NCBI GenBank assembly: GCA_050942955.1
Contig: JBMNOG010000002.1
Coordinates: 32,762-96,761 of the forward strand
Length of the DNA: 64,000 nt
Direction of reading: 5' to 3'
Origin: Patescibacteria group bacterium
GTDB taxonomy: Bacteria > Patescibacteriota > Microgenomatia > UBA1400 > UBA1449
This document shows positions 1-64,000 of this stretch, one piece after another. Within the stretch, counting starts at the first letter, position 1; every line of letters starts with the position of its first letter. Both the position numbers and the translations under genes were made by a program. The notes beneath the pieces are model-generated. The model was not told where the DNA came from. It ran no database searches and saw nothing but the letters and a program-made list of their open reading frames with translations.

Positions 1-7
1 TCCGGAG

Positions 8-1159
8 ATGAAGATTATTGCTCCAGTAAGAGAGTGGAGTATGGGACGAGATGAAGAACTTATCTATGCTAAAAAACACGGCATTCCGGTTAAACAAACG
101 AGTAATTGCCCGTACTCTTGGGATGACAACATGTGGGGTGTAACAGGCGAATCAGGGGAGATTGAAGATCCCAAGCTGGTTCCACCCCTTGATAAAATTC
201 TGCAAGTTTGTAAACCGGTTGAGCAAGCTCTTGATAAACCAGAAACAATTGAACTGGAGTTTGTTAAAGGTCTTCCGATTGCAGTTAACGGCAAACAAAT
301 GAAGTTAACTACGCTTATCGCTGAGCTTAATCAAATAGGCGCCAGACACGGAGTAGGAGTAACAGTCCACATTGAAGACAGGATTGTTGGGTTAAAAGTA
401 AGAGGAGTCTACGAAGCACCGGCAGCAGAAATTATTATTCAAGCCCACCAGAATTTGGAAAAATTCGTTTCAACCAGGATTGAAAATGAGTTCAAAACAC
501 TGGTTGACCAGAAGTTTGCCTACCTTTGTTACGGTGCACTGTGGCATGAACCGACGATGAAACACTTACAAGCATACCTGGACTCGGTCAATGAAAAAGT
601 AAACGGCAAGGTAACGGTTAAACTCTACAAAGGCAGAGCTGATGTAATGGCCATGGAAACGCCGCAGTCTTTATTTGATGAGAAAATGGCTACCTTTATG
701 AAATCAGAGGCATTTAATCAGAATGCTGCTCCGGGTTTTATTGAACTCTGGACATTGCAAATGAAAATGGCCAAACAGGCAATCCCTCAGGTCCTCTTGT
801 CCCTAAGAGATGAGGATAAACCCAAACTCCTGCCTTCAATTAAAAAACTCTATAAAGCTAACAACACCCATTTTTTTGCAACCAAAAACACACATGACTT
901 TCTTAAAAAGAATGGGGTTGAGTCACAGTTTGTCTATAAAGTCAGTGAAGACGGTCAACCAAATATCCATACGCTCTTGCAGCAAAGACGCTTTGACTTA
1001 ATTATTAACACCCCAACCCCGGGGAAAAAGAATACAACACTTCACGATGCTGAAGTAATTAAGCAGTTTGCTATGGATAAAGGCATTAAGCTTATTACTG
1101 AAATTGATGTTGCTGAAGGCATTTTAGAAAAAATGGCAAGTGTAAAAAGGAGATCATAA
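8..1159 (+). CDS. argG: Argininosuccinate synthase (C-terminal two-thirds) fused to a C-terminal MGS-like domain. The gene is 5'-truncated by the window edge; the frame is open up to position 2.
   Basis: Residues 1-265 align along their length with Thermus-type ArgG (PVREWSMGRDEELIYAKKHGIPV, PYSWDDN...GEIEDP, GARHGVGVTVHIEDRIVGLKVRGVYEAPAAEII). Residues ~266-383 match the MGS-like allosteric domain of the CarB C-terminus (LLSLRDEDK, ATKNT, LIINTPTPGKK). Confidence 0.8.
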   Translation: MKIIAPVREWSMGRDEELIYAKKHGIPVKQTSNCPYSWDDNMWGVTGESGEIEDPKLVPPLDKILQVCKPVEQALDKPETIELEFVKGLPIAVNGKQMKLTTLIAELNQIGARHGVGVTVHIEDRIVGLKVRGVYEAPAAEIIIQAHQNLEKFVSTRIENEFKTLVDQKFAYLCYGALWHEPTMKHLQAYLDSVNEKVNGKVTVKLYKGRADVMAMETPQSLFDEKMATFMKSEAFNQNAAPGFIELWTLQMKMAKQAIPQVLLSLRDEDKPKLLPSIKKLYKANNTHFFATKNTHDFLKKNGVESQFVYKVSEDGQPNIHTLLQQRRFDLIINTPTPGKKNTTLHDAEVIKQFAMDKGIKLITEIDVAEGILEKMASVKRRS

Positions 1160-2139
1160 TGGCTAACAGTAACAATAATTGGGATTTGAAGCAGGTTCTC
1201 TTAGAAAAAATCGGCAGTCTAGGCGGCTTTGTTAACTGCCATGCCCATTTTGATAGAGCCTATACGATTAGCCCAGAAACTTTTCCTCTAGCCAATGAGC
1301 ATCTGCATAAAAAATGGAAGTTAGTGGACAAACTTAAACGTACATCTTCCCAGGAGGAGTATGAGAGGAGAATTAGTTTTGCGGTTGAGAAAATGATTGC
1401 CCAGGGAGTCAGGATTGCCTGCAGTTTTATAGATATTGACGAAGCCGTAGGGCTTAAAGCTATTAAAGCTGCTCACAATATCAGAAAAAGATATAAAGAT
1501 AAAATCAGCCTTCTTTTTGCCAGCCAAACGTTAAAAGGAGTCCTCTTAAAAGAAGCGAGAGAGTGGTTTGAAAAGGGTTTGCCCTACATTGATATTATTG
1601 GGGGGTTGCCTAAAACGGATGCTCCTCACCAGGACAAACATATCGATATGCTTTTGCAGTATGCCAAACAAACTGGAAAAAGGGTACATATGCACGTTGA
1701 CCAGGAGAACACAGCTTCTGAGAAAGAAACTGAGCTTCTGGCAAAAAAAGCAGTTAAACACGGGTTGGAAGGCAGAGTTAACGCAGTTCATTGTATCTCC
1801 CTAGCCGCTCACCCCAAAGACTACCGCAGTAAAGTCTACAAACTCTTAACCAAAGCTGGCGTTGGCGTTGTTACCTGTCCTTTGGCGTGGCTTGCTTCCA
1901 AACGGCATGAAGAACTTACACCCACCCATAACTCTATTGCACCTGTTGAAGAAATGGTAGCAGCCGGAGTTACGGTTGGATTAGGAGTTGATAACATCGC
2001 TGATGTCTATATGCCCTTTGCCGACGGAGATATCTGGACAGAGACACGGGCACTGCTTGAAGCCTGCCGCTTTTATGATATAGATAATATAGTCGCTATT
2101 GCTTCAACAAACGGCAGAAAAATACTTGGAGTAAGCTAA
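1159..2139 (+). CDS. Metal-dependent amidohydrolase (TIM-barrel; cytosine-deaminase / type II dihydroorotase-like). Possibly the dihydroorotase of this cluster.
   Basis: HxH metal-ligand motif in NCHAHFDRAYT, a second ligand block HMHVDQE, HCISL, and a GVDNIAD aspartate block. Its start overlaps the argG stop (TAATG) and it ends 1 nt before pyrD. It lines up block-by-block with E. coli type II PyrC (DWHLHLRDG, VHGEV, HITT, GTDSAP). Confidence 0.55.
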   Translation: MANSNNNWDLKQVLLEKIGSLGGFVNCHAHFDRAYTISPETFPLANEHLHKKWKLVDKLKRTSSQEEYERRISFAVEKMIAQGVRIACSFIDIDEAVGLKAIKAAHNIRKRYKDKISLLFASQTLKGVLLKEAREWFEKGLPYIDIIGGLPKTDAPHQDKHIDMLLQYAKQTGKRVHMHVDQENTASEKETELLAKKAVKHGLEGRVNAVHCISLAAHPKDYRSKVYKLLTKAGVGVVTCPLAWLASKRHEELTPTHNSIAPVEEMVAAGVTVGLGVDNIADVYMPFADGDIWTETRALLEACRFYDIDNIVAIASTNGRKILGVS

Positions 2140-2140
2140 T

Positions 2141-3061
2141 ATGCTAAAAAACTCAATTGACCTTTCAACTTCAATTAAAACGCTTAAACTCAAAAACCCG
2201 ACGATCTTAGCTTCAGGCATTCTAGGCATTTACTGTGACTCCTTGCACAGAGTAGCAAAGGGCGGAGCTGGGGCAGTCACCGTTAAATCATTAACAACCG
2301 AACCACGAGCAGGACACAATAACCCTATATTAGTCGAAGTTGAAGGCGGCTTTTTAAATGCCGTTGGCTATGCTAATAAAGGGATTGATAAAGGAGTGGA
2401 AGAGTTTAGAAAGTGGAATGGAGAGATACCAATGATCGGCAGCGTTGTTGCCGGCAACCCGGAAGAGTTTGCCGCCTTAGCGCAAAAGATGTGCCAAGCA
2501 CCAATCCAAGCACTCGAACTGGCACTATCCTGTCCACATACACCCGGGTATGGGTTACTGGCAGGCCAAGGGACACCGGAAGCAACCAAGCAGATTACTA
2601 AAGCGGTCAGAAAGGTAACAAATCTTCCCTTAATCATCAAACTCTCACCGTCAGTTCCTGCAATTGGTGAAATTGTCAAAGCCGCTGAAGCAGCCGGAGC
2701 AGATGCGATTAACATGGGTAATACTCACGGCCCGGGCATGAAGATTGACATCAACCGGGCTGAGCCCATTCTGGACTTTAAGTTCGGAGGAATGAGCGGC
2801 CCGGCAATAAAGCCTATTATGATACGGTCTGTTTTTGATATCTATAAAGCTGTCAAAATACCGATTATTGCTACCGGCGGAATAACCACAGGCGAAGATA
2901 TGATTGAAGCCTTTATGGCCGGAGCCTCAGCCGTTGGTATTGGCACCGCCATTCACTATCGGGGAACTGATGTGTTTGCCAAAGTCTGTCAGGAAGCCTC
3001 TGCCTGGATGCAAAAAAACAAAGTTAAAACCATTAGTAGCCTAGTTGGTCTTGCTCACTGA
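2141..3061 (+). CDS. pyrD: Dihydroorotate dehydrogenase, catalytic subunit (class 1B)
   Basis: NPTILASGILG, NAVGYANKG, GGITTGEDMIEAFMAGASAVGIGTA. Class 1B length (306 aa) and a PyrK partner downstream. Confidence 0.9.
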   Translation: MLKNSIDLSTSIKTLKLKNPTILASGILGIYCDSLHRVAKGGAGAVTVKSLTTEPRAGHNNPILVEVEGGFLNAVGYANKGIDKGVEEFRKWNGEIPMIGSVVAGNPEEFAALAQKMCQAPIQALELALSCPHTPGYGLLAGQGTPEATKQITKAVRKVTNLPLIIKLSPSVPAIGEIVKAAEAAGADAINMGNTHGPGMKIDINRAEPILDFKFGGMSGPAIKPIMIRSVFDIYKAVKIPIIATGGITTGEDMIEAFMAGASAVGIGTAIHYRGTDVFAKVCQEASAWMQKNKVKTISSLVGLAH

Positions 3062-3323
3062 CAAATCTGTTTGAAAATATGTTTTTAAATTCGCTTTTTG
3101 AAGTGGAGCTATCAAGAAATGATTTTATGAATTCTTTAACTTTTAAAGTCAAAAACTGTTTGAGTAAAAATTTCTGTAGACATGCAAAATTTTTACGAGT
3201 TTTTTTTACGGATAGGTATGAAATAGAATCATTTCCTGAAGATCACTTCATTAAGCGAGAATTTTCTTTTGTATTTTTCTTTGTTTGTACAAAGAAAAAT
3301 ACTTATTAATACAGGAAATTATT

Positions 3324-4070
3324 ATGAAAAAATCTTCTATTCAAAATACCTACCAAACCGCTGTTATCACTAAAATCGAACAGGAAACTCCTATTGTTAA
3401 AAGTTTTTACCTGGATACCAAAGTAAAAGCCAAACCCGGGCAGTATGTCATGGTCTGGATTCCGAGAGTTAATGAAAAGCCCTTTGGTGTCGCCTCAACA
3501 AATCCCTTTATGCTTTCGATCGCTAATATCGGCTCATTTACCCAAAAGGTGCATGAACTTAAAGTCGGGGATAAGCTTAGTTGGCGTGGGCCGTACGGCA
3601 CTTCATTTACACTCAAGGGCGAAAAGTTGCTCATCGTTGCCGGTGGGTACGGGGTTGTACCTCTGCACTTACTCGCTTCCCAGGTAGTTCCAGAGAAACG
3701 TAAAAATATCACCGTCATCATCGGCGCTAAAACAGCCAAGCACTTACCCTTTGTGGACAAGTTTAAGGAACTGGGTTGCAAAGTTAAAGTTGCAACAGAT
3801 GACGGTTCTAAGGGTTTTAAGGGCTTCACCACTAAACTAGCTCAAGAACTTCTTGGTAAAGAAACCTTTGACCAAGCCTATACCTGCGGTCCAAACATTA
3901 TGATGGAAACGCTAGCCCAGGTTTGCCATAAGCACGACCTCCCCTGCCAGGTAAGTTTTGAGGCCTTTTTCAAGTGTGGGGGATTAGGACTGTGTGGCGA
4001 GTGCAACTACAAAGGTCATCTCGTTTGCCAGGAAGGGCCTGTTTTTGACTCCAGTTTATTACTAAAGTAA
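3324..4070 (+). CDS. pyrK: Dihydroorotate dehydrogenase electron-transfer subunit (FAD/NAD-binding, 2Fe-2S)
   Basis: FAD-binding fold and a C-terminal Cys cluster (CGGLGLCGECNYKGHLVCQEG). Start chosen at the ATG at 3324, preceded by AGGAAA; the track ORF starts earlier at 3285. Confidence 0.85.
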   Translation: MKKSSIQNTYQTAVITKIEQETPIVKSFYLDTKVKAKPGQYVMVWIPRVNEKPFGVASTNPFMLSIANIGSFTQKVHELKVGDKLSWRGPYGTSFTLKGEKLLIVAGGYGVVPLHLLASQVVPEKRKNITVIIGAKTAKHLPFVDKFKELGCKVKVATDDGSKGFKGFTTKLAQELLGKETFDQAYTCGPNIMMETLAQVCHKHDLPCQVSFEAFFKCGGLGLCGECNYKGHLVCQEGPVFDSSLLLK

Positions 4071-4082
4071 AAAGGAGAGCCT

Positions 4083-4727
4083 ATGGACTACCAAAAGGCG
4101 GTTGCAAAGAGTTTACTTACTATCGGAGCAGTTGGTTTTGCTCCCCAAAACCCTATTACCTTTAAATCAGGCATTAAGTCTCCGGTCTACGTTGATAACC
4201 GTAAGTTTCCCTTTCACCCTTCAGAGTGGAAAACAGTTATCCAGGGTTTTAAGGATCTTATAAAAGAAAAAGGGTTAGAGCTTGACGTTATTGCCGGAGT
4301 TGAAGCTGCCGGTATTCCTCATAGTGCCGCTTTAGGATTTTTTATGGATAAACCCTCTGTGTTTGTCAGAAAAAAAGCCAAAGACCATGGCACAAAGAGT
4401 ATGGTCGAAGGCGGTAAGATTGAAGGTTTGAGAGTTATCCTTATCGAAGATTTAGTTACTACCGGAGGTAGTAGCCTGGCAAGTATCGAATCTCTCAGAA
4501 AAGAAGGAGCAGTTATTTCTGACTGCCTAATAATTGTTAGCTACGGCTTTAGGCAGGCAAAAGAGGCTTTTGCTAAAGCCAACGTAAATCTTCACACCCT
4601 AACCACGTTCCCAATAATCCTTGAAGAAGCACTTGCTATGGGTAAGTTTAGTAAAGAAGAAAAAGAGATTATTGAAGACTGGCTTGCCGAACCCTACGGC
4701 TGGGCGAAACGCCAGGGATTGGAGTAG
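4083..4727 (+). CDS. pyrE: Orotate phosphoribosyltransferase
   Basis: FKSGIKSPVYVDNR; PRPP-binding loop VILIEDLVTTGGS. Confidence 0.9.
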   Translation: MDYQKAVAKSLLTIGAVGFAPQNPITFKSGIKSPVYVDNRKFPFHPSEWKTVIQGFKDLIKEKGLELDVIAGVEAAGIPHSAALGFFMDKPSVFVRKKAKDHGTKSMVEGGKIEGLRVILIEDLVTTGGSSLASIESLRKEGAVISDCLIIVSYGFRQAKEAFAKANVNLHTLTTFPIILEEALAMGKFSKEEKEIIEDWLAEPYGWAKRQGLE

Positions 4728-4728
4728 T

Positions 4729-5532
4729 ATGGATTTTTTCACAAAACTTAACAAGCGTATCGATAAAACCAACTCTCTTCTCTGTGTCGGACTTGACAGC
4801 GATACTGAAAACTTGCCAGCAAAATTCAAGAACTTGGACTTTCCTCAGCTTGAGTTTAATAAGTTCATTATTAGTGAAACTAATCCTTATGTTTGTGCGT
4901 ATAAACCAAACACTGCTTTTTATGAAAGCAGGGGAGAGCAGGGAGTTCACGAGCTAAAGTCAACATGCGATTTTCTGTCCCAAAACTTTCCGGATATCCC
5001 GATTATTTTAGACGCAAAAAGGGGCGATATCGGCAATACCAATAAGGCTTATGCCAAGTATATTTTTGAGTATTTAAAAGTCGATGCCGTCACTCTTCAT
5101 CCATATTTAGGTAAAGAATCTTTGGAAAACTTTTTAGCATACAAAGATAAGGGATTAATAATTCTTTGTAAAACTTCAAATCCCGGAGCTGGTGAGTTCC
5201 AAGACTTGGTGTGCAATGGTAAACCGCTTTGGCAAATAGTTGCTCAAAAGGTTAGCCAGGAATGGAATACAAGCAAAAACTGTGGATTAGTAGTGGGCGC
5301 CACCTATCCGGAAGAACTCAAAGCTGTCAGAAAACTTGTCGAAGATATGACTATCCTTGTTCCGGGGATTGGTAGCCAGGGTGGAGACTTAGAAGCTGTT
5401 TTAAGAGTAGGGCTTAATTCTCAAAAAAGAGGGGCACTTATCAACGCCAGCCGAAGCATTATCTTTGCTCCAAGTCCCGCAACAGAAGCCAAAGTTTTGA
5501 GAAACATAATTAGTAATTTTATTGGAAGCTAA
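4729..5532 (+). CDS. pyrF: Orotidine-5'-phosphate decarboxylase (long type 2)
   Basis: LCVGLDSD, ILDAKRGDIGNT. The ATG at 4729 sits 1 nt after the pyrE TAG; the track ORF starts upstream at 4621, inside pyrE. Confidence 0.85.
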   Translation: MDFFTKLNKRIDKTNSLLCVGLDSDTENLPAKFKNLDFPQLEFNKFIISETNPYVCAYKPNTAFYESRGEQGVHELKSTCDFLSQNFPDIPIILDAKRGDIGNTNKAYAKYIFEYLKVDAVTLHPYLGKESLENFLAYKDKGLIILCKTSNPGAGEFQDLVCNGKPLWQIVAQKVSQEWNTSKNCGLVVGATYPEELKAVRKLVEDMTILVPGIGSQGGDLEAVLRVGLNSQKRGALINASRSIIFAPSPATEAKVLRNIISNFIGS

Positions 5533-5621
5533 ACAAGTGTATAAGTAATATTCATTGAATTATGTTACAAACTCTGATAATGTATACCACTATTATTAAT
5601 AACTAAGAGTAAAAACATCTT

Positions 5622-6518
5622 ATGCAAATTTTCTCAGGCTCAACTAACCCCTCGTTAGCACGCAAAATTGCCAGAAATCTAGATGTTCCAATGGGAAAAG
5701 TTGAGCTTTCCGTTTTTCCTAACAATGAACTCCGTGTTTGGGTAAAAGAGAAAAAAGTCGATAAAGATGTTGCTGTTGTCCAATCATTTGCCGGAGATCC
5801 AAATAAGGCAATTATTGAGTTTTGCCTGTTAATTGACGCTCTAAGAAGATGTGGCGCTCATCATATTACCGCAGTTATTCCCTGGATGGGCTACTGTATT
5901 CAGGATAAAATCTTCAGACCTGGAGAAGCCTTATCCGCTAAGGTAGTTGCCAACATTATCCAATCTGTAAATCCAAACAGAATTATTACAGTCGATTTGC
6001 ATAATGAATCCATTCAAGGTTTCTTTTCAGTGCCTATTACCCACCTTTCGGCAAATCCCTTGTTTATAGATCTTATAAAGCAGAAAAAGGCAGTGGACTG
6101 CATCGTTTCTCCTGATGTGGGAGCCTTAAAAGAAACCACCAGGATCGCCTATGAACTCAACTTACCTATGGTGGTTGTTAATAAGAAACGAGACCTTAAA
6201 ACCGGAGAGGTTTCGATTATAAGTATCAGCGGCGATTGCAAAGATAAGCGAGCTCTTATTATGGATGACTTTATCTCTACCGGAGGAACACTCATTCAAA
6301 CCATCAATTTTCTCAAAAAAAATAAAGCTAAAAAAACAATAGTAGCAGCTACACACCATCTTTTTGTAGAAGGAACTCAGCAAAAACTAGCAAAGAGTTC
6401 TCTTAATGAGCTTTATATAACCGACACTGTAGATATGCCGCAATTAGACACTAAGGTTTCACTTGAAACAAACATTATCAGTGTTTCAGGCATTATTGCC
6501 GAGGCTCTCGCAGAGTAA
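5622..6518 (+). CDS. prs: Ribose-phosphate pyrophosphokinase (PRPP synthetase)
   Basis: MQIFSGSTNPSLARKIA...FPNNELRV; PRPP loop DDFISTGGT. Confidence 0.9.
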   Translation: MQIFSGSTNPSLARKIARNLDVPMGKVELSVFPNNELRVWVKEKKVDKDVAVVQSFAGDPNKAIIEFCLLIDALRRCGAHHITAVIPWMGYCIQDKIFRPGEALSAKVVANIIQSVNPNRIITVDLHNESIQGFFSVPITHLSANPLFIDLIKQKKAVDCIVSPDVGALKETTRIAYELNLPMVVVNKKRDLKTGEVSIISISGDCKDKRALIMDDFISTGGTLIQTINFLKKNKAKKTIVAATHHLFVEGTQQKLAKSSLNELYITDTVDMPQLDTKVSLETNIISVSGIIAEALAE

Positions 6519-6565
6519 CTAAAAGCTGACTTTACATTAGAAATGAGTGTATGAGATAATACCTT

Positions 6566-8257
6566 ATGCATTCATTCTGTCAAAAACTTAAATCTTCAAA
6601 AACTAGATTTATCTTTGTTTCCGGCGGTGTTATTTCCGGTCTTGGTAAGGGCACAACTGCTGCATCATTAGCTGCACTTCTTGAAGGTTGTGGTCTAAAA
6701 GTCTTTCCGATAAAAGTTGACATGTACCTTAATATTGATGCTGGAACAATGAATCCCTTAGAGCATGGGGAAACATTTGTTACTGCAGACGCCTTGGAGT
6801 GCGATCAGGATATAGGAACATATGAACGTTTCTTGCACCGGGATTTAAACCGTCAAAATTATTTTACTGCCGGCCAGATTTACCAATCACTTTTAAACAA
6901 AGAAAGACAGCTTAAGTTCAACGGCGCCTGCGTAGAGGCTTTTCCCCATATACCATTAGAAATCATTGAACATATTAACCGCTTCCCTGATGATACCGAT
7001 ATTGTCATAGTAGAGTATGGCGGAACTGTTGGGGAATATCAAAATGAGGCCTTTTTTGAAGCAGCCCGAATGATGGTTGCTTGTAGCCGTCAGCATGTTT
7101 GTTTTGTCCACATCGGCTATATCCTTCAGCCACCCTCGCTCGGAGAAATGAAGTCTAAACCTCTGCAAATGTCAGTACGGATGTTAAATGAGCTGGGTAT
7201 TTTCCCAGATCTCGTCATTTGCCGCAGTGAAAATCCGATAGACAAACCAAGAATTGCAAAAATTGCCACTGCCGCTGGTCTCTCTGAAAATGAAGTTTTC
7301 TCTTGCCCTAATGTTGATTCGATTTACAAGCTCCCAAAAATATTAAAAGAACAGAATGTTCTTGAACCAATTCTCAGAAAACTACATTTAGAAACCCCAT
7401 TATGCAACATACCCAAATGGGAAAATCTTAGTACAAAACTTGCAAACTTAAAAAATAAAGTCCGCATTTCAGTTGTAGCCAAGTACTACAACAGCGGCCA
7501 GTTTAGTTTAGCAGATTCCTATATTTCAGTTCTTGAAGCCATTAAGCACGCGGCCTGGTCACTTGGTGTAGATCCGGAAATCGCCTGGTTTGACTCAGAA
7601 TCTCTGGAAAAAAACCCTAACAATCTCGAAAAACTTAAAAATTCTGATGCCGTCATTGTTCCGCAAGGCTGGGGGAGCAGGGGATCAGAAGGTAAAATCA
7701 GAGCTATTCAGTTCGCCAGAGAATCAAAAACTCCATATCTTGGACTATGCTTTGGGATGCAGATGGCAACAGTTGAGTTTGGTAGAAATGTAGTCGGTCT
7801 TGATAGAGCCAACTCCGAAGAGGCTGATGCACACACCCCTCATCCCGTAATCCATATTATGAAAGAACAAAAAGAACTTCTTAAAAAACAGCAGTATGGT
7901 GGAACAATTAGATTAGGCGCCTGGCCATGTAAGATTACAAAGGATTCTCTTATCGCTACATTGTATGCCGAAAACGGTTGGCTGCCGGAGAACTCAACAA
8001 TAGACGAAAGACACCGGCACCGCTATGAGTTTAACAATGCATACAGAGAACAGTACAAAGCTAAGGGGATGCACTTTACCGGCCTTTCACCTGACGGGAC
8101 ATTAGTTGAGGCAGTAGAGTTGGATCAAAGTTTGCATCCGTTTTTTATTGGTACACAGTTTCATCCTGAGCTCATTTCCCGCCCATTTACACCTCATCCA
8201 TTATTTATTGGACTTATTAAAGCAGCCTTAGAACACCAGAAAAAGAGAGACAATTAA
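6566..8257 (+). CDS. pyrG: CTP synthase
   Basis: IFVSGGVISGLGKGTTAASL, NIDAGTMNPLEHGETFVT, and a C-terminal GATase domain (LGLCFGMQ, HRHRYEFN). Confidence 0.92.
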   Translation: MHSFCQKLKSSKTRFIFVSGGVISGLGKGTTAASLAALLEGCGLKVFPIKVDMYLNIDAGTMNPLEHGETFVTADALECDQDIGTYERFLHRDLNRQNYFTAGQIYQSLLNKERQLKFNGACVEAFPHIPLEIIEHINRFPDDTDIVIVEYGGTVGEYQNEAFFEAARMMVACSRQHVCFVHIGYILQPPSLGEMKSKPLQMSVRMLNELGIFPDLVICRSENPIDKPRIAKIATAAGLSENEVFSCPNVDSIYKLPKILKEQNVLEPILRKLHLETPLCNIPKWENLSTKLANLKNKVRISVVAKYYNSGQFSLADSYISVLEAIKHAAWSLGVDPEIAWFDSESLEKNPNNLEKLKNSDAVIVPQGWGSRGSEGKIRAIQFARESKTPYLGLCFGMQMATVEFGRNVVGLDRANSEEADAHTPHPVIHIMKEQKELLKKQQYGGTIRLGAWPCKITKDSLIATLYAENGWLPENSTIDERHRHRYEFNNAYREQYKAKGMHFTGLSPDGTLVEAVELDQSLHPFFIGTQFHPELISRPFTPHPLFIGLIKAALEHQKKRDN

Positions 8258-8349
8258 GTGCAAAGCCGGAGAAGTACTTTTCCTTCTGTTAAATTTAAAG
8301 TATTGTGTTAAAATACTGGAGTTCTAACAATACGTAGAAAAGTTTTTTA

Positions 8350-8820
8350 TTGTCTATGGGTCTTTTTATTAAACATCAAAATACTGAGTTTAAAGTCGGC
8401 GATACTGTTAAGGTTTACCAACGCCTAGTTGAAGGTGAAAAGGAGCGTATCCAAACTTTTGAGGGTGTCGTCATTAAAATCCACGGCAATACTGGCGAAA
8501 AAACTTTTACTGTAAGAAAAATTTCAGGCGGCATTGGCGTTGAGAGAATTTATCCTATTGATTCACCATTTATCCAAAAAATTGAGGTTGTCAAACAAGG
8601 CCATGTACGTAGAGCTAAACTCTACTATCTTCGCGACCGCACTGGTAGATTAGCTCTGAAAGTGAAAACCAAGTATGATACCAGACAAACTCAGGAAGAA
8701 ACTGAACCAGTCGAAGAACCAAACTCAGAAACAGAACCTGAGGAAACCAGATCAGAACCAGCAAAAGAAGAAACTGGGAAGGCTGGGGGAGCAGAAAGTA
8801 AAGAAACTGCTACTAAGTAA
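8350..8820 (+). CDS. rplS: Ribosomal protein L19 with a ~45-aa acidic low-complexity C-terminal extension
   Basis: [60 protein letters not shown]. The tail is Glu/Thr/Pro-rich. Confidence 0.85.
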
Positions 8821-9118
8821 TGGCTGGATATTTATCTGTCAAAACTTCCATACCCGCTTTGGGGAAATTGACTTAGTTTTTCTTGATAGTGATAAGATTT
8901 TGTCATTTATTGAAGTTAAAACTAGATCTTCAGAGAAGTTTGGGTTTCCGGAAGAAGCAGTCTCAAAGAATAAACTCAGGCACCTGCAAAAAGCGGCAGA
9001 AATATTTCTTACAAAAAATCCCCAGTACCAAAACTGCCAGCTCCGTATTGATGTTGCAGCAATTGAGCTATGCAAAGACAGAGAAATGATGCGCTACTAC
9101 AAAAACGTAACCGCTTGA
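8675..9118 (+). CDS. yraN: YraN/UPF0102-family (PD-(D/E)xK) endonuclease-like protein. The start is uncertain; the only ATG lies 146 nt inside the rplS tail.
   Basis: [17 protein letters not shown]...[10 protein letters not shown]...FIEVKTR matches the UPF0102 core. Confidence 0.7.
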
Positions 9119-9229
9119 ACTATTTAGAAAACTCCAAGTACTTCAAAGACTACTGCAGTGTCTGCTTTCTTCTTGAAAAAACTCAGGTACATACGTATAG
9201 TTAGGGTATCAAAAAATAATAATAAACTT

Positions 9230-10573
9230 ATGCATATTACTCTTGATACATCCTTGCTTATTGAAGAAAATATTGGCCCCAATGGCCTTTCCCGCACTCA
9301 AATAGAGAATCCTGAACTTGAATCTACTTTTATTAAAGTAAATGAGGATATAAAGAATAAAAAGTACGGCTTTATAAACTTACTTGAAGATAAAGATCTC
9401 CTCAAAGACTGTAAGAAAGTATTTGAAGAAATTTCTTGGGCAAAGCGAATGATTGTTGTCGGTATCGGCGGATCAGACCTGGGCGGCAGAATGTTAAAAC
9501 AAGGTTTAGAGACCGAAAACCCACCAATGGAAGTTATTTTTACGGGTGATACCACTGATCCTCTAGTCTACAACCAGCTCTTAAAAAACATTGATCCGGA
9601 TCAAACTGTAATTGTTGTCGTTTCAAAATCTGGTAGTACCACGGAGACTGCAGTTGGATATCTTGTTTTTAAAGAATTTTTTAAAGAAAAAATTGGTACC
9701 AAATGGTATAAACATTTTGTTTTTATTACAGATGAAAAAGATGGGATTCTAAGAGCCGAAGCCAGCACTTTAGGAATTACAACGCTCCCGATTCCGGCAG
9801 ACGTTGGAGGCAGGTTTTCTGTGCTATCTGCCGTCGGTTTGTTGCCAGCTCTGGCAATGGGGATTAACATCGGCAATCTCCTTGCTGGCGCAAATGTGTT
9901 TACTCAGCTTCTTGTTTCAACCCCGACAAATCGCAATGCCGCCTGGCAGATTGCTCTTTTTCAGTATCTGTATCAGAAAGAGAAGGGGATTAACACAGTT
10001 GTAATAATACCCTACATCGCTAAACTCGAGTTGTTTGCCGTATGGTTTAGGCAGCTCTGGGCAGAATCCCTAGGAAAAGACGGAAAGGGGATTTTACCTA
10101 TAAAGGCCATCGGTCCTGCTGATCAACATTCTCAGGTTCAGTTTTACAATCAGGGTACGTGGCTGAGTACGTTCCTGTTCATTTCCCAAAGACTGTACCC
10201 AGGTGAGATAACGGTAGTAAACTCAGAAATCGAGGAGCTTAAGTACCTTAATAATACTGATTTGGACGACATTATCAAAGCCGAATGTGAAGCTACACGT
10301 TACAGCTTAGCCAGCAGCGGCCGGCCCTCAGCTCACTTGGAAATTGAAACCCTAGATGAAATTCACCTTGGGGTTCTTATAGTTTTGTTTGAACTGGCTG
10401 TGGTGTATTTAGCTGAACTTCTAAAAGTAAATGCCTTTGATCAGCCAGGAGTAGAAGCAGGTAAAGAATACATGTACGGTCTTTTAGGTAGAAAAGGTTT
10501 TGAGGATAAAGCAAAAGAAATTGAAGACAAGAAAAATGGTCAAGTAAAAAGAGTAGTTACGTACCAAAGTTAG
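9230..10573 (+). CDS. pgi: Glucose-6-phosphate isomerase (short bacterial/archaeal type)
   Basis: VVGIGGSDLGGRM, VSKSGSTTET. Start taken at the internal ATG (MHITLD); the ORF could start at 9158. Confidence 0.8.
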   Translation: MHITLDTSLLIEENIGPNGLSRTQIENPELESTFIKVNEDIKNKKYGFINLLEDKDLLKDCKKVFEEISWAKRMIVVGIGGSDLGGRMLKQGLETENPPMEVIFTGDTTDPLVYNQLLKNIDPDQTVIVVVSKSGSTTETAVGYLVFKEFFKEKIGTKWYKHFVFITDEKDGILRAEASTLGITTLPIPADVGGRFSVLSAVGLLPALAMGINIGNLLAGANVFTQLLVSTPTNRNAAWQIALFQYLYQKEKGINTVVIIPYIAKLELFAVWFRQLWAESLGKDGKGILPIKAIGPADQHSQVQFYNQGTWLSTFLFISQRLYPGEITVVNSEIEELKYLNNTDLDDIIKAECEATRYSLASSGRPSAHLEIETLDEIHLGVLIVLFELAVVYLAELLKVNAFDQPGVEAGKEYMYGLLGRKGFEDKAKEIEDKKNGQVKRVVTYQS

Positions 10574-10618
10574 TTTCCTAGTTTTCATATCTTGTGGTTA
10601 TAATACCTAGGTAGAGCA

Positions 10619-10873
10619 ATGGCAAGATATCTGGAAACAAAATTACCTGAAATACCCATTACTGATGAACAAGTTGATTTAATTCCAGAGGAAATTGTGG
10701 AGGTTCTTTTTTCCGGAGATGTAAATAAGCTCAAACTATTAGGTCTTACTCGAGGAGTTGCAGATATAATTACGATTTGCTTAGTAAATAACAGACTTCC
10801 CCCGGGATACAATAATTGGCCAGAGTTTTTAGACAGCCTTTGTAGCCCTTTTCTTAGTGAAGAAGATCTGTAA
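10619..10873 (+). CDS. Hypothetical 84-aa protein
   Basis: Intact ORF between pgi and glgP. No recognisable motif. Confidence 0.4.
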   Translation: MARYLETKLPEIPITDEQVDLIPEEIVEVLFSGDVNKLKLLGLTRGVADIITICLVNNRLPPGYNNWPEFLDSLCSPFLSEEDL

Positions 10874-10935
10874 CAAAGTAAACTTCTCTTGTTTCTTTTC
10901 CTTAACTAATGCTATTCTCAATATAGGTACTGTTT

Positions 10936-12624
10936 GTGCAGATACCAAAAAGCAATCTATTACTTGATTACTATTACCTGCCCATGCCTGAAATTTCATT
11001 CAAAAACCCCGTTGCTTATTTTTGTGCCGAGTATGGTCTTGAGTCTCATCTTCCTATCTACGCCGGCGGGCTTGGCGTTTTAGCCGGAGACACAATCAAA
11101 GAAGCTGCAGACCAAAACTTCCCCATGGTCGCTGTTGGCCTTATGTACCGGGGAGAGGGTTTTGTTCAGGAAATTTCTGGTGATGGTTCCCAGATTGAAT
11201 CTAACTACGACTTTGATCCTCTATCTTCAGGATTTGAGCATGTATATGTTGATGAGATCCCGCTTTTTGTTAAAGTCCACATGACCGAGGTTGACGTTTG
11301 GGCCAGAGTCTGGAAGAAGACTATTAAGAATAACGTTGTTCTGTATCTTTTAGATACGGAGACTGACCAAAATCTTTTGCGTGAAAGAAGCATTGCCAGC
11401 GCCCTCTACTATGGCAGTGAAGAGGCAATCATTAAACAACAACTCCTTTTGGGTATTGGTGGGGTCAAACTCCTGCACGCCCTCAACATTCATCCGGCTA
11501 TTTATCATGTTAATGAAGGTCGACCGGCTTTCCTGCACTGGCAACTTATCAGAAGTTACATGGATGCTCATGGCATGTCCTATGATGAAGCTGCCCAGGT
11601 TGCCAAAAGAAAAACCGTTTACACTAACCACACACTGGTATCAGCCGGCAACCAAAGCTATAACATTCACCTTCTCAAATCCTATGGCCAGTACTATGCC
11701 GAGAAAATGGGCATTACCATTGACGCTTTGCTTGAACCTGGTATGGAAGGTGGCAGTGAACACTTTGTTATGACCCGCTTTGCTCTAAACACTTCAAGAA
11801 GAGCTTCGGGTGTTAGTCAGCTTCACTACAACCTCTCAAAAGAAAGCTGGCCGGAATACGACTGGGTCAGTATCACTAATGGGGTCCACATGCCTACCTG
11901 GCAGGACAACGAAATTAGAGACTGCAACAAAGAAGGAGATGACTTGTGGTTTGCTCACCTCAAGAAGAAACAGGAGTTAATGCAGTACATAGTTGATAGA
12001 ACCGGTTTTGGTTATGACCCTAGCCGTCTAGTAATCGGCTGGGCCAGACGTTTTGCGGAGTATAAGCGTGCCAATGAATTGTTTGCTGACGTAAATAGGT
12101 TGGTAGCTATTCTAAAAAATGAACGCAGACCGGTACAGCTTCTTATGGCAGGCAAGGCTCACAGAAATGACACGAGAGGGAAAATGCTCATCCAAGAAGC
12201 TATTCACTACATGAAAAATGAGCTTTCTGGGCACGCCATGTTTATCCCCAATTATGATATTGATGTAGCCCAAAAAATGATTAAAGGCTGTGATGTTTGG
12301 ATTAATACGCCAACTCCGGGCAAGGAAGCTTGCGGTACTTCAGGTATGAAAGCCATTGCTAACGGAGTTCTTCAGTGTACAGTTAAAGACGGCTGGACAG
12401 CTGAGGTTGAGTGGCAGGGAATAGGCTGGACTATGGAACCAAACCATGTTGCCGCTTCTTTCTACCACGTACTTGAAGATGAAATTGTGCCGATGTTTTA
12501 TAATCGGGACTTAAATGGAATTCCTCAGGAATGGCTGGCACGGATGAAAAAATCAATTGAACTATCAGTAAGATTTTCCGCAACAAGAATGCTCAATGAG
12601 TATAAGGAGATGTTGTACGCGTAA
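10936..12624 (+). CDS. glgP: Alpha-glucan (glycogen/maltodextrin) phosphorylase, GT35, short form
   Basis: AYFCAEYGLESHLPIYAGGLGVLAGD, and PLP-site region EACGTSGMKAIANGVLQCTVKDGW. Confidence 0.85.
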   Translation: MQIPKSNLLLDYYYLPMPEISFKNPVAYFCAEYGLESHLPIYAGGLGVLAGDTIKEAADQNFPMVAVGLMYRGEGFVQEISGDGSQIESNYDFDPLSSGFEHVYVDEIPLFVKVHMTEVDVWARVWKKTIKNNVVLYLLDTETDQNLLRERSIASALYYGSEEAIIKQQLLLGIGGVKLLHALNIHPAIYHVNEGRPAFLHWQLIRSYMDAHGMSYDEAAQVAKRKTVYTNHTLVSAGNQSYNIHLLKSYGQYYAEKMGITIDALLEPGMEGGSEHFVMTRFALNTSRRASGVSQLHYNLSKESWPEYDWVSITNGVHMPTWQDNEIRDCNKEGDDLWFAHLKKKQELMQYIVDRTGFGYDPSRLVIGWARRFAEYKRANELFADVNRLVAILKNERRPVQLLMAGKAHRNDTRGKMLIQEAIHYMKNELSGHAMFIPNYDIDVAQKMIKGCDVWINTPTPGKEACGTSGMKAIANGVLQCTVKDGWTAEVEWQGIGWTMEPNHVAASFYHVLEDEIVPMFYNRDLNGIPQEWLARMKKSIELSVRFSATRMLNEYKEMLYA

Positions 12625-12633
12625 AACCGACCT

Positions 12634-12978
12634 TTACTTGTCGTACCAATCTGCTTCCTGTTGTTCTTTCCTCTGTTCTGCAACAATCCGCTCTGCTTTT
12701 TTACGACTACACCCGTACTGCCAAGCAGTATAACCTACTATATCCTCAACTAGAGTTGGAGGTCTATTATCCGACAACTCAAATTTATCCTGAGTGTAGA
12801 TTTCAGGCTGTAACCCAGAGTCTTCTCCGATCAGTTTATCCCTCAAAGAGGGTAATCCGGTTTGGTGATTTAAATCTCTACTTTGTAGAGGAACAGCAAT
12901 GCGTTGGATTTTACCTGACTCTACTTCACTAAGATCAAATAATGCTGCCTGATTTGATTGCACTTCTTTATATCCCAT
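12634..12978 (-). CDS. Hypothetical 114-aa protein
   Basis: ORF convergent with glgP, with a 9-nt gap. No recognised motif. Confidence 0.35.
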   Translation of the reverse strand: MGYKEVQSNQAALFDLSEVESGKIQRIAVPLQSRDLNHQTGLPSLRDKLIGEDSGLQPEIYTQDKFELSDNRPPTLVEDIVGYTAWQYGCSRKKAERIVAEQRKEQQEADWYDK

Positions 12979-13008
12979 AATATTATTTTACCATATCCTC
13001 ACTTATTC

Positions 13009-13716
13009 TTACAACTCTTTAAAAATTGCAAATATATTCTTATTTCGCCCTCTATCCTGACTCAAGAAAAAGCGTTCTTCCTGAAGAGCAGTGTTATTTT
13101 CTTTCTCAAAAAAACGTTCCCAGTCATATCCTTGAGACTGATGTGCTTTAATACTTTTTTCCTTAAAAGTAACTACTTGAGAAATGTCCACAACGTGAGT
13201 CGCTGGAAAAGGGACATAGTAAACGTAGGGATAGCGCGGCTTGTATTCTTCCGGTGCAACAAACAGGAACACTTTATCAACAATATCCCTGCATTCATAG
13301 GCAGCTTTGCTAGCTGCTAAAGAAGTGGCAATATGGTCTAAATGAAGAGATATTCCCGTGTGATCATAGGCTAGTACTACTTCAGGTTTTTCTTTTACTA
13401 TAATTTCTTTTATCTTCTCTACTAAATCATTATCAAATATGTGCTGGTTGTTTAGTGAACCATCAGAGTAGTCAAGGTAGTGAATGTTTGTAACACCAAG
13501 GATTGCTGCAGATTCTCTTAATTCTTGTCTCCGAAGGGCTTTTACAGAACCCAAAACTTTAAGTTTACCTGAAGCTAAAGGGTGAACCTGGCCGGCTGAG
13601 CCATCAGTAGTTTCAATAAAACTAACAGTGTGGCCTGCATTAGTAAGGCACTTTATTGTTCCTGAAATTCCAAAGGCCTCGTCATCTGGATGAGCCAAAA
13701 CAGCAAGAATGTTCAT
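13009..13716 (-). CDS. PIG-L/LmbE-family N-acetylglucosaminyl deacetylase
   Basis: N-terminal AHPDDE motif (ILAVLAHPDDEAFG); 235 aa. Confidence 0.85.
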   Translation of the reverse strand: MNILAVLAHPDDEAFGISGTIKCLTNAGHTVSFIETTDGSAGQVHPLASGKLKVLGSVKALRRQELRESAAILGVTNIHYLDYSDGSLNNQHIFDNDLVEKIKEIIVKEKPEVVLAYDHTGISLHLDHIATSLAASKAAYECRDIVDKVFLFVAPEEYKPRYPYVYYVPFPATHVVDISQVVTFKEKSIKAHQSQGYDWERFFEKENNTALQEERFFLSQDRGRNKNIFAIFKEL

Positions 13717-13762
13717 CAGAAGATACTATACCATCTCTTAAACTAGCTAACTCTCCAAGATA

Positions 13763-14440
13763 CTATTCAATCAAGGCCAAAAATTCTCCATCAAGTGCAT
13801 CAATTACAAAAGTCTGCCTATCAAAAGCATCCCGCAGAATCCATACTGGATAGCAATTAATCTCTTCCAATTCGGTTTCAATAGCATATTCCGCTTCTGG
13901 CATAAAAGTTTCAGAAGCTCCATTAGCTACCGCTATCCGACCGGCTTCAGCCAAGCTCACCTCAGGGGTTACTTCAGGATATTCATCTCTTATATCGCAA
14001 CGGGCAAATTCTTGGGTCATTTCTCCTTCCAAAGTTACAACTCCGTTAGCGATTTGAACAAAGTAGATGTTTCTGGTCCCAGAATCAATATAGTAAAAGT
14101 TCCATGCAGAGGCAATGTCATTTCTTAACCAATTACTATCTAACTGACTTGATAATGGGGTTGCCTGCCAGAGCACTACATCTACGCTCCAAGCTTGCGC
14201 TTGGGTGTAAGCAAGCTGGGCAGCTCCAGCAGTCGTATAGGGATCTATTGGCTCTATAACTTCCTGTTCTCCTACTGCCGGTGTTGGTGTTACTTCAGCC
14301 ACAGGAGTATCCCTGGGAAAGATCTCACGCACAGCAATTCTGAAAATTGCTCTACCCAAGAAGAAAAGCAATACAAAAAAAAGAATTATGGCTAAAATAC
14401 CAATGACTGTCTGAACAAGATTCATATACTTGCTAAACAT
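13763..14440 (-). CDS. Membrane-anchored extracytoplasmic protein, hypothetical
   Basis: N-terminal TM segment (IGILAIILFFVLLFFLG) followed by a Pro/Thr/Val linker and a globular domain. Confidence 0.5.
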   Translation of the reverse strand: MFSKYMNLVQTVIGILAIILFFVLLFFLGRAIFRIAVREIFPRDTPVAEVTPTPAVGEQEVIEPIDPYTTAGAAQLAYTQAQAWSVDVVLWQATPLSSQLDSNWLRNDIASAWNFYYIDSGTRNIYFVQIANGVVTLEGEMTQEFARCDIRDEYPEVTPEVSLAEAGRIAVANGASETFMPEAEYAIETELEEINCYPVWILRDAFDRQTFVIDALDGEFLALIE

Positions 14441-14497
14441 TGTATGAAAACTCTGTAAAGAACGTGCAAAAACTAAGTGAGAAGTCGGTAATGATAC

Positions 14498-15046
14498 TTA
14501 GGCTTTTAAAATAGTAGTGTGGAGCTGAGTATAGACAGGACCATTCCGGGTTAGTTCGCTTTTGTAGAGACTAACTTTGGCAAGAGCGGACAGAGAAAAC
14601 ATAATTTCAGCAAGACTTCGAACTTGGGTTAGATTTAGCCGAATCCTGCTCCTAGCTAGGGTAATGTGTGGAACAAATGGCTTATGATCATATTCAATAC
14701 GGTATCTATCCAAACCTCTCCTTATGCTTTTACTCAGCGCTTGCATTTTCTTAGTTTCACCACTAACTTTGAGCACAATAATGCCGGCTTTCTCATCGCT
14801 TGGAAAACCACTCAAGTTTCCACAATCTATCTGGATTGGTTGGCGATTTTCTACTACAGTATTTAATATCTTACACACTGTCTGAACTTCCGGTTTTTTA
14901 AGATCTGGAAGAAAAACAAGAGTGATATGGAGCTGGCTTGGACTTACTACCCGAAGTTTTTCTTTTGAAAATAAAACTTTTTTTTGGATTAATTGTATTC
15001 TATCTTTTGTTTCCTCCGGAAGCTCGAGGCTAATGAATGCTCTCAT
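14498..15046 (-). CDS. thpR: RNA 2',3'-cyclic phosphodiesterase (2H phosphoesterase, ThpR/LigT)
   Basis: Two H-x-T-x motifs (HITLVFL and HITLARS) at the expected spacing. Confidence 0.85.
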   Translation of the reverse strand: MRAFISLELPEETKDRIQLIQKKVLFSKEKLRVVSPSQLHITLVFLPDLKKPEVQTVCKILNTVVENRQPIQIDCGNLSGFPSDEKAGIIVLKVSGETKKMQALSKSIRRGLDRYRIEYDHKPFVPHITLARSRIRLNLTQVRSLAEIMFSLSALAKVSLYKSELTRNGPVYTQLHTTILKA

Positions 15047-15110
15047 AGTGTTGGCACCATTGTAGCAGGATTTTTAGTTTCCAAAAGCAGAGTGTGTTAC
15101 TATAAACTGC

Positions 15111-16196
15111 ATGAAAAAAGTTATTCTTTTAACCTTATTTTGCTTAACGGCCGGACTGGGATTTGTTTTATATATTGCTTACTACCTCAAACCGCAAAAA
15201 AATATTTATCCTCAACAAGTAAACATTGAATCGCAGTCTATTGAGATACATACAACCATTTCCAATCCAGTAACAACACTTGATGACATCTTCCATCCAA
15301 ATCCAAACAAAATAGCAACACTCTCAGCAAAAAGACTTAGAACCCTAGTTGCAACCGGCGATGTTATCCCTGCCCGATCAGTGAATGTTAAAACACTGCA
15401 GGCCGGGAACTTTATCTGGCCTTGGGAAAAAGTGCTCGGCTTTTTTTCAACCGGCGACATCACGTTTATAAACCTTGAATGTCCGCTTCTTGCTAACTGC
15501 CCACCCACTGATACAGGCATGATTTTCTGCGGTGACGCTAGACACATTGAAGGCTTGCTTGCAGCCAGGGTTGATGTAGTTTCACTAGCCAACAACCATG
15601 CTGGTAATTATGGGTTTGCCGGCATTGAAGAAACAGTAAGGCTTCTTAGGGAAAATAATATTGAATTTACAGGCATTAAAGGCCCAGTGTACAAAAATGT
15701 AAAAGGTCTTACGTTTGCTTTTTTAGGGTATAACGAAATTGGCTATAAGGAAGAAAGCTTGGCCTGGGCAGATGATGAAATTATCAGGCAGGAAGTAGCT
15801 GAAGCGAGGTTAAGCGCAGATATTGTTGTGGTCGCATACCACTGGGGAGTTGAGTACGTTACCCAACCAACTCCGAGGCAAAAAGAGTTGGCCCGTTTGG
15901 CAATTGATAGCGGTGCAGATCTGATTATCGGCAACCATCCTCATTGGATCCAACCTGTAGAAATCTATAAAGATAAAGTAATTGTTTATGCCCACGGCAA
16001 CTTCATTTTTGACCAGATGTGGTCTCAGGAAACCAGAGAAGGTATAGTCGGCAAGTACACCTTTTTTGATAACCAACTGGTAAACATTGAGTTTTTCCCA
16101 GTTCAGATTGATAACTACGGACAACCTCATTTTTTAGAAGGCGAACATAAGCAGCGAATTCTAAATAAACTGGAAAAGGAAAGTAGAACGCTGTAA
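15111..16196 (+). CDS. capA: CapA/PGA_cap-family metallophosphatase (poly-gamma-glutamate capsule synthesis-like), membrane-anchored
   Basis: N-terminal TM segment; GDVIPARSVN, NLECPL, LANNHAGNYGFAGIEETVRLLRENNIEF, NHPHW. Confidence 0.8.
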   Translation: MKKVILLTLFCLTAGLGFVLYIAYYLKPQKNIYPQQVNIESQSIEIHTTISNPVTTLDDIFHPNPNKIATLSAKRLRTLVATGDVIPARSVNVKTLQAGNFIWPWEKVLGFFSTGDITFINLECPLLANCPPTDTGMIFCGDARHIEGLLAARVDVVSLANNHAGNYGFAGIEETVRLLRENNIEFTGIKGPVYKNVKGLTFAFLGYNEIGYKEESLAWADDEIIRQEVAEARLSADIVVVAYHWGVEYVTQPTPRQKELARLAIDSGADLIIGNHPHWIQPVEIYKDKVIVYAHGNFIFDQMWSQETREGIVGKYTFFDNQLVNIEFFPVQIDNYGQPHFLEGEHKQRILNKLEKESRTL

Positions 16197-16200
16197 CAGA

Positions 16201-16464
16201 CTACGATAGCTCCGGCTCAGAATTAAATGTCGATGCTTTTAGCATGCCTTCAAAAATAACAGGGAGAAAGTTGATTATTTTTGCACTATTAGCAAGTACA
16301 GATACCTTATGGAAGCAAGCCTGAAAATGAGGATCTTGGGGATCAAATCCATATCTCTGAGCAATTTTGTCTTGGTTACTAATACTCCAGTTTTCTTTTA
16401 TAGTTAAATCAAGATCATCAACAGTTTCTGGGTTAATACCTGGTGATAGGATTTCCGCTGCCAT
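16201..16464 (-). CDS. Hypothetical 87-aa protein
   Basis: ORF only. Confidence 0.3.
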   Translation of the reverse strand: MAAEILSPGINPETVDDLDLTIKENWSISNQDKIAQRYGFDPQDPHFQACFHKVSVLANSAKIINFLPVIFEGMLKASTFNSEPELS

Positions 16465-16609
16465 ATTTTAGATTTATACTAGCACGGCTAGAAAAGATTG
16501 CAATTAGTTCTCATCCCACTTACGCAGCCATTACCTCTCCTTTATTTTTCTTTAACATGAAAAAGGTATGTTTCCCTAGTAAAAACTTTCAAGGAGAGAA
16601 GGTGATTGT

Positions 16610-16825
16610 ATGGCACAAATACCCATGAATGTTGTCCAAAAAATTTGGGACGAATCAGAACATAGCTGGATGGGACTAAAAGACACTATTGAAGAACACC
16701 GTAACGCAGGATCACTGAGCAATGATCAAGCAGATCAAATGGTGGAGGCTATTAATATGGTTGAAGACGATGAATTCCCGCAGACCCCGGGTGAACTTCA
16801 TGCTGTTATGAACAAAGTCCCATAA
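16610..16825 (+). CDS. Hypothetical 71-aa acidic protein
   Basis: ORF with upstream GGAGAG; no homology recognised. Confidence 0.3.
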   Translation: MAQIPMNVVQKIWDESEHSWMGLKDTIEEHRNAGSLSNDQADQMVEAINMVEDDEFPQTPGELHAVMNKVP

Positions 16826-16927
16826 GAAGGATAATAAATTTTAGACATAAAAAGCCGTTTAGATTTCATTTGGACGTTCGATTACGAGCCAGTATAATAA
16901 AGTGGGTTAAAAAGTATAAGAAACTCT

Positions 16928-17365
16928 ATGAAAATCTACCCGTTTATACTAATTATTGTAGGGATTTTTTTTGGAGTGCTTATTCTACTTATTATTAACT
17001 ATTCTCAGAATAAACAAATTACTTCAGATCTCATAGAAACGAATGAAGAAATCTTACCTTCTAACTCTCCTGTAATCCAGCCACACGACAACTTCGAAGA
17101 AACCGGTACTCTTGTAAATTTTGATTCTGCAACAGAAACCGAAACCGACTATTGGTCTTTTGTTTATGAAAAACCGGGTTCTCCAGCTCTAAAAATGAAA
17201 CTTGAGTTTACTGATAAAAGTGTGTGTGTTATAAGCGAAACAGAAACTCCTTGTGATAAAGCAAAGCTAAACAATGGGGATAGAGTCAAAGTTGAAGGAA
17301 TAAAAACAGATAGCGACGTCACCGTACACAAACTCCAAACAGTCAAGGGTAATGTAGAACGATAG
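16928..17365 (+). CDS. Membrane-anchored hypothetical protein
   Basis: N-terminal TM segment (FILIIVGIFFGVLILLIINY) plus an extracytoplasmic domain. Confidence 0.45.
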   Translation: MKIYPFILIIVGIFFGVLILLIINYSQNKQITSDLIETNEEILPSNSPVIQPHDNFEETGTLVNFDSATETETDYWSFVYEKPGSPALKMKLEFTDKSVCVISETETPCDKAKLNNGDRVKVEGIKTDSDVTVHKLQTVKGNVER

Positions 17366-17441
17366 TAACTAAGAAGTTAAATAGGAATTTTTTTCATATT
17401 AGATAGGGTTGTTAGAAACGGTAAAAAGGAAATTGTTCGCG

Positions 17442-18854
17442 TTACCGGGTAGGAAGAGGTATCGCCCTGTTTAGGTTTTTCGGATTTCTAAAGTACCTAA
17501 GGAGCAGTTTGTAAATATCTTTATCAAAAGTTCCCAACTCAGTACTTGCCACGGTTTCAGCTTTGCCTTGGCTAGAACTTGAACCCAACAAACACCAAGT
17601 ATCCACCAGAAACTCTTCGTACAACCCTTCATTTTCGTCAACTTCTACAATTTTTACAGAACCTTTAAACGGCCATTTGGAAATTTTGATTTTTCCAAAT
17701 GCTTCTAAAAACCTAACGTTGTATTTAACAGGCAGTTCTTTTTGGATGCAAGCGCCAAAACACTTTTTCAACTGATATGAAAAGCAGGCTTTGTTTGTTT
17801 TCTCCAGACCCAGTAGCTTCGGACAAAGATTATGGTCACTAGCCAGTTCCTCAAGTTTTGTGGTAGCTTGTCTCTTTGATTTAAAAACACCAACTACACT
17901 TTCAATTTCTTCCTTTAATACTGTTTTAGCTGTCTCCAAGCGTATCCTAAAGTACCCGTTTTCATCTTGGTACTTCTTCAAAAATACTAGTGCCTGGCTT
18001 ACCCTTAGCTGGCGGTTAAAGAGCGGTTGAAGTTTTTTGACTAAAATAGATTCGGTAATTAACGCCCCCAGTTCTCCGGCAGTTTTGATCGTTTCAATGT
18101 ACCTCACTTGCTGGGATAGCTTCATCTCTTTGGTGGATAAGTGATCATTCGTAAAGTGGGACTTAACCCTGTTTTTTATGTTCTTGCTTTTCCCCACATA
18201 CAAAGGCGCATCCTTCTCGCCGTAAAAAATATAGACACCACAACTTTCGGGTAAAGCTTCGATATCAGCTTCAGACATGTGCAGAGGAGTAGAGGGCTTC
18301 TTTAGGGCAAAATGAACTGCTTTTCCTAACGTTTCCGAAGATACAGAAATTTTTAAAGCATTGAAAAAATCCCAAAGCACCTTGGCATCATCATAGGCCC
18401 GGTGCCGGTTCTCGCAAGTAAAACCAAAGCGGTTAATAATACTGTCAAGGTTATGTCTGACATGCTGAGGAAAAAGAATTTTCGATAACCTTGCAGTGCA
18501 AAAATGACGGGAGGTAAACGTAATGCCTTCCCGCTTAAATTCATGTTTTAAAAAACTGTAGTCAAACCGGACATTGTGGGCTACAAAAACACAATCTTCA
18601 AGTATGTCAAAAACGTCTTTTTTTATCTGAGAAAACGTCGGCGCTTTTTCGAGGTCTGAATCTGTAATGTTGGTCATAGTCTGAATAAAAGGAGGAAGAT
18701 AGGTTAGGGGGTTTACCAATGTCTGAAATTCTTCAACAACTTTTTCGTTTTCAGTACGTATAATAGCCACTTCAATAATTCTGTCAGCTGTAATCCGACT
18801 GCCAGTAGTTTCAAGATCAACAAAAGCAATTTTCTGAGGTAAGTCGTATTTCAT
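17442..18854 (-). CDS. DnaQ-like 3'-5' exonuclease (DEDDh) fused to a GIY-YIG (Cho/UvrC-like) nuclease domain
   Basis: FVDLETTG...HNVRFDYSFL...HRAYDDA (Exo I/II/III), then GVYIFYGEKDAPLYVGKSKNIKNRVKSHF (GIY-YIG). Confidence 0.8.
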   Translation of the reverse strand: MKYDLPQKIAFVDLETTGSRITADRIIEVAIIRTENEKVVEEFQTLVNPLTYLPPFIQTMTNITDSDLEKAPTFSQIKKDVFDILEDCVFVAHNVRFDYSFLKHEFKREGITFTSRHFCTARLSKILFPQHVRHNLDSIINRFGFTCENRHRAYDDAKVLWDFFNALKISVSSETLGKAVHFALKKPSTPLHMSEADIEALPESCGVYIFYGEKDAPLYVGKSKNIKNRVKSHFTNDHLSTKEMKLSQQVRYIETIKTAGELGALITESILVKKLQPLFNRQLRVSQALVFLKKYQDENGYFRIRLETAKTVLKEEIESVVGVFKSKRQATTKLEELASDHNLCPKLLGLEKTNKACFSYQLKKCFGACIQKELPVKYNVRFLEAFGKIKISKWPFKGSVKIVEVDENEGLYEEFLVDTWCLLGSSSSQGKAETVASTELGTFDKDIYKLLLRYFRNPKNLNRAIPLPTR

Positions 18855-18928
18855 TTCTATTTGAGTGTAGTTGGGCCGCGCAACTATAGCAAGCCAAACC
18901 TGGTTTGAAAAGGGCAGGAAGGAAGGTT

Positions 18929-18950
18929 TGTCGGGTTTTTCTTGGGGGTT
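18929..18950 (+). promoter_or_regulatory. Sigma70-like promoter (-35 TTGTCG, 16-nt spacer, -10 TATAAT) immediately upstream of the DMT transporter gene
   Basis: Hexamers read directly from the sequence. The -10 box lies ~12 nt from the ATG at 18962, giving a near-leaderless transcript. Confidence 0.4.
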
Positions 18951-18961
18951 ATAATGAAAGT

Positions 18962-19384
18962 ATGTCCTGGCTTATCTATGCAGCTCTGTCAGCTCTCTTT
19001 GCCGCAGCTACCGCAATTCTGGCTAAAATCGGGGTAAAAGACATTAACTCAAATTTAGCTACAGCTATCCGCACAGTAGTGATTTTACTTTTTGCTTGGG
19101 GCATAGTTCTGTTTCAGGGAGTTTATAAAGAGATAGGAACAATCAGCAAAACCAGCTTCATCTTTCTGATTCTTTCAGGAGTAGCTACCGGACTGTCCTG
19201 GCTTTTCTACTTCAGGGCCCTGCAAATCGGCAATGCCTCAAAAGTAGTCCCCATCGATAAGCTCAGTTTAGTACTCACCATAGTCTTGGCGGGTTTGATT
19301 CTCAAGGAGAAAATCACCCTTCCTATCGCCATTGGGGGAGTCCTAATGTCACTTGGAGCAGTCATCATTGGCTTAGCTAGGTAA
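18962..19384 (+). CDS. Small DMT-superfamily (EamA/SMR-like) 4-TM transporter
   Basis: Four hydrophobic helices; EamA-like LAKIGV, LSGVATGLSWLFYFRALQIG. Confidence 0.65.
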   Translation: MSWLIYAALSALFAAATAILAKIGVKDINSNLATAIRTVVILLFAWGIVLFQGVYKEIGTISKTSFIFLILSGVATGLSWLFYFRALQIGNASKVVPIDKLSLVLTIVLAGLILKEKITLPIAIGGVLMSLGAVIIGLAR

Positions 19385-19578
19385 CCCTTCTTTTACCCAT
19401 TGCTTTTCTCTAATCAATTTCATAATCACAAAACTGTCACTATAAAGAGGGAGATGAAAGCTTGAGAGTATTGCAAAAATTACCAAAATAGATTTTCTTG
19501 CTTAGTTCTTACACTTCTTTGATTTTGTTATTACTCCGAATAAGCAAAATAGTTTCCATAATAAATAAACCAAAATGT

Positions 19579-20115
19579 ATGCTTAATTTAAAGCTCATAG
19601 CTGTAACGGCATTTATCCTTAGCATAGCTATTGCCCTTCAGAATGTACAGAATATTGCCAAAGCTTCTCAAAACTATGAGAGTTCGGAGCTAATTTCCCC
19701 ACTGCCGGTAGAACCAGTTTTACCTTCAGAAGAAGCTCCTTTGGATACACCAAGTACCTTAGAATTTTTGGAAGACATCAGCAAAACTAATCCTGAAGAA
19801 CCAACCATTTCTTCTGAAAATAGTCTTTACCGCTTTGTCTATCCTAACGCTCAGGTACTCCAGGAAACTCTGACAACTTTCAGCCTTAATACGCCAGACA
19901 GCCCTGAAACCGTAACCGAATGGTATAAAAAACTTTTTGCCCAAAGTGAAATGAAGGCTCAAAGCACCATACAAACCAGAACAAACAATTTGGTAATTAA
20001 CACTTTAACCGGAGCTAATTTGGACTATGAGGTAGGTGTCCGTATTAAAAGTGACACTCCCGGAAACACTGACATTTATGTTGAAGTTATCAATTTTTAC
20101 AAAGAAAATATATGA
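19579..20115 (+). CDS. Secreted hypothetical protein
   Basis: Signal peptide MLNLKLIAVTAFILSIAIALQ. The stop overlaps the next gene (ATGA). Confidence 0.45.
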   Translation: MLNLKLIAVTAFILSIAIALQNVQNIAKASQNYESSELISPLPVEPVLPSEEAPLDTPSTLEFLEDISKTNPEEPTISSENSLYRFVYPNAQVLQETLTTFSLNTPDSPETVTEWYKKLFAQSEMKAQSTIQTRTNNLVINTLTGANLDYEVGVRIKSDTPGNTDIYVEVINFYKENI

Positions 20116-20729
20116 AAATTCCAAGAGTATTTCCTCATATTTCTTCTGGGGAAAGTAGTTACAAGCGGTTCGTCTATATTGCTATAGCTTTATTTGCAGT
20201 CGGAGCAGTCATTGCTGGTAATGGCTTTATTTCAAGAAGCCGCAATACTCAGGCATCTGATTTAACCACTTCACAGACTGATTCTAAAAATGTTATCCCT
20301 TCTCCTCAGCCAAAAGCAATCAAGGAGATCAATCAGAATTTCTCATTTACTTTAGGTACAGGAAGAGACACCACCACCGTAGATTACACCATTGAAAATG
20401 CGGAGCTAGTTGATGAGATTATTATTGGCGGCCAAAGAGCACGAGCAGTTTCAGGCCGCATGTTTCTAATCTTAAATCTAAAAATTACCAATACCAACAA
20501 CCAGGGAATCCAGATTAATACCCGTAACTTTGTTAGAGTAGCCAGAGAAACTATACCTGATGAATGGCTAGCTCCGGATATCCATAATGATCCGGTCGAA
20601 GTGCAAGCAGTTTCTACAAAGCAAACCAGAGTCGGTTTTCCTGTGAGCAGTACCGATCAGGCTTTTACCTTAAGAGTCGGTCCGATTGACGGAGAAAAGA
20701 ATGACATAAACCTTTCATTTAAAAACTAA
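20112..20729 (+). CDS. Membrane-anchored hypothetical protein
   Basis: TM segment VYIAIALFAVGAVIAG followed by an extracytoplasmic domain. Confidence 0.45.
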   Translation: MKIPRVFPHISSGESSYKRFVYIAIALFAVGAVIAGNGFISRSRNTQASDLTTSQTDSKNVIPSPQPKAIKEINQNFSFTLGTGRDTTTVDYTIENAELVDEIIIGGQRARAVSGRMFLILNLKITNTNNQGIQINTRNFVRVARETIPDEWLAPDIHNDPVEVQAVSTKQTRVGFPVSSTDQAFTLRVGPIDGEKNDINLSFKN

Positions 20730-20770
20730 GAAGTAGAATATCCCTTGCTCATACTTATATATAAACAAAA

Positions 20771-20796
20771 GCGGAGAGCCCCTCTCCGTTTTTATT
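20771..20796 (+). terminator. Rho-independent terminator
   Basis: CGGAGAG-ccc-CTCTCCG hairpin followed by TTTTTATT, 40 nt after the 20729 stop. Confidence 0.7.
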
Positions 20797-20970
20797 CGTC
20801 CTGCCTATTATTAAGGTAAAAATATCCTGCTAAACGAACCAATTTCTATTACTTTATTCTTACTGGTTTTTCATTTTCCTGTAAAAGTAATGCAATAAAC
20901 TCTGACGAAGTGAAGTGCCCCTCATGCATGTTTGAGGGAAACGCCAAATAGAGAGGAGGTGAGTAGAAAA

Positions 20971-22206
20971 ATGAAAAAACTTTTTAGAAAGCTGGCTGCT
21001 GCCGCAGCACTAAGCTCCATGCTACTTCAAGTCTTTGCCTCTATTGCTTTAGCTGAAACTATTGAAATTTCCGGTAACGGCGCTGATTCTGAGAACGATG
21101 CGATGGTAAATACTACCAAACAAACAACTGTCGTCCAAAACAACACTGCTGAGATCTTTAACGATATTGAAGCTGAGGCTGAGACAGGCGAAAACGAGGC
21201 TAATGACAATACCGGGGGTGATACGCTTATCATGACTGGTAATGCTACGACATCAGTAGATGTTGCAACAAGAGTTAATCTCAATGCGATAGAAGACAGA
21301 GTTGAGACACAGAGAGACGACACCAGTATTCTGATTTCCGGTAACGGAGCAGATTCTGACAATGACGTTGATCTGAATTCTCTCGAAGAAACAGAAATTT
21401 TCCAGGATAACTTTGCTTACATTGAAAACGATATTGAAGCTGAGGCTGAGACAGGCGAAAACGAGGCCAACCGTAATACTGGCGGCGAAACCGCTGTTAT
21501 TACCGGCCATGCCACTACCGAAGTCGAAGTTTCTAATGTAGCTAACGCCAACCTGGTTGATCTCAGAGGTCCAACAAACGGAACAGTCCCAACCTACGAT
21601 ATCAGGATTGTCGGCAATGGTGCTAATAGCAGGACAAATGTCGACGTTAACCGGCAAAAATTCCTGACAATTGTTCAGGATAACTTTGCAGATATCTTCA
21701 ACTATGTTGAGGTTGAAGCAGAGACCGGTGAAAACGAGGCCAATGATAATACAGGCGGGGACGTCATGATTGACACAGGTATGGCTCAAGCTTCTGCAAC
21801 TGTAGAAAACTGGGCAAACCTGAACGTGGCTACTACCAATGGATGGCTGCCGGAGGTTCTGGCAAAAATTTATGGGAATGGAGCTTTATCCCGAAACGAT
21901 GTTGATGTTTGCTTCTTAGATGAAGTCGCCGTTTTCCAGGGAGATGACGGAGAGAGTGGAAACGTTCTCTTCCTTGAGAATGATGTTGATAACGAACCCG
22001 AAAGCGGTGATAACGAGGCAAACAGAAATACGTATGGCGAAGGTGATCCACTCGTGATTACCGGCCATGCTCTATCCGATGTCCTAGTAAGGAACACGGC
22101 TAACGCCAATTACTATGGCACCCGTCCTGCTATGGACTGGTTTGATAATTTTGAATTGAACTTTTCGTTCAATTTAGGAGGTCTCGTAGGTAGGTTACTT
22201 AGGTAA
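20971..22206 (+). CDS. Secreted protein of four tandem ~85-90-aa repeats (novel repeat family)
   Basis: Signal peptide KLAAAAALSSMLLQVFASIALA. Repeats share GNGA(D/N)S...(V/F)Q(D/N)N(F/T)A.I.N.(I/V)E(A/V)EAETGENEAN(D/R)NTGG....TG.A...V...AN(A/L)N. A 35-nt exact DNA repeat occurs at 21165 and 21426. RBS GAGAGGAGG. Confidence 0.7.
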   Translation: MKKLFRKLAAAAALSSMLLQVFASIALAETIEISGNGADSENDAMVNTTKQTTVVQNNTAEIFNDIEAEAETGENEANDNTGGDTLIMTGNATTSVDVATRVNLNAIEDRVETQRDDTSILISGNGADSDNDVDLNSLEETEIFQDNFAYIENDIEAEAETGENEANRNTGGETAVITGHATTEVEVSNVANANLVDLRGPTNGTVPTYDIRIVGNGANSRTNVDVNRQKFLTIVQDNFADIFNYVEVEAETGENEANDNTGGDVMIDTGMAQASATVENWANLNVATTNGWLPEVLAKIYGNGALSRNDVDVCFLDEVAVFQGDDGESGNVLFLENDVDNEPESGDNEANRNTYGEGDPLVITGHALSDVLVRNTANANYYGTRPAMDWFDNFELNFSFNLGGLVGRLLR

Positions 22207-22222
22207 CACATTGTAGTCAGAT

Positions 22223-22259
22223 GGGGAGTTTCCTGGTCGCACTTCAACAGAAACTCCCC
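22223..22259 (+). other. Perfect 10-bp inverted repeat (GGGGAGTTTC...GAAACTCCCC) with a 17-nt loop, between the two surface-protein genes
   Basis: Read directly. It is followed by an A-rich tract rather than a U-tract, so it is not a classical terminator. Confidence 0.4.
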
Positions 22260-22293
22260 GTCACTACACATAAAAAAACAAAAAGAAAGATGT

Positions 22294-24570
22294 ATGAAAG
22301 TCGCTACGATTAAAAAAACAATAATAACTTTTTTTCTCCTTTATTGGAGTGCATTCTCAATAGTCCCAGTTAGAGCTCTTGAAGCCCCGTCCTCACCCAG
22401 TGCTCCTTCTGCACCTGCATCACCTTCATCAGAAACTTCTGACCCAAATGACTCAAGTGAAAGTACAGACACACCCTCTGCTCCAGAAACCCCATCAGCC
22501 CCTTCGCTAAATGAATCTAATGAGGAAGATACAGCTGAAGAAGAATCCCAATCACCAGCCCCTTCACCAACACCTGAACCAGCACAGGCAGAAACTCAAT
22601 CAAACACAAGTAATAGTAGTACTGACAGTCAAGGTAGTTCTACCAACAGCACAGCTGATAATGTCGTTAACGACGGGAACACCGGGGAAACTGTTATCAA
22701 AACCGGAGATGTTACCACTACAGGGACAGCCGCAACAATCGCTAACACTAATACAAACACTCAAAGTGGAACATCAGCTTTAAATGGAGATATTGTGGTA
22801 ATAACTGAAGATAATGGTTCTGGTTCCATTAATAATACTGATTATGAAGTAATAGATGATTCTCAAACTCTTCAGGATAATAACGCAGCAGTTGGCAATA
22901 ACCTTAATCTTGATTCTGTCTCAGGCCACAACTCAGCTTCAAAAAACCTTGGCGACTCGATGATTATTTCAGGGGATGCTAATGTCAGCGGTACGGCAGT
23001 CACTGCAGTTAATACTAATGTAGACGGTGTTGGTTTAGCCCACTTCACCATTGCCGATGATCACAAAGGTGACATTATTCTAGATTTTAGCAGCTTAGTC
23101 CCCCAGGAAGGCACTGGCTCGGCCGTAACTACCACCTCTGGTAACGGAAGTAACTCTGAGAATGACAGTTCCCTTACGTTTCTATCAGACAGCGATACAT
23201 TCCAAACCAATGACGCCGCAGTTGGTAATAACTTAACTCTTGTGGCTGACAGCGGCCTGAATACTGCCAGTTACAATACCGGCGGCGACTCAATTATCAA
23301 AACAGGCGATGCCAATGTTTCAGCCAATGCTATTACCTTTGCTAACAATAATTTCTCAGGCAATGTTATTTACGCAGTTGTCGATATTTTTGGCAGCCTT
23401 GAGGGTGATATTATTTTACCTCTGGAAGCTTTTAATGCTTTCCTGTCAGCAACTTCTTCTGCCAGCCTTGCAGCTGCAACAACTGGAAATGGCAGTAATT
23501 CCACCAATACAACAGAATTTGCTGACACTGAAACTTCAACCCTAGTCCAGGATAATAATGCCGAGATAGCTAACGACATTACTGCAGAGGCTACAACCGG
23601 AGATAACCAAACCAGTAACAACACAGGCGGCAACTCCATTGTTAAAACAGGCAATGCTGATACTGATGTAAATGTCTTAAACATAGCAAACAATAATCTT
23701 GAAGGCGGCAACTGGTGGTTAGTGCTGGTTAATAAAGCCGGACAGTGGATCGGTAAAATCTTTGGAATGAAAGATGGCGCTGTTGCCGCCGGTTCAGAAG
23801 GTTTAGAGGTTACAGTTAACGAAGACGGTTCAGTCAACGCCACTAATGGCTCCCAACCCGCAACAGTAACCACTACAGAAAACGGCGCTAACTCTAAAAA
23901 TGTAACTACTATTACCCAAACAGAAAACAGCGAAACATTCCAAACAAATAACGCTGCTATTAACAACAGCTTGAATCTGACAGCAAATACCGGTGGTAAC
24001 ACCGCTAGCTATAACACAGGTGGCGACTCAACTATTATAACCGGGGATGCTAAGATTGTGGCTAATATTGTTAACTTTGTAAACAACAACATCGCCACTG
24101 GCGGCAAACTGATCGTCACAGTAATCAATGTCTTTGATAAATGGTTCGGGGATTTTCTGCCCCCTGGAGTAACAAAACCCACCGAAGAAGACCCGGGTGG
24201 GAGTAACGATCCCGGTACGGGTGGGGGAGGAGTTAATCCAACCCAGGAAAATACAAACAACAATAGCACTTCCGTTTCAGAAGATAGCAGTCAGGAAAGT
24301 AGCTCTACTCAAAGCACGGAAAATACTACAAGTACCACAGGTAAAGTTTTAAGCTACTTTAAATCTAACCGCAACCAACAAGTAGTCGAGCAAACAAATG
24401 ACAATCAGGATAGTAAAGTTTTAGGCGAATACTTCAGTAACACCAATTCCAAACAAAAGGTTGATGTCAATCTGGCCTGGCTCCTTCTGGGAATACCTGG
24501 ACTGGGGGTAGCTCTACTTATCAAACGGAGGCGAAAAATTGCCAACTGGATACGCTTCAACCTCTTTTAG
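22294..24570 (+). CDS. Large (758-aa) secreted/cell-surface protein. It has a signal peptide, a Ser/Pro/Thr/Glu-rich linker, at least five copies of the same repeat family as the upstream gene, and a C-terminal hydrophobic segment followed by a basic tail.
   Basis: Repeats such as FQTNDAAVGNNLTLVADSGLNTASYNTGGDSIIKTGDANVSANAITFANNN. C-terminus LAWLLLGIPGLGVALLIKRRRKIANWIRFNLF. Confidence 0.7.
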   Translation: MKVATIKKTIITFFLLYWSAFSIVPVRALEAPSSPSAPSAPASPSSETSDPNDSSESTDTPSAPETPSAPSLNESNEEDTAEEESQSPAPSPTPEPAQAETQSNTSNSSTDSQGSSTNSTADNVVNDGNTGETVIKTGDVTTTGTAATIANTNTNTQSGTSALNGDIVVITEDNGSGSINNTDYEVIDDSQTLQDNNAAVGNNLNLDSVSGHNSASKNLGDSMIISGDANVSGTAVTAVNTNVDGVGLAHFTIADDHKGDIILDFSSLVPQEGTGSAVTTTSGNGSNSENDSSLTFLSDSDTFQTNDAAVGNNLTLVADSGLNTASYNTGGDSIIKTGDANVSANAITFANNNFSGNVIYAVVDIFGSLEGDIILPLEAFNAFLSATSSASLAAATTGNGSNSTNTTEFADTETSTLVQDNNAEIANDITAEATTGDNQTSNNTGGNSIVKTGNADTDVNVLNIANNNLEGGNWWLVLVNKAGQWIGKIFGMKDGAVAAGSEGLEVTVNEDGSVNATNGSQPATVTTTENGANSKNVTTITQTENSETFQTNNAAINNSLNLTANTGGNTASYNTGGDSTIITGDAKIVANIVNFVNNNIATGGKLIVTVINVFDKWFGDFLPPGVTKPTEEDPGGSNDPGTGGGGVNPTQENTNNNSTSVSEDSSQESSSTQSTENTTSTTGKVLSYFKSNRNQQVVEQTNDNQDSKVLGEYFSNTNSKQKVDVNLAWLLLGIPGLGVALLIKRRRKIANWIRFNLF

Positions 24571-24601
24571 CTGAAACTCTGGACTTTGGAGCTTTTAACC
24601 C

Positions 24602-25615
24602 CTACCCGAAGGTAAAGGCAAATACTTCAAGATTGTCGTCCAAAAACTCAAGCTGAAGAAGGTGGTTATCTGCTTTAGTTAATCGTATAAGATTATACAA
24701 GCGATCCTCAGTTACCGGCACAATACCAGCATCCACATCTTCACCTGCTGCATTTTCCTTAACTTGTTCATGATCAAGCAAGACCTTTACCTGGCCCGAT
24801 TCCTTTTGGGGACGCATAACTAAGTAGACTTCCTTTGCATTGAAATGAAGAAGGAGCATACTGCCATGTGTAGGCTGGGCATGGTGTTCTTTCACCGTCC
24901 ACTTTCCTAAAAACGCAAAGGTGTTAAGCAGTAGCTCATCAGGAGTAGTGTAAATACTAAGTTTATCAGGAACTACTTCTTCAGGTGAAGCCAAGTAAGA
25001 CACTCTTAGATACCTCAAGTATAGTTCCGGCGTCTGGGCCTCAATTATATAAGGTGGGTTCTCTACCAAAATACCATCTATATTTGCCCCAGCTTCCTTT
25101 AGGAGTTCTTGGATAACCATCTCTGATTCATCGTAACTGCCTTCACCATAGTGAATCCACCTAATTTTGCCGTTGCCATCTACAAAGTATTTTGCCGGCC
25201 AATAGTGATTATCGTACGCATGCCAGGTTGCGTAGTTGTTATCCTGCATAATCGGAAACTTCAAGCCATAGCGCTTGATAGCATTTTCCAGGTTTAGAGG
25301 ATTTTTCTCAAAGTCAAACTCCGGCGAGTGGACACCAACAATCTCAAAGCCTTTACCTTTGTACTTTTCATACCAGCGGTTGAGATAAGGAAAAGTCCTG
25401 ATACAGTTAATACAGGAATAGGACATAAAATCAACCAAAACAACTTTTCCCCGCAATTCTTTCAAAGTGAGAGGTTTGGAATTGAACCATTTACCTCCTG
25501 GGATAAACTCGGATGCAGAAACAAAACCTTTTTCTAGAATTACTGACATACCAAAATTATTGTAGTAAAACAGGCCTGAAAATAGAGTGAAGAGGAATTC
25601 CTCCTGTTTACCCAA
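24602..25615 (-). CDS. Thioredoxin-fold redoxin (TlpA/AhpC-TSA-like, CxxC) with a ~160-aa C-terminal domain of unknown function
   Basis: VVLVDFMSYSCINCIRTFPYL with a CINC active site. The first start codon is TTG; the ATG at 25549 (MSVILEKG) is an alternative start. Confidence 0.7.
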   Translation of the reverse strand: MGKQEEFLFTLFSGLFYYNNFGMSVILEKGFVSASEFIPGGKWFNSKPLTLKELRGKVVLVDFMSYSCINCIRTFPYLNRWYEKYKGKGFEIVGVHSPEFDFEKNPLNLENAIKRYGLKFPIMQDNNYATWHAYDNHYWPAKYFVDGNGKIRWIHYGEGSYDESEMVIQELLKEAGANIDGILVENPPYIIEAQTPELYLRYLRVSYLASPEEVVPDKLSIYTTPDELLLNTFAFLGKWTVKEHHAQPTHGSMLLLHFNAKEVYLVMRPQKESGQVKVLLDHEQVKENAAGEDVDAGIVPVTEDRLYNLIRLTKADNHLLQLEFLDDNLEVFAFTFG

Positions 25616-25685
25616 GTCTTACTTGGCACTTACAAAGCTCACAAACCCGCTCTCTAAACTAAATAGGCAAATTGAAAGGAGGTAT

Positions 25686-26120
25686 ATGTCAACTACAGGC
25701 TTAGACACATTTGACCGTACCGTCCAGCAAACGAATGAGATCCTCGGCAAAATTGAGGAGACATTTAACTGGCAGGGCCGTCGTAACCAGTCCTATGCAG
25801 CCTTAAGAACTGTTATACAAACTCTTCGCGACAGGCTGCCGGTCAAACAGGCAGTTAACTTCGGTTCTCAGCTGCCTATGCTAGTAAAAGGGATTTACTA
25901 CGAAGGCTGGGACCCGGACAAAGTTCCGATGCGCATGGATGAAGAAGAGTTTTTAAATCGGATCCGTCAGGAGTTCCCTTTTTCCTTGCGAGAAGATGTG
26001 AATATTCGAGATGTAACTAAAATTATACTCACAGTCATTATGAATAGAATCTCAAAAGGCGAAGTTGAAGACATAAAGGCAAACTTACCTGAAGATGTAG
26101 CTTCACTTGTTGAAAGATAG
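25686..26120 (+). CDS. DUF2267-family protein
   Basis: GGAGG RBS 8 nt upstream of the ATG; the family's conserved QLP motif (FGSQLPMLVKG); ~144 aa. Confidence 0.6.
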   Translation: MSTTGLDTFDRTVQQTNEILGKIEETFNWQGRRNQSYAALRTVIQTLRDRLPVKQAVNFGSQLPMLVKGIYYEGWDPDKVPMRMDEEEFLNRIRQEFPFSLREDVNIRDVTKIILTVIMNRISKGEVEDIKANLPEDVASLVER

Positions 26121-26132
26121 AAAGGAATAAAG

Positions 26133-26939
26133 ATGCCGTTTTCTGAATGGATCTGGATTTTACTCCTTGCCGGATTTTTTATTTTCCCATGGTTAAGGGA
26201 GTATATAAGAAGAGAGCAAAGGGATTTTTTTCTAAGGCAAATTGAAAAGAAGAGAGGAACCCGGGTAATTGCCATTATCCAAAGATCAAGACTGCCTTCG
26301 CTCTTAGGCTTGCTGTTTTCCAAATTCTTAAGTCTTGATGATTCCGAAAAGATTGTCAGACTACTTAGAAAAACAGACAAAAACAAGCCTATTGACCTTA
26401 TTATTCACTCTCCAGGGGGGTTAGTCATTGCTGCCCGGCAAATTGCCCAAGCACTACGGTCACACAAAGCAAAAATTACCGCTTTTGTGCCGTACTATGC
26501 ATTGTCCGGCGGTACATACATAGCTCTAGCTGCAGATGAGATTGTGATGGATAAAAATGCCATTTTAAGCCAGCTTGATCCGCAGATTGCTAACATGCCG
26601 GCAGTTTCCATTCAGGAAGTTTTGAAAAAGAAAAAACCTAAGGATATTGACGACAAAACCATAGTGTTGGCAGATATTTCTGAAAAAGCCATAAGGCAAA
26701 CACAAAACTCTCTTGCGGAAATTCTCCAAGCCAATAACTACACTAAGAAGCAAAGCAAAAAGATAGTTAGTGAACTAATTTCTTCCAAGTACACTCATGA
26801 TAATGCTGTTGACTTTGAAGATGCCAAAAGGTTGGGATTAAGAGTTCGTAGTGATATTCCTAAAGAGATTTATGACCTTATGGAGCTTTACGGAGTTAAG
26901 GATAGGAGTGACTCAATTTTCTATTCATCTACTGACTAA
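26133..26939 (+). CDS. Membrane-anchored ClpP-fold serine protease (SDH / serine dehydrogenase proteinase family)
   Basis: N-terminal TM segment; IDLIIHSPGGLVIAARQIA...YALSGGTYIALAADEIVM. Confidence 0.65.
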   Translation: MPFSEWIWILLLAGFFIFPWLREYIRREQRDFFLRQIEKKRGTRVIAIIQRSRLPSLLGLLFSKFLSLDDSEKIVRLLRKTDKNKPIDLIIHSPGGLVIAARQIAQALRSHKAKITAFVPYYALSGGTYIALAADEIVMDKNAILSQLDPQIANMPAVSIQEVLKKKKPKDIDDKTIVLADISEKAIRQTQNSLAEILQANNYTKKQSKKIVSELISSKYTHDNAVDFEDAKRLGLRVRSDIPKEIYDLMELYGVKDRSDSIFYSSTD

Positions 26940-26956
26940 AACAAGTAGCTAAACTT

Positions 26957-27604
26957 ATGATCCCAATCAGAGATCAAAACAGAAGCAATATCACACCTTT
27001 TATGACATACTTTCTCTTAGCTGCTAATGTAGGCATTTTTCTATTTCTTTTAACACTTTCAAGGAGTGAACTAACTCAATTTATTGAGACTTACGCCTTT
27101 TTCCCCGCCAGCATCCTTAGAGGAGAAAACTATTACAGTGTTATTACTTCAATGTTTATCCACGGCGGGATCCTCCACATTTTCTCAAATATGCTTTTTC
27201 TCAACATATTTGGCGATAATCTCGAGGCCTGGCTCGGACACTTCAAGTATTTACTCTTTTACCTTCTAAGCGGCATTGGAGGTTCAGTCCTGCAAATCGT
27301 TACCAACCCAACCTCGTCTATACCCAATATTGGGGCTTCTGGCGCTATTGCCGGGCTTATGGGTGGATACTTAATTTTGTTTCCCAACAACAGAATAGAC
27401 CTACTGATCCCCTTTGGCTTAATTCTCGGAACTATCAGAGTTCCAGCCTTTACTATACTCTTTTACTGGTTTGTTTTACAATTTATTTTTGGCTTGGGCA
27501 GTCTTTCTTCACTAGGAGGCGGCATTGCCTACTTTGCTCATATTGGAGGCTTTTTAACCGGAGCTTTTGCAGTGCTTGTCATCCGCAGCTTCAGAAAAAG
27601 TTAA
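26957..27604 (+). CDS. Rhomboid-family intramembrane serine protease
   Basis: Six TM segments; catalytic Ser in GASGAIAGLMGGY and His in FAHIGGFLTG. Confidence 0.85.
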   Translation: MIPIRDQNRSNITPFMTYFLLAANVGIFLFLLTLSRSELTQFIETYAFFPASILRGENYYSVITSMFIHGGILHIFSNMLFLNIFGDNLEAWLGHFKYLLFYLLSGIGGSVLQIVTNPTSSIPNIGASGAIAGLMGGYLILFPNNRIDLLIPFGLILGTIRVPAFTILFYWFVLQFIFGLGSLSSLGGGIAYFAHIGGFLTGAFAVLVIRSFRKS

Positions 27605-28284
27605 GTAACTCTCTTTGCTTTACGTAAGTACTGCACTACTTCTTCATCGCTGGTTTGTTCAAACTCTTGGTAGTACATTCCTGCAGCCCGAAAGTCGTAT
27701 GGAGCATAAAAGCAAACTAAATTAGCAACCTGCGTTGCAAGTGTTTGAGTAGTGTCATAGGCACAAACCGGTGCCGCAAAAACAATTTCAGCTGAATCAG
27801 TTCTTTTAATAGCAGCAATTGCAGCTCTTGCTGTAACACCCGTTGCTAAACCATCATCTACTAAGATAACTGTTTTATTCTCAAGGAAGGGAAGGGGATA
27901 ACCTCCGCGATACTTTTCAATACGGCGGCTAAGCTCTTGCTTTTCCTTGGAAATTACCTCCTCAAGCTCGTTTTCACTAATACCAAGCAAATGAGCAGTG
28001 GATTTATCTAAAATTTGGGTATCGTTTTCAGAAATCGCTCCAATTCCAAATTCCGGGTTACCGGGAGCGCCGATTTTACGGGACACAATTACATCTAAAG
28101 GAACTTCTAATTCTTGAGCTACTTCAAAAGCTACAGGAACACCACCGCGCGGCAGTCCTAAAACTACCGTGTTTTCTTTCCTATAGTTTTCCAGAAGTTG
28201 AGCCAGTTGCTTTCCTGCTTCCCTTCTATCTTTAAAAAGTACCGAGTTGGTAGCGAACACCTTAAACTCCTGCATACATACCAT
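27601..28284 (-). CDS. Predicted phosphoribosyltransferase (COG1926-type PRTase domain)
   Basis: VLGLPRGGVPVAFEVAQEL; PRPP loop VILVDDGLATGVTARAAI. Confidence 0.75.
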   Translation of the reverse strand: MVCMQEFKVFATNSVLFKDRREAGKQLAQLLENYRKENTVVLGLPRGGVPVAFEVAQELEVPLDVIVSRKIGAPGNPEFGIGAISENDTQILDKSTAHLLGISENELEEVISKEKQELSRRIEKYRGGYPLPFLENKTVILVDDGLATGVTARAAIAAIKRTDSAEIVFAAPVCAYDTTQTLATQVANLVCFYAPYDFRAAGMYYQEFEQTSDEEVVQYLRKAKRVT

Positions 28285-28429
28285 AGTAGCCTACCAGCAT
28301 GTGATCCTGGTAAGAAATAGATCACAAGTCTATAAACAGTATTACCCCTTTCTTACAATCCCATTACTTGTTTCTTATGCACTCGCCTTACTATGCACAA
28401 ACTCATTAAGTTAGTAAGGAAGAGACCCC

Positions 28430-28618
28430 ATGAACGGCTCAGATTATTTTGGTTACAGAGAGCATAGTTATTTTGGAAGATCATCTGAAAGCAATGGACT
28501 TGAAAACGTAAGCAGTTATTACATGAGTGAAGCTGAAGATCAAATTAAGGAGTACGAAAACAAAGCGGAGTTAAATAAGAACACAAACAATCTTTCTTCA
28601 AAAGAAGCATTAGTGTAG
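28430..28618 (+). CDS. Hypothetical 62-aa protein
   Basis: ORF only; AGGAAGAG RBS-like sequence upstream. Confidence 0.25.
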   Translation: MNGSDYFGYREHSYFGRSSESNGLENVSSYYMSEAEDQIKEYENKAELNKNTNNLSSKEALV

Positions 28619-28981
28619 CTCACCTTTAACTGCTTTCAGTAGATTATCTATTTCAAATGGTTTTTCAATAAAGACGTCTGCATAGTCTTTAACACAGTGC
28701 GCTACCTCTGCATCCTCACTTACTGCTATTAGGGATGTATCTTTATTTGTCTTACACTCTTTGCACATTGTCAGCAATTCCTGGCCATTACTATCATCAA
28801 AAGAGTGGACATCTAAAAGGATAACGTCAGGTTTACCATACCTAAGTTTTACTTGAAGGTTTTTATTGCTGCTGATACTTTCAACCTTGTAACCCTGTCT
28901 TTGTAAAATCGTCTGAATTACTTCCGCCACTCCTTCATCACTATCAACTATCCAAACGTTTTTGGGAGCTACTTTGCGCAT
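28610..28981 (-). CDS. Stand-alone response-regulator receiver (CheY-like REC) domain protein
   Basis: VWIVDSD (acidic pocket), ILLDVHSFDD (phospho-acceptor Asp), IEKPF (conserved Lys). It lies 17 nt downstream of the histidine kinase gene. Confidence 0.8.
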   Translation of the reverse strand: MRKVAPKNVWIVDSDEGVAEVIQTILQRQGYKVESISSNKNLQVKLRYGKPDVILLDVHSFDDSNGQELLTMCKECKTNKDTSLIAVSEDAEVAHCVKDYADVFIEKPFEIDNLLKAVKGELH

Positions 28982-28997
28982 AGTACCCTTGCAGCTA

Positions 28998-31187
28998 CTA
29001 GTTTTCTATTGCGGCGGGAAGGGAAAAATAAAAGGTAGAACCTTTATTTTCGGTACTTTTGACCCAAATCTTTCCCTCATGGAGTCTCACAATTTCCCGA
29101 GAAATGTAGAGTCCAAGACCTAGGTTTGACAACTCCTTAGTCTGCCGGCTACTAATTCTATAAAAACGGTTAAAAATCTTCTGCTGTTTACTCTTGGGTA
29201 TACCTATCCCAAAATCCTGCACCGCTACAGTAATACTACCATTTCTTTTATACGATTTCACAATTATCTTTTTGCCATGAGGAGAGTACTTGACTGCGTT
29301 TGAGAGTAAATTAATAAGTACTTGGGAAATTCTATCCTTATCTGCTACCACTGTTCCTTTGACTTTACTCTGATTAATGATTGTATGCTTCTTAGCTGTA
29401 GCTTTTACACTTTCAATTGCTTCATTTATTACTTCAGCAATCAGAAACTCTTTTTTGCTAAGCGGCAGTTTTCCGGAATTAATGCGAGTAACATCCAAAA
29501 GCTCTGAGATAAGATTTGTAAGGCGGTCAACCTGTTTATCCATTTTTTTAAGGTAGTCAATTACTTCCGGATCCTCATACTCGGCAAGATATCTCTGCAA
29601 AAACTGAGCATATGCTTTGATAGTAGTAATGGGATTTTTTAGTTCATGACTGGCCATGCCTATAAACTCATCTTTACGTTTTTCAGCTTCCTTTTGTTCT
29701 GTAATATCTAAAAGGAAACTAATCCCTTCGCCTTTAACTTCATCGGTCATCGCCCCCCCTACTAAAACCGGAACACGACTGCCATCCTTTCTAATAAATT
29801 CTTTTTCGTAAGGTTCGCTGTAGCCCTTTGTCTTAATCTTGTTAGTAGCTTCCTTAGTAACTTCTAAATATTCAGGTGCCGTTGCTTTAATCCAGCTTAT
29901 CCTACCTTTTTCCAAATCCTCTCTGGTATACCCAAGAGTATCCAGAAAGGCATCATTAGCGTCCAAGATCAAACCATCTATTCTTTCAATACTTACACCA
30001 ATAATATTGGAGTTAAACAGCGCTTTAAACCTGGCCTCACTACGACGAATCAATTCTTCAGTAGCCTTGCGCTCGGTTATGTCTGTGAACGTGACTACAG
30101 TACCTACAGTTTTCTCTTTCTCAACAATTGGGTAGGATGATAATTCTACCGGAAACCAATTGCCATCCTTTCGCCATAGAATTTCATCGTCACTCCTAAC
30201 TCCTTTGCCTGTTGTAAATGTTGCGTACATAGGACATTTATGTTCAGGGTATTCTTCACCTGTTTTAGTTTTGCCATGAACTATTTGGTGCATGTTTTTC
30301 CCAACAAGCTCTCTGTACACATAGCCTAACTGATTACAAGCCGCCTTATTCACAAAAGTACAGCGACCTCTAAGATCTAGCCCATAAATTCCTTGATCGG
30401 TGGACTGGAGCAGCTGGCTAAATTCCTGTTCACGTTTCTTGAGTTTTTCTTCAGCATGTTTCTGTTTTGTGACATCGCTTACAAAAACTCCAACTCCGAT
30501 TGTTTCCCCATTAGTTGATTTGACAGGATAGAAGCTTTCACGCCAATACACTGTCTCAGAGGGATTTTGTTTTGTGTTACCTGAAACCTCAAAGTTAAGT
30601 ACCGGTTTGCCTGTATTCAATACTTTTTTCAAAATTCTTGTTACTTGTTTTTCCAGAGAGGGGATAACTTCACCAATAGTCTTACCAACATGTTCAGATT
30701 CTGAAAGATTATTTATATCAGCCAACTGTTTATTCACTAGCTTATAGCGCAAGTTCTTGTCAAAAAGAGCAAACCCAATGGATGCAGAGCTAAGGATTGT
30801 ATTAAGAAGAGCTAGACTGGTTTCCTTATCCTCTGAAACTAATTTACGCTTAGTAATATTTTTAAAGTAAATTGTAAGACTGCTTCCGGAAGGGTAGAAG
30901 TTCGCTTCATACCAAGAGTTAAGAGAGGGAACAAAAGCTTCTACATGTCTTGATTTACCTGTTTCTCTGGCTTTTTTGGCACACGTATAAAATTTTGTTT
31001 TTTTGATTCCAGGAAATTCCTCACCAAAATCCTTGCCCAAGAGGTTTGTTCTGGTTTTTTTTAGAAGTTTTTCCGCTTTTCTATTGATATACGTCACTCT
31101 CCAGTCTTTATCAACAGCTAAAAAAGCATCAGTAATGCTTTCCAGTATCTCCGCAGCTTGTTTATTATATCTAGTTATTTTCATCAT
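28998..31187 (-). CDS. Cytoplasmic multi-PAS sensor histidine kinase
   Basis: No TM segments; at least three PAS-like modules; HisKA H-box FIGMASHELKNPITTIKAYAQ; HATPase_c N/G boxes (LINLLSNAVKYS, DFGIGIPKSKQQKIFNRFYR, GLGLGLYISREIV). Confidence 0.85.
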   Translation of the reverse strand: MMKITRYNKQAAEILESITDAFLAVDKDWRVTYINRKAEKLLKKTRTNLLGKDFGEEFPGIKKTKFYTCAKKARETGKSRHVEAFVPSLNSWYEANFYPSGSSLTIYFKNITKRKLVSEDKETSLALLNTILSSASIGFALFDKNLRYKLVNKQLADINNLSESEHVGKTIGEVIPSLEKQVTRILKKVLNTGKPVLNFEVSGNTKQNPSETVYWRESFYPVKSTNGETIGVGVFVSDVTKQKHAEEKLKKREQEFSQLLQSTDQGIYGLDLRGRCTFVNKAACNQLGYVYRELVGKNMHQIVHGKTKTGEEYPEHKCPMYATFTTGKGVRSDDEILWRKDGNWFPVELSSYPIVEKEKTVGTVVTFTDITERKATEELIRRSEARFKALFNSNIIGVSIERIDGLILDANDAFLDTLGYTREDLEKGRISWIKATAPEYLEVTKEATNKIKTKGYSEPYEKEFIRKDGSRVPVLVGGAMTDEVKGEGISFLLDITEQKEAEKRKDEFIGMASHELKNPITTIKAYAQFLQRYLAEYEDPEVIDYLKKMDKQVDRLTNLISELLDVTRINSGKLPLSKKEFLIAEVINEAIESVKATAKKHTIINQSKVKGTVVADKDRISQVLINLLSNAVKYSPHGKKIIVKSYKRNGSITVAVQDFGIGIPKSKQQKIFNRFYRISSRQTKELSNLGLGLYISREIVRLHEGKIWVKSTENKGSTFYFSLPAAIEN

Positions 31188-31303
31188 GCAGCAAAGGTTT
31201 TAACCACATTTCAACCGCTACGTTTTCACTGTTATTATTGTAGCGCAATAACCGGAAATTGTCAGCAGTCAACAGTCTTTATTGCTTGCTAAGAAGGGAT
31301 TTT

Positions 31304-31669
31304 TTAATCGACGTTATTTAACGTTTCACCTTCAATCATATCCCTTTCTGTAAATTCTTCGAGGATCATTAAGTTACGGTGGTTAGCCCTATAAGCAAAG
31401 TCGCCGATATCACCAGCTATAGGAACTAAACTGATAATAAAGTCTAAAATGACATTGAAAAGCATCTGTCCAATTTTCTCTCCTGGTAAGTTCATCTGTA
31501 TTCCAACCCATATAAGATATAATGACAAAAGTAAGGCAAGTACATCCCCTAAACCAGGAATAAGCCCCAAAAGTGGCTCTAGACCAAACCGGAAGCCTAA
31601 AATACTAAACTGGTTTTCAAGAATATTGGTAAGAGTACTGGCAAACCGCAAATGTGATTTTGTTTGCAT
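31304..31669 (-). CDS. DUF4112-family small membrane protein
   Basis: GLEPLLGLIPGLGDVLALLLSLYLI and a second IAGDIGDFAY motif. Confidence 0.6.
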   Translation of the reverse strand: MQTKSHLRFASTLTNILENQFSILGFRFGLEPLLGLIPGLGDVLALLLSLYLIWVGIQMNLPGEKIGQMLFNVILDFIISLVPIAGDIGDFAYRANHRNLMILEEFTERDMIEGETLNNVD

Positions 31670-31704
31670 AAAGGAATAAGAATTCAGGTGTTAGGCCCTG
31701 ATGT

Positions 31705-32241
31705 TCATTCTCTAAATTGGATGGTTCCAACAACTGCATCCAGTAATTGTTCGACTTCCTCATCTTCTGACGCCAGTGTAACATGCAGACCAAACGAACC
31801 TTGTTGATTATGACCGGTTGTAAAGTAGTCGTAAGAAATTGCATTTTGCACCAGTCTAATCCACTTCTTACCCTTTCTACCTCCAATAATAATTTCTTGT
31901 TCTGAAATAGTATCTCTGGGATTCATGCTACTAAATTCCACAGGGAAAAACCCGACAGTCTGATCCATAGCTTCAGGGATTCCTAAAAATACAAGTTCAT
32001 AACTCCCTTCTGTGAGAGATATTGACTGAGGTGACCAGTAGGGTGGGTATTGAAAAGTAAGGTATTTACCTTCAAAAGTCACGAGGTTATTAAACGAAGG
32101 TTTTGGAGATAGGAAATTAAGCGTACTAAATAACTTTTCCAAATCCTCACCAGATACATTCATTACCAGTACAAGCCCAGCCACAGCAAGTGCTAGAAGC
32201 CCTAACCAGAAAGCTAACATCCACTTTACAAAAAGAGACAT
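31705..32241 (-). CDS. Membrane-anchored hypothetical protein
   Basis: N-terminal TM segment WMLAFWLGLLALAVAGLVLV. Confidence 0.45.
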   Translation of the reverse strand: MSLFVKWMLAFWLGLLALAVAGLVLVMNVSGEDLEKLFSTLNFLSPKPSFNNLVTFEGKYLTFQYPPYWSPQSISLTEGSYELVFLGIPEAMDQTVGFFPVEFSSMNPRDTISEQEIIIGGRKGKKWIRLVQNAISYDYFTTGHNQQGSFGLHVTLASEDEEVEQLLDAVVGTIQFRE

Positions 32242-32372
32242 TACATAAGTGTACGCAGAAGGGGTAAGGGGCCAATTAGAATCTTGAAAGGCTTAAGTAA
32301 GACTGTAGCTTATTTTTTACTGAGGAAAATATATGCTAGAATGAGGTATTACTTACTTTTCCAATTTAAAAT

Positions 32373-32888
32373 ATGGCAACCAAACAAACTGTTAAAAAAA
32401 ATACTTCAAAAAAAACTGGAAGAACTACTTCCAAAAAAGCACCTGAAAAAAATATCCCGTTACCACAAAAACTGCGCCGCTCTGAAACCGACCATATGAT
32501 TGGTGGAGTTGCTGGAGGATTAGGCACCTATTTTGCAATTGATCCAACTATTATCCGCCTTGTTTTTGTTTTACTGTTTGTTTTTGGCGGATCAGGTTTA
32601 CTCCTGTACCTCATTCTCTGGATTATCGTTCCCTCTGAGTCTCAGCTCTACTCTTCTTCAGAGGAAAGTATTAAGCAAAATGCCGGTGAAGTTAAAGAAA
32701 AGACTACCAAGTTTGCACGAGATATTTCGGGGACTGATTCCAGGTACTTTTGGGGGCTTTTCTTAATAATTATTGGCTTTGTGTTTCTCCTTAGAAACTT
32801 CGGTATTTTCCGATTTGTCAGGTTTGATGTTATCTGGCCGCTAGCACTAATAATTTTAGGGCTAAATATATTAGTTAAAAACAAGTAG
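32373..32888 (+). CDS. PspC-domain membrane protein
   Basis: LRRSETDHMIGGVAGGLGTYFAIDPTIIRLVFVLL matches the PspC domain; Lys-rich N-terminus; two TM segments. Confidence 0.8.
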   Translation: MATKQTVKKNTSKKTGRTTSKKAPEKNIPLPQKLRRSETDHMIGGVAGGLGTYFAIDPTIIRLVFVLLFVFGGSGLLLYLILWIIVPSESQLYSSSEESIKQNAGEVKEKTTKFARDISGTDSRYFWGLFLIIIGFVFLLRNFGIFRFVRFDVIWPLALIILGLNILVKNK

Positions 32889-32891
32889 TCT

Positions 32892-33926
32892 ATGGAAGAA
32901 ACCATAAAATCAACTAGTTCTAATAGCCAGAAGGAGCAAGGTTCTAGAGAAAGGTCGGAAGGTGGAGGTCTGGCGGCAGCTACTCTTATTTTTCTGGGTG
33001 TAATTTTTTTACTAAATAACCTTGGATTTCTTCCGTGGTCAGTCTGGGAGCAGTTATGGCGTTTTTGGCCGCTTATTTTGGTCTTTGCCGGCTTGGAGAT
33101 TCTTTTAGGCAAATCTCGCGTTTCCCGTTGGTTTATTTTCATTATCAGCCTGATAGTATTTTTGGTTCTTCTTGTTATCGTAGCCGCTCCCATAAATTCA
33201 AGACTGAGTAGGTTTGCTGAGAGATATCTTGGCAAAGTATATGTTCAAAGCCAAAAAGCGCTTAATAAAAAACACAGACAGATAAAAACTCTCAAGGTAA
33301 GCGAAACAAACTATCTGAACTCCAGCACCAAAAGCAGAGATATCTTTATTAACTTTGGTATCGGCAAACTAGAATTAATCGATAGTAACAGCAGAGATTT
33401 TTTTGAAGTTACCGCTACTTACTATCCGGGCTTTGGAGAACCAACGCTTGACCAAACATTTGCAGGTAGTAACCTGCAGATTAATCTTGATACCATTCAA
33501 AACACAGGAATGTTCCCTACTGACCAAGAAATCCATTACGATGCAGTTATCGGCAGGTCAGAACTACCTACTACAGTTTCACTAAAGCTTGGAGCAGGAA
33601 AGGCAGAAATATATCTAGACCAAACCAGTATGCGCAAAATAGGTATCGATGTTGGAGCCGGTTCTGCTGATATTACCCTTACCAGAGAAAGTCTGCCCAA
33701 TGAGATTTCCACAGTTGAAGTTGGAGTTGGTTCAGTGTTTCTATCTGTTCCGCAAAATACTGCATTAAAGGTCCATCATGATGTCGGGATAGGGAGACTT
33801 GAGATTGAAAATAATCAGCTTCAAGGTAAAGGAACATACATAACTCCAGGGTATGAAAGTACCGTAGAAAAAATGGAGCTAAGTGTCAAAGTGGAAGTGG
33901 GATCTGTTAAGATTAAGCAAGTTTAA
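32892..33926 (+). CDS. LiaF-like / DUF4097 (putative-adhesin beta-strand repeat) membrane protein, partner of PspC
   Basis: N-terminal LiaF-type TM pair (LIFLGVIFLLNNLGFLPW..WRFWPLILVFAGLEILLG). C-terminal repeated VGAGSADITL / VGVGSVFLSV / VGIGRLEIE / VEVGSVKIK strands. Confidence 0.65.
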   Translation: MEETIKSTSSNSQKEQGSRERSEGGGLAAATLIFLGVIFLLNNLGFLPWSVWEQLWRFWPLILVFAGLEILLGKSRVSRWFIFIISLIVFLVLLVIVAAPINSRLSRFAERYLGKVYVQSQKALNKKHRQIKTLKVSETNYLNSSTKSRDIFINFGIGKLELIDSNSRDFFEVTATYYPGFGEPTLDQTFAGSNLQINLDTIQNTGMFPTDQEIHYDAVIGRSELPTTVSLKLGAGKAEIYLDQTSMRKIGIDVGAGSADITLTRESLPNEISTVEVGVGSVFLSVPQNTALKVHHDVGIGRLEIENNQLQGKGTYITPGYESTVEKMELSVKVEVGSVKIKQV

Positions 33927-33931
33927 GTACA

Positions 33932-34621
33932 CTACTGGGTAAAAATTCTAAGGGTCGAGAGCATTGTATCTATTGTCTCTTCAAAACCCTGACCAGTCGG
34001 GTCTTCTGTATTATTAACAATTTCCAGGTAGCGGTCTTCTCCCTGAGGCAAGAATATGTAACTTCTGGTCCCTAGGCTTGTCACCTCAAATGTGTATCCT
34101 TGATAGCTCGCTACTGTTATAGGCTGAGATTCAGTAATTTCTTCCACAACAGGATTATCCTGTAAAGACTGGACTCTTTGTTGCACAAATTCCTGGAGAG
34201 TCATATCTCCCAAAGATCCTGAATCAAACGCTAGACTGATACCATCGTAAAACTCTGTGCCGGTTCTTTGCGTGGGTCCGAACTGAATAAAGCTTACTGT
34301 GTCATCTGTCGGCCTTTCGACTCTTACTTCAGGAGGGTAAAGGATCCTAAAACCAATATCTTCAGAACTAAATAACTCCCACTCAGCTACTTCATCCGGT
34401 GTTGGCGTAGGAGTTAGGTCCGGACTAAGCGCATCTCCAGACGTTGCTGTTGGGCTAGGTGAAAGGGTGGGACTTCCAACCGGAGTAGGCGTAGGAGATG
34501 GAGTAGTAACTCCATTCCCCCCAACACCATTTTGAGAAAGATACACTCCTATCCCAATTAGAACAATGATTGCCAGAGTTATTAAGATAATATAAGGTGT
34601 GACAATCCCTTTACTCTTCAT
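33932..34621 (-). CDS. Membrane-anchored hypothetical protein with a Pro/Thr/Ser linker
   Basis: TM segment YIILITLAIIVLIGIGVYL; linker TTPSPTPTPVGSPTLSPSPT; globular C-terminal domain. Confidence 0.5.
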   Translation of the reverse strand: MKSKGIVTPYIILITLAIIVLIGIGVYLSQNGVGGNGVTTPSPTPTPVGSPTLSPSPTATSGDALSPDLTPTPTPDEVAEWELFSSEDIGFRILYPPEVRVERPTDDTVSFIQFGPTQRTGTEFYDGISLAFDSGSLGDMTLQEFVQQRVQSLQDNPVVEEITESQPITVASYQGYTFEVTSLGTRSYIFLPQGEDRYLEIVNNTEDPTGQGFEETIDTMLSTLRIFTQ

Positions 34622-34638
34622 TTTTCAGATATGCTATG

Positions 34639-35061
34639 TTAGTTTTTGTACTTCGGAGCCCTGAAATCGTTTGTGTGAATACAGTACGTTTCTCCTTCTT
34701 TTAAATAATCTCCCCAATAGTTGTCTCCATCCGGACCGGTTACCGTCATTTTAAACCAGTTATCCGGACACTCTTCGTCTTTTGCCAGTTTCCAAACACT
34801 GTGATCACCTTCAATAATTCCTCCATCTTCTTCGGACCAACCATAAAACCATTGCTGGAAGACACCGCTGTTACCGGCTTTCATTACCAAATCTTTACCC
34901 TCATGGTATTCTTCCTCACCCGGAATTCCGTGCGGCCCTTCTTCATAGTAGGCCACTACATTAGAGTTTTTATCAGCTGCTTTAAATGGGGCAGCCTTAA
35001 CAGTACCTGCAAGAAAGAAGAGTAAACTTAAAACCGTTGCAAGTATAATTAGTTTCTTCAT
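34639..35061 (-). CDS. Small secreted protein, hypothetical
   Basis: Signal peptide MKKLIILATVLSLLFFLAGTVKA; RBS GGAGGTG upstream. Confidence 0.5.
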   Translation of the reverse strand: MKKLIILATVLSLLFFLAGTVKAAPFKAADKNSNVVAYYEEGPHGIPGEEEYHEGKDLVMKAGNSGVFQQWFYGWSEEDGGIIEGDHSVWKLAKDEECPDNWFKMTVTGPDGDNYWGDYLKEGETYCIHTNDFRAPKYKN

Positions 35062-35243
35062 ACTTCACCTCCTTTCGATAGTTTTACAGATTTCATACTC
35101 AGATTATTTACTGAGAAACCAATCATACTGAGATAACTTAAAAGACCAGTTACAAAAGGTTAAAGGTTATGTAAGAAAAACGGTTTTAGCCTGGATTCTG
35201 ATTTTGAGTTTGTTATAATCATAAAGGACAAGATTGTCCTTTT

Positions 35244-35900
35244 TTGTTTTTTCACACTATTATGAAAATTTTTGAAAAAGTTACCAACTGGTATAAAGAC
35301 CTTCCGGAAAAGAAAAGATATCTGGAGTTTATATCTGCAGTTCTGAGTATTGGTGTTATGCTAACAGTTATTGTTAATAATGTTGATAACATTAACAGCA
35401 GAAAAAGTTTGCAAAATGCGCCAGACAAAGACAAGCCCACTCCCACTCCTCAAGTAATTAGGGTAGAGGTAGATAAAAATAACAGCGAAAGTGAAGCAGA
35501 AGCTAAATCAACACAAACTCCATCTGTTTCACCTAAACCTACCCCTGAGCCCACTGCCGCCCCAAAAGATGTATGTAAAAAAGAAGTCGGGCCGATTGAG
35601 ATTGTTTACCCTGAAGAAAATGAAGTGATTAGTTCAGACCCGGTCTGTATTGACATCTCCCATAAACGGGAAGAGTACTGTGCTGTAGTTTGGGCATACA
35701 GAATAAACGGTAGCAACTGGTCAGACTACACTGACAAATCAATTTGTCTATACAATGTTACCCCGGGGGAAAAACTCTTTGAGCTAAGAGTTAAAAGCAT
35801 TGTTTCCGGAGATGAAATTCTCTTAAAGCGCCGGTTTACAGTGGAAGGGAGGAATCCGGAATCTTCTCCTGAAAGTTCCCCATCAGCACAAGCTAACTAA
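35244..35900 (+). CDS. Membrane-anchored hypothetical protein with a Pro/Thr linker and a Cys-containing C-terminal domain
   Basis: TM segment ISAVLSIGVMLTVIV; linker TPTPQ...SPKPTPEPTAAP. Confidence 0.45.
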   Translation: MFFHTIMKIFEKVTNWYKDLPEKKRYLEFISAVLSIGVMLTVIVNNVDNINSRKSLQNAPDKDKPTPTPQVIRVEVDKNNSESEAEAKSTQTPSVSPKPTPEPTAAPKDVCKKEVGPIEIVYPEENEVISSDPVCIDISHKREEYCAVVWAYRINGSNWSDYTDKSICLYNVTPGEKLFELRVKSIVSGDEILLKRRFTVEGRNPESSPESSPSAQAN

Positions 35901-35901
35901 T

Positions 35902-36381
35902 TTACGTTACTTCTTCTTTCGTACCAATTCCGGTTCTAAGCATAAATACGTGACGTTTTATAGTCGCCAATTCTAGATCCTGGTTTTGCAGTGCTTGTTC
36001 ATGTTCTTTAACAATCTCTGAAATATCTTTTTCTAAGTCCTCAGGTAAAACCGGATTTACAGACCAGCCATTTTCACTCTCAATATTAGGAATAAGCACT
36101 ATAAACACATTTTCTCCATACATCTCTTTACAATATTGTAGTTCCTTTTTTGCCTCTCTGATTGATCTGTCAACAAAACTCCACTTACTCTTCCGCGGCA
36201 CTAAAGGGATAGCAGCAGTCGCTATCTTATCCCAAAACCCCTCAGGTACATCTCTGCTTACCCCCCAACCACTTCCGATTCCGGCTTCATCAAGAGCAGT
36301 AACTCTTTTACCATCATAGTACTCTGCATATCTTTGCCCTTCTCTCCCAATATTTTCTTCTTTCATATATAGTTTAGGCAC
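35902..36381 (-). CDS. Hypothetical 159-aa cytoplasmic protein. Its start overlaps the end of the M50 protease gene by 8 nt.
   Basis: ORF translationally coupled to the M50 gene upstream. Confidence 0.4.
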   Translation of the reverse strand: MPKLYMKEENIGREGQRYAEYYDGKRVTALDEAGIGSGWGVSRDVPEGFWDKIATAAIPLVPRKSKWSFVDRSIREAKKELQYCKEMYGENVFIVLIPNIESENGWSVNPVLPEDLEKDISEIVKEHEQALQNQDLELATIKRHVFMLRTGIGTKEEVT

Positions 36382-37159
36382 TTTCTCTGGCAGCTCTGTT
36401 TAGAAACCAACCCAGAAAAATTAACCATATTCCATTAAATAAACCAGCACCGAAAACTGGAATTTGTACACCCAGTATCATCAAAATACCTATGATAATA
36501 AAAGCCCAAGAGACCAAACGACCGCTCCAAACAGCAATATTAGTTGCTTTTGAAAAATTATCTGTAATCGCCCAAATTGTAGAACGTAAAACCCTACCTC
36601 CATCAAGTGGGAAACCGGGAATTAGATTAAATAATCCCAAAACAATATTTATGGGTCCTAGCCAAAGGAGAAGAGTAGTAAAAGGCCCCAGTTCAGTAAA
36701 CCTAGTTCCAAATTCTACCACTCCGCCTCTTAAAATATTCGTAGATATCCCCCCTATTAAAATTAAAATTATCCCTAAAGCGATACTGGTTAATGGTCCG
36801 ACTAAAGCCATCAAGAATTCTGTTTTGGGTGTTTGGGGTTTTTCTTCAATGTTTGAAATTCCGCCAAAAAGAAACAGCGTGATTTGGTTTACCGGCAAGC
36901 CTCTAGCCCGGGCCACAATTGAGTGGGCCAGTTCATGTGTCAGAACTGAAGCAAAGAAGAGGATAGAGGCAACCCCTGCCATTCCCCAGATTAGTAGCTG
37001 GCTCCAGTCTGGATGCAATACTGGAAAAACTGCCAAAGCTAAATCAATGGTTACAATAAGAAAGATAATAATCCAACTGGTATCAATCCCTATCTCGATA
37101 CCAACTATTCTTCCCAGTGTAAAACGTCCACCCATACTATTAAATTGTATGCTACCCAC
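36374..37159 (-). CDS. Peptidase M50 (site-2-protease-like) intramembrane metalloprotease
   Basis: HELAHSIVARARG (HExxH) inside a TM segment; multiple TM helices; 261 aa. Confidence 0.75.
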   Translation of the reverse strand: MGSIQFNSMGGRFTLGRIVGIEIGIDTSWIIIFLIVTIDLALAVFPVLHPDWSQLLIWGMAGVASILFFASVLTHELAHSIVARARGLPVNQITLFLFGGISNIEEKPQTPKTEFLMALVGPLTSIALGIILILIGGISTNILRGGVVEFGTRFTELGPFTTLLLWLGPINIVLGLFNLIPGFPLDGGRVLRSTIWAITDNFSKATNIAVWSGRLVSWAFIIIGILMILGVQIPVFGAGLFNGIWLIFLGWFLNRAARESA

Positions 37160-37258
37160 GTAAAACTGATGTGATAACTATGTAAGAAAGCAATAATACA
37201 AATTTTTAACAACTACTGTTTGATGAGAAATACGTACAAAAATTTTTGAACGGGAATG

Positions 37259-37942
37259 TTACTTTTTAATTTTTTTTGAAGCTTGCTGGGCACTCTGCTC
37301 CAGTTTATCCAGCATCCTGCTCGCCGCATCTCGCCCTCCAAGTCCGAAAGCCAGACCTACAGCCAGCGCAAAGGCCACCATTAGCCCGGAGAGAAGGATT
37401 TGAATTAGGGCAGGTGCTATGCCAAGTTCCTGCAGTACAATAAGACCAGTAAACACTAGAATAGAGTAGCGAGCAATTCCTGAAAGAATTGAAGAAACAT
37501 TTTCTCCCATACTTCTCGAAGTATTTCTAACTATATCTCCCAGAAGATTAGCAAAAATAAATCCAAGTAGCCCTATCACCACCGCTGCAATTACCTGAGG
37601 AAGGTACAGGATCAGTTGATTAATGACGTTAGTTACTCCTGGTACGTTCCAAGCTTCAAATGCCGGAATAAGAAAAAAGATTAAAACTGTCCAGAACACT
37701 AGTTGTGCCAGTATGGTAATCCATGTTTCCTGTTGTGATGATTTATCAACTCCAGCTCTAGATAACCAACCTCTAATATTAATTACTTCAAGAAGTTTGC
37801 GTACCCCGGCTCTCAAAACAGCAGCCACTATCCAACCGACTAACAGAATAACAATGCCGGCAATAAGATCAGGTATAAAAGCAATAATTGAGCTAAGAGC
37901 ATCTGCGAGGGAACTAATGATAGTTTCAACAATATTATTCAT
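37259..37942 (-). CDS. Membrane protein with two 'conserved TM helix' repeats (as found in MscS-associated proteins)
   Basis: Repeated IPDLIAGIVILLVGWIVAAVLR / LPQVIAAVVIGLLGFIFANLLGDIV modules. Confidence 0.5.
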   Translation of the reverse strand: MNNIVETIISSLADALSSIIAFIPDLIAGIVILLVGWIVAAVLRAGVRKLLEVINIRGWLSRAGVDKSSQQETWITILAQLVFWTVLIFFLIPAFEAWNVPGVTNVINQLILYLPQVIAAVVIGLLGFIFANLLGDIVRNTSRSMGENVSSILSGIARYSILVFTGLIVLQELGIAPALIQILLSGLMVAFALAVGLAFGLGGRDAASRMLDKLEQSAQQASKKIKK

Positions 37943-38112
37943 ATCGCAAAATAATATAAGCGAAGATTAAGATTTGGGTTAAAGAGAAGTATTAAATTCG
38001 TAAGAAAAAAGTATTAAATTATTAGTATTTTTATTAGTATCAGCTAAATAATATACTCAGAAACTGGCGCAAAATCTTAGAAAAACTCTGACCGCAAGTA
38101 TTGAGCTATAAT

Positions 38113-38574
38113 TTATTTCCCTTTTTCCTCAAACAATTTCCTGTACTCACCGTATCCTTCCTTTTCAAGATCGTTGAGAGGAATAAAACGCAAAGAAGCC
38201 GAGTTTATACAGTACCTCAGTCCCGTAGGTTCAGGCCCGTCGGGAAAAACATGGCCAAGGTGTGAATCAGACTTTCTGCTTCTAACTTCAGTTCTTGGGG
38301 TAAGTAGCTTATTATCCTCTTTCTCAACTATGCTCTCAGGCTTAAGAGGTTTAGTAAAACTCGTCCAACCGCACCCTGAATCATACTTATCCAAAGAGGT
38401 AAATAACGGTTCTCCGGAAACCACATCAACGTAAAGTCCGGGCTCATAGTTATCCCAATACTCATTGGCAAATGGCGGCTCTGTCACTTCATTTTGCGTA
38501 ACCTCATACTGCATTTTACTGAGTTTTCCTTTCAACTCAGACTTATCAGGTTTTTGTGTATCTTTCTTAGCCAT
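38113..38574 (-). CDS. msrB: Peptide-methionine (R)-S-oxide reductase
   Basis: [45 protein letters not shown]. Start taken at MAKKDT; the upstream in-frame extension is an alternate reading of the poly-Gly repeat. Confidence 0.85.
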
Positions 38575-38635
38575 AGGTAACGTAAGTTTAGAAGATTGAC
38601 ATGAAGTTCCAATGAAGTGTGGAGTAAAAGAGGTC

Positions 38636-40600
38636 TTATCCGGCACCACCTCCACCACCCCCGCCTCCACCACCCCCGCCTCCGGAAGCACCACCAGAAC
38701 TGCCCACACCTGAAGCTCCAAAGCTTGAAGAAGAGGCGGAAGACAAACTGGATAGAGCATCAGAGATTGAAGAAAGACTGTTAATAGAAGTTACTCCTTC
38801 TCCAAATGTTCCGGAACGAAATACCCCTCCCCAATAAGTAGTTGCTACCTGCTCATCAGACTGTGGAAACTTAACCGGAAACTCTGAAAGAGCTTTAGCT
38901 GAAACACCTAAGGCTGTACCATAGACCAAGTACTTCTCCCAAAGAACAATAGAGTCAATCGGATACTTCTTTGTCTTGCGGTACTCTTCCATATGTTTTT
39001 TGAAAGCCAACCATCGTGCGGCTTCAAGAGCTCCTTTATCAGTCCGTTTTTCTTTGTTGTGATACATGATAGCTGAAATAATTATTCCAAGAAGAGCTGT
39101 AAAAAATCCTACAGCTGATACTAATGCTAACACTGGAGTAGGGGAGGCAGCTAAAAACGCAAATCCAGCAATAGAGCCAAAAAGGGTGATTATTGAAACA
39201 CAAATCCCCCAACCCCACTTAAAGCCATGTGCTATTTGGTCAAAATAATTCTCTTTAAGGTTTTCTTCAAGGACAACATCAGGAAAATCTTTGAAAAATG
39301 TATAGCTTGCTTGTCGGTGATGTTTTACATAGTCAACAATATTATCTAACCCAATAACCGAAATTTTCCCTCCGCCAAAGTCAATCTCACGAGTGCTAAC
39401 CTTATTAAGAAAACTGTAAACATAATCTTGAATTGATGAGAGAGGTTTTTTATTCTCATGAATAGGCACTAAGTAGTAACGGTAGTTTTTAAAAATTAGC
39501 CCCTCTTTCTTTTGTGAGCGCTCAAACTTAAGCACTCTATCCTGTACTAAAGACAAAATTGTAGCCGTAAATGCTTTTGGAGTAAGAGATTTGGTTCCGG
39601 AAAGAAGTTGCTCAATCTGGGCCGGATCAATATCGCTAGGTGGTTCCCAGAGCCTGCCGGACAAGTTAACCTCGGGCAAAGATTTGTCTTTACTATATTT
39701 ATTAAATAACTTAATTTCCTTAACTAGTAGATAAGTCTGCAGAAGAATAAGCATTACCAGTCCTCCTGCTACCAAATAGCCGGTTTGCTTCTGCCTTTGC
39801 TGCTCTCTTACTGTTTTTTCAATAAACTCCTGCTCCTGAGCAATGATAGCTTCTCTGGAGCTAAATCCATTTGCACCACCCGTAAACCAATTTTTAGGCA
39901 TAATAATTCTGGCCTCAAAGAACTTACCTACCGGAAGTCTGCTTACCCCATACTCTACAGTAGTAGGTGAGGGAATACGTACAGTTCCAGATAAAGGCCC
40001 ATGCGCCCATACCATTACTTCATCACTCTGTATAGCCTCAGGCAAGGTCACATAGGCGTCAATATTTCTTTGCTCAATTTCCCATTCATCGCCAACTAGC
40101 TGCCAGTAAAGTTCAGCCACATCTTCATGGAAGGTAACAGCATTATCAACATGGTACCTAAGCTGGAAACTTTTTGTAGTGTTAGAGGCCCGGTAAAACC
40201 ATTTAATATAATATGAGTCTGTATTTTCCTGAATGTAATAGGTTTCCGGAGGACGGTTATTTTCAGCTTGGGTGATTTCCTCCTGCGTAGTCAAAAATCT
40301 GTAGCATTCGTCTACTTCACACACTCTAAGGTTACTCAAAACATACGGCTCAGTCCTGCCCGGATTTCTTGAGGCATCAGGAACCCGTTTGATTTCCTGA
40401 TAAGCAAAAGTAAAACTGCCTTCAAAGTCGTATACCCGCTCTTCCATAACATCCATTGAGCCGTCCTGGTTAAGAACTGCATGGATAGAAACGTCGTCAA
40501 TAGAGTAAGAGTTAGCAACTACTAAAGAAGGGAATCTAAAAGTTAGGGCAATTACTACAGCACAGACTGCTACCGTTTTCAGAAACCTACTGAGCTTCAT
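38636..40600 (-). CDS. DUF2207-family membrane protein with a poly-Gly/Ser C-terminal tail
   Basis: Signal peptide, ~270-aa extracytoplasmic beta-rich domain, central TM helices, and tail ...[31 protein letters not shown]. Confidence 0.65.
38640..38722. repeat. Low-complexity GGN/CCN trinucleotide-like tract encoding the poly-Gly tail
   Basis: ccaccacctccaccacccccgcctccaccacccccgcctcc... Confidence 0.6.
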
Positions 40601-40745
40601 ATTATCTCATTATAATCATTTCACAACTAAAATGAAGCCAGGCTTCTTTTAGCAAAAACATTTTCGAAAGAAAGCAAAAAGAATTCCAAAAATTCAAAAT
40701 ACTTTTATCCTCCTAAAAAGATATAAATATTTCTTCATTTTCTTG

Positions 40746-41888
40746 CTATGCTTTTTGTTGAGACAAGGGGAGTGCAAAGTAGAATGTGGAACCCTTGCCT
40801 TCCTTACTTTCCAGCCAGGTCTTTCCATTATGCATCTTAATAATTTCGTGGCAGATATACAATCCCAATCCCATTCCCTCAGCCTTTCTTTCTCCATTCT
40901 CTGTACGGTAATACTTCTTAAAAATATGCTTCTGCTTGTCCTTAGGAATTCCAATTCCAAAATCCTGTACACCCACAACTACATACCTATTTTCTTTGGT
41001 TACTTTCAGAATCACTTTCTTTCCTTTAGAAGAGTACTTTACCGCGTTAGCAAGGAAATTTACGATTACTTGCCGTATCCGTTCTTTGTTGCCAAACAGA
41101 TTAATCCCGGCTTTGCCCCTTAAGACAATCTCCGTTCTTTCTACAGTTAACTGAAAATCTTTCACTGTTTGCGCTATTACTTCGTCAAGACTAAATTCAG
41201 CTAAATCGAAAGCTAGCTTTCCTGCTTCAATTTTACTTACATCCAGAAGTTCATTGATAAGATTAGTAATTATATTTACTTGAGTATTAATTTTATTTGC
41301 CATCTCTGCGTTTTCAAAATCACCGGCTTTCTGTAGGTTTCTTGTTAGCAACTGAGCATACGCTTTTGTACTGGTGACAGGATTCTTCAACTCATGGCTT
41401 GCCATACCAATAAACTCATCTTTTCTTTTATTAAGTTTCTCGACCTCAAGAAAAAGCAAGTTATATGGTTGTGTCAGACCTATCTGAATAATTGCTTTGT
41501 ACAGCAAATAGTAGGACATAAGTTTCAGAATATGACCTGTCATATTAAAAATATCATAGACATCAACATAAAAAGTAAAGGCTAGTTCGGAAAAAATACT
41601 TAGAAACAAAAATGATGTAAGCAGACTGTACACCTTTTTATCAAAGCAATCCTTAAATTTTTCCAAGATAATAATGGCAGCTAAAAATATTCCTGAAATT
41701 ATGTATTCACTAATTATTTTAAAGGCGGTCAACCCTGAACCTTCTACATACGCTACTGGAAAAACCTGCAAGTGGAAAATTGAAAGTACCAGTATGGTCA
41801 CTATAGAGCCATATATCAATAAAATATAAGCAAAATTAATCTTTTTATTTATAAAAAGAGGGGATATTAGAAAGGAAACAGCTAACAA
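40746..41888 (-). CDS. Membrane sensor histidine kinase: C-terminal part (TM region, HisKA and HATPase_c). It begins at TTG directly after the stop of the upstream ORF.
   Basis: FIGMASHELKNPVTSTKAYAQLL (H-box), NAVKYS, DFGIGIPKDKQKHIFKKYYR, GLGLYICHEIIKMHNGKTW; five or six N-terminal TM helices. Confidence 0.75.
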   Translation of the reverse strand: MLAVSFLISPLFINKKINFAYILLIYGSIVTILVLSIFHLQVFPVAYVEGSGLTAFKIISEYIISGIFLAAIIILEKFKDCFDKKVYSLLTSFLFLSIFSELAFTFYVDVYDIFNMTGHILKLMSYYLLYKAIIQIGLTQPYNLLFLEVEKLNKRKDEFIGMASHELKNPVTSTKAYAQLLTRNLQKAGDFENAEMANKINTQVNIITNLINELLDVSKIEAGKLAFDLAEFSLDEVIAQTVKDFQLTVERTEIVLRGKAGINLFGNKERIRQVIVNFLANAVKYSSKGKKVILKVTKENRYVVVGVQDFGIGIPKDKQKHIFKKYYRTENGERKAEGMGLGLYICHEIIKMHNGKTWLESKEGKGSTFYFALPLSQQKA

Positions 41889-42226
41889 GTATCTATCGGC
41901 AATCCATAGTTGTGTGGGTAAATTTGCATCAAATCCGGAAAAATATTCATCCCTTTATAAGAAAGGATGTGAAGAAAATCAATAATACCGACAAAAAGAA
42001 GAGAAGTGCTTATAAATAGAAAATAACTGTTCTTTGTTATTTTCCTTGCATTCCAGGCAAACAGAAAGACACTCAGAGCAACCAGGCTGCTTAAAAATTC
42101 GGACAGTGAATGAAAAAGGAGATAACTATAGGTTCGTGTCAGATATAGAGAAGCAGTAAAAGCAAAAATTATGAGGATTGTATATAAATACGATTTTCTT
42201 TTGGAACTTATTTTTATATTCTGCAT
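41882..42226 (-). pseudogene. N-terminal membrane (MASE-like) segment of the same sensor kinase, split from it by a frameshift
   Basis: The ORF ends (TAG at 41884..41882) 7 nt inside the next ORF, in a different frame. FHSLSEFLSSLVALSVFLFAWN...GIIDFLHILSYKGM resembles MASE3-type sensor helices. Confidence 0.5.
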
Positions 42227-42366
42227 TAGATGGAATTATAGCAGAATTGTTTAAATAGACATCCTTTTTACAACATCTCTAGATAGTCAAGCGCAATTTT
42301 TTATTTACGGATTTTGCACTTAAAACGCTAGAATGTTAGCACTTTTAGGATTTCACAGAAAGCAAA

Positions 42367-43131
42367 TTAGACTTCAATCTTTGAAAATAAATATGTGCCC
42401 ACTAAAAGGAGAAAGCTGGTTAAAACCATCAAAACCCCAATGTCCGTTACAAGCGGAAACTGGTTTTGACCAATAAGGGCAGCCCGAAGCCCATCTACAC
42501 CATACGTTAACGGATCAATCCTGACTAAAATGGCCATAAAAGCCGGGAGTCCGGTTAAGGGAAAAATAGCTCCAGATAGAAAGAATAAGGGCATTACCAG
42601 AAAGTTCATAATGAGCTGAAATCCCTGCATATCTTCAAGTTGAGAAGCTATTGCTGTTCCAAGCGAAGTAAAGGCTAGAGCTGTTAAAAACATTACCAGA
42701 AGTGCCAACATAACTCCCGAAAAACTTAAAGGCCGAAACCCAATAACGGTAGCCAGTACTAACACAATAATACCCTGCAATGTTGCAATAGATGCCCCGC
42801 CCAAAGACCTCCCAATCATAATCTGGTAGCGTGGCACAGGTGAAACCAAGGTCTCTTTAAGAAATCCAAACTGCCTGTCCCAAATAATCTCAATACCTGA
42901 AAAAATTGCAGTAAAAATAATTGTCATAGCAATAATTCCCGGAGTCAGAAACTGAAGATAATCACCTCTGCCGGCATCTCTGAAAACCGGATTAAGCCCA
43001 AAACCCAAAGCTACTAAATAAAGGAGAGGTTGGCCGATAGATCCAATAATTCTGGCTCTTCTTCTGAAAAACCGTTTGAGTTGTCTTAACCATAAAATAT
43101 ACACTGCGCTCATTTTCTGCCTCCTCTCCAC
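42367..43131 (-). CDS. ABC-2 type transporter permease
   Basis: Six TM segments; ABC-2 signature topology; overlaps the ATPase gene by 22 nt. Confidence 0.8.
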   Translation of the reverse strand: MERRQKMSAVYILWLRQLKRFFRRRARIIGSIGQPLLYLVALGFGLNPVFRDAGRGDYLQFLTPGIIAMTIIFTAIFSGIEIIWDRQFGFLKETLVSPVPRYQIMIGRSLGGASIATLQGIIVLVLATVIGFRPLSFSGVMLALLVMFLTALAFTSLGTAIASQLEDMQGFQLIMNFLVMPLFFLSGAIFPLTGLPAFMAILVRIDPLTYGVDGLRAALIGQNQFPLVTDIGVLMVLTSFLLLVGTYLFSKIEV

Positions 43132-43916
43132 AGCCGTCTTCTTAACCTCAGTTTATCAACTCCGGTTACCTTTTCTTCCCTAATTTCCCTTCCTGTTAGT
43201 TCAATAAATGCTTCTTCTAGAGTTTTTTTCTTGGTTTTTTTCTTAAGCTCCTGAGATGATCCTTGAGCAATAATTTTACCTCTGTCGATGATGGCAATGG
43301 TCTGAGCAAATCTTTCAGCTTCATCCATGTAGTGAGTAGTAAAGAAGATTGTGATCTTTTCTTCTTTATTAAGTTTCTGCAGATACTCCCAAATACGATT
43401 ACGTGTTTGTGGATCCAACCCTAGTGTCGGTTCATCTAAGAAAAATATCTGCGGATGGTGAAGAAGTCCTCTCGCAATTTCCAGTCTTCGCTTCATTCCT
43501 CCTGAAAACGTATCTACTAAGTTATCCCTCCTATCCCAAAGTTCAACAAATTTAAGCAGTTCTTCCATACGCTGCCTTCTAAGTTTTTTGGGAACTTTAT
43601 ACAAAACTCCATGAAACTCCAGGTTTTCCCACGCTGTTAACTCATCATCAAGACTTGGGTCTTGAAAAACAATACCAAACGTCTCTCTGACTTTTTGCGG
43701 ATCTTTAATAACAGAAATACGGTTAAGTTCAATCTCTCCGTCAGTAGGACGCAAAAGAGTAGTCAGCATTTTAATTGTCGTAGTTTTCCCAGCCCCATTA
43801 GGCCCCAGGAAAGCAAACATCTCACCTTTCTTAACACCAAAGCTGATGCCATTAACTGCTACAAATTCATTGTACTTTTTAGTTACGTTGTTTACAGAAA
43901 TCATGGTCATAAACAC
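43110..43916 (-). CDS. ABC transporter ATP-binding protein (partner of the ABC-2 permease)
   Basis: Walker A GPNGAGKTT, signature FSGGMKRRLEIA, Walker B IFFLDEPTLGLD. Confidence 0.9.
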   Translation of the reverse strand: MFMTMISVNNVTKKYNEFVAVNGISFGVKKGEMFAFLGPNGAGKTTTIKMLTTLLRPTDGEIELNRISVIKDPQKVRETFGIVFQDPSLDDELTAWENLEFHGVLYKVPKKLRRQRMEELLKFVELWDRRDNLVDTFSGGMKRRLEIARGLLHHPQIFFLDEPTLGLDPQTRNRIWEYLQKLNKEEKITIFFTTHYMDEAERFAQTIAIIDRGKIIAQGSSQELKKKTKKKTLEEAFIELTGREIREEKVTGVDKLRLRRRLWRGGRK

Positions 43917-44326
43917 TTATTCCTCTACTTCTAACGTTAAGACTTTAATAGTTTACTGTTGCCCGATATCACAAGCAAGAGTTAAAGCTTGTGTTCCATT
44001 TAGCACTAAACCTCTTACTTGCAAACACTTGGGACATTTTTATTAGATAAGCAGTATTACAGTAATCAGTAACACTGATGGAATAGAGTAACGAGATCCA
44101 GTCTAAGAATGGACTATAAGTTTATATAGATATTTCAGCTTTAATCATAAAAATAAGCAGAAATAATACTATCAGCTCAACATAAAAAAACAGTGAAGAG
44201 TTGCAGTTACTTATTCCTAGACATCTTTTCAAGCAAAGTGTAATAATCACTATGTACCAATAAACTCAACACAGTTATTTATGGAGTTGAAGAACTAAGT
44301 CAACAAAAATTCTTAAGTTTAATTTA

Positions 44327-44881
44327 TTAAAGCAGTAAGTGGTCAATAAGAATTTTTATCCCAATACCAAGAAGAGTTAGACCACCAATTACTTCTGCTT
44401 TCCTTCCTAGCTTGTTTTTAAAGACTGTTCCCACATAAACTCCAAGCAGTGAAAATAGCAATGCTATAATTCCAATCACTCCAACTGTTTGAAATAAGTG
44501 TGTTCCTAAAAATGCCAATCCCACACCTACTGCAAGAGCATCAATACTGGTCGCGATAGCCAGATAGAGAATTTGCCGTAACCCAATCAACTCAACCATC
44601 TTTTCTCTTCCTTCAGTCACCTCACTCTCAACAATAGATTTCAAGCCAATAACAGCAAGAAGAATAAATGCAATCCAATGGTCTATATTAATAACAAAGT
44701 ACTTAAACATATCCCCAAGAAGCCAGCCAAAAAGAGGAGCAAACGTATGAAAACTGCCAAAAATAAGGCTGCTGGTTAATGCTTTTCTGGCAATGTGTTT
44801 TTTATATGTTTCGCCAAGAGCAACTGAAACGGCAAACGCATCCATAGATAAACCAACAGCGGTTGCAAAAAGATAAAGCAT
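44327..44881 (-). CDS. mntP: Manganese efflux pump MntP (two DUF204 repeats)
   Basis: GLSMDAFAVSVA and a second SIDALAVGVGLA repeat; six TM segments; start at MLYLF. Confidence 0.75.
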   Translation of the reverse strand: MLYLFATAVGLSMDAFAVSVALGETYKKHIARKALTSSLIFGSFHTFAPLFGWLLGDMFKYFVINIDHWIAFILLAVIGLKSIVESEVTEGREKMVELIGLRQILYLAIATSIDALAVGVGLAFLGTHLFQTVGVIGIIALLFSLLGVYVGTVFKNKLGRKAEVIGGLTLLGIGIKILIDHLLL

Positions 44882-44973
44882 ATTATTATTGTAGGGAAGT
44901 GACTGACTGTTTCCCAATTTAATCTTCTATGTTATCCCATTAAAAATAGACTTAAAAATAATTTCCGATTATT

Positions 44974-46467
44974 TTACTTTTTTATTTCGTAGAAGAATAT
45001 ATTCAGCCCGCAGACTGGATATGTTTTTACTAAGGTAAGGTCAGGTGTAGCAGTAAATTCCCAACGATTAGCTTCGTAGATATCCTGCTCGCTAGCTGCC
45101 AGGACATACAAAGAATCCAATCCTTCATAGTGGAACTCATCTTGCGGTTTCACCAAAGTATCTTTCAACAAAAAGTAGCGCAGTGCCAAAGCTCTAGCTT
45201 CTCCGGTAATATTCTGGGTAACGTTGTACTTCCCTTGGGGCTTTTGATCAATAATTATCTTTGCAGCTTCTCTCAGGCAGGGGAAGGAAACAAAAGTGCT
45301 GCTGGTTTGCGGAACAGCAGTTACTATCGATAAAGATGAAAACAATACAGGAACAAAAACTGCCGCCCTTAGCCAGTAGGGCTTGATCATAAAAGCTGCT
45401 TCAGAGATAAACCAGATAATTAGAGGGTAAACACTGAAAACATACCGCATGTAAAAACCAATGCCTGAACCTGATAAAAGTATAAGAAATGGAGTAAGGG
45501 AAAGTATGATTAGCATTTTCCGTTTTTTATTATTCTGCACTAAATGCCAACCCACATACCCAATAGCCAGGCAAATTGGTATAGCAATAGCTCTAGAAGA
45601 AAGATTGAGAAGTCGCGTAAACTCCAACTCTCCATTTTCTAAACCTAAAGGTATAGCCACAAAAGCGTTTACAGCTTTAAAAAAAATAAAAAATGTCCTT
45701 CGGCTAGTTTCAAGATTGTCACTCTGCGTAACGTTATGTATTAAAGCGTTTGTTAAATAAAATTCATTTTTTGCCTCAAAGTAAATTAGGGGCAGAAGGC
45801 CAATCAATAATCCAAGTAAACCAACCGCAAACTTTTTCCAGTTTCTTGTTGCTAGTAAAACTAATAGGAGAAACAAAAAGGGGACTATAGCTACATAGTG
45901 TAAATAAAACATCATAGTGGCAACTAAGCCCGCACCAAATACCATTAGTAAATTGTATGTTTTGTTATCCTCCTTCGATCTTACCCAAAGGTACCAAAAC
46001 AGCACTGCAAGTGGGATTATTAAATTTGGATTCCAGAAAAAGCGAGCATGGAGCACTGTTAAAGGCGATACTGCATACAGCAGTGTTGCAAAAAGAGCTT
46101 GCTTTTTTTGCTGAGTAAGTCTCATGATTAAATCATAAAATAGTGGAATTGATAGAGTAAACAACAGTGTGTTTGGTAGAACAGCTCCTAAAGGGTCAAA
46201 TTTTGTGATGAGTAAACCCAGTATTCCAATGTAAAGGGAAAGTGAGCTGAAGTATAATTCTCTGGTTGTGTACTGACCAAAAGACAAAGGTGGACCTACA
46301 AACGTAACTTCCTTTTTTTGCCATAGTTCTAAAGCTCTCAACATATCCCGGGAGGAGTCGTGCGAAAACATAAAGTTCTTATCCAGGTGATGCGTATATA
46401 AAAACAGCCCAACAATCATGATTACAACGACTACCCACACTTGTCGCAATTTATGAAACCATTTCAT
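44974..46467 (-). CDS. GT-C fold membrane glycosyltransferase (ArnT/PMT, GT39/GT83-like)
   Basis: ~12 TM segments; N-terminal loop FSHDSSRD (DxD/DE-like); C-terminal ~150-aa soluble domain. Confidence 0.6.
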   Translation of the reverse strand: MKWFHKLRQVWVVVVIMIVGLFLYTHHLDKNFMFSHDSSRDMLRALELWQKKEVTFVGPPLSFGQYTTRELYFSSLSLYIGILGLLITKFDPLGAVLPNTLLFTLSIPLFYDLIMRLTQQKKQALFATLLYAVSPLTVLHARFFWNPNLIIPLAVLFWYLWVRSKEDNKTYNLLMVFGAGLVATMMFYLHYVAIVPFLFLLLVLLATRNWKKFAVGLLGLLIGLLPLIYFEAKNEFYLTNALIHNVTQSDNLETSRRTFFIFFKAVNAFVAIPLGLENGELEFTRLLNLSSRAIAIPICLAIGYVGWHLVQNNKKRKMLIILSLTPFLILLSGSGIGFYMRYVFSVYPLIIWFISEAAFMIKPYWLRAAVFVPVLFSSLSIVTAVPQTSSTFVSFPCLREAAKIIIDQKPQGKYNVTQNITGEARALALRYFLLKDTLVKPQDEFHYEGLDSLYVLAASEQDIYEANRWEFTATPDLTLVKTYPVCGLNIFFYEIKK

Positions 46468-46602
46468 AGTTTGATTGTAATTAACTTGACTAGTATTTCC
46501 TAGAATGTCTTTAGTCGTAAGGCCGCAAGAAAGCATATGTTAGAATGTGGCCATGACTACTACTGCAAACAGCCTCATAAAAAACCCAAAAAGGTAGCTG
46601 AC

Positions 46603-46881
46603 ATGGTCACCTATCATGAAGATGCCGTGGTAAGTAGGGAAATCATAAAAACCCAAAATACCACAGTAATCCTGTTCGCCTTTGACAAATCCCAAGGACT
46701 AACCGAGCACACTACACCTTATGACGCTTTAGTTCAATTAATTGAAGGCAATGCAGAAATCATTATTGATAGGAAAATATACAATGTAAAAGAGGGTGAG
46801 ATGATTATTATGCCTGCTAACCATCCCCACACAGTCAACGCCAAAGAAAAATTCAAGATGCTTCTTATAATGGCAAAGTAG
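46603..46881 (+). CDS. Cupin-domain small protein
   Basis: Cupin motifs (LTEHTTPYDALVQLIEG, MIIMPANHPH); divergent from the glycosyltransferase gene. Confidence 0.6.
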   Translation: MVTYHEDAVVSREIIKTQNTTVILFAFDKSQGLTEHTTPYDALVQLIEGNAEIIIDRKIYNVKEGEMIIMPANHPHTVNAKEKFKMLLIMAK

Positions 46882-47002
46882 TGTCAAGTTCCTAAACGAC
46901 TACGATCAAGTAAACTGTTTCTACGTTTGTATTCTCAACTCTTTATGCTTTAGGCAAACGAGAGTATAATACATTTTTTGGCCTCAATAAGGGGCTATAT
47001 TT

Positions 47003-48823
47003 ATGGACAAAAATAATATACGCAACATCGCTATCATCGCCCACGTTGATCATGGGAAAACTACATTAGTTGATCACATGCTCAAGCAGGCACACACCTT
47101 CGCCGATTACCAGGTCGAGATGCAACAGGAAACTATCCTTGATTCGCAAGACCTGGAGCGGGAGAGGGGTGTAACAATTTTGGCTAAAAACACAGCCATA
47201 GAATGGAACGGCTATAAAATAAATATTCTCGATACTCCGGGACATGCCGATTTTTCCGGCGAAGTTGAGCGGGTACTAAACATGGCTGAAGGCTGCATTT
47301 TACTTGTTGATGCTGCTGAAGGAGTGCTATCTCAAACCAGATACGTTTTATCGTTAGCCCTTAACCTTCATCTAAAACCAATCGTCATTATTAACAAAAT
47401 TGACAGGAAAGACGAACGTTCACAGGAAGTATTGCAGGAAATAAACGACCTTTTCCTAGACCTTGCCAGTGATTCAGACCAGCTTGAGTTTCCGGTACTT
47501 TACGCTATTGGCCGCAGGGGAATTGTGGGTACAAAAACGCAGAAAAGCGCTGACAATTCTCTGACTGTCACTGACGCTACGGATTTATCTTTGCTGTTTG
47601 AGACTATCATCGATTCAATCCCTGCTCCTACAGGTGAGGTAGACAAACCCTTCCAAATGCAGGTGACCACCCTTGATTATGACAGCCACAAAGGCCGCTA
47701 CGTTATCGGTAAAATTACTCAGGGGAAAGTGTCTAAAAATGAGCCACTTCTGATTATGAGAGAGAATACTAAAATCGGACAGTCCCGAGTAGAGTACCTG
47801 TATACGTTTAAAGGCCTTAAAAAACAAGAAATTTCTGAAGCCTCAGTGGGTGACATTATCGCTATTACGGGGTTTGGTGAAGCAAAAATTGGTGATACAA
47901 TTACCAGCCTTAATAATCCTCACGGGCTTCCAAACTTAGCAATTTCTGAACCCACTCTTAAGGTCCAGTTTTCTGTTTCCACTTCACCTTTTGTTGGCAG
48001 AGACGGAGAGTTTACCACCTCCCGTCAAATCGGTAACCGCTTAAAGAAAGAGGTCGAAACTAATGTGAGTTTGCGGATTGAACCCGACTCAACGGGTGAT
48101 AGTTTTATTGTTTGCGGCAGAGGGGAACTTCACCTGTCAATTCTGATTGAGACAATGCGGCGCGAAGGGTTTGAGTTGTCTGTTGCCAGACCGGAGGTTA
48201 TTTCCAAAGAAATTGACGGAGTGACTCATGAACCATACGAAAGATTATTTATTGAAGTGCCGGAAAACTACTCAGGAACTGTGATAAATGCTCTCGGTCC
48301 CAGAAAAGCAGAGTTAGTTAATATGACTAACCTTAAATCAGGAGTCCAGTTTGAGTACAAAATTGCTACCCGAAATCTAATTGGCTTTAGAAGCGAACTC
48401 CTTACTGCTACTTCCGGTCTTTGCGTCATTCACTCAGAGTTCATGGGATATGAACCTAAAGGAGAAGATATTCCTTTCATGCGCAACGGTGCTATCGTTT
48501 CCTCTGAGACCGGACAAGCTTTGGCATACAGTATTGAAAATTTGCAAAATAGAGGCATTTCATTTGTAAATCCGGGTGAAGAAGTTTATAGGGGAATGAT
48601 CGTGGGCTTAAGCAGCCGGAAAGAAGATATGTACATGAATGTTTGCAAAGGAAAGAAACTGACCAACATGCGTGCTGCAGCGGCTGATGCAACTATCAAA
48701 CTCACCCCAGCTACAAAGATGTCTCTTGAACAGTGTATTACCTTTATCGGCCCTGATGAGCTTCTGGAGGTAACTCCAAAACACTTACGCTTAAGAAAAA
48801 AGGTCTTAGTAGTAAAACGGTAA
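47003..48823 (+). CDS. typA: Translational GTPase TypA/BipA
   Basis: IRNIAIIAHVDHGKTTL, DTPGHADF, NKIDR; 606 aa, EF-G-like domain order. Confidence 0.92.
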   Translation: MDKNNIRNIAIIAHVDHGKTTLVDHMLKQAHTFADYQVEMQQETILDSQDLERERGVTILAKNTAIEWNGYKINILDTPGHADFSGEVERVLNMAEGCILLVDAAEGVLSQTRYVLSLALNLHLKPIVIINKIDRKDERSQEVLQEINDLFLDLASDSDQLEFPVLYAIGRRGIVGTKTQKSADNSLTVTDATDLSLLFETIIDSIPAPTGEVDKPFQMQVTTLDYDSHKGRYVIGKITQGKVSKNEPLLIMRENTKIGQSRVEYLYTFKGLKKQEISEASVGDIIAITGFGEAKIGDTITSLNNPHGLPNLAISEPTLKVQFSVSTSPFVGRDGEFTTSRQIGNRLKKEVETNVSLRIEPDSTGDSFIVCGRGELHLSILIETMRREGFELSVARPEVISKEIDGVTHEPYERLFIEVPENYSGTVINALGPRKAELVNMTNLKSGVQFEYKIATRNLIGFRSELLTATSGLCVIHSEFMGYEPKGEDIPFMRNGAIVSSETGQALAYSIENLQNRGISFVNPGEEVYRGMIVGLSSRKEDMYMNVCKGKKLTNMRAAAADATIKLTPATKMSLEQCITFIGPDELLEVTPKHLRLRKKVLVVKR

Positions 48824-48915
48824 GCTGAAGTAGAGCACTCACAGAAACAATTAGATTTTCCTACACAAGTAGCTACATTGCAGTTTTTCTTTGTCCAATA
48901 CTATAATGTCTGAAT

Positions 48916-50397
48916 ATGATAAAGGCACTAAATATATCATTTTCATACGGAGAAAAACCGATATTTACTAAAACTAGTTTCACAGTAGGTAACAATCAGA
49001 AAGTTGGCTTAGTTGGACCAAACGGTGCCGGCAAGTCAACGTTGTTTAATCTTCTTACACAGCGTGAGTTTCCGGAAGAGGGCAGCATTACTGTTGATGG
49101 CATTGTCGAACTAGTGCCTCAAGAGGTAAAACAGGATAAAGTTCTGGAACACGCCAAAACTATCAGAGATTACATTGACTGTGGACATCAAAAACAAAAG
49201 TACGAACTGCTTAAAATTCTTGAAGGTTTAGAGCTAGGAAACTTTAAACTGGAGCAAAAGCCTCTCAATCTCAGTGGGGGACAGAAAACAAAACTTGCTA
49301 TCGCCCGGGTACTGATCCTGGAGCCGGATATTCTTCTTTTAGATGAGCCGACAAATTTTATGGATACTGCCGGAAAAAGATGGGTTATGGATTTTTTAAG
49401 TCGGTATCCCAAGACTGTTTTGCTTGTATCCCACGACTTACCCCTTATCAACAACTCTATTGATAAGGTACTTGCTATTAATATCCAGTACCAAACAATC
49501 GAAGAGTACAACGGGAACTACCAAACCTTCCAGAAGTTGAAGAAACAGCGGGATGAGCTTCTGCGCAGGCAAATTCAAAACGAACAAAAACATATTGCCC
49601 GGATGAAGGAGAGTCTCGTAAAAATGGCTAGATTTACGTCAAAAAAAGGAGTCAGACAGCGTACCATGCTCAAAAAACGTATTCAAAAACTTGAAGATAC
49701 GCTGCCAGAATTACCACAGGAAGTAAAAAGGATTAAACTAAGACTCCCAGAACCGTCGCACATCGGCCAATTACCTCTCATGCTTAAACATATCAGCAAG
49801 TCTTATGGTACTAACCCAGTTTTAACTGACGTTTCTCTATCTGTTCAAAGAGGGGAGAGAATTGCTCTCATTGGTCCAAATGGGGCTGGCAAGAGTACTC
49901 TTATTAAAGTGGCGTTGGGAATCCTTGAACCTGATAGTGGCCAAATAAATCGGAATGAAAACCTTAAGATCGGTTACTACTCTCAGGAATTTGAAGCCTT
50001 TGACATGAACTTAACACTTATGCAGACAATGGAGGAAAAAGCCCATCTTTCGGAAAAGCTATCTAGAGGAGTACTGGCTAGATTTATGTTTCCAAGAGAA
50101 AAAGTAAATCAAAGAGTGGGAACCCTTTCGGGAGGCGAAAAAACGAGATTATCCATTGCCTTGCTTTTACTTAAAGTAAATAACTTACTGGTTCTTGATG
50201 AACCTACCACGTACCTTGATGTTATGTCTCAGCGTGTAATTCTTGATGCTCTAAAAGAGTACAAAGGAACAATGCTAGTTGTTTCCCACACCCGAGAATT
50301 TATCGAAGAACTTAAGCCTTCACGGGCTTTATTTCTACCTCAAAATAGAGTCGCCTTCTGGGAACCAGAGATGGCGAAGTTTGTCAGCAGAGTATAG
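48916..50397 (+). CDS. ABC-F family ATPase (two fused ABC domains, no TMD)
   Basis: Two Walker A motifs (GPNGAGKST twice), two signatures (LSGGQKTKLAIARVL, LSGGEKTRLSIALLL), and an inter-domain linker. Confidence 0.85.
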   Translation: MIKALNISFSYGEKPIFTKTSFTVGNNQKVGLVGPNGAGKSTLFNLLTQREFPEEGSITVDGIVELVPQEVKQDKVLEHAKTIRDYIDCGHQKQKYELLKILEGLELGNFKLEQKPLNLSGGQKTKLAIARVLILEPDILLLDEPTNFMDTAGKRWVMDFLSRYPKTVLLVSHDLPLINNSIDKVLAINIQYQTIEEYNGNYQTFQKLKKQRDELLRRQIQNEQKHIARMKESLVKMARFTSKKGVRQRTMLKKRIQKLEDTLPELPQEVKRIKLRLPEPSHIGQLPLMLKHISKSYGTNPVLTDVSLSVQRGERIALIGPNGAGKSTLIKVALGILEPDSGQINRNENLKIGYYSQEFEAFDMNLTLMQTMEEKAHLSEKLSRGVLARFMFPREKVNQRVGTLSGGEKTRLSIALLLLKVNNLLVLDEPTTYLDVMSQRVILDALKEYKGTMLVVSHTREFIEELKPSRALFLPQNRVAFWEPEMAKFVSRV

Positions 50398-50564
50398 AAA
50401 GTCCGCTATTATAACCCTTTCCAAGCAACTAACTGGTAGTATATACTGCAACTGCATGTACCGCCTACAGAATAAGGTAATTTCAGTATTTCTTTCTTTA
50501 TACCTATCTTTTCTCCTTGAAGATGAGATTTTTCTTTTTAATAACAAGTACCTAAGGAGATCTC

Positions 50565-52016
50565 ATGAATAATTTCCTCAAGACATATTATGAAGTATAC
50601 AAGAAGGGAAATCTGTTCAATGCTAGTAAGCGACTAGTAAAAAATCCTTTTAAAGAAAAAGGTAGGAGAAGTAACTCTGTTGCTATTGCAGGCGGTGCCT
50701 TAGGAGACGAAGGTAAGGGCAGGATTACTGATGAGTTGACAGCAAGCTTCTTAAAGAAGTTTAATGAAGTTGTTCACTATAGAGATAATGGTGGTGCTAA
50801 TGCCGGCCACACTGTAGAAATTGGTGATGTAAGGATTGCCTTGCATCAACTTGGAGCCGGCGTTTTACAAAAAGGGTGCGTCGTTATTTTAGGCAGAGAA
50901 ATGGTTCTTCACCCTGAAGATTTGGTAACAGAAATTGAAGATGTAAAGAAAGCTCTTAATACTTCTAAGCTACCTTCAAGACTGCTTATTGATGAAATGG
51001 CATGCTTATCTTTAGATACTCATCGGGCATTTGAAGTAGCACTAAAGCAAAAATCTACCGGTAGCAAAGGGGCAACAGGTAGAGGAATTTCACCTGCATA
51101 TGCTGATGTAATTTTTAGACATGCGTTGCGAATGAGAGACTTAGTAGCTCAGGACTGGAAAAAAAGAGTTACTGCACATTACGAACTGTATCAAAGCTGG
51201 ATTGCCGGAATGGGGCTTACACTTTCAGACATTGAAGTGGCAAGACTTAGTGGTTCGCCAGTTAAGGTCGGTTCCGGCAAAGATATGCTTAAGAGACTGA
51301 CCAAGGCCCGAAAGATTTTAAAGCCGTTTGTAACTTCGGCACACAGTATTTTAGAAAACTACTGGAGAAGCAACACTCCAATGGTTTTTGAAAAAGCCCA
51401 AGCATTGGGACTGGATACTCGCTGGGGAATCTATCCGGATATTACTGCCTCAAACTGTGGTTTTGACGGAATCTTGTCTTCGACAGAAGGCATAGTTAAT
51501 CCTGATGAAATTGCAGTCAAAGCTGCAACTATAAAAGCAACGTATTCTTCAAGTGTCGGCAGCAGGGTTTTACCAACATTAATTAAAACAACATTAGCTG
51601 AAAGAATCCGAGAAGATGCTCATGAGTACGGAGCAACTACCAAAAGACCTAGGGATATCGCTTACATTGACCTGCCAATGTTGTCCTACTTATTTAAGGT
51701 AGGAAAAGTCGAATACCTCACCGTAACTCACCTTGATATCAGTTATAAAGATACGCCAATTAAAGTTTGCGTTGACTATACTCTCAATGGGAAAAGTGTA
51801 GGCTACCGGCCGGACCAGGAGTATTTAAACAAAGTAAAGCCGGTGTATGTTAAGCTCCCACCCTGGGACGGAACAAAACTGGCAAGCGTAAAAAACCTTA
51901 AAGACTTGCCTTACGAGGCTCTGAAGTATCTGACATTTATAAGTAAATGCCTTAACACTAAACTTTTCATGGTAACTGTAGGACCAAAAAGAGATCAGAC
52001 AATTAAGTGTTTCTAA
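50565..52016 (+). CDS. purA: Adenylosuccinate synthetase homolog: divergent, with a ~35-aa N-terminal extension and insertions
   Basis: GGALGDEGKGRITD (P-loop with the catalytic Asp), GGANAGHTV, ATGRGISPAY, GATTKRPRDIAYIDL. This is collinear with E. coli PurA, except that W is replaced by L in QWGDEGKGK and the Arg cluster is GATTKRPRD rather than GATTGRRRR. Confidence 0.75.
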   Translation: MNNFLKTYYEVYKKGNLFNASKRLVKNPFKEKGRRSNSVAIAGGALGDEGKGRITDELTASFLKKFNEVVHYRDNGGANAGHTVEIGDVRIALHQLGAGVLQKGCVVILGREMVLHPEDLVTEIEDVKKALNTSKLPSRLLIDEMACLSLDTHRAFEVALKQKSTGSKGATGRGISPAYADVIFRHALRMRDLVAQDWKKRVTAHYELYQSWIAGMGLTLSDIEVARLSGSPVKVGSGKDMLKRLTKARKILKPFVTSAHSILENYWRSNTPMVFEKAQALGLDTRWGIYPDITASNCGFDGILSSTEGIVNPDEIAVKAATIKATYSSSVGSRVLPTLIKTTLAERIREDAHEYGATTKRPRDIAYIDLPMLSYLFKVGKVEYLTVTHLDISYKDTPIKVCVDYTLNGKSVGYRPDQEYLNKVKPVYVKLPPWDGTKLASVKNLKDLPYEALKYLTFISKCLNTKLFMVTVGPKRDQTIKCF

Positions 52017-52138
52017 AAACTGAGTAGATTTGATTGAAGTTTGTGGGAGATTACTATATTTAACAAAATTCGCCCATTTCTTCAACGTCCACTACAACTG
52101 CTCCTTTGAAAGAATAGCTTATGTTAGTTTCCAGCTTT

Positions 52139-52405
52139 TTACATAATAAAGTAAGACCCTCTCGTGTAGTAAGAAGCTTTTCTAGATATTTTTAAACCTA
52201 GACTATGGTCTTCTGTAAATACTTGAAGAAAAACACTATTGTTTTCTACTAGATTTTGCCGGGTAATCTGCATTTGATTATCAGTAATAATCAGTTTGCC
52301 GTCTTTTACATCGTTAAACTTAGCCAAAATAGTTCACGGCTTGCCACTGCTACTAGCTGTTGCTAAGACAACAATGCTTTCGGGTTTTAGAAGAGATACT
52401 GTAAG
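52139..52405 (-). pseudogene. Fragment of a PNPOx-like (general stress protein 26 family) FMN-binding split-barrel gene, interrupted by an in-frame TGA
   Basis: Minus-strand frame reads LLKPESIVVLATASSSGKP*TILAKFNDVKDGKLIITDN...ENNSVFLQVF, which matches the PNPOx N-terminal consensus (vvLATv.dGrP...f..dg.lyf.T...NprV). It covers only ~87 codons. Confidence 0.35.
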
Positions 52406-52458
52406 TTATTGTTCATTTGCTACCTACCATAGTATGTACTACTTGACTTTCTTCTATT

Positions 52459-53037
52459 TCATTTAGTTAGCACAAATCCCTTGCTTTGGCCGTAGCTCAA
52501 AAAGCCGTCAAAATCTAAAATCGTCTCTTTAATTTCAGAACCACTAAAGCCTATGCCACCAAGGTTGCACCCCGAAAGATCAGTTTTCGCCAGTTTGCAT
52601 TTCTCAAACACTACTCCTGAGAGGTCAGAACCTGCAAAACTCACATTGGTCAAATCACACAAAACAAATACAGCTCTTTCCAGGTTAGTTTTTTGAAATA
52701 CACATCCTTGTAAATTAAACTTTTTCCTCTCATATGAGCTGTCGGGTTTGAGCTGTTGAAATGTAGCGTAAGAGGCAACTGATTCGGAAAAGTCACACTC
52801 TTTAATAGTAGTATTGGAAAAATCAAGGTAACTTAATTTACTTTCAGGAAATGAGCATTTTGAAAAATTCGTATCTCTTAAAATTGCGCCACTAAAGTCA
52901 CACAACCTAAACTCGCACCTCACAAAAGAACTGAATTTCAAGATAACACCATTAAATTGGCAATTTGCAAACGAAGAATCTGTAAAGTCCTTTCCTTTTA
53001 ATTCATTTTCAGAGAAAATTTTATTTTTGAAATTCAT
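52459..53037 (-). CDS. Pentapeptide-repeat protein
   Basis: Successive A(D/N)LxX-type quintets (FANCQFNGVILKFSSFVRCEFRLCDFSGAILRDTNFSKCSF...). Confidence 0.8.
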   Translation of the reverse strand: MNFKNKIFSENELKGKDFTDSSFANCQFNGVILKFSSFVRCEFRLCDFSGAILRDTNFSKCSFPESKLSYLDFSNTTIKECDFSESVASYATFQQLKPDSSYERKKFNLQGCVFQKTNLERAVFVLCDLTNVSFAGSDLSGVVFEKCKLAKTDLSGCNLGGIGFSGSEIKETILDFDGFLSYGQSKGFVLTK

Positions 53038-53229
53038 ATAAACAGCGATACATAGATCTATTCTCACCAATCATTGCAACAGTATAACAAAAAAAGGTAA
53101 ACATTGTTTTCCAACATTAACCTACAGTTGTCAAGGTTTTTGAGGAAATATTGCTTTATTCTCGAGCATGGCACCATAAAGGAAAAAGGAAACCCCTATC
53201 ATCTCAAATCCTTCTTCAAAACCCACAAA

Positions 53230-53691
53230 TCAGATATAGATATCCTGACCATATGTTCTTCCTCCAAGTAATTCAAGTACAAACACAAGGCAAAACGAGA
53301 AAATGCCAAAAATTTTTATTTTCTGTGTAAATGTATCCTGCTGCAAAGCAATATTAACTAGCAATAGAAGGAGTACGATAATTACCAATACAGCCAGTGA
53401 AAAAATCCAGGAAACATACGCCAAGTCTCCAATTACGTTACCTTCACCAAGATACAGTTTTATCAAAGTATTTAAGTATTCATGAATTTCAAAGTACTCG
53501 TCAAACGCAAGAAATATAAAAAACAAACCGTAAACCAAAGTTGAAATGCATCTTAATTTAGTTAAGGGATTTTGAGAAATATAAAGCAGTGTAAGAAAAC
53601 CAACCAGAAAAGCAGAAGTAGAAGTAAAGAATGATGCCAAAGTGTGTTTTTCATCCATATAAAAAAATACTGGTATCCATTCCCAAAACAC
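53230..53691 (-). CDS. Integral membrane hypothetical protein (4 TM)
   Basis: Hydrophobic helices only. Confidence 0.4.
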   Translation of the reverse strand: MFWEWIPVFFYMDEKHTLASFFTSTSAFLVGFLTLLYISQNPLTKLRCISTLVYGLFFIFLAFDEYFEIHEYLNTLIKLYLGEGNVIGDLAYVSWIFSLAVLVIIVLLLLLVNIALQQDTFTQKIKIFGIFSFCLVFVLELLGGRTYGQDIYI

Positions 53692-53912
53692 GTAAAGGGT
53701 GTAAACGGAAGTGAAGTAGGATAATGACTATTGCAGTTAGAAAAAATAAACTAAAAACTTTTGAAACAGGGGAACGGAAAGAGTTCGGTTTTGAAACTAA
53801 TGTATACATGCCATTGTAAGAACATACATGTAATACTTCTAATTGAATTAAATAGTAAAATCAAACTTAAAACAATACAAGTCAGGCTTATCTAAACTGG
53901 TATGCCTTAAAG

Positions 53913-54470
53913 CTACTGCACTAACCCCACTCTCATAAAGAAACCTTGTGGTTTAAGACAAGCAGGACATACTTTAGGAGCATCTTTACTTCTATGAACG
54001 TAGCCACAGTGAAGACACTTCCACTCAACTTCTTCGTCAGCTTGATACAGTTTCTCCGTTTTTAGTAACTCAGCTAACTTCATATACCGTTTTTCATGTT
54101 CTACTTCAACCGCTGCAATTTCTTTAAACGCGATAGCGGCAGCTGTCTGATTTTCTTCCTTGGCAACAGCTTCAAACTCAGGATACATGCTTTCCCACTC
54201 ATAATGTTCACCCTCAGCCGCAGCTTTAAGGTTTTCTACTGTCGAACCAACTGCATGAATATTGTACGTGTTCGTCATTTCTACTTTACTTTGCATCAAG
54301 GCAAATTCACGCAGAGCATGGGACGTCTCATTTTCCGCTGTTTCCTCAAAGATTCGAGCAATCCACTCCCAGCCTTCTTCCCGGGCTTTTTTTGCAAATG
54401 CGATATACTTGCTTCTGGCCATAGATTCACCGGCAAATGCCTTAAGTAAATTCGATTGAGTTTTGTTCAT
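53913..54470 (-). CDS. rbr: Rubrerythrin (ferritin-like diiron domain plus C-terminal rubredoxin-like CxxC...CxxC)
   Basis: LLKAFAGESMARSKY, ENETSHALREF, EVEHEKRY, then CLHCGY...CPACLKP. Start taken at MNKTQSN. Confidence 0.85.
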   Translation of the reverse strand: MNKTQSNLLKAFAGESMARSKYIAFAKKAREEGWEWIARIFEETAENETSHALREFALMQSKVEMTNTYNIHAVGSTVENLKAAAEGEHYEWESMYPEFEAVAKEENQTAAAIAFKEIAAVEVEHEKRYMKLAELLKTEKLYQADEEVEWKCLHCGYVHRSKDAPKVCPACLKPQGFFMRVGLVQ

Positions 54471-54587
54471 ATATTTCCTTTCATAACTATAATTGGCGTG
54501 TTTATTTGTAGCATGCGCAAGTATTTCATTCAAGTTATCTCCTAGACATTTGAAAAAGTCAGGCTGTATACAGTAGAATGGGAAACT

Positions 54588-55139
54588 ATGAACCATAGTT
54601 TGCTTGATGGTATTTTTACCCGCCACAGCGTACGCCACTTTACCAGCGAACCTATTCCGGACAAAGATCTTGAGAGAATTGTTAAAGCCGGAATGGCAGC
54701 TCCTTCTGCTGTAAATCTCCAGCCTTGGTCATTTATTGTCGTTACAAAGAGGAGTGTTCTGAATATCTTAGCTCAGAAACTTCCCTATGCTAGGATGTTA
54801 GAAAAGGCTGCTGCAGCTATCATTGTCTGCGGCAAACCGGATAAAGTAAGTCCATTAAGTTTAGTTACTAAGGCAATTGCTAATGTCTCGGCTCGAGACT
54901 ACTGGGTACAGGACTGCTGTGCTGCTTCGCAAAATATTTTACTAGCTGCTCACGCAATGGGCTACGGAGCTGTTTGGACGGCAGTTTTTCCCGGAAAAGA
55001 GAGGATTAAAGCTGTCCGGGAAACTCTAAATATTCAAGAGAAGTTAATCCCCTTAAACGTCATTCCTGTCGGAGTTCCGGTGGGTGATGAAAAACCCAAA
55101 GATAAGTTTAAGAAGGAAAATATCCGCTGGATAAAGTGA
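54588..55139 (+). CDS. Nitroreductase-family (FMN) oxidoreductase
   Basis: TRHSVRHFTSEPI, AAPSAVNLQPWSFIVV. It is divergent from the rubrerythrin gene. Confidence 0.8.
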   Translation: MNHSLLDGIFTRHSVRHFTSEPIPDKDLERIVKAGMAAPSAVNLQPWSFIVVTKRSVLNILAQKLPYARMLEKAAAAIIVCGKPDKVSPLSLVTKAIANVSARDYWVQDCCAASQNILLAAHAMGYGAVWTAVFPGKERIKAVRETLNIQEKLIPLNVIPVGVPVGDEKPKDKFKKENIRWIK

Positions 55140-55179
55140 GAAAATTAGGAAAGTACAATAAGTATAGGAAATTTAAATA

Positions 55180-55953
55180 CTACCTAAGCGGTTTCCACCC
55201 CTCGTAAGCATAGTACTCACCATATTTTTCAATACAAACAAAGGGCGTATCTTCCCGCATATTCCTAGCGTGGCCAGAAGAAGCAATCCACATTGGAACT
55301 ACCTGGCGGTAGTCGCTGTGCCGAGCAATATTTTCCGTCACAATTACATAATTAGGGTAGGGTAAAGTGCTAGCATCAATCCGCTGGGAAAAACCATTAT
55401 GGTTAAAGGTAGCTGAAATCTCCTGGGCTCTAACTTTGGCAAACTCACAAGTATATGAATCCCTAGAAATTTCAGAAAGTCCCTGAGAACGGCAATACTC
55501 ATTAACTGCGTTTATTAGGTACGTTTGAATATCATCATCCTCTATAGGTTCTGAGGTAGAAGAAGGTGTTGGCGTAGGAGTAGGCAATTTAGTTGGTTCG
55601 GGAGTAACTGTAGGAGTAGGCAGTGGCAAAGCAGTTGGATCGGCTATAGGTCGGAGCGTTGGGGTAAGAGTAGGAACTGGACAGGGCGTAGAAATGGGAG
55701 TCGGTGTAGGGGTCTCAGTCGGAAGAGAAGTAGGATGAGGAACATTAGTTGGCCAAGGACGGTATTCAAAACGGGAGAAATTGGCTGACTTTGGTGTTGA
55801 CCGAGGGACTGAATATGTTCTTAGCTTTTCAACTAAGCTACGATAACTTTTAAGTAGTGCTGTGTAATCCCATGCATGTACATTTTGTGGAAATCCAATG
55901 GAAGTAAGGGTCAATAGAATCAGGGTTGGGAGAAGGGCAGTTAAACGTTTCAT
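55180..55953 (-). CDS. Secreted CAP/SCP (PR-1-like) domain protein with a Pro/Thr-rich linker
   Basis: Signal peptide LTALLPTLILLTLTSIGFPQNVHA; linker PTPTPISTPCPVPTLTPT...; CAP motifs (HNGFSQ, WIASSGHARNM, YGEYYAYEGW). Confidence 0.7.
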   Translation of the reverse strand: MKRLTALLPTLILLTLTSIGFPQNVHAWDYTALLKSYRSLVEKLRTYSVPRSTPKSANFSRFEYRPWPTNVPHPTSLPTETPTPTPISTPCPVPTLTPTLRPIADPTALPLPTPTVTPEPTKLPTPTPTPSSTSEPIEDDDIQTYLINAVNEYCRSQGLSEISRDSYTCEFAKVRAQEISATFNHNGFSQRIDASTLPYPNYVIVTENIARHSDYRQVVPMWIASSGHARNMREDTPFVCIEKYGEYYAYEGWKPLR

Positions 55954-56068
55954 AGAATCGCTAATGTAGCTTCTTCTCCTCCTTTTTGTCAAGCAGAGGA
56001 AGTTCCTGGTACTGCAGTCTTTACTGGATATTTTACCTGAAAAAACTAGTTGAAGAATTTTTAGCTGC

Positions 56069-56977
56069 TTATATCTCTATGCCAAAAACGTTTCTGACCA
56101 AAAACCCAATTAGAAATGAAAAGGCTGAAACCCCAAGGCTTATCCCCGCCATCTCTAAAAATCGCCTGCGGAACGGCAAATCCTGAGCTACGGAAATATA
56201 AAAGGTAAAGAGGAAAATAATGAGAATCGCAACAGAAAGCATGCTTCCCAGCGCCACATAGACATTAGAAAAAATAAAGTAGGGAAGTACTAAAAACAAG
56301 ACAGTAAAAATGTACATACCACCCGTATACAACGAAGCTTTAACAGGATCCTTACTTTCATCTTCTGATTTTGTAGAAAGATACTCGGAAGCACCCATGG
56401 AAAACGAGGCTGCTATCCCAGTAATAAGCCCGGTAACAGCAATAAGGTTACCTCTTTGAAAAGCAAGCGTAAGACCTGCTAGTGCCCCTGTAAGTTCGAC
56501 TAATGCATCATTAACTCCCAAAACCATAGAGCCCACATACTTGAGGTTTTCTTCATCAATCATGCCCAACAGGTTCTTTTCATGCTCTTCTTCTTCCTTT
56601 CTAATCTTTTCAGCTTCTGGAATTTTATCCTCAACTCTCTTGTACTGCTGCTGTGCTGATTCTTCATTCTGTTCTAAAAGCTTTACTCCAAATGTCAAAC
56701 CAAAAATTCTAGAAACTAAAGTATAAAAATAAGCCCTGAAACGGTTTGGCTGAACATCTTCCTCAGTGTACTTTTTCCAGACTTCTGCATGCTTTTTCTC
56801 TTCAGAAGCAATTTTTCGCAGGACTTCAGAATTTTTCTTATCCTTAATTTGTTCTGAAAGTTTCAGGTAAACTAAGTGTTCAGTAATCTCGTTCTGCTGA
56901 GCAATCCGTAACCGTCTTCTGAGGCTTCTATGGAGTTTTATGTGCTGGTGTCGTCGCCTTCTCTCTCTTCTTGGCAT
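56069..56977 (-). CDS. Ferritin-like (rubrerythrin-type) domain fused to a VIT1/CCC1-family iron/manganese transporter
   Basis: N-terminal ExxH (ASEEKKHAEVW); C-terminal VIT1 motifs (GVNDALVELTGALAGLT, FSMGASEYLSTKSE) with about five TM helices. Confidence 0.75.
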   Translation of the reverse strand: MPRRERRRRHQHIKLHRSLRRRLRIAQQNEITEHLVYLKLSEQIKDKKNSEVLRKIASEEKKHAEVWKKYTEEDVQPNRFRAYFYTLVSRIFGLTFGVKLLEQNEESAQQQYKRVEDKIPEAEKIRKEEEEHEKNLLGMIDEENLKYVGSMVLGVNDALVELTGALAGLTLAFQRGNLIAVTGLITGIAASFSMGASEYLSTKSEDESKDPVKASLYTGGMYIFTVLFLVLPYFIFSNVYVALGSMLSVAILIIFLFTFYISVAQDLPFRRRFLEMAGISLGVSAFSFLIGFLVRNVFGIEI

Positions 56978-57055
56978 ATTTTTATTCTAGCACTCTTGAA
57001 AAACAGTAAAAAGCAGATTGAGAAATAAATCCTGAGAATATCATTCTGACTAGGT

Positions 57056-58177
57056 TTAACTAAGCTTTCTGCTTATAGTATCCACAAGCTCAGTAATTCC
57101 TTGACCAGTAACTGTGGAGGTAAACTGAGGATTAAAAAGGTAGTAATTTTCCAAAGCTATATCTCGCACTCTATTTTTAGCCTTGTCTACCTTTGTAAAT
57201 ACGTAAAGCTTAGGTTTATCCTCAAGACCTAAGTCTTTTAAATTTTCCTCAACAGTAGCTATTTTTTCCTCCATGTTTGCATCAGCTATGTCAATAACAT
57301 GAAGCAGAAGATCGCAATAAATCGACTCCATTAAAGTAGATTTAAATGCATCTATAAGTTGGGGTGGTAAGTTTCTAATAAAACCAATAGTGTCGGAAAC
57401 GAGTATTTCTCTGCTAGCATTCTCAAGACAGATTTTTCCAACATTACTATCCAGGGTTGCGAACAAAGCATTCTTGACTAGTTTTCTTTTGCCAGTTAGG
57501 GTGTTAAAAAGCGAAGTTTTACCAGCATTTGTATAACCAACTAAAGAAACTGTTGGAAGCCCAATCTTTCTGCGCCTATCTACTAGTTTTTTCCGATTTT
57601 TTGTCAATTTCTCAAGTTTATCTTTAATAATCTTCATCTGTTTTTTGAGGTGCCTTTTCATTATTTCTGTATTAGTTTCTCCTATACCTCTTGTCCCTAA
57701 ACCGCCTCCCTGTCGCGAGAGTTCGTATCCCATTCCGTAGATTCTGGGCCCCATGTGTCTCATAGCGGCTAGTTCAATCTGGAGTCTTGCTTCGGCCGTG
57801 TTAGCGTGTTTGGCAAAAATTTTTAGGATAAGGTCAACTCTATCCCATACCTGAATATCCGCTTTTTGTTTTTCAAAAATAGTATATAAATCATATATTT
57901 GGGTAGGCTTTAAGATAGCGTTAAAAACGATAGCATCAATGTTTTCCTCCTTAATCAACTGAGAAACTTCTTCAATCTTACCTTTACCAATGTAGTTTCC
58001 TTTGTCGTGAACTTCACGCCGCTGAACAATGGTTTTAACAACTTCACCTTCATAAGTCTCAACCAGAGAAATCAGTTCATCCAAATCACTTTGCACCTCT
58101 TGTTTCGTTACTTTCTGAGGAATAATGCTTATCAATAAAAATCGTTTTTCATGATCAGTTTGATTCATACCACTCAT
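57056..58177 (-). CDS. hflX: GTPase HflX
   Basis: HflX N-domain plus G1 GYTNAGKTSLFNTLTG, G3 DTIGF, G4 TKVD. Confidence 0.85.
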   Translation of the reverse strand: MSGMNQTDHEKRFLLISIIPQKVTKQEVQSDLDELISLVETYEGEVVKTIVQRREVHDKGNYIGKGKIEEVSQLIKEENIDAIVFNAILKPTQIYDLYTIFEKQKADIQVWDRVDLILKIFAKHANTAEARLQIELAAMRHMGPRIYGMGYELSRQGGGLGTRGIGETNTEIMKRHLKKQMKIIKDKLEKLTKNRKKLVDRRRKIGLPTVSLVGYTNAGKTSLFNTLTGKRKLVKNALFATLDSNVGKICLENASREILVSDTIGFIRNLPPQLIDAFKSTLMESIYCDLLLHVIDIADANMEEKIATVEENLKDLGLEDKPKLYVFTKVDKAKNRVRDIALENYYLFNPQFTSTVTGQGITELVDTISRKLS

Positions 58178-58290
58178 TATACAAGGAAGATAAAGTAATA
58201 TTTTAGATGAACAAAAATTTTCGCCTTAGCATAAAGAGGTGCTACTGTCTTGATTCTTCTTTTGTATATACGTTACACTTTCCTAAACCC

Positions 58291-58656
58291 ATGCACGAAC
58301 TGCCAATTACTCAAGCTTTACTCAAAAAAGTATTGGAGGTTGCCGAAGAAAACAAGTTGATCCGGGTAACCAAAGTTAATGTTATTCTTGGCAGACTTTC
58401 TGGATTTGTTGATGATTCTATTGATTTATACTGGAATATCCTAACTGAACATACGATTGCTGCAGGCTCAAAAGTAATGATTAAGCGAACACCAAATAAA
58501 ATAAAGTGCTTGAAATGTGGTTATCAAAAGCTAACTACTCTAAGATTAGATACTTGCCCCAAATGTAGTAGTTTTAAGCTGGTAATCGTGGGGGGCGATG
58601 AACTTGTGTTAAAAAATATTGAAGGAGAAAATGACAAAAACAATCAAAGTAAATGA
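58291..58656 (+). CDS. hypA: Hydrogenase/urease nickel-insertion metallochaperone HypA
   Basis: MHELPITQALL (Ni-binding MHE), and a Zn site with two CxxC pairs (CLKCGY...CPKCSS). Confidence 0.8.
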   Translation: MHELPITQALLKKVLEVAEENKLIRVTKVNVILGRLSGFVDDSIDLYWNILTEHTIAAGSKVMIKRTPNKIKCLKCGYQKLTTLRLDTCPKCSSFKLVIVGGDELVLKNIEGENDKNNQSK

Positions 58657-59305
58657 AAACATTCTTTCGGAAAACGACAAACTTGCCCTAAAAATACGAA
58701 AAAAACTAAATGAAAACAATATTTTTTCTATAAATGTAATGGCTTCTCCAGGGGCAGGGAAGACTAGTTTAATTAATCAAACAATTGAGAACTTGAAAAG
58801 AAAGCACCGGGTTGCGGTTATAGATGGGGATGTTGTTGATGTGGATTTAAAGAAAATGGCACACCACGGAGTTCCGACTGTTTTAGCAAATACTGGCGGA
58901 GCTTGCCATATGGACGCTGTTATGATGGAAAAGGCCATTGCTTCCCTTCCTCTTTCTGAAATAGATCTACTTATCGTTGAAAATGTCGGTAACCTTATTT
59001 GTCCTGCCAGTTTTGACTTAGGTACCCATAAGAGTGTAGTTATTGCCAGTGTTCCTGAGGGAGATGATAAACCATATAAATATCCGGCAATGTTTAAAGG
59101 TGCAGATATACTTATACTTAACAAAGCTGACTACCTGAAACATGAAAATTTCGATATTGAGTATTTCCTAAACGGAGTTAAACAACTTAATGACAAACTG
59201 GAGTTCTTCATGCTTTCCTGTAAAACCTTGAAAGGAATAGACCAATGGTTGAATTGGGTAGAGAAGCATCTACTGCAAGAGTTCAAACCGAACCGGAACT
59301 CTTAA
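58619..59305 (+). CDS. hypB: Nickel-dependent GTPase HypB (no His-rich N-terminal stretch)
   Basis: SPGAGKTSL (P-loop), metal-site GGACHMDA, ENVGNLICP, NKAD. It overlaps hypA by 38 nt, or 26 nt if it starts at the second Met (58631). Confidence 0.8.
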   Translation: MKEKMTKTIKVNENILSENDKLALKIRKKLNENNIFSINVMASPGAGKTSLINQTIENLKRKHRVAVIDGDVVDVDLKKMAHHGVPTVLANTGGACHMDAVMMEKAIASLPLSEIDLLIVENVGNLICPASFDLGTHKSVVIASVPEGDDKPYKYPAMFKGADILILNKADYLKHENFDIEYFLNGVKQLNDKLEFFMLSCKTLKGIDQWLNWVEKHLLQEFKPNRNS

Positions 59306-59845
59306 CTCTTCTTCATTTTCCGGTAACCCTGAAGGATTTGCTTTTTCAAGAACTAAGGTCCCTTCTTCAGCTTCTGACTCCTGAAACGTGATCGTCGCTT
59401 CATAGGGAACAAAGCCTTCTGTCATCCAATCATCTTGAGCTTGAGCAATCCCTTCGGCTATTAGTTTGCCTTCTGTATTTTCCAATCTAACAGGAAATTG
59501 GGCTTCAAAATACCAAGTTCCACGAGCTTCTCCTGAAATTTCTAACGGGCTTTCGACTACTTCATTCGGTCTCGGCATATCAATCCGGATTGTGTCTTCT
59601 TTCTCTAAGGTGTTTCCAATATCTTCTGTAAACGTCTGACCGTTTACTCTGCACTGTCTTGGAAAAGATTCCATTACCGGATTCCCTGCTTCAACACACT
59701 CTTCAAATGAAGTGATTTCCTGGGTAGGAGTTTGGGTTGGAGTAGGAAAAGGGGAGGGCATAGTCTGACTACTGGTAAAAAGAAATAAACTTACCACTGC
59801 TATCGCAGCAAAAATAACGATGAGTATAAAGATACTTTTGTTCAT
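59270..59845 (-). CDS. Membrane-anchored hypothetical protein with a Pro/Thr linker
   Basis: TM segment IFILIVIFAAIAVVSLFLF; linker PSPFPTPTQTPTQ. Its 3' end overlaps the hypB 3' end (convergent). Confidence 0.5.
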   Translation of the reverse strand: MNKSIFILIVIFAAIAVVSLFLFTSSQTMPSPFPTPTQTPTQEITSFEECVEAGNPVMESFPRQCRVNGQTFTEDIGNTLEKEDTIRIDMPRPNEVVESPLEISGEARGTWYFEAQFPVRLENTEGKLIAEGIAQAQDDWMTEGFVPYEATITFQESEAEEGTLVLEKANPSGLPENEEELRVPVRFELLQ

Positions 59846-59938
59846 ATCATAATTATTGTAACACCTGCTATTAGTTGTTTTTAAAACTCTTACACTCTTC
59901 AAAACAAACTTTTACACTAATAACAGTTTACCATTATA

Positions 59939-60020
59939 TTTACAATTAACTTGACAATTAGTACTTGACAAACTTGACATATATGTTTACAATTAACTTT
60001 ACAATTATTTGACATAAGTT
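59939..60020 (+). promoter_or_regulatory. Operator/promoter array upstream of the fic gene
   Basis: A 22-bp direct repeat, TTTACAATTAACTTGACAATTA at 59939-59960 and TTTACAATTAACTTTACAATTA at 59986-60007 (one mismatch). Tandem ACTTGACA boxes. Best promoter fit is -35 TTGACA (59965-59970), 17-nt spacer, -10 TACAAT (59988-59993). Confidence 0.5.
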
Positions 60021-60027
60021 CCACTAA

Positions 60028-61056
60028 GTGAATTGTATGTTTCAACCCAAATACACGCTCACAAACAAACTTTTCTCAAACGTTGCTACCTCTGAAAGGC
60101 TCTATGGCCAAATAGAAGCTCTAAGGCTGCCTGAAAAACTACACCTAAACCTTAAGCGCAAAAATTTAGTTGAGTCTGCATACTATTCAAATAAAATTGA
60201 AGGCAACCCGATGACCCTACCGGAAGTAACCAACCTGCTTCTGGATTCACGAGTTCCTGTTAATCGAGATGAAAAAGAGGTGGCCAATTACTTTGATATG
60301 CTGGAAAAACTGAATGAGTATACGGAAACATCTATAACTACCGATTTTGTCGCAAATATCCACGGCAGACTTTTTACAAACATTCACGAAAAGGCGGGTG
60401 AGTTCAGGAATGAAATTGTGGCTGTCGGCCGGTATACCGGGGAAGGGGATAATGTCTCATTTAAAGTAAAGCATTTGCCGCCGTTTCATGCCCAATCTGA
60501 GATAAGGCAAGCCTTAGGTGAACTTCTTGACTGGGTTAATCACCAGCAAGAGCTGCCTATAGTTATAAAGGCTGGCATTTTTCATCATGAGTTTGTCTAT
60601 ATCCATCCGTTTGAAGATGGTAACGGCCGGGTTTGCCGGATTCTGTCAGCGCTTCAATTTCTTAAAGCCAACTACCGCATCAATAAATACTTTATTTTAG
60701 ACGACTACTACGATCTTGACCGCATCCAGTATTCAGATATGCTTCATAGTGCTGATGAAGGTGATAAAACTCAGTGGCTTGAGTACTTCTCTGACGGAGT
60801 GAAATACTCGCTACAAAGCGCTCTAGCAAAAGCCCAGAATGCCGTACGGACTTTGAAAATCGCTGAAAGACCAACCGCTAAGGAACGAGTGGTATTAACC
60901 ATGATGACCAAGCAGCCGGAGATTACTTCAAAAGAAGTTTCCCAAAACTTGGGTGTCTCAAGACAACAAGCTCATAATTTATTAAGCTCCCTGGTTGAAA
61001 AAGGGTTAGTTGAGCGCAAAGGTACTACCAAATCCAGCTACTATATGCTGAAATAG
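60028..61056 (+). CDS. fic: Fic-family protein (class II, intrinsic N-terminal inhibitory motif) with a C-terminal winged-helix domain
   Basis: Fic motif HPFEDGNGRVCR; inhibitory (S/T)xxxE(G/N) as SNKIEG near residue 55; C-terminal HTH-like ITSKEVSQNLGVSRQQAHNLLSSLVEKG. GTG start at 60028 (alternative ATG at 60037). Confidence 0.85.
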   Translation: MNCMFQPKYTLTNKLFSNVATSERLYGQIEALRLPEKLHLNLKRKNLVESAYYSNKIEGNPMTLPEVTNLLLDSRVPVNRDEKEVANYFDMLEKLNEYTETSITTDFVANIHGRLFTNIHEKAGEFRNEIVAVGRYTGEGDNVSFKVKHLPPFHAQSEIRQALGELLDWVNHQQELPIVIKAGIFHHEFVYIHPFEDGNGRVCRILSALQFLKANYRINKYFILDDYYDLDRIQYSDMLHSADEGDKTQWLEYFSDGVKYSLQSALAKAQNAVRTLKIAERPTAKERVVLTMMTKQPEITSKEVSQNLGVSRQQAHNLLSSLVEKGLVERKGTTKSSYYMLK

Positions 61057-61184
61057 AATCTCAAGAATTCCTAGAGCCCTACATAAACGCATGAAGTGTA
61101 CTGAAAATGCTTGTGTCGTTTATAAAAGCCATGTTTAATGATAAACATAATTTCACAAGAATTATAGGAGTCTGGGAATTTTTA

Positions 61185-61952
61185 TTAGAGAGTATTGTGT
61201 TCTAGAATAGTGTTCCCCGATATTTCCACCCACATTCGAGCTTCATTGTTATCATAATTGCTTTCCCATATTTTTTTATCTTCATTAACAATCGTTCGAA
61301 TAAGGTATCTTCCGTCCGGAATGGAGCTTATATTAAGTTCCTGGCCTTCAACCGTAGCTCTATATGTGTCTGACCAACCTGGAGATATTCCCTGAATATC
61401 AGAATTGCACCCAGTATACTGCTGGGTCTTTGGCGCATTTTCAACTTCTAAATTATACGCTTCTTCGTCCCAAATACAAAAACTCATTTTATTAGTAGTA
61501 GTCAAGAGTTCTATAGGTTTTCCATTTTTGTCATAATTCCAAAGCTGGAACTCAACATAATCTTCGATATGCCAGTGACCATGAGACGGATGAAGAACAA
61601 ATGTTCCGATAAATTTTTCTTCAACTGTCCCATTCTCCCTATAAATTTTCTGAAAAGCTTGGGTACGCCAGTTTTCAAAATCACGCTCACCTCTAATTTC
61701 TAACGAGCCTTTTCCAAGATTGATAAAGGTTGTGCTAAAACGAAGCTTTCTTCCGTTTAATAGCGGTTCAATATACAGTTCTTTTGGTGGCAAAACTACT
61801 AAGTCGGGCAAAAGCAGAACTAGATTGCCTTGTTCTTTTAAAGAATCAGAAGGTTTCTGTTGTTGGGTAAAACGCTTATCTGCTCGAGAAAACTGCACCA
61901 CTGCAAAGACAAGACTGACTACAAAACTTACTAGCAAAATAAATCTTTTCAT
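61185..61952 (-). CDS. Secreted lysyl oxidase (LOX) catalytic-domain homolog (copper/LTQ amine oxidase family)
   Basis: Signal peptide. The His cluster HPSHGHWHIEDY parallels the LOX Cu site (WEWHSCHQHYH). KMSFCIWDE parallels KASFCLEDT (the LTQ Lys), and QGISPGWSDTYRATVEGQELNISSIPDGRYLIRTIVN...SNYDNNEARMWVEI parallels [37 protein letters not shown]...SDYTNNVVRCDI (the LTQ Tyr). Confidence 0.7.
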   Translation of the reverse strand: MKRFILLVSFVVSLVFAVVQFSRADKRFTQQQKPSDSLKEQGNLVLLLPDLVVLPPKELYIEPLLNGRKLRFSTTFINLGKGSLEIRGERDFENWRTQAFQKIYRENGTVEEKFIGTFVLHPSHGHWHIEDYVEFQLWNYDKNGKPIELLTTTNKMSFCIWDEEAYNLEVENAPKTQQYTGCNSDIQGISPGWSDTYRATVEGQELNISSIPDGRYLIRTIVNEDKKIWESNYDNNEARMWVEISGNTILEHNTL

Positions 61953-62123
61953 ACCAAAAGCTTATTAAGGGACTATTAGGTTTTAGTATTGGTTGTGTAA
62001 TAGTTAAATAAGGGTAACGATACCTTTTAACTTTTTTTTACAGAATATTTATTCTGATATCTTACTTACTCCTTTTTCACATATTTCTTATACAAAAATG
62101 AATAATCAATACACAAACGCTAT

Positions 62124-63221
62124 ATGAGCAAAACAGTACTGCTAACTCTAGTCATAGTTCTAGTAGGTATTGGAATTTTCTTCCTTTATAGTAGGGGTTT
62201 GCTCAGCAACAGAAATCAACTTGGCACCTCCGGAACAGCTAATTCTTCTCAAGAAACTGAAGGGGTAACCGTAGTTGCCGAAAATTTGGAAGTTCCCTGG
62301 GCAATTGCTTTTCTTCCCAATCAAGACCTACTGGTTACAGAACGGCCAGGAAGAGTAAGGCGAGTTTCTCAGGATGGAACAGTTACAACTGTGGCAGAAA
62401 TAGATGAAGTCGAGCACGTCGGAGAAGGTGGTCTTCTTGGCATTACCCTTCATCCTGATTTTGCAGAAAATAACTTGCTGTACGTTTACTACACTTATGA
62501 AAGTGCGGAGGATCAAACACTCAATAGGGTAGTGCGCTACGGGTATGAAAATACTTCCCTTTCAAATCCACAAGTGATTGTGGACCAAATCCCGGGTGCT
62601 TCAAACCACAATGGCGGCAGAATTGCCTTTGGTCCCGACAACTTTCTCTATATCACCACCGGAGATGCTCAAGATCCCTCTTTAGCCCAGGATACCGATT
62701 CTTTAGCCGGAAAGATTTTGCGGGTAACAGATGAAGGAGAACCAGCCCCGGGAAATCCGTATAATAACGCCGTCTATTCCTATGGCCATAGAAATCCGCA
62801 GGGGTTGGCATGGGACGGAGAGCAACTGTGGGCAACAGAACATGGACCAAACGCCCGCGATGAACTGAATAGAATTGAGGCAGGCGAAAACTATGGCTGG
62901 CCGGAAATTGTGGAAGATGAACAAAGAGAAGGGATGCAGATGGCTATTATAAATAGCGGGAACAGCACTTGGGCACCGTCAGGACTAGCTTTTTCAGATG
63001 GCATTTTTTATTTTTCCGGCTTACGGGGAAATGCCTTGTTTGCCTTTAACCCTCAATCAAACAAACTGCAGCAGTATTTAAGAAACGAGTATGGCAGGCT
63101 GCGGGAAGCGACTATCGGACCGAATGGATTTTTGTACGTTACCACCAGCAACCGAGACGGAAGAGGAAGACCAAATCAAGGAGACGATAAAATTATACGC
63201 ATTAATCCCAACTCATTGTAG
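62124..63221 (+). CDS. PQQ-dependent soluble sugar (glucose/sorbosone) dehydrogenase-like beta-propeller protein, membrane-anchored
   Basis: N-terminal TM segment; LEVPWAIAFLPNQDLLVTERPGRV, GEGGLLGITLHPDF, HNGGRIAFGPD, GHRNPQGLAWD, ENYGWPE. Confidence 0.8.
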   Translation: MSKTVLLTLVIVLVGIGIFFLYSRGLLSNRNQLGTSGTANSSQETEGVTVVAENLEVPWAIAFLPNQDLLVTERPGRVRRVSQDGTVTTVAEIDEVEHVGEGGLLGITLHPDFAENNLLYVYYTYESAEDQTLNRVVRYGYENTSLSNPQVIVDQIPGASNHNGGRIAFGPDNFLYITTGDAQDPSLAQDTDSLAGKILRVTDEGEPAPGNPYNNAVYSYGHRNPQGLAWDGEQLWATEHGPNARDELNRIEAGENYGWPEIVEDEQREGMQMAIINSGNSTWAPSGLAFSDGIFYFSGLRGNALFAFNPQSNKLQQYLRNEYGRLREATIGPNGFLYVTTSNRDGRGRPNQGDDKIIRINPNSL

Positions 63222-63339
63222 TTTACGTCTTGCCAACCACCGCACAATTCGATTTGTAACTGGATTATACAGTCTCCTGTAAGGGGAGAGTAAAGAGGAA
63301 GTTTTAGGGGAAGAATTATTCTAAATTAAGCATCTGCAC

Positions 63340-64000
63340 CTCAGTATTATATACTTATACTTATTTTTGAATTTCCCCTCCAGAAAATTCTTAATTTATG
63401 AAAAGGTTCAACCCGATCAAGTGAATATTCAAAAAAGCAAATACCTATAACTTTTTCTGGTAAGATATTATTAAGACGATTTTGCAAATCTAAAGTTTCT
63501 TCTTTATATCTCTGTGGCATATTAAGTTCTTCAAAAAATGTAAAGGTGTCAGGATAGTAACCTGTATCTTGGAGATAGTTAACACATATAAATACAATAT
63601 TCTTGTCGTATATAGAAAACTGTTTATCTTTTTCTTTTAATTTTCACCTAACTGTGTATTCCAACTCATCAATTAAGTTTTTATTTTTGCAAGTATACTT
63701 CCAGTTTATATAAGACCCTCTTCTCTTACACTTAAATAAGCTGTAATTTTGAGTAGTTATCTTGTTTTTTCTAGAAGTATCTAAAGTAATAATTTCATTT
63801 CCGATTTTTTCAACCTCTTCTAAAATTTTTTTTCCTTTGTTAAGAAAAGTTTTTAGGCTAATTAATGAATAAGAAATTTCTATCGGGTGTTTAAGAACAT
63901 ATTTCTTACTCCGTAAAAATAGCAAAAGTCGCTCCTGAAACACCCAACAAACTTCAGTCTCATTTTTTATTGTTACTTCTATTCCAATTTTATTATTATG
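63340..64000 (-). pseudogene. AT-rich gene of unknown function that runs off the window edge and is interrupted by an in-frame TGA at 63646..63644
   Basis: The minus-strand frame is open from 64000 down to 63647 (…VCWVFQERLLLFLRSKKYVLKHPIEIS…ELEYTVR), then TGA, then open for another ~95 codons (KLKEKDKQFSIYDKNIVFICVNYLQDTGYYPDTFTFFEE…RIFWRGNSKISISI) with no usable start codon. Confidence 0.4.

What the first reader, a model, noticed from the sequence alone, without database searches (positions are those of the whole stretch)
8..1159. Argininosuccinate synthase fused to a CarB-type MGS-like allosteric domain, heading a pyrimidine operon
The ArgG body ends at about residue 265, but the ORF continues for ~118 residues that match the MGS-like domain of the carbamoyl-phosphate synthetase large subunit (LLSLRDEDK / ATKNT / INTPTPGKK). 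In CarB this domain binds ornithine, IMP and UMP. I do not know this fusion from characterised ArgG enzymes. It suggests ArgG activity is gated by an arginine/pyrimidine-pathway metabolite. That fits the gene's position, translationally coupled (TAATG) to an amidohydrolase and pyrD-pyrK-pyrE-pyrF.
Basis: partly seen in the sequence, partly recalled or inferred. Interest (0 to 1): 0.55.

Follow-up and report, generated by a model that had tools for sequence, protein, structure and literature searches.

The report
Argininosuccinate synthase–sensor fusion feeding pyrimidine synthesis
A real and widely conserved fusion of argininosuccinate synthase to a carbamoyl-phosphate-synthetase-type nucleotide-sensing domain always travels with a deaminase-like hydrolase instead of the usual lyase and sits at the head of pyrimidine operons, which suggests an undescribed route from citrulline and aspartate into pyrimidines.

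Summary
ORF 8..1159 is open to the window edge. It is the last 385 residues of a 538-aa protein: a canonical argininosuccinate synthase (ArgG) body plus a C-terminal Pfam MGS-like domain (E 1e-12) that aligns with the CarB allosteric domain.

The fusion is one monophyletic family. It occurs in at least 41 species-level genomes, mostly Patescibacteria/CPR, and also in Silvanigrellales, including cultured Fluviispira. The residues that bind the UMP/IMP phosphate in CarB (K954, T974, T977, K993) are conserved.

The main result concerns the gene partner.
- Plain ArgG sits next to argH in 27 of 38 loci.
- ArgG-MGS sits next to an uncharacterised amidohydrolase (NCBIfam PRK06886, AtzC/cytosine-deaminase-like) in 36 of 41 loci. 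This pair is usually followed by pyrD-pyrE-pyrF.
- The amidohydrolase is itself found fused to dihydroorotate dehydrogenase (DHODH), to DHODH plus an OPRT-like domain, and to MGS.

My best reading, at about 0.5 confidence, is a bypass of CPSase/ATCase/DHOase. ArgG-MGS would make argininosuccinate under nucleotide feedback. The amidohydrolase would then release ornithine to give carbamoyl-aspartate or dihydroorotate.

This is unproven. One operon also carries carAB-pyrB-pyrC, and two carry argH. I could not test genome-wide absence of the canonical genes, and no enzyme has been assayed.

The parts
2..778 (+). C-terminal 259 residues of the ArgG catalytic body (residues 154-412 of the 538-aa protein). 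The N-terminal ATP-binding part is cut off by the window edge.
   Evidence: Pfam Arginosuc_syn_C at 4.9e-67 and NCBIfam ArgG models. Full-length P0001 scores 517 bits on PRK00509 (cutoff 334) and 469 bits on TIGR00032 (cutoff 268). It matches solved ArgG structures at E 1e-106 (6xnq) and 2e-105 (1j1z).
779..826 (+). Linker between the ArgG C-terminal helix and the MGS-like domain.
   Evidence: Poorly conserved columns in the family alignment. It lies between the end of the ArgG match (residue 259) and the start of the Pfam MGS match (residue 276).
827..1156 (+). MGS-like domain of the CarB allosteric type.
   Evidence: Pfam PF02142 at 1.1e-12, above the gathering score. A family profile hits the human CPS1 allosteric domain (9e-19) and E. 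coli CarB 942-1039 (1.2e-9). The AF2 model shows alternating strand/helix elements (five strands listed) for residues 416-533, block-mean pLDDT mostly 85-94. All 7 differences from strain L001 in this part are synonymous by my by-hand codon-phase reading.
818..1009 (+). Putative effector (phosphate) site. Codons: K426 (818-820), T447 (881-883), T450 (890-892), K466 (938-940), N489 (1007-1009).
   Evidence: These align with CarB K954, T974, T977, K993 and N1015. K426, T447 and K466 are invariant and T450 and N489 are at least 90% conserved in 50 family members. Thr977 and Lys993 are crucial for UMP inhibition and binding in CarB (PMC6245113).
1147..1161 (+). AAGGAG ribosome-binding site followed by the TAATG stop/start overlap that couples ArgG-MGS to the amidohydrolase.
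   Evidence: Read directly from the sequence.
1159..2139 (+). Partner amidohydrolase (326 aa) of the uncharacterised PRK06886 family. It resembles AtzC and cytosine deaminase and is not a dihydroorotase.
   Evidence: NCBIfam NF005365 at 442.6 bits (cutoff 340); cytosine-deaminase models score far below their cutoffs; no DHOase model matches. The nearest solved sequences are AtzC (5e-21) and CodA. The AF2 model has pLDDT 89.7, and Foldseek gives TM 0.85 to cytosine/5-methylcytosine deaminase and 0.81 to AtzC, with no DHOase in the top 50. It is adjacent to ArgG-MGS in 36 of 41 species.
2141..3061 (+). pyrD, dihydroorotate dehydrogenase, class 1B catalytic subunit.
   Evidence: Pfam DHO_dh at 1.9e-70.
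3285..4070 (+). pyrK, electron-transfer subunit of DHODH B.
   Evidence: Pfam NAD_binding_1 and DHODB_Fe-S_bind.
4083..4727 (+). pyrE, orotate phosphoribosyltransferase.
   Evidence: Pfam Pribosyltran, plus its position in the operon.
4729..5532 (+). pyrF, OMP decarboxylase. The likely ATG start is at 4729 inside ORF 4621..5532.
   Evidence: Pfam OMPdecase at 3.8e-39, matching from residue 53 of the long ORF.
5622..6518 (+). prs, PRPP synthetase.
   Evidence: Pfam Pribosyltran_N, Pribosyltran and Pribosyl_synth.
6566..8257 (+). pyrG, CTP synthase.
   Evidence: Pfam CTP_synth_N at 1.3e-89 plus GATase.

Best explanation
The gene encodes a genuine argininosuccinate synthase. A CarB-type allosteric (MGS-like) domain has been added to its C-terminus, most likely as a sensor for a nucleoside monophosphate such as UMP.

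In this family the enzyme does not feed ArgH. It works with the co-translated PRK06886-type amidohydrolase as the entry module of pyrimidine synthesis. The proposed steps are:
1. Citrulline is supplied, in several lineages by a DDAH/arginine-deiminase-like enzyme encoded in the same operon.
2. ArgG condenses citrulline with aspartate, using ATP, to give argininosuccinate.
3. The amidohydrolase attacks the guanidino carbon and expels ornithine as the leaving amine. AtzC does the same with isopropylamine.
4. The product is carbamoyl-aspartate or, after ring closure, dihydroorotate.
5. PyrD, PyrE and PyrF convert this to UMP.

ArgG-MGS would then be the committed, ATP-spending step, and it carries the feedback domain that CarB carries in the canonical pathway.

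What is shown:
- the fusion is real and conserved;
- the ArgG body is canonical;
- the CarB effector-site residues are conserved;
- ArgH is swapped for the amidohydrolase as the gene partner;
- the pair sits in pyrimidine operons;
- the amidohydrolase occurs fused to DHODH and to MGS.

What is inferred:
- the substrate and products of the amidohydrolase;
- the identity of the effector;
- that this module replaces CPSase/ATCase/DHOase.
For: 1. The ArgG body is canonical.
- It passes the curated ArgG equivalog cutoffs.
- It matches solved ArgG structures at E 1e-106 and 2e-105.
- All ATP, aspartate and citrulline ligand positions of human ASS1 are invariant in 50 members, except S92 to P and S189 to T.
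- It is 58-66% identical to plain ArgGs that pair with ArgH.

2. The gene partner is swapped.
- Among 41 species-level loci with ArgG-MGS, the amidohydrolase is present in 38 and adjacent in 36. PyrD is present in 30, PyrE in 23, PyrF in 13, ArgH in 5, CarAB in 2 and PyrB/PyrC in 1.
- Among 38 loci with plain ArgG, ArgH is adjacent in 27. The amidohydrolase appears in 1, on a contig that ends inside ArgG.
- The pair occurs in both gene orders and often overlaps.

3. There are Rosetta-stone fusions.
- Amidohydrolase::DHODH fusions: P0241-P0247, L020, L094.
- An amidohydrolase::DHODH::OPRT-like fusion: P0246/L093. In L093 the cluster reads UPRTase, ArgG-MGS, this fusion, OMP decarboxylase.
- In the same DHODH clade, a canonical DHOase occupies the same N-terminal position (P0251).
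- Sources.

4. The same MGS clade is also fused to the amidohydrolase (P0293, P0384, P0347) and to DHODH (P0283, L092). It therefore marks enzymes of one pathway. All of these copies keep the CarB K954/T974/T977/K993 equivalents. NAG-binding human CPS1 does not.

5. The amidohydrolase is of the deaminase type.
- The HxH/H/H/D metal ligands are kept.
- Its nearest relatives are AtzC, which releases an alkylamine from a ring guanidine-like carbon, and CodA.
- It is not DHOase-like.
- Sources.

6. A citrulline-forming-type enzyme (DDAH/ADI family) lies between or just before the pair in 5 of the 41 species-representative loci (Levyibacteria L020 and Saccharibacteria-type L047-L051) and also in L094 and in the window's own organism (L001/L002).

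7. In Saprospira the amidohydrolase follows argH. This is a second link to argininosuccinate.

8. By my own atom count, argininosuccinate = dihydroorotate + ornithine balances without net water.
Against: - No enzyme of this family has been assayed. The substrate of the amidohydrolase is inferred only from context and from a relative that is about 22% identical.
- One operon (L046) carries ArgG-MGS and the amidohydrolase together with carA, carB, pyrB and a pyrC-like gene, followed by pyrD and pyrF. L015 has carAB next door. At least there, the module is not simply a replacement.
- Two operons (L018, L021) contain a bona fide argH.
- I could not test whether carAB, pyrB, pyrC or argH are absent elsewhere in these genomes.
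- A mononuclear deaminase-type enzyme is not an obvious catalyst for ring closure. In L091 an AsnA-like ATP-dependent module sits between the amidohydrolase and DHODH, which hints at an extra step.
- The position of CodA's catalytic Glu217 is an invariant Gln.
- In the sister strain L001/L002 the amidohydrolase carries an in-frame TAA at codon 40 while ArgG-MGS is intact.
- In L006, L042 and L045 the fusion has no adjacent amidohydrolase.
Confidence: 0.5

Rival explanations
1. This is an ordinary arginine-pathway ArgG that happens to have gained a regulatory domain. It makes argininosuccinate for ArgH encoded elsewhere. The MGS domain balances arginine against pyrimidine demand for aspartate and carbamoyl units. 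The neighbouring amidohydrolase is an unrelated pyrimidine-salvage deaminase (cytosine, 5-methylcytosine or isocytosine type) that naturally sits in pyr operons.
For: - The ArgG body is canonical.
- True argH lies inside two of the operons (L018, L021).
- The amidohydrolase's best structural matches are cytosine and 5-methylcytosine deaminases.
- L046 keeps the whole canonical early pathway.
- A UPRTase sits next to the cluster in L093.
Against: - It does not explain why the amidohydrolase is adjacent in 36 of 41 loci to MGS-bearing ArgG, and in only 1 of 38 to plain ArgG (L054, a contig that ends inside ArgG, so its MGS status is unknown). It also does not explain why ArgH adjacency drops from 27 of 38 to 2 of 41.
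- The cytosine-deaminase models score far below their cutoffs, and CodA's catalytic Glu217 is Gln.
- A salvage deaminase fused N-terminally to DHODH, or to DHODH plus an OPRT-like domain, in pathway order is hard to rationalise.
Confidence: 0.2
2. The amidohydrolase acts before ArgG and supplies citrulline. It would do so either as an amidohydrolase-superfamily arginine deiminase or as an N-acyl-citrulline hydrolase. ArgG-MGS then feeds ArgH or another enzyme.
For: - Converting a guanidine to a urea with release of NH3 is typical chemistry for the CodA, guanine-deaminase and AtzC subgroup.
- In Saprospira, a Bacteroidota member, the gene follows argH. From general knowledge, this phylum uses N-succinyl intermediates for arginine synthesis.
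Against: - A dedicated DDAH/ADI-family citrulline-forming gene coexists with the amidohydrolase in the same operon in at least seven loci, which makes a second citrulline supplier redundant.
- Arginine to citrulline to arginine would be a futile cycle.
- Fusion to DHODH is left unexplained.
- No other arg genes (argB, argC, argD, argF') are in these neighbourhoods.
Confidence: 0.1
3. The amidohydrolase is a metabolite-repair enzyme. It re-opens the cyclic anhydrides that argininosuccinate forms spontaneously.
For: - It is linked to both ArgG (in CPR) and ArgH (in Saprospira).
- Argininosuccinate is known to cyclise spontaneously (general knowledge; I found no paper in the library).
Against: - Plain ArgG-ArgH pairs (27 of 38 loci) would need the same repair, yet none of them has the amidohydrolase alongside; its single occurrence among plain loci is L054, which has no ArgH hit.
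- Ring-opening amidohydrolases are typically binuclear enzymes of the DHOase/hydantoinase type, and this one is CodA/AtzC-like.
- Fusion to DHODH and to an OPRT-like domain is not explained.
Confidence: 0.07
4. The module is a fumarate generator for a fumarate-dependent dihydroorotate dehydrogenase. ArgG plus a lyase (ArgH, AspA or PurB) would convert aspartate to fumarate, and the amidohydrolase would recycle arginine to citrulline.
For: - ArgH (L018, L021), an AspA-like lyase (L041) and PurB (L012, L016, L019, L037) occur near some clusters.
- Many clusters have a divergent DHODH without PyrK.
- From general knowledge, CPR bacteria lack quinones.
Against: - A lyase is absent from most clusters. 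ArgH is found in 5 of 41.
- The window's own operon has PyrK, which makes the DHODH NAD-linked.
- This would spend ATP to do what aspartase does for free.
- It is the amidohydrolase, not a lyase, that is fused to DHODH.
Confidence: 0.05

Closest known systems
Canonical argininosuccinate synthase (ArgG/ASS1, EC 6.3.4.5; e.g. T. thermophilus 1J1Z, human 2NZ2)
   Same: - The catalytic body is about 400 residues.
- It has the SGGLDTS ATP-pyrophosphatase motif and conserved aspartate and citrulline ligand residues.
- It passes the curated ArgG HMM cutoffs.
- Sources.
   Different: - It carries an extra C-terminal domain of about 125 residues, which no ArgG chain in the solved-structure search shows (solved ArgG chains are 400-455 residues and none matched the MGS part).
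- Its conserved gene partner is an amidohydrolase rather than ArgH.
- It sits in pyrimidine operons rather than arginine operons.
Allosteric (MGS-like) domain of carbamoyl-phosphate synthetase large subunit CarB
   Same: - It matches Pfam PF02142.
- It is C-terminal on an ATP-spending, pathway-committing enzyme.
- It has alternating strand/helix elements (five strands) in the AF2 model, compatible with CarB's five-stranded parallel sheet.
- The equivalents of CarB K954, T974, T977 and K993 in the UMP/IMP phosphate site are conserved.
- Sources: and PMC6245113.
   Different: - It is attached to an unrelated catalytic fold (an N-type ATP pyrophosphatase instead of an ATP-grasp).
- The CarB ornithine site lies at the interface with the carbamoyl-phosphate domain, and that domain is absent here.
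- The effector is unknown.
- In the representative-library search CarB-length proteins (about 1,040-1,080 aa) first appear around rank 50; the higher hits whose domains I checked carry MGS on the amidohydrolase, DHODH, an AsnA-like ligase, a GNAT or split CarB pieces, and many others are short fragments I did not classify.
AtzC (N-isopropylammelide isopropylaminohydrolase) and cytosine deaminase CodA: the nearest relatives of the partner amidohydrolase
   Same: - It has the amidohydrolase TIM barrel with the HxH, H, H and D ligands of a mononuclear metal site.
- Hydrolytic displacement of an amine from an amidine or guanidine-type carbon is the expected chemistry.
- AtzC is a precedent for an alkylamine leaving group.
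- Sources.
   Different: - Identity is only about 19-22%.
- It lacks the beta-sandwich domain (326 aa against 400-430 aa).
- CodA's Glu217 is Gln.
- It belongs to its own curated but unnamed family, PRK06886.
- It has many invariant Arg and Lys residues, which suggests an anionic substrate.
- Sources.
Canonical early pyrimidine pathway (CarAB, PyrB, PyrC) and fusions of these enzymes such as DHOase::DHODH
   Same: - It holds the same operon position, directly before pyrD.
- It has the same logic: an ATP-spending first enzyme carries an MGS-type feedback domain.
- The amidohydrolase occupies the N-terminal slot on DHODH that a canonical DHOase occupies in P0251.
- Sources.
   Different: - It uses different protein families and a different proposed carbamoyl donor: the ureido group of citrulline, passed through argininosuccinate, instead of carbamoyl phosphate.
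- Ornithine would be released as a by-product.

Membership tests
Argininosuccinate synthase (ArgG) | Curated equivalog HMMs score above their cutoffs. | tested here: met
   Full-length P0001 scores 516.9 bits on PRK00509 (cutoff 334) and 468.7 bits on TIGR00032 (cutoff 268.2).
Argininosuccinate synthase (ArgG) | SGGLDTS ATP-pyrophosphatase motif and the ATP, aspartate and citrulline ligand residues. | tested here: met
   Human ASS1 positions 11-18, Y87, T119, N123, D124, R127, S180, E270 and Y282 are invariant in 50 family members. S189 is T and S92 is P. The list of ligand positions is from my own recollection of UniProt P00966. The N-terminal motif lies outside the window and was read from P0001.
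Argininosuccinate synthase (ArgG) | Works with argininosuccinate lyase, seen as the argG-argH gene pair. | tested here: not met
   ArgH is adjacent in 2 of 41 fusion loci, against 27 of 38 plain-ArgG loci. There is no argH in the 64-kb window. Presence elsewhere in these genomes was not testable.
Argininosuccinate synthase (ArgG) | Catalyses citrulline + aspartate + ATP to argininosuccinate. | not testable with these tools
   This needs an enzyme assay.
CarB-type allosteric MGS-like domain (PF02142) | Profile match above the curated threshold. | tested here: met
   Pfam MGS at 48.3 bits against 24.1. A family profile hits CPS1 2yvq at 9e-19 and E. coli CarB at 1.2e-9.
CarB-type allosteric MGS-like domain (PF02142) | Five-stranded parallel beta/alpha fold. 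| tested here: met
   The AF2 model for residues 416-533 shows alternating strand and helix elements (five strands listed), block-mean pLDDT mostly 85-94. This is a prediction only; strand direction and superposition on CarB were not examined.
CarB-type allosteric MGS-like domain (PF02142) | Nucleotide (UMP/IMP) phosphate-site residues K954, T974, T977 and K993. | tested here: met
   K426, T447 and K466 are invariant and T450 is at least 90% conserved. The role of T977 and K993 is described in PMC6245113.
CarB-type allosteric MGS-like domain (PF02142) | Ornithine site at the interface with the carbamoyl-phosphate domain (Thr1042 and partner residues). | tested here: inconclusive
   The partner domain is absent from ArgG. 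The E. coli alignment ends at residue 1039.
CarB-type allosteric MGS-like domain (PF02142) | Binds an effector and changes catalytic activity. | not testable with these tools
   This needs binding and kinetic assays.
Cytosine deaminase CodA (for the partner amidohydrolase) | Curated model cutoff, and the catalytic Glu217 in the HxxE motif. | tested here: not met
   The best cytosine-deaminase model scores 115 bits against a cutoff of 403. The motif is an invariant H-V-D-Q.
Dihydroorotase PyrC (for the partner amidohydrolase) | Match to DHOase models or fold. | tested here: not met
   No DHOase model appears among the NCBIfam hits. No DHOase is in the Foldseek top 50.
NCBIfam NF005365 / PRK06886 'hypothetical protein' (for the partner amidohydrolase) | Equivalog model scores above its cutoff. 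| tested here: met
   It scores 442.6 bits against a cutoff of 340. The family has no assigned function.
AtzC N-isopropylammelide isopropylaminohydrolase (for the partner amidohydrolase) | Metal ligands, and a close enough relationship to imply the same substrate. | tested here: inconclusive
   AtzC is the best solved sequence hit (5e-21) and the ligands align. Identity is only about 22% and the substrate-pocket residues were not compared.

The most novel reading that the evidence does not exclude
Many Patescibacteria, and also Silvanigrellales including cultivable Fluviispira, make pyrimidines by an undescribed route. In it, argininosuccinate takes the place of carbamoyl phosphate plus aspartate as the source of the ring.

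The route would run as follows:
- Arginine or citrulline is condensed with aspartate by ArgG-MGS to give argininosuccinate.
- The PRK06886 amidohydrolase releases ornithine and yields carbamoyl-aspartate or dihydroorotate.
- PyrD, PyrE and PyrF then complete the path to UMP.

A portable MGS-like nucleotide sensor would provide feedback on whichever enzyme heads the operon. This would bypass CPSase, ATCase and perhaps DHOase. It would also assign a function to a large family now labelled 'hypothetical', and it would link arginine scavenging directly to nucleotide synthesis in ultra-small bacteria.
Probability: 0.45. Interest if true: 0.9.

Novelty: new variant of a known kind. Interest (0 to 1): 0.72.

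Why it matters
The early steps of pyrimidine synthesis (CPSase, ATCase, DHOase) are among the most conserved in biology.

This finding offers a compact gene set: ArgG-MGS, the amidohydrolase, DHODH, OPRT and OMP decarboxylase. In some genomes these collapse into a run of three adjacent genes. If the proposed route is real, it would be an alternative entry that draws on scavenged arginine or citrulline. That bears on how CPR bacteria with minimal genomes obtain nucleotides.

Even without the pathway, three points stand:
- The CarB allosteric domain behaves as a mobile regulatory module. It is found on ArgG, DHODH, an amidohydrolase, an AsnA-like ligase and a GNAT.
- Hundreds of database entries named only "argininosuccinate synthase" have a different context from true arginine-pathway ArgG.
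- Every part of the hypothesis can be tested directly, and Fluviispira multicolorata is cultivable.

Tried and rejected
Literature. Nine full-text searches found no description of the fusion or of such a pathway. They combined argininosuccinate or ArgG with MGS, pyrimidine, dihydroorotate, Patescibacteria, CPR, Roizmanbacteria, Saccharibacteria, cyclic anhydride and CP066689. The one promising hit, GapMind 2026, concerns other amidohydrolases.

Searches that failed or were unavailable:
- The search for related loci with the MGS-only alignment failed because no stretch was conserved enough. I repeated it with the ArgG C-terminal half plus MGS.
- I looked up the window's PyrD to try to extend the contig upstream. 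It is not on record.

Test I could not run. No tool returns whole genomes, so genome-wide absence of carAB, pyrB, pyrC and argH could not be tested. Only neighbourhoods of up to 10 kb on each side and the 64-kb window were searched, by tblastn.

Leads that went nowhere:
- Small unknown ORFs near the pair are not recurrent and have no family hits. These include the 137-aa ORF in Roizmanbacteria, the 141-aa ORF in L041 and the 387-aa ORF in L091.
- The window has no Rfam family above gathering score and no tRNA, so no known riboswitch or leader family was detected around the operon.

Ideas considered and rejected:
- An assembly or frameshift artefact. The family is large and monophyletic, and the strain differences are synonymous.
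- The amidohydrolase as an ordinary DHOase or CodA. Models, fold and the catalytic residue all argue against it.
- Urea instead of citrulline as the ArgG substrate. The whole citrulline pocket is invariant, and citrulline-forming genes are co-operonic.
Full report
**1.

ORF 8..1159 is real, and its frame stays open back to base 2, so the window begins inside the gene. P0001 (538 aa) matches it at 100% BLASTP identity over the full 385-aa window fragment, and it is encoded on two short metagenomic contigs, L001 and L002.

Pfam finds the ArgG C-terminal domain (4.9e-67) and an MGS-like domain (1.1e-12, above the gathering score) at residues 276-366 of the window fragment. NCBIfam aligns the tail with CarB positions 934-1049 of 1058.

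Full-length P0001 passes the curated ArgG equivalog cutoffs. It scores 517 bits against 334 and 469 bits against 268. It matches solved ArgG structures at E 1e-106 (6xnq) and 2e-105 (T. thermophilus 1j1z).

Against the roughly 98%-identical strain L001/L002, my by-hand codon-phase reading of the 23 listed differences in the ORF gives 22 synonymous, including all 7 in the MGS part (differences listed). The extension is therefore translated and under purifying selection.

The TAATG overlap and an AAGGAG site couple the gene to the next ORF. Downstream lie an amidohydrolase, pyrD, pyrK, pyrE, pyrF, prs and pyrG.

Upstream, in L001/L002, a DDAH/arginine-deiminase-family gene ends 24 bp before ArgG-MGS. 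The gene is therefore probably not the first in the operon.

**2. The fusion is a large, single-origin family**

- All 120 best protein clusters have the ArgG+MGS architecture at about 540 aa. Where they are named, the name is only "argininosuccinate synthase".
- A scan of one genome per GTDB species returned 41 loci with the full fusion.
- These come from Microgenomates, Roizmanbacteria, Levyibacteria, Magasanikbacteria, Pace- and Parcubacteria and Saccharibacteria. They also come from Silvanigrellales and Oligoflexia, including cultured Fluviispira multicolorata.
- In an NJ tree of ArgG bodies, all fusion proteins form one clade. This clade is nested among plain CPR/DPANN ArgGs.
- MAGs labelled Gammaproteobacteria, Pseudomonadales, Chlamydiae or Dormiibacterota interleave with Patescibacteria in that tree. 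Their labels are doubtful.

**3. The ArgG body is canonical**

The ligand positions of human ASS1 were mapped onto 50 family members. Positions 11-18, Y87, T119, N123, D124, R127, S180, E270 and Y282 are invariant. S189 is Thr and S92 is Pro. The list of positions is from my own recollection of UniProt P00966.

Plain ArgGs that sit next to ArgH are 58-66% identical to the C-terminal half of this body. I therefore take citrulline + aspartate + ATP to argininosuccinate as the chemistry. This is inferred, not assayed.

**4. The MGS domain keeps the CarB nucleotide site**

A profile of 21 family MGS domains hits the human CPS1 allosteric domain (9e-19) and E. coli CarB 942-1039 (1.2e-9).

In that alignment, CarB S948, K954, T974, T977, K993 and N1015 correspond to S420, K426, T447, T450, K466 and N489 of P0001. 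K426, T447 and K466 are invariant. T450 and N489 are at least 90% conserved.

Thr977 and Lys993 are the residues reported as crucial for UMP inhibition and UMP binding (PMC6245113). Human CPS1 binds N-acetylglutamate, and it differs at the K954 and K993 positions.

AF2 predicts alternating strand/helix elements (five strands) for residues 416-533, with block-mean pLDDT mostly 85-94.

A phosphate-bearing effector, most simply UMP or IMP, is the best inference. The ornithine site of CarB cannot be transferred, because it lies at an interface with a domain that ArgG lacks.

**5. The gene partner is swapped**

This is the key comparative result, from a tblastn census of the species-representative loci (ORF-based view).

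| | ArgG-MGS loci (n=41) | Plain ArgG loci (n=38) |
|---|---|---|
| Amidohydrolase present | 38 | 1 (contig ends inside ArgG) |
| Amidohydrolase adjacent | 36 | 1 (same locus) |
| ArgH adjacent | 2 | 27 |
| ArgH anywhere in the locus | 5 | 27 |
| PyrD | 30 | 0 |
| PyrE | 23 | 0 |
| PyrF | 13 | 0 |
| CarA/CarB | 2 | CarA 1, CarB 0 |
| PyrB / PyrC | 1 / 1 | 9 weak hits to the PyrB seed (23-30% identity; my guess is ornithine carbamoyltransferases) / 0 |
| DDAH-like | 5, all adjacent | 0 |

The pair occurs in both orders and often overlaps. The typical cluster is ArgG-MGS, amidohydrolase, PyrD, PyrE, PyrF. The PyrD is either class 1B with PyrK or a divergent form of 360-400 aa.

The 64-kb window contains no carA, carB, pyrB, pyrC or argH.

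**6. What the amidohydrolase is**

- It belongs to NCBIfam PRK06886, labelled "hypothetical protein" (442.6 bits, cutoff 340). Cytosine-deaminase models score far below their cutoffs, and no DHOase model matches.
- Its nearest solved sequences are AtzC, the N-isopropylammelide isopropylaminohydrolase (5e-21), followed by CodA.
- A confident AF2 model (pLDDT 89.7) superposes on cytosine and 5-methylcytosine deaminase (TM 0.85) and on AtzC (TM 0.81). No dihydroorotase is in the top 50.
- The HxH, H, H and D metal ligands are invariant. CodA's catalytic Glu217 is an invariant Gln. Many Arg and Lys residues are invariant.
- It is therefore a deaminase-type enzyme with probably a mononuclear metal site. 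It has an unknown and probably anionic substrate.
- AtzC gives a precedent for expelling an alkylamine from a guanidine-like carbon.
- Outside CPR the family occurs in Melainabacteria and in Saprospira and Aureispira. In Saprospira it directly follows a bona fide argH.

**7. Rosetta-stone fusions**

- In Levyibacteria (L020) the operon is ArgG-MGS, DDAH-like, a 737-aa amidohydrolase::DHODH fusion, PyrF, PyrE.
- Searching with that fusion found seven full-length clusters of amidohydrolase::DHODH, P0241-P0247. L094 has the same operon.
- In L093 the cluster reads UPRTase, ArgG-MGS, then a 923-aa protein, then OMP decarboxylase. The C-terminal 223 residues of the 923-aa protein resemble PyrE (29% identity over 150 residues, E 3e-8, with a PRPP motif). 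It is thus amidohydrolase::DHODH::OPRT-like in pathway order.
- In the same DHODH clade, a canonical DHOase occupies the same N-terminal slot (P0251).
- The MGS domain also occurs on other enzymes:
  - MGS::amidohydrolase (P0293, which scores 402.6 bits on PRK06886; P0384; P0395) and amidohydrolase::MGS (P0347);
  - MGS::DHODH (P0283; in L092 it is followed by PyrF, PyrE, Prs, PyrG and L19 in a gene order close to the window's, where pyrE precedes pyrF);
  - an AsnRS/AsnA-like core fused to MGS, with or without DHODH;
  - a GNAT.
  - Sources.
- In an exhaustive profile search, CarB-length proteins (about 1,040-1,080 aa) first appear around rank 50. The higher hits whose domains I checked carry these other architectures; many others are short fragments that I did not classify.

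**8. Proposed mechanism**

Shown:
- ArgG-MGS and the amidohydrolase form a conserved, co-translated pair.
- The pair sits where the early pyrimidine enzymes would sit.
- The amidohydrolase is physically fused to DHODH in several lineages.
- The MGS sensor marks enzymes of this one pathway.

Inferred:
- ArgG-MGS makes argininosuccinate.
- The amidohydrolase hydrolyses its guanidino carbon and releases ornithine.
- The product is carbamoyl-aspartate or dihydroorotate. This could happen directly, through the six-membered anhydride, which is an N2-substituted dihydro-isocytosine-6-carboxylate.
- Argininosuccinate = dihydroorotate + ornithine balances without net water.
- Where a DDAH/ADI-like gene is present, arginine would be the ultimate donor.
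- The MGS domain would give UMP-type feedback on the ATP-spending committed step, as it does in CarB.
- The ATP cost (ATP to AMP + PPi) equals that of CPSase.

**9. Complications**

- L046 has ArgG-MGS and the amidohydrolase, then carA, carB (with its own MGS), a true pyrB (345 bits against 237), a pyrC-like gene, pyrD and pyrF, all in one operon. L015 has carAB next door. In these genomes the module is an addition, not a replacement.
- L018 and L021 have a genuine argH inside the operon. L041 has an AspA-like lyase.
- L091 inserts an AsnA-like::MGS::DHODH protein after the amidohydrolase. This could mean that ring closure is a separate, ATP-driven step and that the amidohydrolase yields open carbamoyl-aspartate.
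- In strain L001/L002 the amidohydrolase has an in-frame TAA at codon 40.
- I could not establish whether carAB, pyrB, pyrC and argH are absent genome-wide.

**10. Comparison with known systems, and novelty**

As a protein, this is a member of the ArgG family. Sequence models, motifs and ligand residues all meet the definition. It differs in carrying an added CarB-type allosteric domain and in having a different functional partner.

Nine literature searches found no description of the fusion, of the PRK06886 family's function, or of an argininosuccinate-based route to pyrimidines.

I rate what is demonstrated as a new variant of a known kind. The pathway reading would be categorically new if it is confirmed. 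I give it roughly even odds.

Noticed in passing
L091 8001-10502 (P0269); also P0261-P0266, P0294-P0297, P0350, P0437: Some proteins fuse a class-II aaRS-like core to an MGS domain, and usually also to DHODH and sometimes a PRTase. The core resembles AsnRS or asparagine synthetase A and has no anticodon domain. In L091 such a protein sits between the amidohydrolase and PyrF. It may be an ATP-dependent dihydroorotate-forming ligase. Its function is unknown.
   Followed up: partly
L092 8001-9506 (P0288); P0283-P0289; P0293, P0384, P0395, P0347; P0333; P0349: The same MGS-like clade occurs as MGS::DHODH, MGS::amidohydrolase, amidohydrolase::MGS, GNAT::MGS and a protein with three MGS domains. The CarB allosteric domain appears to be a mobile regulatory module in arginine and pyrimidine metabolism.
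   Followed up: partly
L001 2112-3092 and L002 (window equivalent 1159-2139, position 1276): In two independent assemblies of a roughly 98%-identical strain, the amidohydrolase has an in-frame TAA at codon 40 (window G1276 is T there). The stop lies inside a patch of clustered substitutions (1271-1350). ArgG-MGS is intact. This could be a pseudogene, a strain polymorphism or a recombination tract.
   Followed up: partly
L046 5858-14052: One operon holds both the ArgG-MGS/amidohydrolase pair and the complete canonical set: carA, carB, pyrB, a pyrC-like gene, pyrD and pyrF. It may be a transitional or dual-source state.
   Followed up: partly
L003 7294-9195; L030; L037; P0249, P0252: These lineages have many other pyrimidine-enzyme fusions: DHODH::PRTase (633 aa), PyrD::PyrK (584 aa), PyrK::PyrE (761 aa) and proteins combining DHODH, OMP decarboxylase and PRTase domains (about 850 aa).
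   Followed up: no
L014, L015, L025, L027, L028, L030, L033, L034, L041, L043, L046 (labelled Gammaproteobacteria or Pseudomonadales); L044 (Chlamydiae); L057 (Dormiibacterota): In the ArgG tree these MAGs interleave with Patescibacteria and share their gene order. Their NCBI taxonomic labels look unreliable.
   Followed up: partly
L009 8592-10963 (Saprospira sp. CCB-QB6, CP116808.1): In a free-living Bacteroidota member, the PRK06886 amidohydrolase directly follows argH and has no pyr genes nearby. Type III-like CRISPR-associated genes (Cas6, Cas3-like) lie just downstream.
   Followed up: no
window 8350-8820 and 8675-9118: The L19-like ORF has a long acidic, low-complexity C-terminal tail. 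It overlaps the start of the next ORF, a YraN/UPF0102-like endonuclease-type sequence, by about 145 bases. Neither protein was checked against a profile library.
   Followed up: no
window 20932-24570: Two large adjacent ORFs (424 aa and 758 aa) have no Pfam match at E<=1e-5.
   Followed up: no
window 50565-52016: purA (adenylosuccinate synthetase) is present in the window. It is another aspartate-consuming ligase that needs a lyase afterwards. No purB or argH lies within the 64 kb.
   Followed up: no

Follow-up and report, generated by a model that had tools for sequence, protein, structure and literature searches.

What do two adjacent genes for exported repeat proteins build in a Patescibacteria group bacterium? 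The pair, which we call G1 and G2, lies in a 64,000-nucleotide stretch of DNA (the window; GCA_050942955.1, JBMNOG010000002.1:32762-96761), and an earlier note made from the sequence alone had described both products as secreted and built from a tandem repeat that could not be matched to a named family.

Export signals and a predicted membrane anchor

Both ORF calls fall on the plus strand where the earlier note had put them: G1 at 20971..22206 (411 aa) and G2 at 22294..24570 (758 aa). Their N-termini have the makeup of signal peptides, in line with the proposed secretion, combining a basic n-region with a hydrophobic core and an A-x-A-like cleavage site; the Sec signal peptide of G1 covers 20971-21054 (aa 1-28) and that of G2 22294-22377. 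In G1 four repeats and a conserved C-terminal tail (22123-22203) follow. A scan of G1 for a membrane or wall anchor found none, and its C-terminus has no hydrophobic stretch. G2 continues with a disordered S/P/T/E region (22378-22635, aa 29-114), half a repeat, four full repeats, each followed by a hydrophobic hairpin insert of 23-31 aa, a disordered stalk (24169-24453), a VNLAW motif with a TM helix (24454-24528; NLAW at aa 726, TM at 723-745) and a basic tail (24529-24567), giving the order VNLAW, TM, KRRRK. The S/P/T/E region and the hydrophobic-plus-RRRK C-terminus that the note had described are both there. Mature G1 has a pI of 4.05 and a net charge of -56, computed from its sequence, and mature G2 is likewise very acidic.

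The predicted C-terminal TM anchor would hold G2 in the membrane. Family-wide, the motif at its start is a near-invariant (I/V/L)NLAW, after which come a hydrophobic stretch that contains a conserved Pro and then a basic tail. More than 495 homologues of G1, mostly of 400-430 aa, and more than 350 homologues of G2, of 660-800 aa, were found; a precomputed PF22251 match on one of the latter scores below gathering and falls within the low-complexity stalk.

A repeat of about 89 residues without named relatives

An HMM of a single repeat finds four full copies in G1, at 21058-21315, 21328-21567, 21598-21840 and 21862-22122 (aa 30-115, 120-199, 210-290 and 298-384; 80-111 bits). In G2 it finds an N-terminal half copy at 22636-22767 (aa 115-158) and full copies at 22807-23034, 23134-23355, 23479-23700 and 23866-24099 (aa 172-247, 281-354, 396-469 and 525-602), with scores of up to 68 bits; 400 composition-preserving shuffles reached at most 5.5 bits. 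G2 had been credited with at least five copies, which becomes 4.5, and the unit, put at ~85 aa, measures ~89-91 aa in G1 and 110-130 aa in G2, where it is longer because of the inserts. At the DNA level, a 93-nt family recurs at 21129, 21396, 21669 and 23541, with spacings of 267 and 273 nt.

Within G1, a perfect 35-nt repeat encoding IEAEAETGENEA occurs at 21166..21200 in repeat 1 and at 21433..21467 in repeat 2, rather than at 21165 and 21426 as first reported. It holds 13 consecutive identical codons, as against 13 of 31 elsewhere. This repeat had been taken as a mark of recent intragenic duplication or gene conversion. The four repeats of G1 do not stem from a recent duplication, because their layout is ancient and fixed across the candidate superphylum; recent local homogenisation is the part of the proposal that stands. 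Across the family, repeats inside one protein are 55% similar and orthologous repeats ~50%. The repeat number is four, rarely five, across 3,178 clusters, and this fixed copy number argues for a defined folded unit. Since length and four-copy architecture are conserved, with orthologues of the same kind in more than 170 species, both an assembly artefact and a VNTR-type variable adhesin are ruled out.

The repeat matches no named family, as the earlier note had suspected: Pfam and NCBIfam give no match at E <= 1. Scans of G1, G2, the neighbouring U1 and U2, and the paralogues G3 and REP200 of related loci (all described below) against both libraries returned nothing above threshold, and the beta-helical 'putative adhesin' models DUF2807 and DUF4097 do not match. 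A sequence-profile search of the PDB with full-length and single-repeat profiles found no match, and a literature search did not find the family described. The repeat domain merits a family model of its own.

With moderate confidence, AlphaFold predicts G1 (pLDDT 74) and G2 (pLDDT 62) as all-beta, with the first half of each G2 module poorly modelled. Foldseek against the PDB gives no significant match, with very low TM-scores, which leaves the detailed fold uncertain; the closest structural neighbours, all weak and generic matches, are beta-helix and beta-roll surface proteins (adhesins, the S-layer protein RsaA, RTX proteins, curli). With RTX beta-roll and other beta-helical proteins (RsaA, RTX adhesins, autotransporter passengers) G1 and G2 would share a generic beta-helix/beta-roll geometry, with turns rich in Gly, Asp and Asn, and a surface location. 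They differ in carrying Sec signal peptides where those proteins use type I or type V secretion, and the GGxGxD nonapeptide family PF00353 (HemolysinCabind) has no match in either protein, although the Pfam library does detect it in a neighbouring protein of related loci. Ca2+ binding by G1 and G2 is conjectured.

A conserved locus in Microgenomates

The repeat profile retrieves its 3,178 protein clusters, and relatives are encoded in 171 GTDB species. All named loci with the family belong to Microgenomates, one of two major branches within the Candidate Phyla Radiation (CPR), and span nine named candidate phyla, across which the sequence (40-50% identity), length and gene order of G1 and G2 are conserved in very different habitats. 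The order U2-U1-G1-G2 is almost invariant among related loci; 71 of 72 have G2 directly downstream of G1.

U1 (20112..20729, plus strand) is the most constant partner of G1, lying upstream of it in 72 of 73 loci. It has an N-terminal TM segment (aa 16-41) and a beta-rich DUF4352-like domain. Half of 16 U1 family members match DUF4352 (PF11611; best E 1.1e-6), and one database homologue carries the domain as a precomputed annotation; the U1 of the window has no match, its profile finds none among solved structures, and its 562 homologues are unnamed. U2 (19498..20115, plus strand) is a small envelope protein, its ORF opening at TTG 19498 with a likelier start at ATG 19579. A hydrophobic segment at its N-terminus leads through a P/T-rich linker into a ~90-aa domain that bears an (I)TxWYK motif, and Pfam gives no match. 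The stop of U2 overlaps the start of U1 by 4 nt, and in 42 of 73 related loci U2 clusters with the upstream genes.

The earlier note had asked whether the repeat sits beside a sortase. In relatives it often does: 36 of 57 related loci (~63%) have a sortase within 8 kb, together with the LPxTG-anchored paralogue G3, which bears a genuine LP[AIV]TG sorting signal. In the sortase consensus, candidate His and Cys (LiLqTC) motifs for catalysis are retained. Related loci thus hold free paralogues (G1 and REP200), a TM-anchored one (G2) and an LPxTG-anchored one (G3, beside the sortase). In the 64-kb window itself, tblastn and Pfam scans of the neighbours found neither a sortase nor further paralogues, G3 included, so the sortase arm cannot be essential. 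Recurrent neighbours in ~80 loci are U1, U2, DUF2292 and the sortase. A rhomboid gene at 26957-27604, considered as a dedicated processing enzyme, was rejected since it does not recur in other loci. The upstream genes, the wide distribution and the flanking RNA elements were absent from the earlier note.

Structured RNA elements flank G1

Upstream of G1 on the plus strand, a terminator-shaped hairpin (CGGAGAG-ccc-CTCTCCG, then TTTTT) at 20772..20793 corresponds in reduced form to a leader element that relatives conserve (AGCUGACCGCAAACGGAGGC...GCCUCCGUUUU). The full element stands 110-250 nt upstream of G1 in 51 loci, and RNAalifold gives it 20 pairs, 10 of them with compensatory changes. The 5' UTR of G1 contains GAAGTGAAGTG (20907-20917) and a CCCTCA...TGAGGG hairpin (20919-20938); a GAAGTG lies 40-80 nt upstream of the G1 start in 57 of 79 loci. 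The strong Shine-Dalgarno (SD) site GGAGGTGA at 20955..20962 places GGAGG 11 nt upstream of the ATG, which supports 20971 as the start, and AAAGGAGGTGAAA is nearly invariant at this site across loci. G2 has no SD in the window and none in 49 of 66 loci; across loci, the mean SD match is 5.7 nt for G1 against 0.9 nt for G2.

Between the two cistrons, a hairpin of three stacked stems at 22212..22268 (plus strand) exposes an apical CACTTC loop (22240-22245). Of 67 loci, 66 have a strong hairpin here, with a median z of -5.9. CACTTC does not vary across an alignment of 55 sequences, and all 13 hairpin pairs show compensatory changes. The motif stands downstream of G1 in 61 of 87 cases, compared with ~2% of other genes. 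The loop (CACUUC) is the reverse complement of the GAAGUG in the 5' UTR; the two co-occur, with some compensatory changes. Bacterial mRNAs with base pairing between 5' and 3' UTRs include S. aureus icaR and B. subtilis hbs. The predicted pairing here is similar in joining the 5' UTR to the 3' hairpin of the same cistron, but the element sits between two cistrons. Such pairing might bring about stabilisation or translational control, or the two motifs might be a shared protein site, and the 3' hairpin may serve to regulate and not to stabilise. At the Rfam gathering threshold neither this hairpin nor the leader element is matched in the window, and seven related loci gave only tRNAs; scanning the locus for consensus promoters and terminators gave nothing above shuffled expectation. 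The two conserved structured elements, absent from Rfam, are possible markers and handles for regulation.

A proposed two-component surface structure

The reading that we favour, tentatively and at a little short of an even chance, is that G1 and G2 make up the two components of a surface coat or fibre, in which G1, free and abundant, docks on membrane-anchored G2. It builds on the export signals, anchor, repeat architecture, conservation, gene order and expression signals observed at the locus, from which we infer the physical association of G1 with G2, the assembly geometry and what U1 and U2 do. The export and anchoring features, conserved family-wide, suggest a surface structure; very acidic proteins are typical of surface layers. 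That a single module recurs in differently anchored paralogues of one locus suggests anchored and free subunits. The strong SD, structured 5' UTR and 3' hairpin of G1, set against a G2 with no SD, suggest a major and a minor subunit. The fixed repeat number, and all-beta models whose best structural neighbours are surface proteins, are in its favour; the moderate confidence of those models, the uncertain fold, the lack of known S-layer domains and of a sortase arm in the window, and a 3' hairpin that may be regulatory tell against it.

Under this scheme G1 and G2 would be exported via Sec and fold into acidic, Asn/Thr/Gly/Ala-rich beta-helix or beta-roll-like rods of one ~89-aa module. G2 would be retained in the membrane by the helix at its C-terminus, with the INLAW motif, a conserved Pro and the basic tail, and its disordered stalk of ~95 residues would lift the 4.5 modules through the wall. 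Unanchored G1, made in large excess over G2, would dock on its anchored paralogue or paralogues by homotypic contacts between the shared modules, to which the G1 tail and the G2 hydrophobic inserts may contribute. The outcome would be an S-layer-like coat or short fibrils. In most relatives the third paralogue, presumably fixed to peptidoglycan by the co-encoded sortase, could provide a second base, and U1 and U2 may act as membrane-bound accessories for assembly or anchoring.

A comparable arrangement is found in Sulfolobales, where the unanchored outer component SlaA pairs with SlaB, which is stalked and held by a TM anchor at its C-terminus; both are acidic and Sec-exported. G1 and G2 resemble this pair, and archaeal S-layer proteins that are C-terminally TM-anchored, as adjacent genes for a free and a stalked TM-anchored acidic protein. 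The folds of SlaA and SlaB are unrelated (Ig-like and coiled-coil), whereas G1 and G2 share one repeat. A G1-G2 lattice, like a very high abundance, is hypothetical, hinted at indirectly by the pI of 4.05, the strong SD and the structured UTR. Known S-layer or wall-binding domains (SLH, CWB2, described SLP families) have no Pfam or NCBIfam match. In the accessible part of a 2024 S-layer survey, the Patescibacteria candidates are different proteins, longer than 1,100 aa and from Parcubacteria, and a search of its supplement for Microgenomates gave no match.

Alternative explanations

The same genes might encode a templated, functional-amyloid-like fibre, in which G2 or G3 nucleates open-ended polymerisation of G1 and beta-solenoids stack end to end into long fibres instead of a coat. 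A precedent is curli of E. coli, with its major subunit CsgA and anchored nucleator CsgB: here too a secreted subunit and a surface-bound paralogue of the same beta repeat are encoded by adjacent genes, and the repeats are rich in Asn, Gln, Gly and Ala, which in G1 and G2 form ladders at the conserved positions. In Streptomyces, long LPXTG-anchored chaplins (ChpA-C) and short secreted ones (ChpD-H) recall the relatives' G3 with its sortase on the one hand and G1 and REP200 on the other. However, a curlin relation is absent at the sequence level (aligned by hhalign with E. coli CsgA, in an unverified sequence, the family profile reaches a probability of 0.6%, and PF07012 is not among Pfam matches at E <= 1); the curli repeat has 22 aa and ours 89; and export by Sec in a monoderm-like cell, with anchoring by TM helix or sortase in the family, differs from curli with its CsgEFG outer-membrane machinery. 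CsgE/F/G-type secretion genes do not recur as neighbours in ~80 loci. Nor does the chaplin domain PF03777 match: G1 and G2 are highly acidic and polar rather than hydrophobic surfactants, and the window has no sortase or LPxTG paralogue. G1, whose two termini are distinct and conserved and whose fourth repeat diverges, looks capped and finite, its charge of -56 would oppose uncontrolled stacking, and the structural matches are weak and generic. We regard such a fibre as unlikely.

Somewhat less probable again is that the C-terminus of G2 is cleaved by a sortase or other protease, so that G2 is transferred to the wall and both proteins are wall-layer components. Like LPXTG proteins of Gram-positive bacteria, G2 ends in a motif, then a hydrophobic segment and then a basic tail, and its near-invariant pentapeptide stands exactly where sortase substrates carry LPXTG. 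In some loci the sortase gene directly follows G2 with no LPxTG paralogue between them, and the NCBIfam scan shows a weak likeness, below threshold, to a CTERM sorting domain. INLAW is a candidate new C-terminal sorting motif. Yet it is (I/V/L)NLAW and not LPXTG, and we know of no sortase motif that lacks the Thr and Pro positions. Loci with no sortase close by, this window included, conserve it just as well, and in the AlphaFold model LAW sits where the TM helix begins, in keeping with a simple interfacial Trp.

A host-attached life is presumed for CPR bacteria, and G1 and G2 could be independent adhesins that separately bind a host cell or substrate, with no common structure. Host-binding adhesins usually diversify fast and vary in copy number, however, and this family keeps 40-50% identity, fixed length and gene order over nine candidate phyla. 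The residues that it conserves (N, G, T, A, Q) are of a structural kind, a variable binding tip is not obvious, and G1, having no anchor, could not tether a cell alone. We consider independent adhesins as improbable as cleavage of G2.

A beta-helix lyase or hydrolase acting on wall or host glycans is very improbable: PL6 lyases, pectate lyases and phage depolymerases appear among the fold-search matches, but these are non-significant and typical of any beta-helix query, Pfam finds no catalytic domain, and the invariant residues, recurring identically in every module, look structural and not like one active site.

The Microgenomates cell surface

The CPR envelope is acknowledged to be little understood, and nearly all Microgenomates carry a sortase. 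Families enriched in lineages are described as 'primarily hypothetical proteins' (PMC6744442). The conserved cassette probably builds part of the Microgenomates cell surface. A bolder version, which we think doubtful as a whole, makes U2-U1-G1-G2, with or without G3 and sortase, the outer surface layer itself, with a fold family without described relatives, a new INLAW-CTERM sorting signal and a major-subunit stoichiometry set by an undescribed RNA device, the GAAGUG/CACUUC pairing of the 5' UTR with the 3'-hairpin loop. Two hypothetical proteins become a defined, testable system: a near-universal envelope cassette of four to seven genes with an explicit prediction of one anchored and one free subunit. 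In the few enrichment cultures, G1 and G2 would be targets for antibodies or tags and could aid the assignment of cryo-ET densities.

Genes and protein architecture

Both genes proposed in the earlier note are present as open reading frames on the + strand: G1, from the ATG at 20971 to 22206, with a GGAGG site 11 nt upstream of the start, and G2 at 22294-24570. DNA repeat finding reveals a 93-nt repeat family in G1, with a spacing of 267/273 nt and a more distant copy in G2. At the protein level we used a single-repeat profile HMM built from the single-repeat alignment A3, which locates four full copies in G1 (aa 30-115, 120-199, 210-290 and 298-384; 80-111 bits) and, in G2, four full copies plus a half copy at the N-terminus; as a control, 400 composition-preserving shuffles were scored, and the highest reached 5.5 bits. 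The earlier count of four repeats in G1 therefore holds, while that of at least five in G2 is replaced by four and a half.

G1 and G2 both begin like a Sec signal peptide, with a basic segment, a hydrophobic segment and an A-x-A site, a layout also kept in the orthologues, and both mature proteins are extremely acidic (pI 4.05; net charge -56 for G1 and -62 for G2). The S/P/T/E linker and the hydrophobic-plus-basic C-terminus described for G2 are there as well, as is its signal peptide: an S/P/T/E disordered region covers aa 29-114, and a second disordered stretch (aa 626-720) precedes VNLAW, a hydrophobic helix of 20 residues and finally KRRRK. Both proteins are clearly predicted to be exported; G2 is predicted to have a C-terminal anchor below a long disordered stalk, and G1 to have none. 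The C-terminus of G2 (24454-24567) has a near-invariant (I/V/L)NLAW pentapeptide at the LPXTG position of sortase substrates; after it come a TM segment in which a Pro is conserved and then a basic tail. A sortase gene lies directly 3' of G2 in some related loci, and the (I/V/L)NLAW-TM-basic end may be a new sorting signal.

A conserved operon of free and anchored paralogues

ORFs were called in every fetched locus and then clustered. The conserved order is U2, U1, (DUF2292 protein of ~77 aa), G1, G2, (G3), (sortase), (REP200), where brackets denote optional genes and REP200 is on the strand opposite to the rest of the cassette. G1 is preceded by U1 in 72 of 73 loci and directly followed by G2 in 71 of 72. 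U2 and U1 are translationally coupled small envelope genes, found in the window at 19498-20729, directly upstream of G1; U1 is a predicted TM-anchored beta domain, DUF4352-like. In G3, the third paralogue, a Pro/Gly linker joins one to three repeats to a canonical LP[AIV]TG-hydrophobic-LRLRSGRSP signal. A sortase gene comes after G3, and such loci frequently also have REP200, with a signal peptide and two repeats (examples: L070:13605-14741, L017:12717-13838 and L001:11470-12659). One module is found in free, TM-anchored and sortase-anchored paralogues of a single conserved operon. The sortase consensus retains candidate catalytic His and Cys (LiLqTC) motifs.

The cassette of the window comprises U2, U1, G1 and G2 only, with no sortase, G3 or REP200 in the full 64 kb. 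The sortase neighbour that the earlier note proposed to look for is a feature of relatives, where 36 of 57 loci have one within 8 kb (and 37 of 57 a third paralogue), and not of the window. Downstream of G2 (24602-27604) are genes for a convergent thioredoxin-like/AhpC-TSA protein, a DUF2267 protein, an SDH-type ClpP-like protease and a rhomboid protease; none of these four types recurs as a neighbour in other loci, and they are unrelated to the cassette.

In several genomes the cassette adjoins genes for a SipW-like signal peptidase (Peptidase_S26), camelysin/TasA-like proteins (Peptidase_M73) and RTX-repeat proteins (surface-type neighbours are found, for example, at L017:16121-16885 and L073:15436-18857), and in others PMT-like glycosyltransferases or a CAP-domain protein are nearby. 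An fn3 protein near some cassettes ends in an APTG-hydrophobic-basic tail resembling a wall-sorting signal. Such neighbourhoods look like cell-surface gene islands.

An undescribed domain family in Microgenomates

The earlier claim of an unnamed repeat stands: G1, G2 and the paralogues have no match in Pfam or NCBIfam at E <= 1, and profiles of the repeat family found nothing among the sequences of all PDB chains. AlphaFold2 gives an all-beta model for G1 (40-sequence alignment; pLDDT 74.3, pTM 0.62). The G2 model is confident in part (pLDDT 61.9 overall), reaching 85-95 in the second module halves and hairpin inserts, with first halves and linkers poor. As a Foldseek search against the PDB yielded nothing at E <= 1e-3, the earlier guess of a beta-solenoid is plausible as a fold class only, and no specific structural relative can be named.

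The organisation of the cassette recalls CsgB/CsgA of curli, the long anchored and short free forms of chaplins, and SlaA/SlaB of two-component S-layers, and in fold class G1 and G2 resemble RTX and RsaA-type beta-rolls. Sequence-based membership tests placed the repeat family in none of the families tested. This makes it an undescribed family of domains that falls within a well-known kind, that of repeat beta-helical surface proteins with anchored paralogues. Our literature search found no description of the family or its operon. According to earlier work, the families enriched in Microgenomates are largely hypothetical proteins, many of them located in the membrane, and sortase occurs almost throughout the group (PMC6744442).

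The feature is real and conserved. More than 495 G1 homologues are in the database, almost all of 400-430 aa and 40-65% identical, and those with a named source belong to Levy-, Ames-, Gottesman-, Woese- and Daviesbacteria; the more than 350 G2 homologues (660-800 aa) come from the same groups, several with locus tags next to a G1 homologue. The single-repeat profile matched 3,178 clusters, 715 of them at E <= 1e-30, in a search of 50% identity clusters with 1.84 billion representatives; four copies is the usual number, with five in some clusters and eight to ten in a few. Relatives are encoded by 171 species in GTDB data (one genome per species), and the names on the 80 fetched loci cover nine candidate phyla within Microgenomates. 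Many public contigs with the Patescibacteria-type operon are titled 'uncultured Gammaproteobacteria bacterium' (L005, L007, L008 and others); these titles look like placeholders or mis-assignments.

RNA elements around G1

In 66 of 67 loci the spacer between G1 and G2 (median 102 nt) has a long hairpin, whose median z against shuffles is -5.9; in the window it spans 22212-22268, with a CACUUC loop motif at 22240-22245. In an alignment of 55 sequences the stems vary, CACTTC in the apical loop is invariant, and each of the 13 pairs called by RNAalifold has compensatory double changes. CACTTC is found 3' of 61 of 87 G1 genes as compared to ~2% of other genes. In 57 of 79 loci its exact complement, GAAGTG, which like CACTTC is G1-specific, stands 40-80 nt 5' of the start of G1; next come a variable hairpin and near-invariant AAAGGAGGTGAAA. 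The window has GAAGUG(AAGUG) and the hairpin at 20907-20938, in the G1 5' UTR.

The two hexamers co-occur: 49 loci have the pair and 10 lack both, the 3' motif stands alone in 6 and the 5' motif in 1 (Fisher p = 3.8e-7). A few variants are compensatory (TAAGTG with CACTTA in L044, AGGTG with CACCT in L057) and others wobble-compatible (GGAGTG, GAGGTG); when partners were shuffled among the 18 variant loci, the observed pairing was reached in 110 of 5,000 shuffles. Complementarity, co-occurrence and these variants together suggest that GAAGUG and CACUUC pair 5' to 3' within the G1 mRNA, or bind a shared factor.

Further upstream, 110-250 nt before G1, 51 loci have a leader of the form AGCUGACCGC-AAACGGAGGC...GCCUCCGUUU-U(n), a terminator-like hairpin in which the base does not vary and the upper stem shows covariation; it may be an attenuator. 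It also precedes some REP200 genes, and the window has a reduced copy at 20772-20793. The leader can also be written AGCUGACCGC + AAACGGAGGC...GCCUCCGUUUU, with full versions, for example, at L006:5738-5805 and L017:9061-9137. Rfam has no match for the 3' hairpin, the 5' UTR element or the leader; like the protein family, the RNA elements are without annotation in current libraries. G2 has no Shine-Dalgarno sequence in 49 of 66 loci, whereas that of G1 is strong in all. Taken together with the 5' and 3' RNA signals, this contrast indicates that G1 is probably expressed apart from G2 and much more strongly.

Possible roles of the cassette

We tentatively favour a reading in which G1 would be the abundant outer component and would dock on its anchored paralogues by homotypic contacts between modules, forming a surface coat or short fibrils, with U1 and U2 as putative membrane-bound accessories. 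A templated fibre, as in curli or chaplins, would share the organisation of those systems; it appears unlikely, and E. coli CsgA scored a probability of 0.6% against the family profile in profile-profile comparison. Somewhat less likely still, G1 and G2 could be independent adhesins. Similarly doubtful is that G2 is sorted by a new INLAW pathway, to which its near-invariant C-terminus would be suited; this is compatible with docking of G1 on anchored paralogues. That the all-beta modules form a beta-helix enzyme is very improbable.

Evolution of the repeats

Across 40 orthologues, G1 repeats 1-3 inside one protein have a mean identity of 55%, and between species the mean is ~50% at orthologous and 44% at non-orthologous positions, so the repeats combine positional memory with some concerted evolution. 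The four-copy architecture is ancient. A perfect 35-nt repeat does exist in G1, at 21166 and 21433, slightly off the coordinates first reported, and corresponds to 13 consecutive identical codons between repeats 1 and 2; at the remaining 31 identical residues of these two repeats in the window, the same codon is used in only 13. It fits a short gene-conversion tract, one of the two origins suggested earlier, and not the other, recent duplication.

Most G1 orthologues have paired cysteines (CC, CxC, CGC) between repeats, at ~aa 108-118 and 288-296 of the orthologue alignment A1. G1 of the window has lost these pairs and has one Cys in the whole protein.

Follow-up and report, generated by a model that had tools for sequence, protein, structure and literature searches.

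A predicted exported lysyl oxidase family protein and its recurrent sugar dehydrogenase neighbour in a Patescibacteria bacterium

Genes of the lysyl oxidase (LOX) family are linked non-randomly to genes for PQQ-dependent aldose sugar dehydrogenases (GSDH). One such pair lies in the window, as we call the whole stretch of 64,000 nucleotides that was analysed, and we think it probable that its LOX is a surface-located or otherwise exported copper/lysine tyrosylquinone (Cu/LTQ) amine oxidase of this Patescibacteria bacterium that takes part in the same extracytoplasmic process as the GSDH. The LOX gene itself is an ordinary, previously annotated member of its family, and an earlier note on this DNA had overstated its novelty: the exact protein (P0001) is named "lysyl oxidase family protein" by NCBI, in a Patescibacteria MAG, prokaryotic LOX was first described in 2015 (PMC4448552), and Parcubacteria copies were noted in 2019 (PMC6452851). 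Nor are prokaryotic homologs rare, as that note had it, in anything but a relative sense, since our family profile matched 8,790 clusters (50% identity), 1,615 of them at E<=1e-30, and relatives are carried by 265 GTDB species representatives. The function of the prokaryotic enzymes has been termed enigmatic or cryptic (PMC6452851). The literature that we searched contained nothing relevant on LOX together with Patescibacteria or with sorbosone dehydrogenase, nor did we find in it a recurrent GSDH or peptidase neighbourhood of LOX.

The lysyl oxidase gene and its product

The minus-strand gene at 61185-61952 is confirmed to encode a lysyl oxidase family protein, which its sequence predicts to be exported. 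The parts of the gene are as follows.

61185..61952, minus strand: LOX-family gene, an intact ORF of 255 aa, stop codon included (Pfam PF01186, E=1.3e-16)
61875..61952, minus strand: predicted N-terminal signal peptide or signal anchor, aa 1-26 (AF2 helix 2-26 and hydrophobicity)
61812..61874, minus strand: low-confidence linker, aa 27-47, a possible tether or pro-segment (pLDDT <50 at aa 29-35; poor conservation)
61197..61811, minus strand: LOX catalytic beta-domain, aa 48-252, from an invariant LPD motif (AF2 strands 51-252, Foldseek match to 5ZE3, invariant columns)
61569..61592, minus strand: His cluster HPSHGHWH, in which H124, H126 and H128 are the predicted Cu ligands (alignment with LOXL2 HDCHRHYH)
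61488..61490, minus strand: Lys155, the predicted LTQ lysine (aligned with the lysine of LOXL2 KASFC)
61362..61364, minus strand: Tyr197, the predicted LTQ tyrosine (aligned with the tyrosine of LOXL2 DMYR)
61407..61478, minus strand: Cys159-Cys182 segment, a probable disulfide (the sole two cysteines of the protein, both invariant)

Family membership does not depend on any single comparison. The Pfam lysyl oxidase model matches at 61.3 bits (gathering cut-off 20.4) over model positions 78-201 of 204 and is present in 55/55 LOX homologs; NCBIfam contains no LOX model. Human LOXL2 (5ZE3) is matched by sequence, with E=4e-9 in phmmer and E=1.3e-20 for the family profile, and by fold, with the AF2 model (pLDDT 91.7) aligning to it in Foldseek over 236 columns (E=2e-10, rmsd 3.5 A, and a TM of 0.58 when the length of the whole query, TM helix included, is used for normalisation). 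It is the only significant PDB match on either count. The motifs pair as HPSHGHWH with HDCHRHYH, NKMSFC with HKASFC, and GWSDTYR with GCWDMYR, so that the homology that the earlier note had read from the letters, and its placing of the His, Lys and Tyr needed for catalysis, are upheld. C159 aligns with the cysteine of LOXL2 SFC, and C182 falls one column off the cysteine of LOXL2 YEC.

An alignment of 32 diverse homologs shows no variation at the catalytic His, Lys and Tyr positions or at the two cysteines. Across 163 LOX loci with an overall identity of about 30-60%, the copper ligands H124, H126 and H128 are kept in 163/163, 163/163 and 162/163, counts that owe something to the construction of the search pattern, while K155 is kept in 161/163 and Y197 in 163/163; conservation of the Cys pair lies in the same range, 161-163 loci. 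Near-invariance of these residues indicates selection for catalysis. It would be unexpected if the domain were catalytically inactive and served as a structural or adhesive beta-sandwich on the cell surface in the manner of CARDB domains, a reading to which the weak secondary fold matches of the model to CARDB domains (E about 1e-3) and faint CARDB Pfam matches in two homologs lend something, and which we regard as extremely improbable.

The N-terminus consists of MKR, an apolar run of 16 residues and SRA|D, with a hydrophobic helix at aa 4-19 by both hydrophobicity and the AF2 model. A hydrophobic segment is thus present where the earlier note had a signal peptide, and it would act either as a cleaved signal or as an anchor. 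After Sec export the protein may stay tethered to the membrane or be released. Its all-beta domain would bind copper through H124, H126 and H128, and K155 and Y197 would self-process into the LTQ cofactor to give an active enzyme. The enzyme would then oxidise primary amines (R-CH2-NH2, in peptidyl lysine or other compounds) to aldehydes, consuming O2 and releasing NH3 and H2O2. Counting against such an activity, LOX requires O2, whereas an anaerobic, fermentative life is ascribed to many Patescibacteria. Genes for a rubrerythrin, a peroxiredoxin-like protein and MsrB do lie in the window, in keeping with a degree of exposure to oxidants.

Two independent assemblies (ERR10905741 and SRR31066179), as well as NCBI and JGI records, carry this 255-aa sequence unchanged and with its gene order preserved, which makes a frameshift artefact, the error that the earlier note had allowed for, unlikely. 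We rejected contamination or a eukaryotic origin, as the contig is a coherent 99-kb bacterial sequence of roughly 40% GC found in independent samples. The closest relatives of both LOX and GSDH are in Patescibacteria MAGs, and the window LOX falls in a subclade centred on Patescibacteria and Chloroflexota. Rfam and tRNA scans of the window gave no matches.

Set beside human LOXL2 and the other animal LOX and LOXL enzymes, the window protein shares the fold, the HxHxH copper site, the LTQ lysine and tyrosine and at least one equivalent Cys pair, and its predicted export segment suggests that it may likewise be extracellular. It differs in being only about 23% identical to LOXL2, in lacking SRCR domains and an animal-type propeptide, in having a single Cys pair where the 5ZE3 structure of LOXL2 reportedly has five disulfides, and in an N-terminal half of the domain that is too diverged for the Pfam model. 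We know of no collagen or elastin substrate in the window organism. TPQ copper amine oxidases and the CTQ lysine epsilon-oxidase LodA are likewise extracytoplasmic quinone-cofactor amine oxidases that release H2O2, but their folds and cofactor chemistry are unrelated to those of the window LOX, and we obtained no sequence or fold match to them. Close counterparts are the single-domain prokaryotic enzymes, among them HTU-LOX of Haloterrigena turkmenica, those of Nitrosopumilus, the Streptomyces and other actinobacterial copies and a 'short' group that includes Parcubacteria (PMC4448552, PMC6452851), which have the same succession of N-terminal hydrophobic segment, linker and single LOX domain with the His, Lys and Tyr residues. 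Copies from Nitrosopumilus and Actinomycetota share 30-36% identity with the window LOX, among them that of N. salarius BD31, whose lineage is already part of the alignment in Fig. 5 of PMC6452851. With its hydrophobic N-terminus removed, the archaeal HTU-LOX shows BAPN-sensitive amine oxidase activity (PMC6452851).

Linkage to the sugar dehydrogenase

The LOX and GSDH genes of the window are transcribed divergently from a 171-bp spacer.

61953..62123, no strand: AT-rich divergent intergenic region common to LOX and GSDH (171 bp; no consensus promoter or terminator detected)
62124..63221, plus strand: gene for a PQQ-dependent aldose sugar dehydrogenase of the GSDH/Asd family, an intact ORF of 365 aa (PF07995; PDB matches; named 'PQQ-dependent sugar dehydrogenase' by NCBI)
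62124..62192, plus strand: N-terminal membrane anchor or signal of GSDH, an apolar run of 20 residues (hydrophobicity)
62265..63203, plus strand: six-bladed beta-propeller catalytic domain of GSDH (residue-by-residue alignment to 3A9G and 2ISM)
62607-62621, plus strand: GSDH motif HNGGR
62784-62804, plus strand: GSDH motif GHRNPQG
62838-62849, plus strand: GSDH motif EHGP
63150-63167, plus strand: GSDH motif NRDGRG

That this neighbour is a PQQ sugar dehydrogenase with an N-terminal anchor segment, as the earlier note had read it, is borne out by a PF07995 match of 285 bits (cut-off 25, E=1.1e-84) and by the apolar run. It aligns end to end with the aldose dehydrogenases of Pyrobaculum aerophilum (Asd, 3A9G/3A9H), Thermus (2ISM), Streptomyces (3DAS) and E. 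coli (YliI/Asd, 2G8S), at E=8e-83 to 2e-41, the strongest match being to 3A9G across residues 48-360, and it shares with them all four motifs listed. The catalytic His motif HNGGR (aa 162-166) and the PQQ-binding motif GHRNPQG (aa 221-227) are identical in 3A9G and conserved in 2ISM; for this comparison we take the catalytic and PQQ-binding residues of sGDH to be H144 and R228/N229/Q231. The score against NCBIfam TIGR03606, which describes the sGDH-B type, is 155 bits and lies below the cut-off of 434.55, which places the protein with the Asd/YliI-like enzymes and not with the Acinetobacter sGDH. In contrast to these enzymes, the window GSDH has a probable membrane anchor at its N-terminus and not a periplasmic signal peptide, and the protein has no cysteine, unlike the CPR PQQ-6beta-Ln set of a 2026 preprint (bioRxiv 10.64898/2026.07.10.737718).

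The window organism, like E. coli, probably does not make PQQ. No PqqB/C/D/E-type family was matched among the window ORFs scanned (most ORFs of at least 120 aa, in a window that is part of the genome), and CPR genomes that carry six-bladed PQQ propellers have been reported to be without pqq genes, for which scavenging of PQQ was already proposed (bioRxiv 10.64898/2026.07.10.737718). The cofactor of the window GSDH is therefore probably scavenged from other cells, and the anchored enzyme would use it to oxidise the reducing ends of sugars.

That the adjacency of the two genes means something, as the earlier note had suggested, now has statistical support. In an unbiased clustering of neighbours, GSDH was the top recurrent neighbour of LOX. 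Of about 126 informative loci, 10 have GSDH no more than 500 bp away from LOX, against an expectation of 0.1-0.65 (<0.7). This is an enrichment of at least 15-fold over the upper-bound background, with P about 2e-9 even at the upper-95% background for loci that are not phylogenetically independent. A first estimate had used an assumed background density of GSDH; the density as a function of distance from LOX serves as an internal control and falls from 28/Mb through 5/Mb to 0/Mb with growing distance. The pairs occur in at least six LOX clades, including Patescibacteria, Actinomycetota, a Brevibacillus MAG and Nitrosopumilus, and in every orientation, and they persist while the remaining neighbours differ entirely between loci. 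At three loci (L131, L049 and L143) the genes are 4 bp apart, 13 bp apart or overlapping, which suggests co-transcription in some lineages; for this comparison a GC3 filter was applied to the ORFs of high-GC loci. Fic, Gmad2, HypA, HypB and HflX were considered as conserved partners of LOX and rejected, as none (0) recurs across 80 genome loci.

The link is facultative and asymmetric. Pairing is seen in about 8% of LOX loci overall and in roughly 20% of the closest relatives, leaving about 90% of LOX loci without an adjacent GSDH. GSDH genes are far more abundant than LOX, and most have no LOX neighbour; among four sampled close homologs of the window GSDH none (0/4) had LOX beside it, and an obligate reciprocal two-gene system is accordingly rejected. 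In the window, the divergent arrangement is not an operon and counts against coupling. A scan of the LOX-GSDH region for promoters and terminators found none in the 171-bp spacer, and promoter-like sites were fewer than in shuffled sequence, which leaves co-regulation unsupported either way.

These properties could also reflect a LOX that works alone as a promiscuous amine oxidase, scavenging nitrogen or detoxifying amines or cationic antibiotics, and that shares with a mechanistically unconnected GSDH only a niche of exchanged exported accessory genes. HTU-LOX has a relaxed specificity that takes in aminoglycosides and polymyxin, and those who described it suggest a modest part in nitrogen scavenging; the many LOX loci without GSDH, the lack of LOX near close GSDH homologs and the divergent genes of the window all agree with this account. 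The strength of the adjacency and its spread over clades of several phyla speak against it, as do the short gaps, the overlap and the persistence of the pair among changing neighbours, and we consider it a real possibility though an unlikely one. Because the two genes are linked in evolution, the favoured reading remains that both enzymes most likely act in one extracytoplasmic process, in which case we infer that their substrate carries both amines and sugars.

A different coupling would make LOX the redox partner of GSDH, re-oxidising PQQH2 directly or through a cupredoxin and passing the electrons to O2, that is, a terminal oxidase and not an amine oxidase, in cells without a respiratory chain. 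Other six-bladed PQQ propellers adjoin their electron acceptors, which are cytochromes; the window genes that were scanned include no cytochrome, and at one related locus (L085) a cupredoxin lies beside GSDH. However, amine oxidation already accounts for the strict conservation of the LTQ lysine and tyrosine, most GSDH manage without LOX, and we know of no LOX-family enzyme that acts as a redox partner of PQQH2. We hold this alternative to be highly improbable.

Peptidase neighbours and the candidate substrate

Within a Patescibacteria-like clade, LOX adjoins Peptidase_C39_2 in 7 distinct loci and Peptidase_M23 in 5 loci, sometimes with GSDH as well (L085, L094, L010 and L043). Further neighbours are a PBP (L085), a LysM protein (L088), NAGPA (L089), and LytR_cpsA_psr with VanW (L081), and N-terminal hydrophobic segments are found on all components, LOX, GSDH and peptidases alike. 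The peptidases that accompany the pair in relatives, M23 or C39-like, make cell-wall or glycopeptide material the foremost candidate substrate. This peptidase link is confined to one LOX clade, whereas the GSDH link spans phyla; a search of the window found neither a C39_2 nor an M23 peptidase, so that the cell-wall reading is borrowed from relatives.

Such neighbours could be the parts of a module acting on cell walls or on the surface of a host. In it, peptidoglycan or surface glycopeptides would be opened by M23 or C39-like peptidases, Lys-type side-chain amines laid bare in this way would be oxidised by LOX, giving reactive aldehydes for covalent cross-links or attachment, or NH3, and GSDH would oxidise the reducing ends of the glycans. 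An episymbiont might in this way remodel its own wall, or attach to and feed on that of its host. The recurrence of peptidases beside LOX in the Patescibacteria-like clade, the other envelope genes and the shared hydrophobic segments are what this proposal would lead one to expect. It is weakened by a substrate that is purely conjectural, by the window's want of such a peptidase and by the restriction of the peptidase link to a single clade; moreover, C39-like peptidases have to our knowledge not been established as peptidoglycan hydrolases. We regard it as doubtful. The earlier note's suggestion that LOX might cross-link or modify amines and sugars of the cell surface or of a host is likewise conjectural. 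With still less confidence, we might suppose that LOX, GSDH and, in Patescibacteria, C39-like or M23 peptidases form an unrecognised extracytoplasmic module for an amine-and-sugar substrate such as peptidoglycan or surface glycopeptides, and that in episymbionts the aldehydes produced by LOX would serve covalent attachment to the host wall or its breakdown.

What the analysis adds, as far as the literature searched goes, is that across several phyla LOX lies preferentially beside a PQQ aldose dehydrogenase, and in Patescibacteria also beside secreted peptidases, which offers a lead on the role of LOX in prokaryotes and narrows its candidate substrates to envelope or glycopeptide-type material. 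It also adds a predicted surface enzyme that depends on O2 and produces H2O2 to the repertoire of an ultra-small, tiny-genome symbiont lineage usually regarded as fermentative. If a module of LOX, GSDH and peptidase does exist, it would be the first physiological role for prokaryotic lysyl oxidases.

Identity, anatomy and setting of the window lysyl oxidase

The two genes described in the earlier note, a secreted lysyl oxidase (LOX) homolog and a PQQ sugar dehydrogenase (GSDH), were both found at the positions claimed, divergent and with a 171-bp AT-rich spacer between them:

61185-61952, minus strand, LOX, 255 aa
62124-63221, plus strand, GSDH, 365 aa

Identical proteins from a Patescibacteria-group MAG are already in NCBI, named "lysyl oxidase family protein" and "PQQ-dependent sugar dehydrogenase". 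The LOX gene is intact, with an identical protein and the same gene order in two independent assemblies, so the frameshift that the earlier note had raised as a possible artefact is unlikely.

By every computationally testable criterion, the window protein belongs to the LOX family. In the Pfam search proposed in the earlier note, it scores well over the Lysyl_oxidase threshold (61.3 versus 20.4 bits, E=1.3e-16), in a match restricted to the C-terminal two thirds of the domain. Its sole significant solved-structure relative is human LOXL2 (5ZE3), recovered by single-sequence search (E=4e-9), by family-profile search (E=1.3e-20), and by Foldseek (E=2e-10, 236 aligned columns) with an AlphaFold model built from 32 homologs (mean pLDDT 91.7) as the query. 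The invariant LPD motif, the RFSTTF.N.G.G segment, and those 236 structurally aligned columns show the entire catalytic domain to be present. Alignment with LOXL2 also bears out the His cluster, cofactor Lys, and Tyr that had been read from the sequence: HPSHGHWH pairs with HDCHRHYH (H124, H126, and H128 as predicted Cu ligands), NKMSFC with HKASFC (K155 as the predicted lysine of the lysine tyrosylquinone cofactor, LTQ), and GWSDTYR with GCWDMYR (Y197 as the predicted LTQ tyrosine). The catalytic residues are kept in 161-163 of 163 LOX loci; the His motif belonged to the locus search pattern, so its conservation there is by construction, and K155, Y197, C159, and C182 lay outside the pattern. 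That the domain is inactive and serves as an adhesin is very unlikely, since the catalytic residues are invariant.

In the model, residues 2-26 form a helix and residues 48-252 an all-beta domain, joined by a linker of low confidence (about 27-47). The N-terminus (MKR, a 16-residue apolar run, then SRA followed by D) resembles either a Sec signal peptide or an anchor that stays uncleaved; the family-wide median length of the hydrophobic run is 17.5 residues, and a small-x-small motif follows it in only 14 of 32 members. Only two cysteines, C159 and C182, occur in the mature protein; invariant and aligned at, or one column off, the LOXL2 cysteines of SFC and YEC, they probably form a conserved disulfide.

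The rest of the window (GC about 40%) has ordinary small-genome content, including pyrimidine biosynthesis, CTP synthase, L19, PGI, and two-component systems, along with LiaF/PspC, BipA, HflX, HypA/HypB, and the oxidant-defence genes rubrerythrin, a peroxiredoxin-like protein, and MsrB. Positions 8-8257 hold a near-complete de novo pyrimidine/nucleotide run (amidohydrolase/dihydroorotase-like, DHODH, PyrK-like, OPRT, OMP decarboxylase, PRPP synthase, and CTP synthase), whose first ORF joins Arginosuc_syn_C with an MGS-like domain. De novo nucleotide synthesis is usually said to be missing from Patescibacteria, so this run would be unusual. Mutually overlapping HypA and HypB nickel metallochaperone genes lie at 58207-59305, with no hydrogenase or urease found among the window genes scanned. 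For two large adjoining ORFs at 20932-24570 (424 and 758 aa), no Pfam family matched at E<=1e-5. Convergent to LOX, at 60028-61056, lies a Fic-domain protein whose C-terminal domain is a winged helix (MarR/IclR/TrmB-like).

Distribution of prokaryotic lysyl oxidases

The earlier note called prokaryotic LOX homologs rare, which holds only in relative terms: when 1.84 billion 50%-identity representatives were searched exhaustively with the profile, 8,790 clusters matched at E<=1e-3 (1,615 at E<=1e-30), and 265 loci encoding a relative were found in GTDB species representatives. A word-indexed search gave 55 homologs, nearly all of 243-290 aa and the same architecture. The closest GTDB relatives are from Patescibacteria (Shapiro-, Collier-, Morani-, WWE3, and Saccharibacteria), followed by Chloroflexota, Actinomycetota, Nitrosopumilus, Verrucomicrobia, and others. 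Two LOX loci that cluster with Patescibacteria copies carry MAG labels of Pseudomonadales (L002, on a 3.6-kb contig) and Bdellovibrionales (L043), which may reflect mis-binning. In a 2015 survey, five bacterial phyla and two archaeal groups were found to carry LOX; most of the proteins have a single domain, and a signal peptide or TM segment may be present or absent (PMC4448552). The window LOX shares this architecture. Haloterrigena turkmenica LOX (HTU-LOX) was shown in 2019 to be active after removal of its hydrophobic N-terminus, in a paper whose Figure 6 includes "a few samples from Parcubacteria" among short LOXes (PMC6452851). Given these two studies, the window LOX belongs to a known enzyme type and is already annotated as such.

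The sugar dehydrogenase and its linkage to lysyl oxidase

The neighbor is a PQQ sugar dehydrogenase as claimed (PF07995, E=1e-84) and, judged from its sequence, is of the Asd/YliI type of aldose sugar dehydrogenases. Its alignments to Pyrobaculum Asd 3A9G (E=8e-83), Thermus 2ISM, Streptomyces 3DAS, and E. coli YliI 2G8S run from end to end. The motifs HNGGR, GHRNPQG, EHGP, and NRDGRG are conserved; they contain the His that is catalytic in Acinetobacter sGDH and the Arg, Asn, and Gln that bind PQQ there. The protein begins with a 20-residue apolar segment and scores under the sGDH-B subfamily cut-off. It has no cysteines, unlike the CPR PQQ-6beta-Ln proteins, all of which have one or two Cys pairs (bioRxiv 10.64898/2026.07.10.737718), and so seems to belong to a different, Asd/YliI-like subgroup. 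No PQQ-biosynthesis family matched among the window ORFs scanned (most of those >=120 aa). The same preprint found six-bladed PQQ propellers in 247 CPR genomes and pqq genes in none, with PQQ probably obtained from hosts; the scavenging suggested in the earlier note is therefore reasonable, and in its general form already published.

The hint that the adjacency is meaningful has statistical support. We collected 164 distinct LOX loci and searched them with the window's neighbor proteins; in unbiased ORF clustering GSDH is the most recurrent neighbor family, lying within 500 bp of LOX in 10 of about 126 loci with enough flank and at 0.9-4.3 kb in five more; a Nitrosopumilus locus has it at 4.3 kb. 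Fic, Gmad2, HypA, HypB, and HflX did not recur in 80 genome loci. With distance-binned density as an internal control, GSDH falls from 28/Mb within 1.6 kb of LOX to 5/Mb at 1.6-5 kb and 0 at 5-10 kb (0.51 Mb covered), and the 10 adjacencies have P ~2e-9 even at the upper-95% background. Adjacent cases occupy at least six separate clusters of a neighbor-joining LOX tree (core Patescibacteria, a Moraniibacteriota-like group, two metagenomic groups, Actinomycetota, and a Brevibacillus MAG), and the closest relatives keep the pair while all other neighbors differ. Every orientation occurs:

Orientation of LOX-GSDH pairs
Divergent: window, L010
Convergent: L083, L085, L031
Co-directional: five loci, including L131 (4-bp gap), L049 (13-bp gap), and L143 (overlap)

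The short gaps and the overlap suggest co-transcription in those three loci. The LOX variants so tightly coupled to GSDH in L131 (1008-2252) and L143 (545-1786) are of 413-414 aa, about 200 aa of which form an N-terminal extension that matches nothing in Pfam.

The pairing is neither obligate nor reciprocal: GSDH is adjacent in only about 8% of informative LOX loci and in 4 of 19 among the nearest relatives, Patescibacteria GSDH is far commoner (>8,000 matches at E<1e-40), and LOX was absent beside all four sampled close GSDH homologs (57-65% identity). LOX could instead work on its own as a promiscuous amine oxidase that scavenges nitrogen or detoxifies, the role proposed for HTU-LOX. Much less probably, it might reduce O2 as the redox partner of PQQH2 in a cell that has no respiratory chain. 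A membrane-anchored cupredoxin, a candidate electron acceptor for GSDH, directly adjoins the GSDH of the C39-LOX-GSDH cluster (L085:10125-10631), and a close homolog of the window GSDH (L171:1-3975, 65% identity) adjoins an FAD/NAD-binding reductase and a 1444-aa protein whose faint multicopper-oxidase matches suggest another Cu-protein neighbor.

Peptidase partners and a possible shared substrate

Membrane-anchored peptidases of two kinds recur beside LOX in its Patescibacteria-like clade; neither kind was found in the window.

Peptidases next to LOX, with coordinates in parentheses
Peptidase_C39_2, fused to TPR repeats or Big_5: L085 (6776-7933), L088 (6739-7770), L089 (4886-6004), L092, L094 (4611-6620), L099, L105
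Peptidase_M23: L006, L010 (10651-11397), L043 (8155-8880), L101, L102

The M23 family comprises peptidoglycan endopeptidases. In L010, L043, and L102, within a Moraniibacteriota-like subclade, the gene is convergent to LOX, with 24-39 bp between it and the LOX match; it lies 193 bp upstream in L006, and in L101 the match overlaps LOX. GSDH and LOX occur together with C39_2 in L085 and L094, and with M23 in L010 and L043. Envelope genes nearby include a PBP (L085), a LysM protein (L088), and NAGPA (L089), and L081 has LytR_cpsA_psr and VanW. The C39_2 ORF of L089 overlaps the LOX start. BMP-1 activates animal pro-LOX, and by analogy one might speculate that the C39_2 peptidase processes a LOX pro-segment.

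The best-supported reading of the window LOX is an exported surface Cu/LTQ amine oxidase. The analyses above show its family, conserved catalytic residues, fold, export segment, and gene linkage; LTQ formation, activity, and substrate are inferred. Such an enzyme would turn primary amines into aldehydes, consuming O2 and yielding NH3 and H2O2 as well, while the genetically linked GSDH would oxidize sugar reducing ends with scavenged PQQ. Taken with the peptidase partners seen in relatives, the GSDH linkage suggests a common extracytoplasmic substrate that bears amines as well as sugars, for which the leading, unproven candidate is cell-wall or glycopeptide material. A less probable alternative is that LOX and these partners form a dedicated module that attacks, or attaches to, the host wall.

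No paper in the literature searched contains both "lysyl oxidase" and "sorbosone dehydrogenase", and the genomic-context survey of PQQ-6beta proteins describes cytochromes and CAZyme clusters, with no mention of amine oxidases (bioRxiv 10.64898/2026.07.10.737718). LOX-GSDH linkage as a recurrent pattern, joined in some lineages by peptidases, appears unreported in that literature. The window LOX gene is itself ordinary; the neighborhood pattern is a modest but real lead on prokaryotic LOX function.
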